DNA of 64,000 nucleotides from Hormiphora californensis (lineage: Eukaryota > Animalia > Ctenophora): the NCBI GenBank assembly GCA_020137815.1, contig CM035360.1, positions 7,006,001 to 7,070,000 on the forward strand, given 5' to 3'. How positions within the stretch are numbered: position 1 is the stretch's first letter; each line of letters opens with the position of its first letter. Below the pieces are notes generated by a model. The model saw nothing but the letters and a program-made list of their open reading frames with translations. It searched no databases and was not told the origin of the DNA. This document shows, one piece after another, positions 1 through 64,000 of this stretch. The translations under genes were made by a program, and so were the position numbers.

Positions 1-1947
1 CAAATAGCTTTTAAACCATCGGAGAGGTTCACCATCCACTCCAAACCGTTTCTGCAACACCTCCAACAACTTTCCATGGTCAACCGTATCAAAAGCAGCA
101 CTCATATCTAGACAGATAAGAGCTACTACGTTTCCTTTATCCATTTCCCCTAGAATGTCATCGAACATGCTTGCCAATAGCGTTTCACAACTGTGACCAA
201 CACGATAGCCAGACTGATGTTTGCCCAAAAGAGAGTTGCGATCCAGGTAGTCATTGAGTTGCGTGAGAACTACCTTCTCAAGAAGCTTAGACAGAAATGG
301 GATGTTCGAAACAGGACGATAGTTGCTGAGAGCTTCACGATCTCCATACATATTCTTGATGGTAGGAAAGACAAGTGCCTCCTGGAGAGATTCTGCGACC
401 GAAGACTGATGTAGAGACTGATTGACTATTGATGTTAATGCAGGAGCCAGATCACTTATACACTCCTTTACCACCCAAGTGGGCAACGGGTCCAGGTCAC
501 AGTGCTTGCTGGACATCGATTTCACTAATGAAACAAGTTCCTCCTCAGATATCTCTTTGAATTCATTCCATGTTGTATGACAGGATTTTCCAGATTCCAC
601 AAAATCGCCAGCCTGCTGCTGCTCCTCATTGACTTGGGTCCGAATTTTGGTCACCTTTGAACTAAAGAACTTTGAAAAATCATCAGCCAGGTTCTTGTTG
701 TTGGTAGTCTCAGGAAGAATAGTTTCCGCTTTTCCCAGGAGTTTCTGTAACTTTCTTTGTAGCTTCTTCGGGTCCCCTTTTGCCGCATCCAAGTCCTCTT
801 TAACAAAAGCTGCTCTCTTTTCCTTGTCCATGTTTCCATAGAGCTTCTTCAAATCATTGAATCTCCGTTTCGCTTCCTCAGTTCCATGCTTCCTCCAGTA
901 TCGTTCCGCACTCCTCCTCTTACGTAGTATTCCTCTTAGTTCCTCATCTCTCCACGGTTTAAACTTTTTCCCTGTCCTCACCCGTTTCCTCGGAACTCGC
1001 CTTTCCACTACACTTTCCAACCAACGATAGAAGTTTATAATACTCTCCTCTGGATCCCGGCCTGGTTCAAATTCCGCTTTCTGGAGGTCCTCTCTGAATC
1101 CTTCCTTGTCCATTGACTTGTAGTCCATGTATTCTCGAAACATTGATTTCCGCATACAAGAGTTTGACAGGTCCTGTCTCACTTCAAGCCCAAACTGTAC
1201 CAGGAAGTGGTCCGAAGTAGTACCATTAGGACAAATTGTTAAATCTCCTAGATTGGTTTCCCTTGTAGTTATCACCAGGTCTAAGGTTCCACCAAGTTGG
1301 TGAGTAGGCAATAGTGGTACTCTTTGCTGAAGGTCAAATGAATCTAGAAGCTCCAATAGTTTCCTCGAGTAGAAGTTGTTCTTGTCCTGCACCTGAAAGT
1401 TCAGATCCCCTGCTATAATTGGAGTACCTTGCTTCATAACAAGTTCTGAAAGATAGTCTCCGAACTCAGATAGGAATGTAGCCTCTGTGAGTCTTGACTT
1501 AGTTGTGTATGGTGGACGATAAACATTACAGAGTCTCTTTGGTTGATCTCTGTCACTGATGAGAACCTCCTGCACTTGAAAAGACTTAAACTTTGTCTTC
1601 ACTGGGCACTGTCGAAGGACTATACCGTCCCGAAAAAGAATTCCTATTCCTCCACCTCCTCTGTCTCCTCGTGGACATGATAAAATATCCCATCCATTAT
1701 CCCTAATCTCCTGGAGTTTCCCAGTATCCGTAGACTTCAAAAAGGTTTCCTGTACGAGACAGATATCACAATCCTCTTCTTCCAGATGAGAAATAACACC
1801 TCCAGTTTTATTAACAAGAGAGCGAACATTTAGTGTCCCAATCTTCCAAGTCTTTTCCTGAGTAGTTCCTCTTTGGTCCTCGTCCAGTACATGTTTTTTT
1901 CCTCTTTGCTCACACCTGAAGTCCTCTCCATTAGCCGTGCTCGCTCG
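1..1947 (-). CDS. LINE ORF2, APE endonuclease + reverse transcriptase (partial, no stop in window, so missing from the ORF track)
   Basis: Read codon by codon, the frame is open from 1947 to 1. Motifs: TLNVRSLVNK, LVQETF, RGGGGIG, VYRPP, IAGDLN, PTHQLGGTLDL, SDH; RT motifs NYRPVSNIPFLSKLLEKVV, QSGYRVGHSCETLL, CLDMSAAFDTVDH, LRWFKSYL. Confidence 0.93.
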
Positions 1948-3071
1948 TTAATGTACGAAGGGCACCACATACTTGAAGCCGTGTGGGTCTTCGCATACTT
2001 CTTGTCCTCTCGTGATCCTCCAACTTCACAATTCACACACTTCATCTTGCCTGTTTCATTGTTCTTCTTCGCTCTACAATCCTTCGTCTGATGTGTGCCA
2101 GCACAAAAGCAGCATACAGGATCATCCTTCTGAGGGCAATATACAGAGCCCGCCATGTGACCAAATCCTTGGCAGTGATAACATTGAATCACATGATACC
2201 TGTTTTTGACAAAATGTTGCCGAAGACCCAAGTTAAGTCTATCCCCACTGCTAGACAAAAGCCGCCGGATCTCTGGAGCCATCTGGATCACTGCATACCT
2301 GTCTCTTTCGTTCACAAACACCACTTTTAACTTCTTATCCTCATGATACAGCTTCCTGATATCCTCATTCTTGTCCAAGATCGCCGCCAGGATAGCTTCC
2401 TTTTCAAGTAGGTCGGGGCCCAAGTCATTTATCGTCACCTTTGGTTCAAGCTTCTTGGTTTCCTCTGAGAAAAATGACACTGAACAATCCTGTGCAAGAG
2501 GAGTCAGTACTTTCTCTGCTTCCTTCATCTGGTCCTCATTAGGGAAGTATAATCGGGTATGGTCACTGTTTACTCTGGATCTCACTACCGGTATAGTCTT
2601 CAAAGCACTTTCCACCTTTGGTTTGACCACATTCTTCCACTTATCAGCACAGAACGCTGATTCTCCTTCTCCGCTGTTCCCAGTGGTAATGTTCACATAG
2701 TGTTTCATCGTAGGTGTAACCGGTTCCTCAGGCTCACCATTACCAACATCATCTTTCCCTTTCTCCACAGGTTTTACTAGTGCAGAGATGGTTGAGACCA
2801 GATCTTTGTGTAACTTTGCAAACGATTCTCTCAGATCAGCTTGGTCTCCAGGAACAGAAAACGGTGCCGTCGCCGGAAGCATTTTGTAGCAGGCTTTGAG
2901 AAGGTGCCACAACTGAGGTTTATGGACAGACGACGGACAAACAGCGTCACCTCTCTCTAGACACACTAACAAATCACTACCCTTATAATCATTACTAAAT
3001 ACTTCTCCTGCTAACACGTCTTCAAAATCACTCTTAGTGATACATATGTCATAATTACTCGTAACGGTCAT
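1830..3071 (-). CDS. LINE ORF1, gag-like nucleic-acid-binding protein with three CCHC knuckles
   Basis: 413-aa ORF with QCYHCQGFGH..C, CCFCAGTH....C and KCVNC...HTASSMWCP near the C-terminus; directly upstream of and overlapping ORF2. Confidence 0.9.
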   Translation of the reverse strand: MTVTSNYDICITKSDFEDVLAGEVFSNDYKGSDLLVCLERGDAVCPSSVHKPQLWHLLKACYKMLPATAPFSVPGDQADLRESFAKLHKDLVSTISALVKPVEKGKDDVGNGEPEEPVTPTMKHYVNITTGNSGEGESAFCADKWKNVVKPKVESALKTIPVVRSRVNSDHTRLYFPNEDQMKEAEKVLTPLAQDCSVSFFSEETKKLEPKVTINDLGPDLLEKEAILAAILDKNEDIRKLYHEDKKLKVVFVNERDRYAVIQMAPEIRRLLSSSGDRLNLGLRQHFVKNRYHVIQCYHCQGFGHMAGSVYCPQKDDPVCCFCAGTHQTKDCRAKKNNETGKMKCVNCEVGGSREDKKYAKTHTASSMWCPSYINERARLMERTSGVSKEEKNMYWTRTKEELLRKRLGRLGH

Positions 3072-3368
3072 CCTAAAACACCCGTTGCACGCCGGCCAAC
3101 AACAAACTCTTCACTGATATCACTCGTAAGTTAAGTTAAAGTAGGCCTAACAGAGATCTAAAAGATTAGAGAATAGATGCTAACACAGTTATCGGATCGA
3201 TTGACGGCAAACTCAAATTAATTTGTTTAAAGTAGTGTTGAAAAGTTTGAAACATACAGACAGAAGCTCCAGACAGAAGCTCCAAATCAATGAGAATCGT
3301 TTCAGACAGAAGTTATAACCCTACACCCCCCTCGCAGCATCTCAGTAACACTTTAATTTGCCCCGCAG

Positions 3369-6300
3369 CATCTCAGTCGTGTACCTCTGTGGAGTCCAAG
3401 ATAACAGGATGTAGTGATAGTGCACCCTCCTCCTCCGGCGGAGACCTCGAGTACGTGATATAATATGCTATCCCATACACGTTACTATAGTTACTATATC
3501 TTATACGTTACCATAGTTACTACCTCAATTCTGGAAGAGTTTTATTGTTCGTTAGTATTATAGCGACTACTCCGCCCAGTGCCCCATTTTGGGAGGGTGT
3601 TTTGTTGTTTGTACTTCGTAGGAACAGGGAGTCCTCCCCATCCTTCATATATTTCTCTAACTCTCTACATCTCCCTCTTCTAGGTATGCCTACTACTCCT
3701 GCAAGACTCCCACCATTACCAATGTAACCCGACAAGTTGCATTTGATGACAATATCGAGATAGACGGGTCAGGTTTCACCACCAGGAAGTGTGCCATTAC
3801 AGTCACTCTGGGATCAGATCACACGTGTACAGTGGTGTCCGCTACTAATGATAAGATCACATGTAAAATAGATACCTCAACCAGCCCTGCAACTTACACA
3901 CTCTTTGAAGTGAAGGTAATTTCAAAGAGTTTTCTGTTTTGATGGGGTTTTGATTCAACCTTTTCTATGAATACGATCATGAAATGTTGCAAAACAGCTG
4001 TGAAAATATGACTAGAACATTGCATCATCCCAGCTTTCACTCTCTACCTCCCTCTCTCAGGTGCATATCTATGGTCGTGGTGATGCTATCTTCTCCGGGG
4101 ATGATTACGATGGTTCTAACTATGTGGCTATCACACCTAAAATCACCAGTATCTCACCGTCATCCGGGTCCACACAAGTGAGTAAGAAAGAAGAGATCAG
4201 ATCTCAAATGATTGAGATCCCTGCAGTTTGAGTCGAGGAAAGATTATACCTGATATTTTCCAGATCCTTCTATTTCTAGTAATAAGAAGTTTGATGAACA
4301 ACTTTGACCCACACATCTCCCATTATAACTCCCCCTTCTATTTGCACAGGGAGGAGATATTGTGACCCTTACTGGTGGTGGGTTCACCTCGGGATCCATC
4401 TCTGATGGACTGACCGTCTGGGAGATAATCGGGACTACCTATACCACCATCACTGCTAGGAGTAACACTGGTGCTGGGAGTGTAATCACTGAGGATCTTA
4501 TCAAGAATCTTACTGTGAGTTAATTAGTAGTGCTGACAATTATATGTTGTACTTGACGATCCTTCTATCCCTTCTCTCCATCTTCTTTCTCTCCCTCTCT
4601 TTCTCTCCCTCATCTTTCTCTCCCTTCTCTTTCTCTCTCCACAGAGAGTGCTATATCATTCTGATGTATGTGTTTCTGGTTACAAACAACATACAATAAC
4701 CTACAACCCCCCTCTCTCAGTACACCCAGAGTGGTGCCCCGGTTGAGTGTAGCTCTGCCACGGCCTGTGAGTACACCTATGACGTCACAGAGACTGGTGT
4801 TGTAACGGGGGTGTCCCCTCTCGCTCTGGATGGAGAAACTACCATTACCATTGATGGAACTAAACTGTGTGGCAGGTAGGATGATATATTCTTTTATTTG
4901 GAAAAGGAACCGACCGAACCAGGAAATACTGGTCCCTGATTGGCTAATAACCAGTCACGTGACCTAAATAACGAGTTCTGATTGGTTGTTTACTTGTGGC
5001 AGGTAGGACATGATGTACAAGGTGGCCCATAAATTATGAGGCCGGGGGACGAGCTGTACCTCCGAAACGGTGATAGTTGTGCAAAAACAAACTACGGGAA
5101 CATGCTGGAACAATTCCTTGGTAACTTTTTGCAAACTTTGAGTTTTTTATTCAAAAGTTCATTTTTCATTCATGAACTATTTACACGTTCATTAATGAAT
5201 TAAGGACTCTAATTTACCGAGAGTGAGCCATTTTGTTTGGGTTGAATTTATCTTTCCAATGAGCACCATGAAAATTAAATTGAAGCACCAGGTCACATGG
5301 CAGTTGAGAAAATGCACATGCATGATTTTGGCTCTTCCTGCGACTTTTAATCAGCTGTATCACGGCTACCTTTTGTTCAATTTTTTTAAAAATTTGGGTG
5401 AACATTGGGTAAGCAAAGATCTTTGCTCACAAGAAAAATTAAGGTCAAAACTGAAAGTTCATTTTTTAATTTTGGTAGTTCATTCCACTCATTCAGGAAC
5501 CAACATCCCTAAAGTGATGAAAAGTGATTGGTTTTGTTTGGCCCATACCCTGCAATGATAGAGAGGTGTAAAAACACGTTTCCGGGCTAGTTAGTGGGTA
5601 TCCATGTGATCATGATGATATCTGACACCTCTTCTGAGCCATAATCAAGGGATTTTCTCGAATTCAAGCATGTGATTTGGGTTATCTGTGATTGGTATCG
5701 TGATGCAATGTTGAGAGATCTCATAGCACCTCAAAAATTATGATTAGCTCAATGAAATGAGTTGATTTATGATAGAAGAGATTAAAACAGACGTCAAAAT
5801 GAACTAAACTACCATTTTCGATCCAAAATCAGCTCATTTCATTGAGCTAATCATAATTTTCGAGGTGCTATGAGATCTCTCAACATTGCTGCACGATACC
5901 AATCACAGATAACCCAAATCACATGCACATGCTTGAATTCGAGAAAATCCCTTGATTATGGCTCAGAAGAGGTGTCAGATATCATCATGATCACATGGAC
6001 ACCCACTAACTAGCCCGGAAACGTGTTGTTACACCTTTCTATCATCGCAGGGTATGGGCCAAACAAAACCAATCACTTTTCATCACTTTAGGGATGTTGG
6101 TTCCTGAATGAGTGGAATGAACTACCAAAACTCAAAAATGAACTTTCAGTTTTGATCTTGATTTTCCTTGTGAGCAAAGATCTTTGCTTATCCAATGTTC
6201 ACCCAAATTTTTAAAAAGATTGAACAAAAGGTAGCCGTGATACAGCTGATTAAAAGTCACAGGAAGAGCCAAAATCATGCATGTGCATTTTCTCAACTGC

Positions 6301-9300
6301 CATGTGACCTGGTGCTTCAATTTGATTTTCATGGTGCTCATTGGAAAGATAAATTCAACCCAAACAAAATGGCTCACTCTCGGTAAATTAGAGTCCTTAA
6401 TTCATTAATGAACGTGTAAATAGTTCATGAATGAAAAATGAACTTTTGAATAAAAAACTCAACATTTGCAAAAAGTTACCAAGGAATTGTTCCAGCATGT
6501 ACCCGTAGTTTGTTTTTGCACAACTATCACCGTTTCGGAGGTACAGCTCGTCCCCCGGCCTCATAATTTATGGGCCACCTTGTATATATACATATGATAT
6601 AGTACATAACTCCCTCCCGCGCGGGCATCTATTCAATAGACGCACTGCAGAGCAGTGCGTCTATTGAGCTGTAATGCACGGGTCCCGAAGGGACCCGTGC
6701 GTTACAGCCCTGTAAATCCCGAGCGTCAGCGAGGGGTTTACAGGTATATCTGCACGTAAGGGAGGGAGTGTAGACCCCGCTGGCGGGCACCTAGAAGCAA
6801 AACAAGCACAAATTAGGTGGTTGACACAGAGAGAGCTCACACAAAACGGGTCAAACAGTTAGAAATGAAGCTACAGAGTGCCTCTCTACATTCCTACACA
6901 CTCGTAACAATCGTTGTAACAGTTTCAAAGCGTGGAATGCAGAGAGAGATTACAGTTAATTGTGGGTCATGAGCAACAGTTGCAACAGACTGGCGGGCGC
7001 CAAATCTAGGCAGAGAGTGTTGTAGGTTGTACACACACTCCCTCTTGAGTTACCAAGTCATTTTATCGTGTTTCCAGTGATTCTTTGTGATCTTTACACA
7101 AATCTGTCAGAGGGCGTGCGTCTATCGAGACACAAACTCACGGCAGTGCACGGCCCAATAGACCAGTGCAAATTGTTTGAGCGCGCCGTGCGTCTATTTG
7201 AGCCGGCGGGGTCTATATTCTTTTATTTGGATTTAGAACGATGATCCAGCTAGGACAGTATATTACATGTTGTTGTATCCAGGAACCGACCGAAACAAGT
7301 AAACAACCAATCAGAACTCGTTATTTAGGTCACGTGACTTGTTATTAGCCAATCAGGGACCAGTATTTCCTGGTTCGGTCGGTTCCTGGTTGTATCGGCT
7401 GGTAACACAGCTGGACAACAACCTTCGCATTCTTCTTAAATTCTAAATCACATCCCAACATCTCTCCCTAAATGGTAACACACACTCCCCTGCAGTCCCG
7501 CTACAACGATTATGATCGGTACCTCATCCTGTACTGTTACCACGTGTACCGCCTCCCAGCTAGTGTGTGACCTCCCAGAACAGGGTTCAGGGTCCTACAA
7601 GATGGTGATAACTACTGATCAGGGGTATGCTGTCATACCAAGTGCCAACAAGAGCTTCACATCCAGCTATGCGGTATGTGTCTTGGGACATTGAATTGAT
7701 GGGATTTGGTGATATGATCTCAACTCACTTTTATGTTGCGTTTATCAGTATCAGTAACACGTTCACTCCGGTAACTGATCAGTAACACCCGTCCTCCTCC
7801 CCCAGGTGTCCAAAGTAACACCCCTAGAGGGAGGTATATATGGAGGGACAGTGGTAACAATAACAGGAACTGCCCTTCCCACCACTTTCACTCTCTACAC
7901 CAGCTCCTTCAAGATGATCGTTATATCCAGCAATTTCACCACAATCATCGCCAAAACTCCCGATCGAAAGGTAATGTATAACACACTTTAGCATGTATAG
8001 TTTGAATCAACCTTCCCGGTCCCGAAATGTCGAGTAATGACTTGATTGATACAAAATATATTGCGTTCATCATCCGGGTGATGTTCAGTAACTTCTCCTC
8101 GCCAGTGGTAACTAACCCCCATTGGCTATTACCCCATAGACGTACTACCCGTTATAATTCTAACCCTCATCCCCCACACACACAGACGTACTACCCGAGC
8201 GAACCTAACAAGGTGAACCAAATCAGACTTGATGGAAATGCGAGGTCGCATTACTATACCTACAAGACTAGTGTCACACCCACAATAACAGATGTGTCTC
8301 CAAGTGAAGGTATTATAGGAGAAATGGAATGGACAGTTATGAATAGTTGAACCTGCTAAAGATTCACAAGATATTTACTGCTCATAATGGAAGACTCTCA
8401 GCCCAGTCTCCTGTTCATTTGCTATGATCTCACCAAACCATCTCCCTCTGCAGTTTCCGAAGGTACTGTTATCACTATTACGGGTACCAACCTGGAGGAT
8501 ACAGATGTTGATAGCGATGCAACTGCTACAGTTGGTAAGTTACCTAGTGTCTAATCCCGGGGTACTCTGGGGACTGGGAGTAAATATATTCTTTGTTGGT
8601 GTCCCACTGTCTTTGCATCACCTGCGATTTTGGGTCATGACCGGGCTCCATTAAACTAACCAAAACTCATCGAAAAATTGGTCAAAATGGTTCTAATAAA
8701 AACCAGTGTTCTAGAGAATTGTCTGGCGAACATTTTGGTTGCAAGATTGACTTTCCAAGTCTTACCAATCGTCAGATATATCGTTGTAAAGTCAAAATTA
8801 CGTGTTCATGAAATCCGACCGGGGTTCACGTTTTGAAAAATTCACAAATGCAAAGTTGCTCGGATCACATTGCATCCCTCATAAGAGTTGTAGGAAATTG
8901 TCTGGCGGTCATTTTGGTACCCGGGTTTTTGTCCTAGCTCAATGTTTAGAGTGTCTTATGACTATCAGAACTGGAATTTTCCCATATGTGGTCTCAGGTA
9001 TCGCATTGCATTTTGCCCTGTTATGAAGCTCATAGCTGCTTGAATAACATCTTAGTGCATGATAGGGTTGAGATAGACCACTTGCGTATCCTACACATTA
9101 ACAGGGGCCTTGCCAAATCGTCATAACAACCCTGTCAAGTGTCTAGATGAAATTGAGACGATATGTGCTGATTATCATGGGATTACACACGACACCGAGC
9201 CACCTAATTAGGGGTTGTGAGCCGATACTAACTAAGACTCAGCATCGAAAAATCTTCATGTTCCTACAGTCATAACGTAACTTAAACGTAGAGCTATGGC

Positions 9301-10877
9301 AAAAACCATGGTATCAAAATGAACCTTAGACGATTCCAATGAAACTCTTGTAAATTTCAAATCATTTTACCCATTTGTTGATGACACGTGATCCCCTCGA
9401 AAATGCTGGTTGAATTTCGTCTTTAGACAGTCATAAGACACTCTAAACATTGAGCTAGGATAAAAACCCGGGTATCAAAATGACCGCCAGACAATTTCCT
9501 ACAACTCTTATGAGGGATGCAATGTGATCCGAGCAACTTTGCATTTGTGAATTTTTCAAAACGTGAACCCCGGTCGGATTTCATGAACACGTAATTTTGA
9601 CTTTACGACGATATATCTGACGATTGGTAAGACTTGGAACGTCAATCTTGCCACCAAAATGTTCGCCAGACAATTCTCTAGAACACTGGTTTTTGTTAGA
9701 ACCATTTTGACCAATTTTTCGATGAGTTTTGGTTAGTTTAATGGAGCCCGGTCATGACCCAAAATCGCAGGTGATGCAAAGACAGTGGGACACCCTGTAC
9801 TAATGAAGTTGGACATTTACCTTTCACGGCTTGTACCGTACTTGCTTTGAGTTATCCCACTTTGAGTACTTCCAATTTTACATGTCCCCCCTCCCAGGCG
9901 GAGAGGACTGTGAGGTTACATTCCAGAATGCCACTATGATCAAATGTGAAGTGGGAGCTGGAGAGGAGAACATGAACATCCCTGTTCAGGTAAAATATTG
10001 CATGTGTTTTATCAGGAACCGACCTGCCGACCGAACCAGGAAATACTGGTCCCTGATTGGCTTATAACCAGTCACGTGACCTAAATAACGAGTTCTGATT
10101 GGTTGTTTACTTGTTTCGGTCGGTTCCTGTGTTTTATCCATGTTTTATTATAGTGTTTTTATTTGTAGCACAGGTTTAGATAACTCTGTCTGTAGATTTT
10201 TTTAGGTTTGTGGCAACCAGGATTTTAGATTTGCCACCTGGATTGATATATTGACAGTAACATTATTTAATCAGGAAATACTGGTCCCTGATTGGCTGAT
10301 AACCAGTCACGTGACCTAAATAATGAGTTCTGATTGGTTGTTTACTTGTTTCGGTCGGTTCCTGATATTGACAGTGACACTATTTAATCAGGTGTTGGTG
10401 GATAACTGGGGTCACAGTAACTATGATAAGCTGGTGAATTATACCATTACAGCCACTGCCACCAGTCCTTCTACTGTTACAACTACTGTACTGGGTGGAC
10501 CTACCATTACCATCCAGGGGTCTGGGTTCCTACAAGGTAATATAGAACTAGACCCCCCCCCGGCCCTTTATACCCAAACTAAACTTTCTCTTTTCACTTT
10601 TTGCATGGAGCTGGGGTGGGAAGAGGAAGTGTTTTCATGATCCATGGCTGGTATCCAAACACTTCAATTCCTGTTTCAACGTTTCTAGTATCAGATTTCC
10701 TGTCCTAACCCCCCTCCCACCCATCAGAGGGTATGAACGTGTCGGTATGTGATGAGCTTGTAGAGTACACGTATACATCTAACAGTGAGATCTCTCTCGC
10801 AACACCTCCCTGCTCTGACTGTAGCTCCTGTTCTAATAACCTGTGTAACTGCAACATCAAGGTACTGGGAGAATGTG

Positions 10878-10968
<91 letters not shown>

Positions 10969-13900
10969 TTTCTCAATTTCCAATTCTCTTACATCACCCT
11001 CCTTGTCTCACTAACTCTCCTTGTCTCACTAACTCTCCCCTCTCTATCAGATTGTTACCGACTATACCGACGAGACACTTTACAACAAGATCACTTACAG
11101 CACCGCCAACACCCCAACCATTACCAACATCAATCCAGACAATGCCGGTACTGGCGGTGGAAAATCTGTAAGTGGTTAAATCTGCACGGAAACGTGCTCT
11201 CAGTTGGTTAGCTATTGTAGTAGAGTATGTTTGATCATGGTAACAGAACTAGTGGTAACCATGGTAACACAACTAGTGGTAACCATGGTAACACAACTAG
11301 TGGTAACCATGGTAACACATGCCTTGTTTTTCAGATCACCATAACAGGAACAGGATTCAGCAGTGAGAAGACAGATGTGGCTGTCAAATTTGATTCAGTT
11401 ACCTGCGTTGTTCAGTCTTCAACCACCACACAGGTATGCTTACTTACTTACCTCTCAGTCTCTATTGTGTTGTCTTCTTTCCTCACTTCTTTCACCCATA
11501 CTTCATCTCTGTCTTTCCACTTAACAATCCAGACTCGCGTCCACCCGCACCGCCAGTTGAAAAGGACGAGAAATTTAGTTCCCCTGAACAGTAACAACAA
11601 CTCTCCCCTTCAGATTGTTTGTGAGACGGGAGCCAAGGCTGACTTATCCAACAAGGATGGAGTTGAGGTTAGGATTAACGAGGGTCTGGTTGACAACCCT
11701 GATAATCACACCATGACCTACATGGACAAGTGGAGTTCCATCTACACCTGGGGTGGCAGTGAGGAAAACAAACCGGTGGCGGGTGATCTCGCTGTGCTTA
11801 CCGAGGGTACGTAGTGACGTTGTGTGGTTATGATCCCCCCACCCGATCTTTAGAAATAATTTACTTCCCTGACTATCTTGAACCCCAAAAGTACCCCGAG
11901 ATTTAATCCTCACCATATCCCCCTACAGGTCAGATAGTGTACCTAGATGAGGACACTCCCCTACTGAAGGCCCTCCTGTTGAGGGGTGGTCACCTTATAT
12001 TTGATGATAACCAGGATGTCATGTTGAAGGCAGAGTACATTCTAATCCTAGGAGGGGGATCAATCACGGTTAGTAGAGGGAATCTGTCGAGCATCATATA
12101 TATGTGGGACCCTTTCGGCCCTAGTCTTACTTCTGGTCGTGACGTTCTGGACGGGTGGTTCTGACAGTAACAGCATCATCAGATGTTCATTCTCTCCCCC
12201 TGCTAGATCGGTTCAGAGGAAGTTCCATTTGAGCACGAGGCAGTCATTGAGATGTACGGTAACCAACAATCTACTGAACTACCAATGTATGGAGCCAAGA
12301 CCCTTGCTGTTCGAAACGGTACGTGATAAGAAACAGCCATCTAGTTTTGCTTTTTTAGAACGGTTCACTTTATCTAAACATCGCCACCTGGGCGGTAGAG
12401 ACAGATGTTCACATCTTGTCCCCCGACAAATAACCAAGTTTCTCATCTCCCAATCACCAAGTATCTCTACTCCAATCACCAAGTATCTCTCCCAATCACC
12501 AAGTCTCTCTCCTCCAACTACAGGTACAGTTGAGATGCACGGCAAGGAGGTGACACCAAGATGGACAGAGCTGGGAGACACGGCCAATGCTGGGGATACA
12601 CAGATCACTGTGGATGGGGAAACCAACTGGAAGGTATTATAAACGGTCGCTTGCTTGTACCGAACTGCACCACTCTGTTCCCACTTTTCTAAACTTCTAA
12701 CTCCCCCTATCCAGCTCCTTACCGATCTTACCACCCCCATTCTCTTCAGGTGAATGACCAAATAGCCATCTCTTCCTCTTCGTTCTCTCCTGAAGAGAAC
12801 GAGGACTTCTACATTACCGCCATTAGTTACAACAGTGGGACTAACAAGACTTCAATCACCCTACACACAGCCCTGCAGTACAAACATATCAGTCTCACCC
12901 AGACTATTCGGGGCCATACTATCCGAACTGCTGCAAAGGTGAGAGGGAGTAAGGGGACCTGTTGTATGATTTGCTGGACTATTGGAATCACAACTTTTCA
13001 GGAATCATAGCTTCCTGGAAGCTCTCCAAACTCCCAAACAACACCCACCCATTTCTAATTTTCTCCCCTATTCCCCAGATTGGTCACCTGACCCGTAATG
13101 TCAAGATGAGGGGTAATGTGAATACTGACCATCTAGAGGCTGTTGATGCATGTCCCCAAACATGGGATCCCGATCAGTTTGCAACACAGACATGTTTCCA
13201 GGGCCGATATGGTAGGTTGTCTGTTCAGGGAATTGCTGTTTTGGAAGACTGTCTAGATTCCCTTCAAACAAATTATTCATGCTTCCCCAGTTCCCCTGTT
13301 TCTGGCTGATGTATCTGATAAATCCCATTCCCTTCCCAACTCTAAGATTGATCCCCACTCTCTCTCCAGGTGATACACTTGACAGTGACGAATTTGGTTC
13401 CCAGATCATGTTCCACGCTGCTGCCATGCACACCAGGGAGGTCCATGGAAGGTTGGAGAATGTGGAGTTTAGTTGGGCAGGCCAGGCCTTCAGGTTGGGT
13501 CGGTACCCCATTCATTTCCATATGAACGGAGATGTCAGCGGGAGTTATGTCAAGTGAGTGTTATCAAGCCTTCTTGAGTTGACACCACTATTTCAAACTT
13601 TCAACACTAAAATTGATTTGAATTAGCTTCCCTCAGTTTTTTATCACCAAACTTCTCTACTATCCCCTGCTCACCTCTATCCCCTGCTCACCTCTCTCCC
13701 AACTATTACAGGGGCTGTGCGGTGCATCACACCTTTAACCGGGCTGTAACAGTGCACGGTGTGGACAACCTACTGGTCCAGGGTAACGTGGCCTACCATA
13801 ACATGGGACATGCCTTCTTCTTAGAGGATGGAGGAGAGGAACACAATATATTCGATGGGAATTTGGCTATCTTCACCATGAGTAGTTCCTCTCTACTGAA

Positions 13901-16900
13901 TGTAGATGTCACACCTGGTAGGTGGTTATAATAACCATAAGTCATAGCCATAGTAACCACTGGTTATAATGCAGTAGCTGTATTATAAAAAGGGGGTGCG
14001 GTTGTTTGTAGCTGTGTAGTGTTAGGAAATAGGAATTAGGATCTTGACTTCGGGAATCAAGCACGAGAGACATGTAATGGGTTGCAAATGAAGTTGAGCC
14101 ACCTAATTATCTTCACCTCCTTCCCAAATATAACCACCCTCCTATCACAGCATCATTCTGGATTGTGAACCCCCAAAATACCTTCACTAACAACGTGGCT
14201 GCTGGATCCACCCACTTTGGGTTTTGGTTTAACATGCCCCAGAACCCTGGTGGCCCATCTGCCACTACCACGGTGTGTCCCAGGAATAAGGGTCTGGAAC
14301 TGTTCAAGGGCAACGAGGCTCACTCCTGTGGACGATACGGTGAGAAGATAGTCGATTAGGGATTCACAGTTTAGTTCAGAGTCTAGAATCTATCGTTTTC
14401 GCACCTCACTTGTTTTTTGATAAAGTTACGGATAAAGATAGGATAGGAAAACCATATACATCACCTGCAGGTATCTGGGTGTGGGAGTTCTGGCACCCTA
14501 AGGGAGATGGAAGCTGCGGTGCTACCGGTATCAACATGACCACTATGTACGATTTCCATGGGTGGCACAACCTCAGGGGTGTCGAGGTCGAGGATGGTAA
14601 GTTACCATAGCAACAACAAAACTGATATAGCTAGTCATCATATTGACACATCTTCTCTCCCTTCTTATCCCCTTCTGATTCCCCTTCTGATTCCCCTTCT
14701 GATTCCCCTTCCTAATCCCTTCCTAAACCCTTCCTAATCCCTTTTTATCCCCTTCCTAATCCCTTCCTAACCCCCTCTTCTTATCCCCCTCTTCTTATCC
14801 CCCTCCAGGTAGTGGTATCAACATGGACGGGTTCCTTCTTCACGACAACTTCATCTCCAACATGGAGGTTCACAAGTGTCTGGAAGGTAGCTTTGAGAAT
14901 GGAAACACCAGGGTGAGTCCTTCTTTTATCCTCTTAACAATTCTCAAAATGTAGGCTAGACAGTAGACAGTAGACAAGATAAAATGATGAATAATTATGA
15001 ACAGCACCCAGCTAACCTTCCCTCTCCCTACATAGATGTCCAACTCTGTTCTGTTTTCCAAGACGGCCTCCTCTGACGGCCTCTCTCTGGGGTACTCTGG
15101 TGCCTTCTCGTGTAGTATGGGGGTTGGAGTTCCCTCAAGGGGATCCTTTACTGTTGATAACGCAGAGTTCCATGACTTCACCTCCTGCCCCGTGTTTGAG
15201 GGTTGTGTCGGGTGTAGGATATTCAACTCTAAACTAGGAGGTAAGCAGATCTGCACATGGGTCAGTGCAGGACACCCTGTACAATATGTCACTGGATGTG
15301 TGCATTTCAAGATAAATTATACTCCTCCATAACTCAATAATCTCTCCTTACTCCCCTTATTACTCAACAACTTCATCCTAGGTTTCCTGATCCACACTAA
15401 CAACTTTTCAGGTTTCCCCAGTCAATACAAGGGTATCCAATACTTTAACAGTCCAGTAAAGGCCAGTTTTGGGGCCAAGTTTGAGGCCATTATGGAGGAT
15501 CTGGATGGTACCCTGACTGGCAATGTCGGTGGGGTGGCTACACCTAACAACAACCTCCTGGACAAGTCTAGTTGTACTGTACAGGCTGAGTGGTCTGATG
15601 GAGTGGAGACTGCAACGTGTGATAGTAATGTTAGTAGATACATATCTGTATCTCTCTTGTTTTTATATCTCGTACTCCCTCTCAAGTCCTTGACTTAGAT
15701 CTAATAACCCCATACCCTATATTCAACTAACAACCCCCTACTCTAGACCCTATAACCAACTAATAACCCCCTACCCCCTAACCAACTAATAACCCCCTAC
15801 CCCAGACCAAAATGATGCGAATCAGTTGGAACAAGCCCAGCAAGCAGAGTCTCATGTTCAAGGATGTGGATCTGACTAACGAACACGGCACTGAAATAGT
15901 GCCGTGGTTCTTTAAGAGGTTGACCCACAAACAGGGGTGGATGGCTACCGTGCCTACCGGAGGTTAGTTATTAAATGGGGATAAACAATAATGGGACTAC
16001 ACAGTTTTAGTGAAATCAGGACTTGTCAGCCGTCAATGTTGGTTTCTCTTAGAATATCAATCTTGCTCCAAACACCCTCTCAATACTTGAATTGTTAGCC
16101 CCGTTTTGAACTAAATACAGTCTGCACACTCATGCCCCCCCCCTTCTCCCAGGATCAATTGAGATGAAATATGTTAACCACGATACGTTCACCAACGCTT
16201 CCTACGCCATGTCTGCATACTTCCCTACTGAGGGAGATCATTTGATCATCAAACAAGTCCTACTCAGTGTAAGTATCACATGACCTCTTTCTTATGACGT
16301 CACACATGACGTCACATTATTGTTATCCCGACCTCTTCAAAACATACTTGCTACAGATGACATTACCCTACTCCCTTTCTCCCAGGAACCTGACTTCATT
16401 ACTGTTGGTGGTGCCTCTAACAAGAAGGAGGGAGATATAGTTGGGGCAACTGATGACGCAGGAACCTTCACCTGGAATAACGATACCAAGACACTCTCAT
16501 ATCTCATCACAGGTATGCTGCATGCATGTAGAAAACAGTCCAAAAATCTCACGGTTGTATTCTTGTAGAATTCTTATACTGGGTGTTCATTTTGGATCTT
16601 TACAAGCGTTGGCCTTCACCCAGAAAAAATTTGACAAGATCAGGTCATGAAACTTTATACTTGGACCATTCTATACCCTCATTCAAGGTTCCTGGGGGTT
16701 TTGGAGCTCTAGCACCCCGGGAAGTGTGTTTTTGGCATCAAAACTACCAGAAGGAATTTTTTGCTGGTGCTGAGACTTTGCTAAAATTTTCTATGTCAAT
16801 CCTAAAGTTTCATAGAGATTGGATGTGTTTTTCGGACTCAAAATTTCGATAAAAGTGGCTGGAAAGGCTCGAAAACAGCTCAAAAACGGCTAAAATTGAG

Positions 16901-19900
16901 TCTTTCCAGCCACTTTTTACGAAGTTTTGATTCTGAAAAACACATCCAATCTCTATGAAACTTTAGGATTGACATAGAAAATACCCAAAAAAACATTTTA
17001 GCAAAGTCTCAGCACCAGCAAAAAATTCCTTCTGGTAGTTTTGATGCCAAAAACACACTTCCCAGGGTCCTAAAGCTCCAAAACCCCCAGGAACCTTGAA
17101 TGAGGGTATAGAATAGTCCAAGTATGAAGTTTCATGACTTAATCTTGTCAACTTTTTTCTGGGTGAAGCCCAACGCTTGTAAAGATCCAAAATGAACACC
17201 CTGTATCATGGTAACATTATCAGATATATCTCAAACATGCCCCCCCCCCCCCCCAGGAAAGGGTCGAGATGAGAGTCTGGAGATGCCCATGGATCTTAAG
17301 GTGTACCGATGTTACTACAAGGATTGTATCAACCCCAACCCACAACCCCTTCCTTCCAATCCTACCATTCTGCAAAAACCCGATAATGTGAGTGCTCCTT
17401 CATAAACCCAGCATTCTCGCTCCTTGCTCCTTCATAAACACAAATATTGTCCTTTTCTTGCTCCTGACACTCCTTCATGAACATAAGCATATATTCTCTC
17501 CTTGCTCCTTTATCAATATTTCTTCTCTCCAGCCCAAGAAGTGGTCACTCTCCTCTGACTGGAAGGGGACTGAGGAGGGATGGGGTGGTCACGGTGGCTA
17601 CCTACCCAAGGCAGGGGAGGATGTACAGATCCCCAATAACTGGTGGATGATTTATGATACTTCCATGGAAGGCCTTGGAAATGTAAGAATTTCATTTGAC
17701 AGATATGTTTCCATGTTTTATCCCGGTGCTAACTGCTATGATTCTTTAGTGAATCAATCCAATATCTCCGATCATAAACTCCCTGCCATACTAACCCACC
17801 CACTCCTTCATTAGATCTGGGTTTACGGTGTACTGGAGTTTTCTAACGAAGAAGACACTCTCCTGGCTGCCAAACGGATCATAGTGGTTGGAGGGAAGAT
17901 AGTTTGTGGATGGAAGGATGATCCTCTGAAGGTCAAGGCAACTATTAGACTGACCGGAGATCCGCTGGCTGATGAAGAAATGATGTTACCTGATAACACT
18001 ATCATCGGGTTCAAGGTAACTGAGACATGATAATAGCAGACCTGCCATGGGCCTGAACCTCCTATTCTAGAACCTAGCACGGTCTCAATGTGAGATAAAA
18101 TGATTCTAGCGATCACTGCTAGTTGAATGTTTGCTAATAGTCCCTCTCTTCAGTCGCTCACAGTTGCTGGGTTTGTTGAGATGCACTCTGAGCACCCCTG
18201 ACACTGTGTGGAGTACCCTAACAGAGAAGGCATCCAAGGGTGCCACTACCATTGTCGTAAAGGACAACATTACAGGATCAGTGGCAGGTAAGTGTACTGG
18301 GATCATTACTGGGTTGTTGCTTATCCTGATAACTGAGTACTTCTTATATATCCGTATGTTTTTAAAAACTTGAAAAAGTTGCTTTTTCTCTAAATAATAA
18401 CTTAATTCTTCTTCAGGTTGGTGATGAGATTGCCATAGCGACAACATCTTTCATTCCCTCTGAAGCAGAGAAGAAGACTATTACTGCAGTAGCAGGACAT
18501 ACTATCACTCTCGACAGTGCACTGGAACATGACCATGATTTCTTCGAGGAGGAGGTATGAGTAGAACCTTCATTTATTGAGGGGTGGGACGTGGGTAGAG
18601 TAGAACCTTCATTTATTGAGGGGCGGGTAGAGTAGAACCTTCATTTATTGAGGGGTGGGTAGAGTAGAACCTTCATTTATTGAGGGGCGGTGTTTTTAGA
18701 GATAGATGGGAAATAATGGCCAAGCATGACATGTAACCCTCCTGATCCGACCCTACCAGGTGAACGGGATGATGTATACTAGGACTGCAGAAGTTGGCCT
18801 CCTAACCAGACTTATTACTATTGAGGGAGACACCACAGATGCAGGTACATCCCTTTCTTTTTCCATCTCTTTCTCTCTGATCCGACCAGATGTAATGTAG
18901 AGTATACTGTTGGCCGGATCATTTCCCCCCAGCCCACCCCTTGAGTACTGTTATACTTTTATCACCTTTATACCCAATCTACAAAACCACCTGAAATGGA
19001 CACAGTGTCAGACGACTAAACTGACTTGCCTAGCTAGACTGTGTTTCGCACGCCCCGAAACACAAATGTAAAGGGAGGGTTAGATAACAATAAACTGACA
19101 CCCGTTCCCAGGACACGCTAAGGAGATTGGAGCACGAGTTTACTTCAGTGACTACAGCCAGGTAGTGGATGGGAAGCTCCAGGAGTATATCCCTGTTGCA
19201 CAGATCGCTGGGGTGAGATTCAGGAACACTGGACAGAAGAACTACCGAGACTTCTTCGATCCAAGGTGAGCTATATTGGGGTGAGGGGATCCTAGGTGAA
19301 GTATATAATGTTATGGACAAGCGGCCCCCCCCCCCCCCCCCGGACAAGCGGGGATACCCATTTTACCGAGATTGGATAGGGTACAAACCTATAATCCCGG
19401 TATGATATATGAGATTCTAATTTCTAAAGTATATCATTCACTATCTTCCTGTCTTGCAGGTACACACTAGCCCTTGAGAATGTGAGTCCAACTGATACCA
19501 GCTACGTCAAGTCGTGCTCTATTGATACTGGGTATAACCACGGTATTGGGGTGCTGGGGAGTCACAATGTTGATGTTGCAGACAATGTCATCTATCATAA
19601 CATGGGATCTGGAATCATTACCAACAGTGACAACGTGAGTTGTTGTTGAACACACGTCTTGTGAACTTGAATTATGCAGTTATTGATTATTGTCACAGAG
19701 CACACGACACAATTTTGGACATTTTTGTTATAACTTTGCGGATTTACTAACCGTCTCCTCTCTCTTCTAGACACGTATTACTGACAATGTTGGTATCTAC
19801 ATGTTGCACTATGGGAACTATGAGGACCCCCCTGAGAAGGATAACTACTACGTTGATGGGTGTATTGATTCCTATAGAACACCAAATGCAGTCCTTATCG

Positions 19901-22900
19901 TGAGTTGTTCAACATTTCCCAGTTCACAATATCAACTAGCTTGTTTTCAGTCAACTTCTGCCACTTGACCTTACTTGACAATGTCCCACATGTTCTACCA
20001 TGTAATGTTTACATGGCATCACAAAATGTGACCATACAACTAGTTAACAGCTCTCTCAATTTAACAGGGAAACAGGTGTGGTGGGGGAGAGAAGGGATGT
20101 TTCGTCACTCAGGGAGAATCCAAGACGTCTAACGTGTGGAAAGATAACGTAGCCCATAGTTGTCTCTGGGGATTCTTTATTCGAGAGTAAGTTAATGAAT
20201 TGCCTTGCTCCACCAGCTGTTTCACCTGTCAGGCCAATGGGGTGGGGCAATGACCACAGTTCTTTGAAAGAAATGAGAATATGGTCAGGTCAATGCACTG
20301 ACAGTGTTTCACCTCACGACGAAAGGTAAAGAAGGGTTATAACATAACAAATTAATCACCGTAACCTCTTTTCCGAGCTCATATAATATCTTAATAATCT
20401 TAATTTGTGACACAATGGTGTGAGATATCATTCGGGTATTTGAACAAAATGAAAGACACCAACATGATACCAAAACCATATACCTTGTCTTACTAGTTAC
20501 TATGTAGTAGTAATCTCATATAAACCACCCCCCCTGCTGATATTTCCCGCAGTCTACTATGGTATATCAGATAATTCCCTCCCGCTGTTGTCAGTACCCA
20601 TTCACACCTTTCATAATTCCGGGGGTCGGTTTATAACAAATAACCACGGCTAGTAAAGTGATGAAATTTGATAATCCCCTACGGGGATTATCACACGTTC
20701 TTCCTCTCGGTCGCTTCGCTCCCTCGTGGAGAACTAGTGATAACCCCCTCCTGCGTCGGGGGTTATCAAATTTCATCCCTGCACTAGTACTAGCCGGGGT
20801 TATCTATATTATATCGTGTCTTACTCTCTCTCAGGTCATCGAACTCGGAGAGTAAGCTGAATGCCGTGCAAGTATGGCAGAATTACGACTACGGAATTGT
20901 TACCTGGGGTGGATCTTCTCTGAATATCGTTAACAGTGTTATTGCTGATAACGGATTCAGTGTTCTACCTCTCATCTTTGGACCTAACCCTCTAACGTGA
21001 GTGTTGTTACACGTTTATTTACCATGGTTACACGTTCAGTTACCATGGTTACACGTTCAGTTACCATGGTTACACGTTCAGTTACCATGGTTACACGTTT
21101 AGTTACCATGTGGTTACACATCCAGCAACCCTGCATGGTTACACATTATAATAACAAGAATATATGTTCCTATACAGGCACGAGCTGACAGACAAGTATG
21201 TGAAGTATACCGATACCCTGATATACGGAAGGAGACCTGATGGGGCATGTGACGAGAGGGACAACAATAAACCTCCCTCTGCATTCTTAACTGGAATTGG
21301 ACGTTTCGCTCCTACAGGAGGTACAATTACCAATTAATTAGATTCATTACCAATTAATTACCAATTAATTAGATGTTTCATCTTGAATTGTCAAGCGACT
21401 CAAGTTTCATCTAACTAAATTCAAATGTTTACCCTGTTTATATCAACTGACACATGTTTGACACATGTGTTAACCCTGACACACGTTTGTAGCTAACGGA
21501 GGATATCTTGGCATGTACCTGAGTAACTTCTTGGGAGGAAAGACAGGGTGGCCCAAAATGTCCATCCAGGGACCTCACTCCTACACTAGCATCAAGGGGC
21601 TGACTACCATTAGTGGAGTCACATACGCTAGGTAGGGACGACTATTCAGTTGTTGTCTGTTATAAGTGACTACAATCATTTTCAAATAGAGTTTTAAAGT
21701 TCAGAACTAACTTCTTTCCTCCTCTCTAATTCCCCACTCTCTATTTACCCAGGTTTGACCGGTGTAATGACATAGCCATAATGGACCTGAAACTTAACGG
21801 AGACTGCAACCACCCTACCAACATGGAGAAGATAAAGTTTAGCAATGTCAACATGGACTCTGGATTCCTCAAACAGAACAATCCCCAGTAAGTAGCTGAT
21901 TTGTATTGAGATTACCAACCGAGCTTCTCAGAAGAACAGAATCTTCTAAAGATAATACATCTCATTATAAAACTTTCTTGTTTCAAATTGTAAAGAAGAG
22001 GACTTGATTTATTAGTCACCCTAATTCATCTCGTACTCCCACCAGGATTGGTTTTGTTAACTCTGCGGATTGTGTTGACATGCCGTGTGATGCAAAGAAG
22101 AAGACCCTTATAACCGATATGGATGGTAGCGTCCTTGGAAAGGTATGTGTGTTGTAGGAAGATGTCTCATTCATAGGGTTATAAGGGCTAACAACACAAA
22201 ATACATGTGCCTTGTGGACAGATTCTCTGAAGTTTGAACCCCTTCATCTCCCACTTCCCAGCTGATTCACACACTACCCCTCTCAGGCGGGAATGACGCT
22301 AATATCCAAGTCTGAGTTCCAGTGGGGCGGGGAGAAGAAGTGGGGAATGGATAACAGTAGGCTGCCTAACAAGATGACAACCTACCCTAATGGATCCTTT
22401 GTGACCGCTGACGAAGTGTGGCCATATAAGGGAATTGATAGGAATGGAGATGTACGTACCTCATATCTTCTCTACATGTTTTGTTATTATATCACTAGTT
22501 GTTCCTATCCGTTGTTGTTGGGACCGCATCAGCTCCTATTTTCCCTCACTATTATACCGTGTGCGGCAAAAAAAATCCCCCCCTAGACCACCATAGTTGC
22601 CGATGTGGTGGAGAGCTGTAACTTGGCAGGGTTGCTCCACTATGTCTATCTTGATCCTGACAGAAAAATCAGAGCTCTAGCTCAAAATTCATTTTCATGA
22701 ACGGAATGAACATTGTCATTCATTCCAGGAAAAAATATTTTCCAGTTCAAAATTTAACCAATTATGTTTGGCTATCGATTAGCTTTCCAATGTGACCAAG
22801 ATCAGCTAAATTGGACAACCACAAGAGACACAGTGTCATGTTTCTTAAAGTTAGTCAGGTCATGTGATCTTCACTGAATCGTTGATCGTGTTCAGTATTA

Positions 22901-25900
22901 CGAATTGGTCTAAGTGGTAGAGAATCACGTATCACATCTGCTAATGAGGGATGACGATGCTGATTGGTCATCAGATCTGTAGCTCTTTGATAAATGTCCT
23001 CTTTCCTCGAATCACATCACCCTGTATTGGTACACATACCCAATTAGCGGCCATGATACGAGATTCCTTTGCCCATTGGCCCGATTAGCAATCCCGGAAA
23101 CTCAACGATTCGGTGAAGATCACATGACCTGACTAACTTAAAGCAACATGACACTGTGTCTCTTGTGGTTGTCCAATTTAGCTGATCTTGGTCACATTGG
23201 AAAGCAAATCGATAGCCAAACATAATTAGTTAAATTTTGGACCGGAAAATATTTTTTCCTGGAATGAATGACAATGTTCATTCCGTTCATGAAAATGAAT
23301 TTTGAGCTAGAGCTCTGATTTTTCTGTCAGGATCAAGATAGACATAGTGGAGCAACCCTGCCAAGTTACAGCTCTCCACCACATCGGCAACTATGGTGGT
23401 CTAGGGGGGGGATTTTTTTTTGCCGCACACGGTAGCTAAATCCCAATTTCTCACACGAGGGTGAAACTAACACACTTTCAATGTATTGTAGACGGCGTGT
23501 GAGTGGAAGAGTAGCTACAACATGTACCAGTGTGAGAATGCTGTGTACAAAATGCTCGTTCTAGAGAGTCTCGACGGTGACACAGAGGTACGTGCCCATA
23601 TATGGTATTGTTACTGTCACGTGCTACATGCCCATATATGGAGTTATCCCCCCTAACAGGTCAGGAGGTTGTCACCCATTGCGGTTGCTACAGATGATGG
23701 CTCAGTAGATCTCCTCAATGGGCCCATGGATCACGGCTGGTGTGGAGGGTACACGTGTCAACAACGTATCTCTACATTCTACGCCTTGGTGGTCATGAAT
23801 AAGGAGTACAAGATTTATCTGACTAGCACCCAGCCACAATCATTCAGGTAGGATGCAGTTAGATTTAGGGAGTACCTTGTTGGGTAAAGAATAATCCCTC
23901 TCTCAACAAGGAGTACTGGGATTATATGATGATCATCTTCAAATTAGAGATTTCAATGTCAATAGTTGGACGGTCATCGGTGCCTATTACTGCAGATACG
24001 AGGATAACTTTGTATCACCTTTACTCATAACCCCTCATCTTACAGGTACCTTCTGATTGATGCCAAGGCCTCCCAAAAGATCAAGATTAGTGTGTACTAC
24101 ACTAAGAACCAGCGACTGGATCTCTACTACAAGGGCAAATACATCCCACCTACTAACGCTCAGGAGACATCCCCTGGACAATACTCATATGCAACAACTA
24201 AAACTGTGGAGGAGCTCACACCCAGCCTCAGTGACGCTGTGGGAACTAACTTCTTCGATACATCATCTCACTTTATGCAGATTATTATGAATGGGGATGA
24301 TGCATTCACCATCAAGACGTCACCTAAGGTAGGTCCATTCCACCTCTATCCCTGGATCATAGAGACACCATGACACCGGTATCTGTAATATAAAAAACTA
24401 CAAAGGGCGATCAACTATGCCTAATCCAGTATACATTAGTCTTGGTTACGAAATAACCCCTTCGTGCGTGCTGGCAAGGGGTTACTTCGTAACCAAACAT
24501 TAGTCATAGTCCTCCAACATTGATTGAGTTTATCGACCCATTGCCCATGCTCACTGCCCAGCTCAGTAGAGCTCACCCGCCCTCCCCCTATCAGGTGGTC
24601 CTATCTCTAACTGTCGATGTTGTGGGTGATGCTGACTTCTTTGATGAAGACAAGATTATTGACAACCTCGCAGCTCTTCTTGGAATAGATAAAAGCAAAA
24701 TCAAGATCGCCAACATTGTCAAAGAAAGTAAGTTCACTAGATACACATGGTATTGGATGCAAATATTAACCAGTTGTTGGATTGACACTATACTGTCATT
24801 GCATACTAAATCATACTACCTAAATGACGTCATACCGTCTAAATGACGTCACACCGTCTAAATTGCGACCTTCTTGTACAAAACTGGTGACGTAATAGAG
24901 CTTCTTCTGTTTCAGGTCGCAGAAGGAAGCGAGAGGGTATTGATCTTCAGATAGAGATTAGTGAGCAACCTATTGCTGATGAGTCAGAGATGAACGTTAC
25001 CAAGGTAACTACCACTACAACCCCAAACTTATAATAGCCCCGAAATTACACGAGCTCTGTTTGTCACAAAACAAACCCACAATTGTGAACTCTTGCCTTA
25101 TCATAACCCGGCCCAACTTCCCTTGTCTACCAATTACTCCCCACAACCAATTACTCCCTTATCATTACTCCCCACAACTTCAGGTAACTGAGATGGCAGA
25201 GGCCCTCACCAAGGTATCAGAGAAGTTCGTAGAGACTGTGCAGAAGGGAGAACTGGCTAGTGCCCTGGATGTAACAGTAAAGAGTGTTGCTATTGAAATG
25301 CCTACCATACCACCTGTTGATCAACGAAGTAAGTTGTGGAGATACGATTACTGCTGACTCTCTTAGATTTGTGTTCTTCGCTAAATGTCCATGATATTTC
25401 CCCCCGCTAAACCACCTCCCCCCTCCCATTAATCCCCCCCACTAAATCACCCCCCCCCCCCGCACATTAATCCCCCTACTAAACCCCCTCCCCCCGCCCA
25501 TTAATCCCCCCACTAAACCCCCTCCCCCCCCTCAGACGAGACTGTAAACCAGGAGGAAGCTGAGAAGCAGACTGGAGAGCTGTTTTCAGTAAAACAGGAG
25601 AAGGAAGCGGCGGCTGATTTATCAAACCAGGCCTCCATAGCTGTACTCATACCTGACTCTTTCAAACTGATCAGCTCCAATGCGGTGAGAATATTAATCG
25701 CTCATGTCTGTGAGATAGATATTACTTGAATAGGATGATAAAATATAAAATTTAGTGGAGGGACCAATGCAAGGGATCTCTCACAGCCTCCCCCATTTAT
25801 TATTCAAGTATACCTACATCTAACACCATCCAACACCCTCTCAGTCGGTACGAATGTTGAGCAACCTGCAGCTCAAGTCCAAGGTCCTTACCTCGGACAG

Positions 25901-28596
25901 TCAGATAGTGCAGCTGCTAGGTGCAGGTGACAACAAATGGAGGGCTACTGTTAGTGTTACTGAGGGCCCCAAGAATGGCAGGTTGCTGGGAACTGATGAG
26001 GTTACATTCACACTGGGTTACGGAAACCTAACTGATATCAGGTGGGTTGTATTTGCCTAGCTCGATCCCCCCTTTTTGTGAGCTCCGACAAATGTAAAGG
26101 AGGGTTAGAACATAACAAGGTTGTATCAATACATTAATACAATACATTGATACAATACATTGATACAATAGCCCCAACAGTAGACTTGAATAGCTCCAAA
26201 AGTAGACTTTTAATTGACTGGAAATCAACACCCCCCCCTCTCCAGGCTGTCTAGGAAGGGTAACTACAAATTGAAATTGAAGGTCACCCACCCTTCAACT
26301 GTCAACCATGAAATCAATGACATCGAGGTAATCAGACTCGATTGCAAAAAAAAACATCTACGTTCGAATAAACTGTTCCCTATTTTCCGGCTATTCATAT
26401 TCCCTTGAAATAATTCCCTTCTGCCAGGTTGAAGTTATTGAGCAAGATGAGAATAGTCCCCACAGACGTATACAACTCAAGTTCAATGCCGACTACTCCA
26501 CTATTGTAACGGATCGAGATGGTAAGAACTGCAGCTAGTTGGAAAGTGGGCTATTAAATTTCCAAATAGGACAGCTAGGGTAGACGATCCCTTCCAGTTA
26601 TAGGACTCCTATACCTACTACTATAATAGTATATGAGTCATATAACTGGAAGGGCGCTATAATAGACAATCCCTTCTGACTCCTTGTTCAGAACTCACAA
26701 TATATTTCCATCTTCAGATTTCACCTCCTATATGTCAACCTTGTTGTCCACCAAGTACCCCGACTACAAGTTTGAGGATGTTGATCACTATGAGGGATCA
26801 CTGATTGTCGAGGCTACCGTATCTACATCTACCTCAAACAAGGATGGTAGGTTAACACGGGGGTTATAGACCAATTAGCAGATCTACCTGGATCTAAACC
26901 ATGGCTAACCTTTCACCCCCACTAGATACCTGCAGATCTAAACCACGACTAACCTCTTGCCCCCCCCCCCCATTCCCCTCATTACCACCCCCTCCCCAAC
27001 TAGATACTGATGCTGCTGTGAAGAAGATGAGTAGTGATATTGATACTGCTGGATTCAAGATAGAGTACAATGGAGCCTCTGTTGACATCTCTGACTTTGA
27101 TGGAAACGGTAAGAATATAACATAACATGACGTCACTGTCGTGAAATGTGACGTCACATGACATAACATGACGTCACATAACATGACATGTCACATGTCA
27201 CATTTCACGAACAACACAGCCACCTCAGTGGAAACTTTTCATGAGTTGAGGTGGCTGACAGTAACTTACTGAGTTAGTGTATTTCCCTCCCCTCCTTTTT
27301 GGTCCTCCTCCCCCATATGAACCCTTCTAATGTCTACAGAGGTGGTAATCCCCGAGCCTGAACCGGGCACTGAGGATAATGGAAATGATGGGTGTAAGTG
27401 TAGAGAGAAACTCTTTCTTAGAAAGAGGAGCTGGTGTATTTAGATAGTACTGTCCAGGAACCGACCGAATCAGGAAATACTGGTCCCTGATTGGCTGATA
27501 ACCAGTCACGTGACCTAAATAACGAGTTTTGATTGGTTGTTTACTTGTGTCGGTCGGTTCCTGGTACTGTCCGTTACACACAGAGAGAGAGAGAGAGAGA
27601 TCAGGGTTACTTCTCTCTCTCTTTGTTTGGTTGCCTGTGATATATGCTGGGGTTTTATGTGAAACCGTTTTGTTGGTACCTTGGTCCCTCCTTTACTGTG
27701 TGAAAGAGGTACCTATTAGGTACCAAACCGTTTGGGGATTGTACGTGATGTTTCCCATTCCAGTTGCCATCCACTATCTCTCCCCAACTAACACTCCCCC
27801 CTCCTCTCTCAGCTGACGGTGGTGGTGAGGTGAACACGGCTGCCATTATCATCCCTATCTTCATGGTACTGGTTATCGGATGTATCCTGGTTGTGGGTCG
27901 ATACCTTCAGGTACATGTCACATATCATTGATACATGTCGCCAGATGTCGTGCAGTAGATCTCATCCTCTGGACTTGGGCTCTCTATTTTTCTAACTGTG
28001 TGCCCCTATTTTATATCCATTTATTGATATTTCAGGTGAGAAAGAACAGGTCCAGGGTCTCTGAGATTCAGGTTTTGGAGATGGATCAGAAAAAGAAGAA
28101 TCCCACCACAAAGTATGTTGCAACCCGTTAGTTCTCTTTAGAGTTTAGTATCCGCCTTTAGAAGTATTTAATCCCACTTTTTATTATACATCTAAAAGAT
28201 CCCTCTCCCACAACCCCTTTCCAAGAACCCCCCTCCCCCATATCTGAGCTAACTCTTCCTCCCCTACTTAGTGGTGATGAAGAAGGAGGGAACGTGTATC
28301 ACAACCCCAGTGCTACCAAGATCTGTGAGTATGAGGATTATTACGAGGAGCCGCTAGATAACCATGACTACCATGGTTACCACGAAGACGATGGTTACCA
28401 TGGTTACCAAGACGATGGTTACCATGGTTACCACAATGCTGCTGACCCCGTTACTGTTCATGTTACTAATGGGGCTGCACCTCCCCGGAAAAAGAAGCCC
28501 TCCTCTGAACTGCGAACCACAACAAGTGCTGTCACCGCTGAACCTAATACCTCTGCCATCGCTAGGGTTGCAGGTAGAGCTGAGCGTGAATTGTGA
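3369..28596 (+). CDS. PKHD1L1: Fibrocystin-L / PKHD1L1-like giant type I membrane protein (multi-exon; 5' part lies upstream of the window)
   Basis: GT-AG exons translate to repeated IPT/TIG domains (e.g. 3684-3915 TPTITNV..IDGSGF..CTVVSATNDKITCKI), G8 domain 1 (WSSIYTWGG..PVAGD..VYLDEDTPLLKALLLRGGHLIFDD), PbH1/TMEM2-like region (AGQAFRLGRYPIHFH, HHTFNRAVTVHG, FWIVNPQN..NNVAAGSTHFGFW), G8 domain 2 (~17533), DCVDMPCDAKKK, LNGPMDHGWCGGYTCQQRISTF, furin-type ESRRRKR (24727/24916), TM helix AIIIPIFMVLVIGCILVVG (27840-27898) and last exon 28272-28596. Orthology to PKHD1L1 versus PKHD1 is not resolved. Confidence 0.9.
4905..4997 (+). mobile_element. Truncated copy of the 109-bp hAT-type MITE
   Basis: Matches the full copies from AGGAACCGACCGAA to GTTTACTTGT; right TIR missing. 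Confidence 0.85.
5018..6582. mobile_element. 1.56-kb foldback / non-autonomous Tc1-mariner-like element
   Basis: ~750-bp near-identical inverted arms around a ~57-bp spacer (5769-5825); ends TA|CAAGGTGGCCC ... GGGCCACCTTG|TA. Confidence 0.9.
6602..7213. mobile_element. Unclassified 612-bp element with a cloverleaf left end, flanked by TATA
   Basis: Three hairpins closed by ACTCCCTCCC/GGGAGGGAGT (6609-6769); internal TAGACCCCGCTGGC pairs with terminal GCCGGCGGGGTCTA; removing it restores atgatatattcttttatttgga, also present at 4881-4902. Confidence 0.75.
7280..7388 (-). mobile_element. 109-bp hAT-type MITE
   Basis: TIR CAGGAACCGACCGAA/TTCGGTCGGTTCCTG; 8-bp TSD GTTGTATC. Confidence 0.92.
8598..9797. 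mobile_element. ~1.2-kb foldback element, mariner-type TIR (CAGGGTGTCCC)
   Basis: ~365-bp inverted arms around a ~460-bp unique middle; right end ACACCCTG|TA; outermost bases of the left end are lost. Confidence 0.85.
10013..10129 (+). mobile_element. hAT-type MITE (109-bp family, 8-bp internal duplication)
   Basis: Same TIRs; 8-bp TSD TGTTTTAT. Confidence 0.92.
10269..10364 (+). mobile_element. Left-truncated copy of the 109-bp MITE
   Basis: Right TIR intact; sits between two copies of atattgacagtracaytatttaatcagg. Confidence 0.85.
10879..10967. repeat. (TCTG)n microsatellite, intronic
   Basis: About 22 perfect units. Confidence 0.97.
11236..11318. repeat. 24-bp minisatellite containing X-box-like GTAACCATGGTAAC
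   Basis: Three full units plus a partial one. Confidence 0.9.
16579..17203. mobile_element. 625-bp palindromic MITE, Tc1/mariner-type
   Basis: TA|CTGGGTGTTCATTTTGG ... CCAAAATGAACACCCTG|TA; arms extend almost to the centre (~16880). Confidence 0.9.
19026..19090 (+). mobile_element. 65-bp micro-element (TTGCCTAG...GGAGGGTTAGA..TAACAA family)
   Basis: Flanked by direct repeat TAAACTGAC; internal hairpin TGTGTTTCG/CGAAACACA. Confidence 0.7.
20632..20813. mobile_element. ~180-bp cloverleaf (multi-hairpin) element
   Basis: Outer stem ataaccacggctagta/tactagccggggttat, inner stem gatgaaatttgataa/ttatcaaatttcatc, three hairpins including GCTTCGC (GCGAAGC on the minus strand); TATA at both ends. 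Confidence 0.7.
21018..21118. repeat. 21-bp minisatellite containing X-box-like GTTACCATGGTTAC
   Basis: Four to five units of gttaccatggttacacgttca. Confidence 0.9.
22557..23432. mobile_element. 876-bp foldback element with TA TSD
   Basis: TA|CCGTGTGCGGCAAAA ... TTTTGCCGCACACGG|TA; ~330-bp arms, ~220-bp middle. Confidence 0.9.
26053..26118 (+). mobile_element. 66-bp micro-element (same family as 19026 and 36771)
   Basis: TTGCCTAG...AAAGGAGGGTTAGAACATAACAA; 8-bp TSD GGTTGTAT. Confidence 0.75.
27455..27563 (+). mobile_element. 109-bp hAT-type MITE
   Basis: Same TIRs; 8-bp TSD GTACTGTC. Confidence 0.92.
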
Positions 28597-29237
28597 TGTT
28601 TGTTTGTGTGTTTGTTTGTGTGTAGGATCATTATAACTACCTTCACTTGTTCTTGCTACATGTTTGCATTGTCAGCATTGCACAAGGAGCTTTACTAGCT
28701 CTTAGAACTCGGTTCAATCGATAGACATATTGTTGTATGGTGAATGGGGTATTGCCTTGTCTTAAAACTCCCATCCCCAGTCCACGGAGTAGAGGGTATC
28801 AGTAATCTCAGGCGACGATGTACGTGTGTAACGCATGTGCATCTAGTCTTGTAGACATTTTCATTTATAATAGGTCATGCTAAAAACGAAAATAACATTC
28901 AGAAATACTGTCTGTTTGATTATTTCCTTGATAATTATTGTCCCACTGATTTCATTGATTTATGTCCTGAAATATTCCTGTTGCAGAGGATCCCGGTGCA
29001 TTTATTGCTAGCCTCTGGAAATAAAACAGAACACATTGATTGTGCAATTGAGCGTGGTGATTATACTAGCATCCCTAGTTAATTAGCATAATCTCCCATT
29101 AACTAATTAGTTAATTAGCATCCTCTCCAATTAACTTATTAGTTAATTAGCATCACTCTATCAGCAACTTTACATGTTTCCTAATGTGTTCCTAACTAAA
29201 GCCCCCTCCTTCTCCTACACATTGTGCAGCACTACAA

Positions 29238-31117
29238 ATGGTATGGGGAGCGGTTAGTCGTCGAACCAGTGCCTCACATTATACTCCCATTGACACCAAC
29301 AAGTTCGAGGATTTCGTGTCACGTGACAATCTCGTGACAGGTAACGGGCATGTGTAATTAGGCCGGTAATTAGGCTTGTGATTAGGCTTGTAATTATGCC
29401 GGTAATAGGATTACTGGTATTTGATTCAAAAAGCTATTTGTTGAGTTCAAAATGACTACCAAATAATTGATTCCAGCAGCAGTGACCAGTATTTGGAACT
29501 GTCCAATGGAGACAGTTCCAAAGATTAGATAGACAGTCCATCTAATTTAAATCTTGACTCTATAATTTGAGGTAGCAAATAATTGTGTGTGACTGTGAAA
29601 TTAAAGTAATGTGATTGGGTAAAACTAAAGTGTAATTCGTAAATTGTGAATAAATTGTAATTGGGTTTCGCTACCGCAAGCTGATTCGCTAATTCCTCCA
29701 TTTTGATACCCCGCTAAAAGCAGTCTTAGCTTTCCTTAACTATTTCCCGATTCCCTAACTCTCCCTGCAGCACCCCTATCTATAGCACCCTCTAACCTCC
29801 TCTGGCCCCCTCCTCTCTAACCTCCCCTATCTATAGCCCCCGGCCCCCCTTATCTAACACCCCTCCCCCTCCCAGAGTGCACTGCCCCCCTTCTAACACC
29901 CCTCCCCCTCCCAGAGTGCACTCCCCTATCTATAGCCCCCTTCTAACACCCCTCCCTCCCAGAGTGCACTATAGCCCCCTTCTAACACCCCTCCCCCTCC
30001 CAGAGTGCACTGCCCCCTTCTAAAACCCCTCCCTCCCAGAGTGCACTATAGCCCCCTTCTAACACCCCTCCCCGTCCCAGAGTGCACTCCCCTATCTATA
30101 GCCCCCTTCTAACACCCCCTCCCCCTCCCAGAGTGCACTACCTATCTATAGCCCCCTTCTAACACCCCCTCCCCCTCCCAGAGTGCACTATAGCCCCCTT
30201 CTAACACCCCTCCCCCTACCAGAGTGCACTACCTATCTATAGCCCCCATCGAACACCCCCTCCCCCTCCCAGAGTGCACTATAGCCCCTTCTAACACCCA
30301 GCTCCCCCTCCCAGAGTGCACTACCTATCTATAGCCCCCGCCCCCCCCCCTTATCTAACATCCAGCTTCCCCTCCCAGAGTGCACTCCCCTATCTATAGC
30401 CCCCTTCTAACAACCAGCTCCCCCTCCCAGAGTGCACTGCCCCCTTCTAACACCCAGCTCCCCCTCTCAGAGTGTGCACTATAGCCCCCTTCTAACACCC
30501 CTCCCCCTCCCAGAGTGCACTACCTATCTATAGCCCCCTTCTAACACCCAGCTCCCCCTCCCAGAGTGCACTATAGCCCCCTTCTAACACCCCTCCCCCT
30601 CCCAGAGTGCACTACCTATCTATAGCCCCCTTCTAACACCCAGCTCCCCCTACCAGAGTGCACTATAGCCCCCTTCTAACACCCAGCTCCCCCTCCCAGA
30701 GTGCACTATAGCCCCCTTCTAACACCCAGCTCCCCTCCTAGAGTGCACTGCCCCCCTTCTAACACCCAGCTCCCCCTCCCAGAGTGCACTCCCCTATCTA
30801 TAGCCCCCTTATCTAACACCCCTCCCCCTCCCAGAGTGCACTACCTATCTATAGCCCCCTTCTAACACCCAGCTCCCCCTACCAGAGTGCACTATAGCCC
30901 CCTTCTAACACCCCTCCCCCTCCCAGAGTGCACTACCTATCTATTATAGCCCCCTTCTAACACCCAGCTCCCCCTCCCAGAGTGCACTACCTGCAATGAA
31001 CTGAAGAACACATGGCCCTGTCCCATCTGTGGAGCGGCAAGATACTGCAGTAGGGAGTGTCTAGATAGAAACTGGGCAGCACACCATTCTACATGCAGAC
31101 CTCGAACCAAGCCATAG
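29238..31117 (+). CDS. Small MYND-type zinc-finger protein (coding exons 29238-29340 and 30981-31117; ~79 aa, further upstream exons possible)
   Basis: Phase-1 join gives MVWGAVSRRTSASHYTPIDTNKFEDFVSRDNLVT-E-CTTCNELKNTWPCPICGAARYCSRECLDRNWAAHHSTCRPRTKP*, matching the MYND pattern Cx2C-x8-Cx2C-x5-Cx3C-x7-Hx3C with the typical YCS and W. Confidence 0.8.
29775..30992 (+). repeat. ~35-60-bp-unit minisatellite (~25 copies) built from the 3' splice site of the MYND exon
   Basis: Unit: ctatagcccccttCTAACacccctccccctccCAG|AGTGCACT. Confidence 0.95.
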
Positions 31118-31210
31118 AGGGTGCAGTATTACTGTCACAGTGGCAGTGACAGTTTAGTGCGTGTGTGTGTCAGCGAGATGTATTTTCACAGGACACAATA
31201 TATTATTTTA

Positions 31211-31650
31211 CTAGATCCAAAAACCAAACAAGTTTGGTGGATAGCCGGGGCCGCAGAAATTAAAAAACGTGCGAAAGTTTTGATACATGAACTTTCGGGG
31301 CCTGGGGTGCTGTTAAATTCGCGTTTCCATGATTATAACCAATAACATTTTCAAACTATACGCCAGGAAAACTAGTGCAATGATCAAACCATTAATTTAT
31401 TCCACATTATCACATGTCACATCCACACATGTCACATATATTTACTGTGCACAGTGGGTCGTTTCAGAGTCTGTTTTACAGAATAATATTATTATGATAA
31501 TAGTGTGTTTTGAAAGAACGGCTGACTATCATGGAAACGCGAATTTAACAGCACCCCAGGCCCCGAAAGTTCATGTATCAAAACTTTCGCACGTTTTTTA
31601 ATTTCTGCGGCCCCGGCTATCCACCAAACTTGTTTGGTTTTTGGATCTAG
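31211..31650. mobile_element. 440-bp MITE with TA TSD
   Basis: TA|CTAGATCCAAAAACC ... GGTTTTTGGATCTAG|TA; ~123-bp arms. Confidence 0.9.
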
Positions 31651-31769
31651 TATCAGGCATTTTGTTATACTATGACATGCTGCATGCATTTTGTAATACT
31701 AGCTTAATTTAATAAACGCGGATTGAGGATTCGCAGACTTTTTAAATCGTAGGTACTTATAGGTAGCCT

Positions 31770-32110
31770 CATAATAATCGCAGATATCCAATCTCGGATA
31801 TCAATCGCGAATAACTTATATCATAGTAATCGCCGACAACCAATCGCGGATAACTTAGCAGTTATCAATCCGTTATAAGCTATCGCGATTAGCTATCGCG
31901 ATTAGCTATCACGATTAGCTATCGCGATTAGCTATCTGCGATTAGCTATCCGCGATTGGTTACTATTATATTACTTATTTCGCGACAAGTTATCGTGGTT
32001 AGTTATCCGCAATTACAATTGGTTCTCCGCGATTGGTTCTCCGCGATTAATCTATGATTTTGATTATTAGTCACGGATAATGATCACGGATAAGCATGAA
32101 TAATCAGATA
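31770..32110. repeat. Inverted array of short ATCGCG(G)ATAA / TTATCGCGATT units
   Basis: Degenerate ~11-13-bp units whose orientation flips near 31865. Confidence 0.7.
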
Positions 32111-32114
32111 TATC

Positions 32115-33262
32115 TGATAAAATCAGGTTCTAGATGCTAATTCGCTCTTTTCTCGGTGGTTTTTAAAATCGTCTTATATTTAAGACAGTCGTAACTCTAG
32201 ATATGACTACCAATTACAACTGAAAATGCGGCAGTAAGGCTAGCTTTCTGATTCAATGTTAATCTAGACTCTGAAACGCTTCTTTCTAGGCGTTTTTAAA
32301 ATCGTCTTAAATTTAAGACAGTCATAAATCTAGATATGACTTCCAATTATATCTGAAAATACAGCAGTTGACCTACATTGGCAAAATATATGTGATAAAA
32401 TCATGATTTACAGTTTAATTTGCTCTTTTCTAGGTTTTTTAGAAAATTGTCTTAAATCTTAATACAGTCAGATGCCCATAACTGACGAACCGCAACTCGG
32501 ATTTGCTTGAAATTTTGAACGTGTGTTCAAGATGTCAAGGCAACACAACGTACGAAGCGGCGTGTTCGTAAAACGACGGGAAGGTTGTCTAAGACGCCAA
32601 AGAAAACTTAAGACAGTCATAACTTTTGTTATGACTGTCCGTTTTCTCTGTCCAAGCTTTAATACAAGGTACACCACTAGACCTACCGACTCCCAAAGTT
32701 TCATGGTGATAGCTTTAAAACTGTGGCCTTTATTGTGTACGCAAAAAAGTCGTTACTTTACGGTCGTTAGTCACGCTAAAAGCGGCCCTTTTGTCTAAAA
32801 CACGACCATCTGTAGCGCAAAAACCGTAACTCCGATTTGCATGAAATTTTGAACGTGTGCTCTAGGTGTCAAGGCAACACGAACTACCAAGCGGCATGTT
32901 CGTAGTACAACGGGAAGGTTGGCTAAAAAAAGGTTGAAATTGCCGATTTCAGACAATAAGTATAGTAGCGCTGTCACAATTTTCAAAAATTTTCAAAAAT
33001 TTTCAAAAAATTTTTTTCTCGCAATTTCGATTTTCTTTTTACTGGGAGTAAAGATGCTTGTTGGAGGGAAATTTTGGGGGAAATGATGGTTGGGGGAAGG
33101 GAGGATTGGGCCCCGGGCGCTTGCCAGCGCTATGACTTCGGCGTGACCCGATCGTGAGATTATGATGGGATTATGAGCCCTAATAAACTGTCTGGCGCCG
33201 CCGACCCCATCTGAGGGCACTGTCGAGAATCAAATTGGGGTCTGGCGCCGCCAGACAGCAAA
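32115..33262. mobile_element. Non-coding interspersed repeat, Helentron/DINE-like (tentative)
   Basis: Internal ~140-bp and ~340-bp duplicated blocks (ttaagacagtcata; aactccgatttgcatgaaattttgaacgtgtg), short hairpin GCGCTTGCCAGCGC shared with 63361 and 63627, terminal GC-rich inverted repeat 33188-33259. Confidence 0.5.
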
Positions 33263-34376
33263 TAAATGTTTAAATCAGTTTTGATTCATATACATATCTA
33301 CATATCTATGATTATTATATCAACATGATTATGAGCTGTGCATGTTATTATTTAGCGTTTTTAGTGCTATGTAAATAGTTTGTTTAGTGTTTTTATCCTG
33401 TTTACTATATATAGTGTTCTCCTTTGTAAAATCAGTGAATCAAGTGATTAAGATAATTAAGATGATTAAGTTGTGTGACAATTTGTAACGAAAGTGAGTT
33501 ATATTATTAGTACAGTACCTCTTACCAAAATAACTACTTCTTTTTCCTTAATCACAGCTGTATAATTTTGAAGCTAAATTTTGTATACAGTTAACTTGTA
33601 CGTGTGTGTAATGTACATGAAGTACAGTTCCACTTGCCATGCTACGCAGTCTGTCTATCGGCACTTAAGCTCTGTCTATCGGCACTTACGCTCGCGTAAG
33701 CTCACACCGGGCCGAAGGCCCGGTGTGAGAGCTGACAGACAAGGAACATGTCAAAGTTCCACGTGACGAGACCGCCCACTGACGTACACGCATTTCAAAA
33801 TTCCGTAACGCGCGAATTATTTCAATACATGCGCCATGCAATGCCGCGCGTAAATTTTTGATCGTGCGCGCGATAAAAACTGTTTATTTCATGTAAAAAA
33901 ATGGATCCGATCGCGATCCCGCAAGCCAACGTTAAAATCAGAAATCTGGGTGTTTGGAGTGTCAGCACTCACGGTTTTTTAGGGTTAGGGCTGGAATTTG
34001 GGTCGGGGTTAGGGCTTGAAATTTCCTATCAGACAAACTTTGGATTAGCCAAAACGGTTGGGTGGTTTGGCAGTTAGAGCCGTTTTAGTGCAGGGTACTT
34101 TTTCTGCAGAGTGCAGCTCGCACCTGTAAACAGGCCTCCAAACACCCAGATCGTAATGGCGCCCGTTCCCGCATGCGGGCAAAGAGTTCAAAATTTTTGT
34201 TTCTGCTTCACTTTTTCAATAACATATTATTTTGAAGTTTATAGATCCCTAACTGGCTATGAAAACCTTTCCCAGAATTCGAATTCCTACCAGTTCTCAT
34301 TGTGGCTGGATTCAATTCACTGCTTGCATAATTCACAATATGTCGTACCATTTGTCTTTGTTGTTGCATTAAGATT

Positions 34377-34552
34377 TATAATCAATAAACTCAGGTTTGT
34401 AAGAAAATATACACCCCTCACTCCGTTCGGGGGAGTATATCATGTGTATCCACTATCCCGCTCCCCTTCGGGAAGCGGGCTACACATGACGCACAATCGG
34501 ATCCTCCCTAGCGGGAGGCCCACGCGATATAAACTCGGGTTTATTGATTATA
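34377..34552. mobile_element. ~175-bp cloverleaf (multi-hairpin) element
   Basis: 25-bp outer stem tataatcaataaactcaggtttgta / tataaactcgggtttattgattata enclosing three hairpins (e.g. cccgctcccc-ttc-gggaagcggg). Confidence 0.7.
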
Positions 34553-34883
34553 TATTATCGCCTGTAAAAAATCTCTAAAGCAGACATACAAAATCACTGC
34601 TCAGAGTAATTGAATTCAAAAACAACTAATTGGCATTTCAAAAACTAATTGTTTTCTTTCCCTCTGTATAGCAATGCCACTACCGGACAGTGGCAAGCCA
34701 CTCTGTATCTGTCAGATTTGCGAATGTGGGTAAGTAACTACGTAGTAAACAGTATTTACTATCCCCTTGAGGGCAATCTTCCTCATTTTATCTCAAGAAC
34801 TTTAGAATAACATTTCACACTGTCCACAACAAATATTCCTCTTATTTGAAACTCATGAAAGACACCGTTGTTATCTCACTCAA

Positions 34884-36183
34884 TCATGAAAGCCGCTTTT
34901 CACCCTCTGTCGGGAGCGAAGCAGCTGTAGAGGGCTGATCCATACCTGCCAAGTACTTCTCAACCAGCAGCTCCACCATTCGTTTTTTATACAGCTGCTG
35001 GTATTCCAGATACCTGAATGAAGGAATGTTAACAGTGCTGCTTGTAGTCGTATTACCGTAATGGAAAATACAGTAACGAAACGTTTTACTATACTCAGTA
35101 TAGTTTCAATTTTATTGGCGACAAAAAGCAGTAGAGGTATAGGAATTAGTAAAGCATACCTTGCAACCCAACTTGAGGGTCCTTTAGAGCTTGATGCTGA
35201 ACCGGCTGGTCCTTTGGCTAAAGGTTTCCCCTCTCCCTTCAGAGATTTCCTCCATCGTGCTCTCCTGTTTTGGTACCATACCTTGGATGATATGATTTAC
35301 GGTAGAGAATTGGATCACAATGATCTGTGCAGCAGTCTTGTATTTTCTACTCCCTCAATAGCTCACCTGAACGCAGTTCTCTGAAAGGTGTATCTCGGCC
35401 GCAAGACGCTCCCTGTAACTCTGATCTGGATATTGCGTGATCCTAAACGCCTCCTCGAGTCTCTCTAACTGGTGGCCGGTGAACCTTGAAACGGGATTAA
35501 TTGGGTTAATTGCAGCTAGTTGTGAAATGCTTGTCAATTTATTCTAATCGCATCTCTCAATATTGTCACAGTGCATCGGTAGCTTCTAAACTAAATTTAG
35601 ATCCCTTACCTCGTCCTATGTCGCATTGTCCGTTTACTACAGTTGTTATGTCGGGAGGTCTTCATCTTGAGGGAACCCTGCTTATCCAATGACACTGTAA
35701 CCTCCTGACTTTTGTCATATATCACGTGACTCTTGTCATACATCACGTGACTCTTATCATACATCACATGACTAGGCGATATCACGTGATCTGCTACACT
35801 ACACGTTGCAGAGACCTGATCCAGAGCTGAAGGGTACGAGATAGTAGTAGAGAATGGTTGGAGAATGGGTCTTGTTGGGATTGTAACTCCAGTGTCGCTG
35901 GTTTTCATAACTCCTGCCGCTGCTGCAGCTGCGGTACCTGGAGCACAAAGTCGGTATAAGTAACATCTGTAAATGGCAACAATAGCTGCCAATCTAAATA
36001 ACCCCCGAGCAAATACTATCCAGGCATTATTGTAAACTCAGTTTTTTTCGGGGGTGGGGGTGGGTGGGGGGGGGGGGGTAAACAAGCATCATATTACTTT
36101 GACTTACCAGCTAGATAGAAGCTTGTAATGGCAGGTATTGTTCCACTACCCAAAATACTCTCAATACTGTAACTACCTGACAT
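34884..36183 (-). CDS. PRD-class (paired-like, Q50) homeobox protein with N-terminal eh1/octapeptide motif
   Basis: Exon 1 (36183-36108) MSGSYSIESILGS..; spliced homeodomain MRHRTR|FTGHQLERLEEAFRITQYPDQSYRERLAAEIHLSENCVQ|VWYQNRRARWRK with the PRD-typical intron between residues 46 and 47. The 3' end (TGA at 34884) is tentative. Confidence 0.88.
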
Positions 36184-36381
36184 AATAAGAGGACGTACCA
36201 CGAGTAACAAATCAAAAAGTACCAATCTAAGATTTGAGAGAAAAAGCAGGACTTGAGGGGTTCGTGATTGGGAGCTTTTTCCGAGAGGGATTTTTAATTA
36301 ATGCTTCATCAAAGAGGCGGGGGACACATGTCACCTGATTCCGTTAGGGGGTTCCATGTGATGGAGGTGAATCGTGGAGAT

Positions 36382-36563
<182 letters not shown>

Positions 36564-36770
36564 CCGTCCCCCTTCTATCTCTGTTAAGATCATTTAAAAT
36601 CTGCCGGACGCTCCATGAGGAAGGCTGTTGAGTAATTGGAATACGCCGATTGCGCTGATTTGGGGCTCGACGAAGTGTGCTGCTAAATTGCTAACGAAGA
36701 GGGGCTGCTGAAATATAATGAGAGGGCGGTGGGGGGATGTAATTATGCAATATGAAAATGAGGGGGGTCA

Positions 36771-36826
36771 TTGCCTAGATATACTCTTTTTCGTGCGCCC
36801 CGCAAAGGAGGGTTAGAACATAACAA
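36771..36826 (+). mobile_element. 56-bp micro-element (same family as 19026 and 26053)
   Basis: TTGCCTAG...AAAGGAGGGTTAGAACATAACAA; 8-bp TSD GGGGGTCA. Confidence 0.75.
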
Positions 36827-37089
36827 GGGGGTCATTGGCAGTTGACTGTAGCTTTTTTTCAAATCCTTGACAAAAAATCCAGACCCTATGGCATTCAAAA
36901 ACTTTTTTTCTTCCTTAAATTATCGATTGAAAGTGAATTACAAAAACCTCCTCCATTGTGAATTAGATAATTGGGATAATTGGATTTCACATCATTTCCA
37001 TCGACTGCTATAACAGTGTTATAGTTGGGGATTTATGCTGAAAAATGATATCGGGTTACTACCTGGGTTTTGTTGTGGAGCAGCTTATG

Positions 37090-37103
37090 GTTGTCATGGC
37101 AAC
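37090..37103. promoter_or_regulatory. RFX X-box upstream of the SAXO-like gene
   Basis: GTTGTCATGGCAAC fits the X-box consensus RTHNYYWTRRNRAC; a second match GTCACCATGGAGAC is at 37328-37341; RFX control of ciliary genes is established. Confidence 0.6.
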
Positions 37104-37374
37104 AAACAAAGGAAGCTAGGGACTAGAGAAGAGAGAGAACTGTCAGGGTATGGGGTAATGTGGACACCTGGGTGCATAAGATCTGATATCTGTATGCCAG
37201 ATCGAGTAATATGAAATGTGACTGATCCGTATTGATTGAGCAATGAAAAAAGAATGAGATGTGTCATCTTTATATAAATTATTACTTATTAGGTTAGCAG
37301 CTACCCACGATTTGTGATTTGTGAGAGGTCACCATGGAGACAGCGTAGAAGATGAAGACATACATAATAGCTGT

Positions 37375-37435
<61 letters not shown>

Positions 37436-38233
37436 CCTCTCTCTCCCTCCCTCCTCTCCGATAAATACTTCCTTCTCCACTAGCCCTGAGAAAATGAAAG
37501 GAGTTTTTTGTTGGTTGAAACAGTTGTAATGATGTAGAACGTGGGTGGGAAATGGGAACTCACTTGTGTCCTAACCCCGGGCTTTGTCTGCCATTGGTTC
37601 CTCTTATTATTCTGAAACCTACGGACGCTAATATTAACTTAATTCATCAAATGAATATATACATTCTAATTTATCAAAATGGCGACCAAAACAACGACCT
37701 CTACCCCCCCCCCCACCTCGAGATCGTGTTGTATAGAACATTCCTCATGACTCTGCAGCAGCAGCTGTGCACAGCTACAGGCAATTATATTACAAATGTG
37801 TGATCCACAAATGTGCATGCCATATCCAATCCCAGATCCACACACACACACACACATGGCACTCTCTACAGAAACACATATCCAAGATCTCTCCGGAGCG
37901 CTCATTACTCATGTTGAATGGTGTCCAGAGAATGAAATTCAGGGTAAGAGAGAAGTCCTGATCTAGCAGCATGTTAAACCGCTGTCCTTACTTACCAACT
38001 ACCACTTTATTACCACTCGTAGGAGGGTATATAGCGCTCCACAAATCTCTCCAGTATCACTCTCCTCTTCCCATGATCTCTTCACTGCATATATCCCTGA
38101 CTTTATGAGAGTGAGAAGAAATGAATTGTGATACTCAGCTTGATCCATTTCACGAGAAAATTCCACCATCCTCAATCATCATAGAACCCGGACCACACAG
38201 AATCATAACGCACTAAAATGCCCTGTTTCCCAG

Positions 38234-41200
38234 GCGTCACAAGTGTCCTCACTCCGCTACAAAACCAAAATGGGACAAGGAGTGCCTACTGACGGAGTAT
38301 AAGAATGTTTATACTGGTAAAATGGGCCCGAGGACAATGCCCATCAAACCGCCGGTAAGTTTCAACTCTTTAGTTGTTCATACTTGTAGAAATTAGGAAA
38401 CCGTGGTAATTCGAGAGCGTTCCTTGCAAGGAAGGGGCTCTGCAGTTGAGTAACCTATATGCAGATCGATTAATCGTGTTTAGTTTGCACTTATAAGATC
38501 TCGTGGCGCAATTGGTGCCTAATTGGAATGGCCAAATGTTGTTCCTTATCAATCACTACCCATCCCTCTTTCCCACAGGTTGGATTGAACCAGGACGCCT
38601 CTCCGTTTGCTAAAGACACCACAACTCGTGTAACATTTGTAGCACACCCAGTGAAGCCTCCTACACAGAGAGAAAAACAGGTTGGTTCGTCTGTTTCATT
38701 GATTGGCAATAATGTACCGTGGATACGTTGGAGAAACTAAAATTGTGAACGTGTGTGTTAAGTAACTGAACAATCTGACAAAAGATTTATCCTGTTAAAA
38801 CCTTACATTCCATTTTAATCTAGGTTTGGGTGCCTTCAACGGTGCCCCTTGACTGCTCTACCACTGCCCGTGATCACTACGTGAAACATGCCAACGTCCC
38901 CACCAAGAGTCGCAAACCGGTACGAGGGCCTTATTATTAAATAATTTATAATCCAGACTCCTATGTGACCTTAATTCATTCAATTAGTTGCCCCTCTACA
39001 GGATATAACAATGAATTAACAATTAACTGGATCAGTTAATTACCTCCCAGGATATGACGCTAATATTTAATTACCTCCCAGGATATGACGCTACATAGAA
39101 ACCCGGGTAAAATGTCAGATCAGACCTCCCACCGGATGGATTACACCCGGAAACACGCGGAGAAAGCAGCCCCTCACTCTGACTATAGCTCCCTGACTTG
39201 TGCAGCCGGACCTTTTGATAGTGAGTCTGTTATAGTCTGTGTTTAGTATATCGTAGGTAGTTAGCATATAGGCACTGATTTGCACGGCGGATTGTGTAAT
39301 TTTGATAGAAGAGAAGTGGAAGAAGACCTTGCCGTTTTTTCCTTCTTCACGCTCAATGGCCTCAATGATATCTCTCTTGAGAGGTGCGGATAACATCAAA
39401 AGAAGTATATCTCGTTTGGATTCAGTCAACTAACCGACACCAGCAACCTAGCTGCGAAGTGCGATATAACAAGCTTTATTTCTTTTCCCTTCTTCTAACA
39501 ATCGTGTCCATCTCTTTCTATCCCTGCATGTCTGGTGAACAGTGAATGTTGCAGCACTAGCAGCATGGACTCTGCGAGAGTCAACTCTCAGTGTACTGTA
39601 TACACAATAGAGAAGTAGATGCGGAGGGAAAAAGAAAGAGAGATTGAGTCTGTAAAAGGGCTCCACGTTGTTGCAAAATTGTGCATAATCAAAACTACCA
39701 CACGTGCCAAGCAAGTCACGTGATCTCCAATCAGCCAATCAGAAATCTTGTTATGTAGCACTGAATACGGCGTGAAGTTGCTCTTGCTTGTACATTTTCT
39801 ACTACTCCCTCCTTCTCCCTCCTTCTCCATCCTTCTCTCAATGCGCATCTCAAATTGTTTATGTGATGACCATTGTCCACAATAAAAAAGCAAATGATCG
39901 TGATTGTCCATGTGCATGTGATAGACCGCCATCTGCAGCTTCACCTGCACGATTGTGGTGTGTGGATCTCTCTGTTATTCATTGTGGAAAGTTTTAAAAT
40001 TCTGCATATGACCTGTGTGTGTATTACACAATGTGAGGGAGCTTGGCAAGCTGCTGGTGGCAATCACACAAACCACTTTATCCATTGATCACATTGGAAG
40101 TATGACTGCACACTTTTCAGCAGGGCTTTCCATCAATGGTGCCAAATGATGCCATGCGCTAAAATGCCAAATTCATAATCATGAATGCGTTTTTCACAGC
40201 CTCATTTCCGAGAAAATTGGAAATGAACAGTTATATATGAAACTGAAATAATGGGGTCTTGGATAATGGATAATTATGGGTTCTCGAATAATTTTCGACA
40301 TATATTTAGCTTATTCTATGGCTGAAGTGCAATCGAAAATGCCAGAGTACTCTAAATTCTCGAACTGTAAAAGCTCTTTCATTATAATTTTCCTCCCCAC
40401 CACTAGGTGGCCACCAGGTTTCTCCCTCCCCTTCCTACCCACCAGGTTTCTCTCCCTCCCCTTCCTACCCACCAGGTTTCTCTCCCTCCCCTTCCGACCC
40501 ACCAGGTTTCTCTCCCTCCCCTTCCGACCCACCAGGTTTCTCTCCCTCCCCTTCCTACACACCAGGTTTCTCTCCCTCCCCTTCCTACAACCCACCTCTC
40601 TCCAGGTTCCACGACCAATAGAGCTGACTACACTGGTCACGTGACGCGACCCCGGACTAGTTATACCCCACACAGGGAGTATAAGGGCCCTACTGTGCCA
40701 ATGGAGGACAAGACCAATCACAAACTGGACTACTCAGCTTGGGAGCTGCCTAAGAAGAGTATCAGGTAACTAGACCAATGTTTTAGAGAGATATAATGAC
40801 TAAATTAGTCTTGAAAGGAGTACATGAGTATAATAATTGAGTGTCGTCAACCTTCATCTAAACGTGTACATTTTAACTGTACATTACAAATCTCACTGTG
40901 ATTATAAGAACCATGTGTTAATTATTAATTTATCACGTGATCAGGAAACAAGCCCAGTATATCCCATCTAACGGACTGACGGGGGTGTCAACCTTCATGA
41001 CTGACTTCATCCCTAAAAACACCCGCCGACCATCTCCCTGTCTCCCTGCACCTACCACTAACGGAGGCGGAGAATTCTATGGGTAAGAGAAGCTGCAAGC
41101 GCAAAGAATGATTCGTGCATCAGCATTGTCTCAAAACAGGCTGCCCTCTGCCCTGGCCGACATTACATTATTGTAGTTTGATAACTGTTATACTAGCTTG

Positions 41201-42324
41201 AACAAATCAAGGTTATGGCAGTACATGGATAACACATATCTGACTCTAAAATCACTCCCTCCCTCCCTCCCCATCAGTTCTACAACATTCCGGGAGAACT
41301 ACAGAGCCTGGCCGGTGTGTCCCCCTGTAAACAGAGAAAGGGCATCCTACAACCCACCTGATGCCCCTCTGGACTCTAATACCTGTTATAGAGACGACTT
41401 TGTTGCCAAAAATGCACGACCTGTAAGTAATTGTTAACAATAATGTCAAACTAAATGGATGAGGATACGATCTACCATGACGTATCACTTGATAAATGTG
41501 TTATCCAGTATCTAACATACAAGTTGTAACTCTATCAATATCCCATGTTTAGGCAAGTGCTAAACCAAGGGTCGACTACCGGCGTCCCTCTGGGGTAATG
41601 ACTAGTGTCACTACCCACCGGGAGACGTACCAGCCGTGGTCTGTGGGCCCAGTTGCTATAGCTCACGAGAATCATGCCCGGTCAACTCCGCCACCGTTCG
41701 AGGGTCTCTCTACCTACAAGGTAACTTCTTGGGTAACTTATAAAATGGGAAACTTATAACTTGGGTACAGGAAACCTGGAAACCTTGCAGTTCAGACGAC
41801 TTAACAAGATTCGTACTATTTAATTGTACTACGTCTTTGGTATAAATATATGAATATGGACATGAAATGACCATATTCACAGTAGAACTTGGAGCGTCCT
41901 AAATACAGCTGTTTTATTTCGTTATGACATGAAATGATCGATATCCAACACCCTCCCCATTTCTTCAGGATCACTTTATCCAAAGTGGTGGAGCCCCTGC
42001 CTCCCTCCTGGCCCCTGCTAATACATACCAGAAATCTGGCATCCCCCTTGATGGTCTGACTACTTATAACGTGAGTTAGACATATCAAATAATAATAGGT
42101 ATTACCGCTTGTTAGAGGCAGCTAAATTGGTAAAAACTGACCAAATCATTACGAATTGTAACCCCAACCTCCCCCCTCAGCGTGACTTTATCAAGAAGCA
42201 GGCTGGTAGATGTCCCGTACCTGGACTGCCTGGAACCCCTGATATTGTGAAGTCCGGACATAAGTTCTATGTTGGAGGGGAAAGGCTGAAAACTGCCCCT
42301 GTGGTTGAACCAGCCACCGCTTAG
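38234..42324 (+). CDS. SAXO: Stabilizer of axonemal microtubules (SAXO/FAM154)-like protein; first exon(s) not resolved
   Basis: Exons ~38234-38354 (RHKCPH..LTEYKNVY), 38579-38679, 38824-38919, micro-exon 39082-39106, 40606-40765, 40945-41082, 41277-41422, 41553-41720, 41970-42070, 42181-42324. Repeated Mn-type motifs: STTARDHY, STTNRADY, STFMTDF, STTFRENY, TTHRETY, STYKDHF, TTYNRDF. Confidence 0.8.
40400..40590 (+). repeat. 30-bp minisatellite (~6 copies) of acceptor-like CCACCAG|GTTT units
   Basis: Unit ccaccaggtttctctccctccccttcctac, just upstream of the true acceptor at 40605. Confidence 0.92.
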
Positions 42325-43244
42325 AGAGAGAGAAATAGAGAGGGACTAGAGAGAGAGAGGGACTAGAGAGAGAGAGGGTGAGAGAGGGAAACAGAAGTGG
42401 AGTTGAAAGTCGAAAAGAAGAGAACAATGAACATCAGAGACGAGAGAGATAGAAACAGATATAGACATTTTGCATGTTATGCTGACGGCGCTTAAAAAAG
42501 GCGGCCCATTCTTATATTTTTTTCGCAGTGTATAGCTGTAGAAACCTATTGTACAAAAACCAGAGTTATGTAGACCGTGTTTATTATGTTTAGTTATTGT
42601 TTGTGCGTTTAGGCTTTAACTTTATCACCATATGTTTAGCAACTAAATTAAGTGTTTTTCTCAGTGTTCTCTGTGTACTACACAAGATGCATCTCTCCAG
42701 CTTTGCGTGTAGACACACGGCCGTTGCTATGGACAACTGCAGCCGCAGCATGTGTGCCACTTGACGGAAAACTCATATCACATTGTCAGTAGACGGAGGG
42801 CGCGGTGCAACTTTTGTAGGAGAGACAGCGCGTTCACATGGGTACTATAGTGCGCGCCGCGCGGTTTGTCTGTCTGTCTGTCCTCCGGTCGCGCCCCTCC
42901 AAAACTGCGCTTGTCGAAATCGATAAAATTCGAACATTCTGGAACAAATCAAAAACACGTTGATTTAACTGTTTCCAAATAGTTGGTAACACTAACAAAA
43001 AGGGGGTAAACAACACACAATTACATCATCTTAAAATTGATGGAAAGAGAAAATAGAGCACAAATAGAGTGCTCATTATGAGAGAGGGGGACACAATATT
43101 CGCTGCAGATTTCTGTGTAAACTCTCATATTTTGTACACACGAGCTTCTTTTTGTGTCCGATCTTGCGTTCAAGTTTATCATAAATTAACAAGGAGAGGG
43201 ACGAGGTGAAAGGGCCGATAAAAATGTAGGTAGGTTAATGACTT

Positions 43245-46200
43245 CTAGCTCATGAATTTCTTTCCCGAGTTCGCGTAATCAATTACAATCTGGGCGGGCT
43301 CAAACCTGTGAATGAAATGTTAGTCGGAGGTTTTAATAACTAACGGTAGGTTTTGGGGTGTGTTTAGGAAGGGGGAGGTTTAATCCTTAGAGGTTCCAAA
43401 GGGGAGTACAATTATTATACTGGTGGTCGGTGTTCGGCCAGAAAGATAACATTAGAAATATATTTCACCTGAATCCGATATCCTCCTCATATTTCCTCAT
43501 CTTATCTACAAAGTTCTGGGCTCCATAGGTGTCCAGGAACTGGAAGGGGCCACCCCGCTGGGGACAGTGGCCAATACCGAATATCAGACCAATGTTTCCG
43601 TCAACCTATGGGGGATGTGTTAAAACACAGATTTACGTGAAATTATCCGCTCACCCTACTAAACCTAATATATAACCAGGGAAGGGTAACTAACCAGTTA
43701 CTAACCAGTAACTAACCAGTGACTTAAACTAATAGTAACTAATGGTAACTAACCGGGTTGGCAATGATTTCCTCCTGTAGACAGAGAGCTGCCTCATTAA
43801 CACTTCTCATGTATGTTCTCCACTGAACATCCTCTGTTGTAGGGACTGCTTGTCCGGGTGTCCTATACCTTTGGAGGATCTTTTCAGCAATGGGGTTGAT
43901 TTGTCGAGTTCCACCCTTCTGCCGCTTGTCATACAGATAGATACCTGGAGAAGTGTAGGTTAGAATTGCAGGTGACATTCTAAATGTATACCTGCCTATA
44001 CAAAACTACACATTTTATGTGGTGTGTTCAATTTGTGTTTCCGGTACTTCTAATTACAGTGCTAGGGAGGAAACTGTACATACACACTCTCACACTTCCT
44101 ACTCCTACACTAACAGCATGCAGTGTGCTGCAGTACAAAAACATGCACCCTGGAGGCTGGAGCTAGTTAGTGGTTACAATAACACAGTGTAGAGCTGGAC
44201 ACATAACATAACTTCCTAGTACCATGGTACAATAACACCCAGCACCCTCCTTTCCAAAACCATCCTAACCTATAATAACTGCACAACTCACCCTTTCCGT
44301 TCTTCTTGCCCAAACATCCACTCTCTACCAGCTCCTCAATCACTCGGGGATCCCCAGCACTGATCCTATCTCCAAAGACCTCGAGGAAGTATTTAGTGAC
44401 CTTGTAGGCGACATCGATACCAACCTGAAGGGGAGGGGATGTTAGTTACAGAAAGGAGCTAGATGGCAGGAACCGACCGAATCAGGAAATACTGGTCCCT
44501 GATTGGCTGATAACCAGTCATGTGACCTAAATAACGAGTTCTGATTGGTTGTTTACTTGTTTCGGTCGGTTCCTGCTAGATGGGTAGACACAGATTAGAT
44601 ACCATACCATGGATTATAGGTCTAGAATAATAATAAACCACTAGTCACATGAACTATACCTCATCAACAAGGGAAGCTCCACCAACAGGCCAGCCGAACT
44701 TAACAAACGCCTTATCCAGATCCTGAGGGGATGTTCCCTCTTGGATACAAGCGAATGCCTCCCCCATGAGTGCACCAATAACACGTGTTGTATAGAATCC
44801 AGGTCCATCCTTAACTACAATCACGGTCTTCTTCTGCTTTAGACCAACCTGGTGGGGGGGGGGGGGGGTGGAGATTGGTTATGACTTATGAGACTGGCCA
44901 ACAAACATTTTGAACCCATACATTAGCCAGTACATAATCAGCAGTCAGTACTGATTGGTGATTACTCGGCAGAAAATGTGTTGTTCACTACAGGATTAGT
45001 TCTAACTTGGATTAACCAGCCAAAGCGTGGGAATCCTACACATACCTCGACAGCAGCCCGTGTTGCTTCTTTGCTGGTTTGATCGGTGGTGATGATCTCC
45101 AGTAGAGGCATCTTATCAACAGGGGAGAAGTAGTGCATTCCTGGGGGGGGGGGGGGTTGAGGTTAGAGATGAGGGGTATATGAGGTCAGGAGATGAGGTC
45201 AGGGGGATGATGTTAGAAATGAGGTTGGGGGAAATAATATAATGGAGTTACCTAGGAAGTTCTCGGGTCGCTTGCTGGCCTTTGCAAGATCTCCAATGGG
45301 CAGGGCAGAAGTGTTACTGGCAAAGATGCAATGATCTGGGGTGGCGGCCTCGATCTCTTTGATTATCCTGGGGGAAAGAGATAGATTTAGATTGGGGGTT
45401 GAAACAGATAAAGAGACATGTCAGGAGATACCCTGATACCAACAAGGGTCTACCTAGTACCTAGTTCTCCCACCCTATTATAATGAACACCAGTTTCAGG
45501 TAGTAGTAGTAGTACGTGGACCCTATTCCTACCAATTCCTACATATGTTTCCAAATCCCAATTCCTGTACCTATGATTCCAAATCCCAATTCCTATACCT
45601 ATGATTCCAAATCCCAATTCCTATACCTATGAATCCAAATCCCAATTCCTATACCTATGTTTCCAAATCCCAATTCCTATACCTATGATTCCAAATCCCA
45701 ATTCCTATACCTATGATTACAAATCCCAATTCCTATACCTATGTTTCCAAATCCCAATTCCTATACCTATGATTCCAAATCCCAATTCCTGTACCTATGT
45801 TTCAAGTTGATATCTTCGAAAACAGCCTCGATAACCAGATCAGTATCTGCAAAGTTGCTCAGATCCAACTCTGTGTGAAGTGATGACATGAGTCTATCAC
45901 AATCGAACTGACTCATCTTCTTTCGTTTTACCTAAAATAAGGGGGGGGTATGAGACCAAGAATATATCTTGTCAGGAAAAGGGGTTTGTATATATGCAGA
46001 TTGTCAGTGAAAGGGGTGACAACAAGAGATAAATGCAGATTGTCAGGAAAAGGGGTGACAACAAGAGATAAATGCAGATTTTCAGTGAAATAGGTGGCAC
46101 AAGGTCCAGGGGGAGGAACAAGAACACACAGCTACAGTTACTCACCCTTCCCTTGAATACATCCCTGACCATGTCCTCTCCCTTGCTGATGGCCGTCTCA

Positions 46201-48473
46201 CTGACATCCTTCAGGATCACCTTATTGAACTTCTCCAGTGATACCTGTGTAGTGGGAGGTGTTACAGTCAGTACCTGACAACTGTTTGTGAGGTGAGAGG
46301 TGTTATGTGAGGTGATGAATAAATGTATATTTAGTGAAATTGGAAAGAGAAATGTTCATAGTGTGAACAGTACAAGATGTTCTTGTTTCTGGAATTACAG
46401 TGCTTGTTAATTTCACACACACATTGTTTTCCTCTCTTTTAACACACACACTTACAGCAGCAATACCGGCACCCATAAGTCCAGCACCGAGCACGGAGAT
46501 GTTCTCGGGCATTCTCTCGGGTTTTCCGTAGGGGTTCCTTTCACACTGGGTCTTGCCGAAGAACACGTTGATCAGTGCCTTACTCTCATCTGTCATGGCA
46601 AGGTCACCAAAGTTCTGAGAATTGGGAAGATGGTGTGAGTAATTAGGGCGGGATTTACTTCTGGGAAGATTATGGAGTCAGAGATTGGTGGTCCTGTTTC
46701 TTTACCACATGAGCCCCCCCCCCACCCCCCCCACCCCACATGACCAACGGTCATTGGCTAGGCTTCAACTTAGTGTTCATTAATTTATTAACTAATAATT
46801 AATTAACTCACGTTAGCCTCGACGTTGTATCCCTCCTTCGGGTTTTCCAGACCATCCTTGACAGTCTCGATAATCTTCAGAGGGGCAGGGTAGACACCCT
46901 TTGTCTTCTTCACGACCTGCTTCTGGGCCTGGTCACAGACAAAGTTCCTAACGTACTTGTTGTAGGTAGGCAGGTTGAATGCCAGACCTGAGAGGGGATG
47001 GTATGGAAATAATGTGGGCTGGGAAATAGCACAGATACTTCGAAGTATACATAGGGATTAGGGAAATTTGGCTGGAGAATAATGCAAGTACAATGTACAT
47101 TGCACCTATCCCGCACTGCCCTACTTTGAGAGGCTAATGGTATACAATCTCTATAATATCTCTATATTATACAATCATGGGACCTACCTTTCACACCACT
47201 CTTCTTCCTGCTGGGTTTCTTCACAGATCCATCAGCAAGACCAGCAGCCACATCAACAGCCACCTTCTCCAAATAGTTGTGTGTCAGGGTCTGGGGGTCG
47301 GATATACCGGGACCTAGAGGTTTCACGGTCATGTCAACAAGGCCCAACTTCTTGGCAGATCTGGCGTTCTTGCCCCCTCCGGTTAGCATCATGGGCAGGG
47401 CGTTAGGCAGGCCGATTAGTCGGGGGAGTCTCTGAGTTCCACCTGATCCAGGAAGAAGGCCCAGCATCACCTAGGGAGGGAGAGTTGTGTTTTGTCTTGC
47501 TCGATCCTCTCTCATCGAGTAGAAGAAGGTTTAGAACATAACAAAGGGACAATGTCATCCCTCACCCCAGCACTCACAAACAAACAAATGTCTTTTGGGA
47601 GTCCTGAAAACACGAATAATTTCAAAACCCTTTCCATACCTCTGGGAGTGCAAGGGATGTCTTCTTGTTTTCCACTGCTATTCTGTAGTGGCACGCCAGG
47701 GCTACCTCCAGGCCACCGCCCATACATGAACCTGAGATGGCAGCAACCACTGGTTTCTTACAGTCCTCCATCTCTTGCATCATCTCCTGACCACCTGGTA
47801 ATTAGGTTGGGAGTAGTGGGAAGAGGTGATAAGGATGGGTTTAGGTCGGATCATGAGAGTTAGTGAGAGAGGGTGGGAAGAGTGAGTCGTTTCGGTTAGA
47901 AGGGGAAGATATTATAGAACAAAATATGTTAGTTGTTAAGTTACCAACCTTTTGCCAGGGCCACCATTTCCTCTTTCTTTTCACAAGCGGCTAGCATGTT
48001 GATATCTGCCCCAGCTATGAAACAGTCTGGTTTCCCCGACATGAACACGATGCTTTTAACTGCGGGGTCATCTCGGAGCGACACAAACGCCTGGAAGATG
48101 GATTTGTTCAGATTGAGTCTCAGTCAATCGATTTTGGGTATTTGGGTATTCGGATAGAGCTTAAAAAACTCACATCTTTGCAGTCCTGACTGAATTCTTG
48201 GTTGAGTACATTTACTTTTGATCCAGGAGTGTCAAATTTGAGGATTCCCACACCATTTCGTACACTCGTCTCACAGTGTGTGTTTGTAAGATCTGGAGTT
48301 AAAAAGGAGGGGAGTTATAGAAACTATTCTGGAACTTTCACTGGAGACTATAACGTGGAACAAAAAATGATGCTGCATTCTTTAAACAAAAACTTACTTC
48401 GTGTGCAGATACGATTTCTGACGATTCGGGCGTGACTGACAGAGTTCTTGAAGGCTCGGAACCCGTTCAACAT
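43245..48473 (-). CDS. HADHA: Mitochondrial trifunctional enzyme subunit alpha
   Basis: Spliced translation: [144 protein letters not shown]; N-terminal basic targeting peptide. Confidence 0.96.
44467..44575 (+). mobile_element. 109-bp hAT-type MITE in a HADHA intron
   Basis: Same TIRs; 8-bp TSD CTAGATGG. Confidence 0.92.
45531..45803 (-). repeat. 28-bp minisatellite (10 copies) built from a HADHA 5' splice site
   Basis: Minus-strand unit aa(a/t)CATAG|GTA(t/c)AGgaattgggatttgg; the first copy is the real donor (exon ends at 45795). Confidence 0.95.
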
Positions 48474-48725
48474 GGCTACTTCTCACTGTGGCAACAACAA
48501 GGGAAGTGACTAGAAGAAACGTACACGCACGGGCAAGGAAGAGAGGGCAACTGAGTGGAGAAGAAGTTGAACTACCGAGTTGTAGAGCGCGCGCAACAGG
48601 CGTTCACAACTGAACGCCTGCTGTTAGACTCTAACATGTTAGCATTTGGAGCAACTTCCTCGCGAGACCTGGTAGTAGTTGTTCCATCTCGCTCTCTTGT
48701 CAGTGTTTGTTGCCTCCTTTTTGCC

Positions 48726-48926
48726 ATGTCCACGGTGCCGTACCGCAGGGAACGTTTGATCGATCAAGTGAACGAAGAATGGAGGAACGAGAAACTGCCG
48801 AACTATGATATTTCTGTGCCTGAGGAGGTTTTCCCCAGCCAAAACGATACCGATGTGACCTCAGCTGATAGCATTCAAGATAACGAGTACAAATGGACAG
48901 ATACCGGTCTGGGGGATGTCCGATGA
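48726..48926 (+). CDS. ANAPC13: Anaphase-promoting complex subunit 13
   Basis: 66 aa, MSTVPYRRERLIDQVNEEWRNEKLPNYDISVP...EYKWTDTGL, matching the Apc13 pattern (R..LD.....W..D.LP..D..VP; E.KWTDL.L). Confidence 0.88.
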   Translation: MSTVPYRRERLIDQVNEEWRNEKLPNYDISVPEEVFPSQNDTDVTSADSIQDNEYKWTDTGLGDVR

Positions 48927-49073
48927 GAACTGTACACAAAGCTGCTGAAGTTACCTGCCTCTCAGAATTCTGCTGTTTTAATTGGACTGAATTTATTAAC
49001 TTGTTAGTCAGAGTTACATTGCCCTTTTTGACACACATGTACTGGACAGTTTTATCTACAATATCTCATTGTT

Positions 49074-49179
<106 letters not shown>

Positions 49180-49272
49180 CTTCTCTTTCTCGCCTTCTCT
49201 TTCTCTCTTTTTCATCTCCATCTGTACTGTATTCTGAACTGTACATTGTATTTTATAGCTCACTGCTCCACC

Positions 49273-54372
<5,100 letters not shown>

Positions 54373-55189
54373 ACAACCATCCCATCTTTTCTTCTCTGTT
54401 TCCGTGTTTTGTCCCCCACACACACTCCTAGCTCGACACTACTTTTTAAAAGAGTTGATCTAGACTACTATTATATGCCTCTCTGTAACAGAGACTTGTC
54501 GTGATTCGCCCTCTCCAGTTGCTGTGTTGTGTGTGTGTATTGTGTATTTATAAAGTTTGAACATTTGGCATCAATCGTCCAATTAGAGCGTTTTTATTTA
54601 GTAATTCAGTCGTTAATTGGTGATTTGAAATCGGTCATTTGATACTCCAAACAATTTGTCGTGATACATTCGCGAGTTGTATAACTGTACACTGCATTCT
54701 GCAATGTACACAAAATACAAGTGTACAATTTTACACAGCTGCAGGTTGTTTGTGGTATCATGTGCGCGCGCTGCAATAACCTACAAGTTACCGCTAGACT
54801 GGCCGACTGATTGCTGACATGTTACACTTTCATTATATCAGTGTCAGTGCGCGCTGACACAATGCACTCTTGAAAGCGATGAGTGTTTTCTGACATGAGG
54901 AGGTTGTAATCATGATCTTGGCGTGCAATGAAACCTCTCCCGTCAAGCGACCTGGCAGTGTATGAGTAATGGTATGAGTGTAACATGTCAAACTATCCAA
55001 CATCGTTCTGAAAGAGTTGAGTAAAATTCAAAATAAAACGTCGGTAATTTCAGATGTTCTGAACTGTTGTTAAGTTAATAAATAGGCAAACTTTTCTGAA
55101 CATACACACACCAACACACTTTATATACAACTCATTTCTTGGCAATCACTCCCAACAATTGTCCACACTCCTTCTCTCTCTATGGGCTC

Positions 55190-58100
55190 TCATGAGCCAA
55201 GGTGCAGTATTGGGCCGAGTTTGGCTACTAAAGCGTTCACATCTGGATCTCCTCCACCCTTTTTCTTTTGGCACGTCTCGTATTTGCTGTACTGTGTTGC
55301 AGCATGGGACTTTTCTCCGTGGTTAAACAGCATTATGGCATAGTTGAGGTAGCTGCAAGTGATATAAGTATTAGTAAATAATGGGGGAGATATTATTTGT
55401 TTATCGAATTACGCCTTAGGGCTTATTCACGAAATGTTGGGAATCGGGATTGGGGTATTACGATATTACCATTGGAATAAATTAAAATACTTTAAATGGG
55501 TCATCTTACGTGATAGGGTTGTCCGGTTCAATAGATATGGCCTGATCATAAGCTTGTTTTGCGTTGGTAGGGTCCTCTAGATGGGTCAGTGCAATACCTG
55601 AGGAGTGGTAGTAGATTGGAAGTAATAGCTAGAATACTCGGCACAGTGTCACATTTACACGCATCACCCTCCAATATATAATTGAGTTGATTTCTTAATG
55701 TATTTTATTATTGATTGAATTTGGGAGACTGCACCAAATATGGGCACAGTTTGTAAAGATTACTGATTACGTTGACATGATGGAATTAAAAAATTTCCAT
55801 AGTTACCTAAAATAACAATCTCAATTTTATAAACGTTACAGAAAACTTCCTTTTAATAACAGTGATACTAAAGTCCATTTTTTCAACTGTTCACCCAAAC
55901 TCATGAAATTGTGACATTTGTAATTTGTGACGCAGGCACCACACGTTAGGTGATAGGTGCGCAAAATAAATCCGTGCACTAAATTAGGGGGAACAGTTGG
56001 TTGAAAAATGGAGTACAGAACACAACTAACCTAATAACATGAAGAGGGGAGCAAACTTTGGTCGTAGGTTGATCGCCGCACTAATGAAGTGAAAAGCACT
56101 AGCGTACTGTTGCATTGTCAAATGTGCCAAACCTGGGGCAGAGAAAGAGTTTAAAAACATGGGAGGGAGAGTTCAGAAATAAACATGTTAGAAAGAACTG
56201 AGAAAGGGTGTTTACAAGTTCGAAACATTGTTGGTGATGAAATCCCCTATCGCGGGCTTCGTTTGCCGCGCTTCGCGCGGCCAGTGTTATAGGGGTGGCC
56301 GTGTCACCAAGAAACATTGTTGATATATGTACATTGTACTGTTGAAGTTGACTTCATACTGTACTGTGCCCCACATAAAATGTAAAGGAGGATTAGAACA
56401 TAACAAATCAGATATATATAAATCATGTCTATAGAGGAGTTACCTAGATTATAACAGACCCTCCACTCAAAAGGTGCCAGGTAGTGTGCCCTCTTTAGAC
56501 AACTGATAGCTGCCACATACTTCTTCTTTCCAAAGAAACACATCCCTGGAAATTTGGAGATTATTTCTAAGATGACTGCCACCATCCACAAAAAAACGGT
56601 GGTTTTCCTTCACCGATCATTACCAATTATTCTATACAATGTACAGTGTACACATTGACATTCGGATCTCGAGGCTTCTCGATCGTTGGAAGATTAATAA
56701 ATCCGGTAAATCGGGCTCTGAAACACCAACCTATGTTGTTCCACAGAGCATGTGATTCTGGTGTGATGGATGCTGCAACTCGGTACTTCGTTAGTGCTAC
56801 ATCGAAATCTCCGTGATCTTGAATTATACTTCCTGCCCCCATGATAGCCTTCACATTCGATGTATCATACGTCATAGCGTTACCTGAAGAGATGCTATTT
56901 TAGTTTTTTCATTCTTTGGAGTTCGTTGGAAATTCAGAATTGAACTAGCGGGGATCAAGTTGAGTCGAGAATAGGAATTTTCTTGGGCACGTCGCGCTAT
57001 ACCCTGTATGTGCTGCCAATTTTCAGTCAGTGAATGTGCTGGTTTTTGTATCCAGAAACCTACCGAGATGCTCAAAAGCTTTCTGTGTGTCCCCCATTTG
57101 TAGATAGAGGAGCCCCAGTACTGACAGTAGTTCTGAGTTCTCGGGAAAGTTTTCTACTGCCCGTTTATAAATCGCCAATGCGCCATCTGTATCACCTGTG
57201 AAATGGGGGTAAGAAGGTGAAGGGGCGGGGTTTAATTTAAATGTGAGGGAGGGTAAGGAAGTTTGGAAAGTATGTAACTTAGAATTCCAATCGTGGGGAA
57301 TGACAAAGTTCAACAAATCACCTTTCAATATGTGCATTTTTCCCAGCTGACTGTACGAGTGTTCCGTTTTCTGATTGGCCAGGGCCTTTTTAAAACAATC
57401 CTCCGCCTTTCCGTACTCCCTCAAGTAAACCAGACACACGCCCTGATTGTGCAGCAGTTCCGAGTCCTCAGGTGCTAAGTTGGAGGCCTCCCCGTATATA
57501 TCTAGAGCTGCTTTGTGTCGTCCCAGTAGGTACAGAGATCGACCAACCTAGGGACAGCGTTAGAAATGTTGTCAGGAAACAGCATTAAGAAATACATTTT
57601 GTATAAATACATTTTGTAGAAATACATTTTGTCATAATTGGTTATGCAGTAGTTAGTAGTTAGTTAGTTAGTACTTGTGCAATATGTATGTAGTACATAC
57701 CTGTTTCAGATTTTCTAAGCTGTTTGGATTTAACATTGCTGCTGCTTGGAAGCTCTCCAAGCTCTCCTGAATAAGGGCATCACTCCGCTGGATCATTCCC
57801 TGGACATAGAAAGCATATTCACAGGTCCCATCCGTCCCTTCCAGCTGGTCTTTTATTATCTAGAATGAGAGATGTGTCTTTCGGTTTCTTTCATTGTCAG
57901 ACTGACAGATTCAGTAAAAATCGTTAGATTTGGGAGTTGATCTACATTTGATATTCTTCTAATTTCTAAATATGGTTCTCTACTAAATAAAAACCCCCGT
58001 TTTTACCTGTTTACACCGGTCATAATCCTTGTTAACGAATAACATGTGTATCAGCCAATTGTTCTTTTCTATGATCGGTAACTGGCGAGAGAAGAGATGT

Positions 58101-58294
58101 CAGATACCAGGAATGAATATGAAGAAGTATGCCGTAATATCGTTACTGAATAAATACCAACTCTAACTGCGAACTACTGATAATAACTTCTCTAATCTAC
58201 TCACATCAGGGAGTTTAGTTTTGGGAAGAGGTACCGCAGATTTGGGTGCCTCTGAGGGAGCTTTCACCTCTTCTTCGATATCTTCACCATACAT
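55190..58294 (-). CDS. BBS4: Bardet-Biedl syndrome 4 protein (TPR, BBSome subunit)
   Basis: [40 protein letters not shown]|[99 protein letters not shown]. Confidence 0.95.
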
Positions 58295-58482
58295 GCTCGA
58301 TACTTACTGCAGTTAGAGAGCTGTTAAATATTAACAGAGCATATTAAGGAGTTCAAAAGTCGGGGGAGTGCTGCCCAAAGGCCAAATCAGTCAGGCTGCC
58401 GCAGGCACCATGCGTGGTTTTGACTGAAACCACGTAAATTAGATACTTAAGAACGGTCTAACGGTCTAGATCTTTTCATGGG

Positions 58483-58495
58483 TCGCTAAGCAATG
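58483..58495. promoter_or_regulatory. Degenerate X-box-like site ~190 bp upstream of the BBS4 ATG
   Basis: GTCGCTAAGCAAT (minus ATTGCTTAGCGAC), a 13-bp imperfect match; BBS genes are established RFX targets. Confidence 0.4.
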
Positions 58496-58537
58496 CAGTC
58501 CTGACTCCTGGGTGGATCTCGACGTTCGACCTTGGCA

Positions 58538-59830
58538 TAAAGTCGGATTTTTTGAAACTGTCACCCCCCTGAAATAACAAATTTGTCATATCTCCGGTTC
58601 CTGATAAGATAGAGATTTGAAATTTGGAGGTTCGGAAGAACTTAGCAAGATCTTTATAACCTCCAAATTTCAAGTCTCTATCTTATCAGGAACCGGACTT
58701 ATGGTCATTTAAAGAAATTTGAAAACTCAGGGGGGGTGACAGTTTCAAAAAATCCGACTTTACGTTGCAGGCCCCTTATAATATAATAAAGTCTGATTTT
58801 AAATAACTGTCGTTTTTACCGCACTCGATTTTGCTCTATTATTACAATAACTCCGGTTCCTGATGAGATAAAGACTTGAAACTTGGGGGTTGCGAAGAAC
58901 ATGCTAAGTTCTTCCTAATCTCCAAATTTCAAGTCTCTATCTTATCAGGAACTGGAGATATTGTCATATTAGAGCAAAATCGAGTGCGGTAAAAACGACA
59001 GTTATTTAAAATCGGACTATATAATTGTTGCGGGGGTGCGCGCATGAGGGGGCTGCAGCGCATTCCAAAAACAAAGGTTGGCCTTGGCATACGTTGCAGG
59101 CCCCTTATAATATAATATAAGGGGCCTGGAGGGAATACCGCGCTAGGGGGGAATACATAATCAATCATATCTCCGGTTCCAGATAAGGTACAGAAATCGT
59201 TTTGGTAGCGTTGGAAACAGGAAGATAACAGCTTTCAAATGCAATCGGTTTCAGGTCTCTATCTTATCAGGAACAGGAGATATGAACCAAACTCCGCAAA
59301 ATCGAGTGCGGTAAAATAAAAAATTCGAGATTTTAATTCAAATTTGAAACAAAGTGTCGCTGCAAGAATCTGTGACGTCACTTTTTGAAAACAACCCATC
59401 TTTGAACGGTTATTGCTCAGCCTCCTGAAGTCCAATTTACTTCTCTCAAAAACAGCAAGGTAGATAATTGTCAGATCTAACAGCTAGTGAAAGAATCAAG
59501 TCAAACGGACTTCAGGGGCCAAAGTTATAAGCACCGCCGTTTTTTCGCTCGCAAAGTTATCTTCGACCCAGCCGGGCCCGTCCTGAGCTCAGGCCAAACG
59601 CGCGCGCGGCATTCCCTTCAGTCCCCTCGTTGCGGGGGTGCGCGCATGAGGGGGCTGCAGCGCATTCCAAAGGTTGGCCAATTTTTGAAAATCTCACACT
59701 CAACTGACAACTTTTTCAGGGTTTTCCAAAAACTAGCCGCGCGGCGCGTTACATATGCAGCGCACTTATAAATCGAAATTCTTGAAAAGTTCGTCAGCTT
59801 TTGAAATTTCAGTAAAATTCGCAAAAACTA
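58538..59830. mobile_element. Composite repeat of serial hairpins between divergent BBS4 and CDS genes
   Basis: Palindromes at ~58538-58762, ~58789-59019 and ~59166-59284 share the core ctccggttcctgataagatagaga..aaatttcaagtctctatcttatcaggaac; direct repeat ttgcgggggtgcgcgcatgagggggctgcagcgcattccaaa at 59028 and 59630. Confidence 0.7.
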
Positions 59831-59956
59831 AAAAACACTCGTTTTTCAAAAACGGTTTTTGTACGAGCCTTTCATACGCGTGGAACGCACTTTTTTGACA
59901 TTCCTCGAACAGAATCCGCCCCATTCACACGATCGGAATCGTGTGAGGTAAACTGT

Positions 59957-60826
59957 ATGAGTGACGACGACACCATGCAGTCGGATTCTCCGCAGAACTT
60001 ACGGAATCGCAAGAAAGAAAGGGTAAGTCGAACGGTCATGTAACGTGCACACTTCTTGAAATGTAGAAATGTCGTATCAGTACTCACAACTTCCTTCTAA
60101 GGAGGAAGAGGAGACGCCCAAGCCCCAGACAACAGCTACCACTACAAACTCCAAGTGAGTCAGTGCTACTAAAAAAAACTAAACCATTAATAATTCCATC
60201 ATTTGCTATTGTAAAATGTTTCATGTTTGACCTCAAAATAAAGCAAAACTTGTGGTTAACGAAGCGAACTCACTATGATCTTTACCCTTTTCCAGATGGT
60301 CAAACGCATGGACAAGATTCCTGTTTTCCGTGCCCATGATCGGAGGCTTCATTCTCATTCTATGGCTGGGACCCTTCTACGTAGCCCTTCTTGTTGTGTC
60401 GCTCCAAGTTAAAAGTTTCCATGAGTTAATGGTGATTGGTCATAGCAAATACTCCGCCCTAGACCTCCCGTGGTATCGAGTTTTGAATTGGTGAGAATAA
60501 TGTAGTATGTCTCCCCTCAGTTGCATTCCCAGACACAGTTTTTTAATTCTAATTGGCAATTAAACTTTCCTCTTCTCAATTCCAGGTACTTCCTGGGAGT
60601 GGCCAACTATTTCTTCTTCGGAGAAAGTTTAACATCTACCTTCCGAAATCTTTTCATTGGAGAGGTAACAATGGGAGAGAGTTATATACACTGCAGTGCT
60701 CCTATTGTTTTAAGAGTTTTTAGTAGTGTAACCTGACCTCTTCCTTTATCTCACATTCCTCACAGGAGTATCTCAACAAGTTGGCCAGCTACCATCGTTT
60801 TATATCGTACTGGCTGTATCTGGGAG
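59957..60826 (+). CDS. CDS: Phosphatidate cytidylyltransferase (CDP-diacylglycerol synthase, CDS1/2-like), first five exons; continues beyond the window
   Basis: KWSNAWTRFLFSVPMIGGF..LQVKSFHELMVIGH..DLPWYRVLNW|YFLGVANYFFFGE..|EYLNKLASYHRFISYWLYLG matches the metazoan CDS N-terminal TM region. Confidence 0.9.
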
Positions 60827-61302
60827 GTAAGATTACACTGCTATTTGACACCCAGTATTATAGCACACTATAATAGTACAGGGTGTCTCACTGTAATTGT
60901 GAAGATACTTCCTTTCTAGGGATCTTAGTGGCAGGGGGAAGGGTATTTGTACTACCGTGACTACAGAGTGTAGTATGGCTAACTGATTTGGAACCCCTTT
61001 AGACTAAAGAGAAGCTATATACTGATACTGTGTGAGAACTGAGTGTGTACAATTAATCAGTTTAGAACTGCATAACCCATATTTTGTGACCTCCCCACAT
61101 TTTTCACTCATATATAAGCCATATAACATGACGCCGCTAGAACAAGCCCAATGACATGACAAACAATGTCACGTTATAATAGAAATGAACAAATTTGAAT
61201 ATGAACTTCTTAGTTCTTTTAAATTTGTGCAGGAAAATAAAACTAGTTCCATGATTCATACGGCTCCTCTAGGTTTCGTTACACATAACATCATATACCT
61301 CT

Positions 61303-63650
<2,348 letters not shown>

Positions 63651-64000
63651 GGCGACACAAGTGAGAGCTTCTACCTTGAGTAATGAGCTAGGTATACACA
63701 CACAGACACACATTATATTATACCCACATGGGATATATAGTGTAACGGGTATGTAACTGTGTAACACCTGATTAAAGTAGAGACAGATAGAGAATGAGCA
63801 GTGAGTGGTAACTATTTTGTATTCACTTATCCACATAAACACATGATGATGAATTACTGAAATAGATGCATAGTTCTTTAGGTAGATTTTAAACTTTCAT
63901 CAACTACAACGTAAAACTATTTATTGAGATTTGAGGATGCTTATTGTATTGGGGCAAATGAGCCATTCAAATTAATTCTTCTGTGGTGGCAATGCCACAG

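What the first reader, a model, noticed from the sequence alone, without database searches (positions are those of the whole stretch)
29775..30992. A 1.2-kb satellite of ~25 complete 3' splice sites in front of a MYND zinc-finger exon
Seen: each unit carries a CTAAC branch-point-like motif, a C-rich pyrimidine tract, CAG and the first 8-12 nt of the real exon (AGTGCACT[ACCT]). Only the last copy (30980) leads into the MYND finger. The common upstream unit reads E-C-T-I-A-P-F-stop. Known: 3' splice site choice normally favours the first AG after a branch point. Inference: this organism must skip ~24 near-perfect decoys (strict exon definition or structure), or the array is a copy-number-tunable attenuator feeding NMD, or the gene is inactivated.
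Basis: partly seen in the sequence, partly recalled or inferred. Interest (0 to 1): 0.8.

Follow-up and report, generated by a model that had tools for sequence, protein, structure and literature searches.

The report
Comb-jelly acceptor mirage before MYND exon
In what is likely a comb-jelly gene for a large fibrocystin-L-like membrane protein, the splice signal in front of a zinc-finger exon is copied 25 times head to tail, and RNA assemblies from sea samples show only the final copy in use, so the repeat is likely a tolerated duplication of a kind known from lancelets and human genes, while a separate splice choice further upstream likely decides whether the protein keeps its zinc finger.

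Summary
The array is real as described: 25 acceptor copies (29876-30981), 24 decoys plus the working one before a zf-MYND exon. The host is a fibrocystin-L-like gene, 96% identical in one exon to a Pleurobrachia bachei model. RNA contigs of 4 of 4 runs (3 studies) enter the exon only at 30981, but from donor 28324, not 29340. That junction makes a UAG just before the finger, and would do so at all 25 copies. The gene is alive: 6 of 7 differences in the exon are silent, and a distant relative carries the finger in frame. So a longer isoform likely supplies it. The repeat belongs to the amphioxus 'mirages' and the human F7/CBS/IFI6 junction minisatellites. Four more acceptor duplications lie in this window, and earlier scan notes report the class elsewhere in this genome. 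An NMD attenuator and a dead gene are not supported. Open: the RNA comes from other animals, whose array length is unknown.

The parts
29771..29875 (+). Degenerate left edge of the array, with an extra acceptor-like site (CTAAC, pyrimidines, CAG) whose exon would start at 29771 and stop after 16 codons
29876..30980 (+). 24 decoy units, 36-64 nt each: 4-12 nt of exon start, short spacer, branch-point-like CTAAC, C-rich tract, CAG/TAG. 21 distinct sequences among 24 units; no two neighbours identical
30981..31117 (+). Working acceptor and MYND exon coding part (44 codons from 30983, stop 31115-31117); only GAAGA(A) between 29341 and 31117 is at 31003
31118..31212 (+). 3' UTR seen in RNA; three runs continue at 33138
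28272..28324 (+). Short form of the tail exon; donor GTGAGT at 28325 is joined to 30981 in 4 of 4 runs; junction codon T+AG = stop
28325..28573 (+). In-frame extension of the tail exon (83 codons without stop), phase-1 donor after 28573; one X3 contig covers 28409-28566 and joins it to the 28987 exon
28987..29024 (+). Alternative last exon, 12 codons then stop; MYND-less
   Evidence: (table 8, record 14)
29230..29340 (+). Predicted exon (37 codons, open, phase 1 at both ends) that would link the long tail to MYND; not covered by RNA contigs
27813..27910 (+). Exon with a hydrophobic, transmembrane-like stretch (read by eye) of the host gene; both flanking introns bridged in RNA
7809..27393 (+). 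Upstream part of the host fibrocystin-L-like gene (TIG 7809-7970, G8 11931-12068, CEMIP beta-helix 13713-13916); its 5' end was not mapped

Best explanation
The array is a minisatellite of 25 copies of the intron-exon border of a MYND exon, RNA contigs join only the last copy, and it is likely a tolerated 'mirage' made by local duplication whose decoys are likely ignored because only the last copy is followed by real exon sequence. Shown: anatomy; use of 30981; the donor at 28324; the UAG at that junction; silent bias in the finger; an in-frame finger in a relative. Inferred: (1) origin by slippage or unequal exchange, helped by the likeness of the intronic CAC-CCCT at 29771 to the exonic CACTACCT; (2) choice of the last copy from the exon side (purine-rich enhancer sequence, last-exon definition) after the intron has grown to 2656 nt in a gene whose bridged introns have a median of 169 nt; (3) the finger is made by a longer isoform (28573, exon 29230-29340, 30981), so the switch between tails with and without MYND is a donor choice and not a function of the array.
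For: Junction 28324 to 30981 in 4 of 4 runs, 3 studies, none laid on 30870-30980. Contigs run unbroken across the junction (762 and 1219 nt records). Purine fraction +13..+42 is 0.57 after the working copy and 0.20-0.33 after 24 of 24 decoys; 0.40-0.77 after 15 of 15 RNA-bridged acceptors, five of them placed one base off. 12 of 24 decoys lack the extra AG that the working copy has between branch point and junction, and 4 of 24 match its last 28 nt exactly, so the intron side does not mark the winner. The same layout occurs at four other acceptors of the window, each with only the last copy in an open frame, one in a thiolase gene. Mirages are reported not to disturb splicing (PMC3087553, PMC3902484). 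Long introns weaken the upstream-acceptor preference in human data (PMC9225289). Long isoform: 6 of 7 differences silent, P about 0.001-0.002; relative P0079 has MYND in frame, 26 of 43 identical; the six residues before its finger match the end of exon 29230-29340 better than all but 9 of 2761 stop-free peptides before a GT; 83 open codons against 0 of 1949 overlapping intron windows.
Against: The RNA is from other animals, which differ structurally here (3 of 4 runs lack 31213-33137) and may carry a shorter array or none. Contigs drop rare forms, and only the last three units were laid. No contig shows 28573 or 29340 joined to 30981. The linker between the membrane stretch and MYND does not align with the relative beyond its end (168 of 1000 shuffles as good; exon 29230 alone 274 of 1000), and the six-residue match was picked after seeing it. 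In human data an upstream acceptor is generally preferred. The enhancer role of GAAGAA is recalled, not tested.
Confidence: 0.78

Rival explanations
1. Copy-number-tunable attenuator: decoy acceptors divert transcripts to premature stops and NMD.
For: With a G-leaving donor, 24 of 24 decoys stop within 4-27 codons. Human IFI6 and CBS arrays do use one or two extra sites (PMC1557585). Decoy use would lengthen the 3' UTR by up to 1.1 kb.
Against: With the donor seen in RNA, 25 of 25 acceptors give the same stop. No splice joint was seen after the MYND stop in 30870-32400, and the one gap has no GT..AG ends, so junction-dependent NMD (recalled rule) has no trigger in the part seen. No decoy contig in 4 of 4 runs. 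The layout recurs in unrelated genes.
Confidence: 0.05
2. The MYND finger is made by reading through the UAG that the 28324-30981 junction creates.
For: This junction is the only one seen (4 of 4 runs), the finger is in frame right behind the stop, and it is under silent bias. The P. bachei gene model uses the same donor and the same acceptor start, in a shifted frame.
Against: Open, in-phase longer exons exist that reach the finger without a stop. The relative's linker of 112 residues fits the long form (130) and not the short. No stable structure behind the stop (z 0.84).
Confidence: 0.07
3. The array is an assembly artefact, or much shorter in the animal.
For: No DNA reads could be laid across it. 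The metagenome scan found no locus of this gene (0 of 5 loci above 54% identity).
Against: 21 of 24 units differ and no two neighbours are identical. The P. bachei model ends in S-A-L-P-V-F, like the decoy reading S-A-L-P-P-F and unlike the exon's S-A-L-P-A-M-N, which hints at a decoy in a second genome (inference). Four similar duplications lie in the window.
Confidence: 0.05
4. RNA structure hides the decoys: each unit starts with an 8-nt palindrome, so units could pair.
For: The first 8 exon-like bases are predicted paired in 25 of 25 units.
Against: The working copy is equally paired. Its YAG is unpaired with P 0.27 (decoys 0.04-0.88) and its pyrimidine tract is the least open (0.07). The thiolase and SAXO-like arrays lack this palindrome.
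Confidence: 0.03
5. The gene, or the finger, is dead.
For: Every MYND-exon contig seen has a stop before the finger.
Against: 14 GT..AG introns bridged among the 15 joints shown. Open frame over 12 exons. 6 of 7 differences silent. In-frame finger in a relative.
Confidence: 0.02

Closest known systems
Amphioxus 'mirages' (Adh3, globin BflGb6/BflGb9, troponin C, PGBD5); PMC3087553 abstract and passages of section 16, PMC3902484 one passage
   Same: Tandem copies spanning an intron-exon border. BflGb6 repeats the 3' end of an intron plus the exon start, as here. Many units keep splice signals. Regular splicing is reported undisturbed. Adh3 units are 10-72 bp.
   Different: 25 copies against 3-6 in BflGb6. 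Only 4-12 nt of exon is copied. The exon carries the stop codon. Likely a ctenophore and not a chordate. Length variation between alleles is not shown here.
Human junction minisatellites: F7 IVS7 37-bp VNTR, CBS intron 13, interferon-inducible 6-16 (IFI6) intron 2 with 25 pseudo-sites, LMNB2, PDGF; PMC1557585 abstract and passages
   Same: The splice site is reiterated into the intron. The copy next to the exon is used, alone (F7, LMNB2, PDGF) or with one or two neighbours (6-16, CBS). Copy number is similar to 6-16.
   Different: Those are donor arrays; this is the acceptor mirror image, with branch-point-like motif and pyrimidine tract in each unit. No mutational test exists here.
Fibrocystin-L (PKHD1L1)-like proteins
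   Same: TIG, G8 and CEMIP-type beta-helix domains. P0078 hits a crustacean fibrocystin-L-like protein at E 1.8e-28. One hydrophobic stretch near the C-terminus.
   Different: A cytoplasmic tail that can end in a zf-MYND finger, also in the unnamed relative P0079. No paper on this pairing turned up (listings only). Orthology was not tested by a tree.

Membership tests
Mirage / exon-intron junction minisatellite | Head-to-tail repeats whose unit spans an exon-intron border | tested here: met
   24 units of intron end plus 4-12 nt of exon start
Mirage / exon-intron junction minisatellite | Many units keep splice signals | tested here: met
   25 of 25 YAG, 23 of 25 CTAAC
Mirage / exon-intron junction minisatellite | The authentic, exon-adjacent site is the one used in mRNA | tested here: met
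   4 of 4 runs enter at 30981; other animals than the one sequenced
Mirage / exon-intron junction minisatellite | No or few aberrant transcripts from the copies | tested here: inconclusive
Mirage / exon-intron junction minisatellite | Length instability between alleles | not testable with these tools
zf-MYND (PF01753) | Profile score above the curated cut-off | tested here: met
   33.8 bits against 22.7; relative P0079 25.3 bits
Fibrocystin-L/PKHD1L1-like | TIG, G8 and beta-helix domains before one membrane stretch | tested here: met
   Pfam hits above cut-off in 3 of 3 upstream exons chosen; membrane stretch read by eye
Fibrocystin-L/PKHD1L1-like | Orthology by phylogeny | not tested
   Only a BLAST-level hit to a named crustacean protein
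Recursive splicing (AG|GT ratchet points) | Each acceptor is directly followed by GT, so that re-splicing leaves no base | tested here: not met
   Units read AG|AGTG; the GT lies one base in, and the junction in RNA has no extra base
Poison-splicing / NMD attenuator | The alternative site gives a premature stop upstream of a later junction | tested here: not met

The most novel reading that the evidence does not exclude
Comb jellies carry a fibrocystin-L-like receptor with a cytoplasmic MYND finger whose common mRNA splices a UAG directly in front of the finger. The finger is then made by readthrough, or by a regulated donor switch in which the length of the 24-decoy array tunes how often the finger-bearing form reaches its acceptor.
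Probability: 0.1. Interest if true: 0.7.

Novelty: new member of a known kind. Interest (0 to 1): 0.3.

Why it matters
The repeat class is known, and the scan's own notes report it in other windows of this genome, so this is one more, fairly extreme, case. Its value is as a natural test of acceptor choice: 24 decoys, 12 of them cleaner on the intron side than the working site, appear to be passed over in a short-intron animal. That points to exon-side recognition in an early-branching lineage and could be tested with junction counts or a minigene. The by-product may be the more useful part: a fibrocystin-L-like protein with a conserved cytoplasmic MYND finger that is dropped in the mRNA form seen here by a splice-made stop codon.

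Tried and rejected
MYND exon against longer proteins by shared words: no candidate (weak, and P0079 was later found by another query). phmmer over 1.84 billion representatives: 76 hits, best single-stretch identity 52%, no close relative. Metagenome scan: 5 loci, 38-54% identity, none this gene; the scan covered 60 of 64 parts. Lack of RNA cover at 29260-29770 in 4 of 4 runs is not taken as proof that exon 29230-29340 is unused. Pieces near 28410-28416 in X1, X3 and X9 lie in a common short repeat and were not counted as support for the long exon. Structure masking rejected. Readthrough structure not found. Recursive splicing rejected. The 31213-33137 gap is not read as an intron: no GT..AG ends, a 3-nt direct repeat at its borders. 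Linker alignment with P0079 not significant. Paper searches that gave no relevant listing: ctenophore + intron + tandem repeats + splice site; VNTR/acceptor terms; ctenophore + readthrough; fibrocystin + MYND; Pleurobrachia + intron + minisatellite, 0 papers; ctenophore + fibrocystin. PMC8724738 passages held nothing of use. Supplements of PMC3087553 (the mirage alignment) were not opened.

Full report
Observation. The array is there. A split at each junction gives 25 acceptor copies with first exon-like bases from 29876 to 30981, spaced 36-64 nt. 24 of 25 end in CAG and one in TAG; 23 of 25 have CTAAC 17-21 nt upstream; 23 of 24 decoys copy 8-12 nt of the exon and one copies 4. The junction 10-mer occurs nowhere else on the + strand of the window. 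Of all YAG sites from 29341 to 31000 only 30981 reaches the MYND frame, which scores above the Pfam cut-off. E-C-T-I-A-P-F-stop is the reading of 7 of 24 decoys. 21 of the 24 units differ in sequence and no two neighbours are identical, which speaks against a simple assembly stutter but does not replace DNA reads.

Host gene and organism. Three upstream exons hit TIG, G8 and CEMIP beta-helix profiles above cut-off; the fourth query, exon 29230-29340, hit nothing. Twelve exons from 25536 to 31117 form one open frame with a hydrophobic stretch at 27813-27910. Exon 24047-24328 found two proteins: P0077 (98%) and P0078 (96%), the second filed as Pleurobrachia bachei. P0078 in turn hit a crustacean fibrocystin-L-like protein. 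So this is likely a Pleurobrachia fibrocystin-L-like gene.

RNA. Ten runs were listed, all with a small share of words; five were laid. All are assembled contigs from environmental samples, so they come from other animals. On 21700-29770, 14 of the 15 joints shown are GT..AG introns, median 169 nt. X2 and X9 leave the window after 28324 and go on with the first 30 bases of the MYND exon (29 further loose ends were not shown). On 30870-32400, X2, X3, X8 and X9 (3 studies) all begin at 30981 with the end of exon 28272-28324 in front, and nothing lay on the decoy units 30870-30980. One X3 contig joins 28409-28566 to 28980-29056, a longer tail exon spliced to an alternative last exon at 28987.

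The junction makes a stop. Exon 28272-28324 ends with one T left over; with the AG that starts the exon it gives TAG, directly before the in-frame finger. All 25 acceptors would give that same TAG. The frame is supported by the open frame through the membrane exon. The P. bachei model passes the same donor and the same acceptor start in a shifted frame and ends S-A-L-P-V-F; the first decoy in that frame reads S-A-L-P-P-F-stop and the true exon S-A-L-P-A-M-N-stop. I read this as a hint that a decoy exists in a second genome; it is an inference from a gene model.

The finger is nevertheless kept. Seven differences were seen in its coding part in X8 and X9; 6 of 7 are silent in the MYND frame (0 and 1 of 7 in the other frames; P 0.0006-0.002 under neutrality), and the seventh changes the last residue. 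P0079, an unnamed relative at 49% identity to P0078, has the membrane stretch, a linker and a zf-MYND in one frame, with 26 of 43 residues identical to this exon; its organism was not determined. Its linker is 112 residues; the window's long form gives 130, and 93 if exon 29230-29340 is skipped. The six residues before its finger match the end of exon 29230-29340 better than all but 9 of 2761 background peptides (27 of 2487 for eight, 18 of 2136 for eleven), a match chosen after seeing it. The linker as a whole does not align (168 of 1000 shuffles as good). The 83-codon extension is open, against 0 of 1949 overlapping intron windows; 36 open codons alone are common (231 of 1996). Best reading: a long isoform through 29340 supplies the finger and was not caught by these contigs. 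Readthrough stays possible, but no structure follows the stop (z 0.84).

How the last copy is likely chosen. The intron side does not mark it: 12 of 24 decoys lack the extra AG that the working copy has between branch point and junction, and 4 of 24 match its last 28 nt. Folding does not mark it either. The exon side does: purine fraction 0.57 after the working copy against 0.20-0.33 after every decoy, and the only GAAGA between 29341 and 31117 is at 31003. That such purine-rich motifs act as enhancers, and that truncated exons weaken duplicated splice sites, is recalled knowledge and untested here. PMC9225289 (passages) reports in human data a general preference for the upstream acceptor that weakens under exon definition with long introns; this intron is 2656 nt. 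NMD is a poor explanation for the missing decoy forms, because the protein would be the same for every acceptor with the donor seen, and no later joint was found in the part laid. The 1925-nt gap in three runs lacks GT..AG ends.

Not special to this gene. Acceptor duplications with only the last copy in an open frame occur at 8140/8186 in the same gene, at 39002/39051/39082 and 40407-40606 (7 copies) in a gene with a weak SAXO hit, and at 49527-49736 (8 copies) in a thiolase gene. These four were picked by eye, not counted against all introns, and rest on reading frames without RNA. Earlier scan notes report the same class in other windows of this genome and gave me the name 'mirage' and the paper; they are leads, not support.

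Known relatives. PMC3087553 (abstract, passages of section 16 and supplement legends) describes amphioxus mirages, including BflGb6 with the intron 3' end plus exon start repeated 3-6 times, and reports no interference with splicing. PMC3902484 (one passage) says the same for Adh, troponin C and PGBD5. PMC1557585 (abstract and passages) lists human donor arrays, one with 25 pseudo-sites. The array meets the anatomical features of this class and the use of the authentic site; allele length variation could not be tested. Searches for a ctenophore case or for fibrocystin with MYND gave no relevant listing; the library lacks most subscription papers.

Verdict. Observation confirmed; interpretation partly supported. 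New member of a known kind, interest 0.3. The splice-made stop in front of a conserved MYND finger is the part worth following.

Noticed in passing
window 49504-49735: Eight acceptor copies (49527-49736, 21-33 nt units) in the first intron of a thiolase (HADHB-like) gene; only the last gives the thiolase frame.
   Followed up: partly
window 40400-40606: Seven AG|GT acceptor copies (mostly 30-nt units) in a gene with a weak SAXO1-2 hit (E 0.005); only 40606 is open in the gene's phase. Being AG|GT, this array could allow recursive splicing, unlike the main one.
   Followed up: partly
window 38995-39090 and 8120-8190: Three-copy and two-copy acceptor duplications; only the last copy is open through the exon.
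   Followed up: partly
window 18554-18690: Donor-side repeat, 32-nt unit about 3 times, echoing the intron start after an exon of the host gene.
   Followed up: no
window 31213-33137: 1925 nt in the 3' UTR absent from RNA contigs of 3 of 4 runs; no GT..AG ends, 3-nt direct repeat at the borders, inverted-repeat elements inside by eye; likely a polymorphic insertion.
   Followed up: partly
window 27340-27393: A 54-nt frame-keeping exon just before the membrane exon is skipped in X3 and X9 (joint 27107-27812) but present in the P. bachei model.
   Followed up: no
window 27454-27560 (also near 4905-5000, 7282-7390, 10018-10130, 44450-44580): A roughly 100-nt element with inverted ends, seen by eye in several introns, with very high contig depth in RNA runs; may be the mini-transposon of an earlier scan note.
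   Followed up: no
window 43290-54373: Fatty-acid oxidation genes lie head to head: a gene read by eye as HADHA-like on the - strand and the thiolase on the + strand, with a short ORF near 48727-48927 between them.
   Followed up: no
window 4880-7480, 8540-9890, 16520-17250, 22460-23480: Long introns of the host gene hold large inverted-repeat (fold-back) insertions, seen by eye.
   Followed up: no
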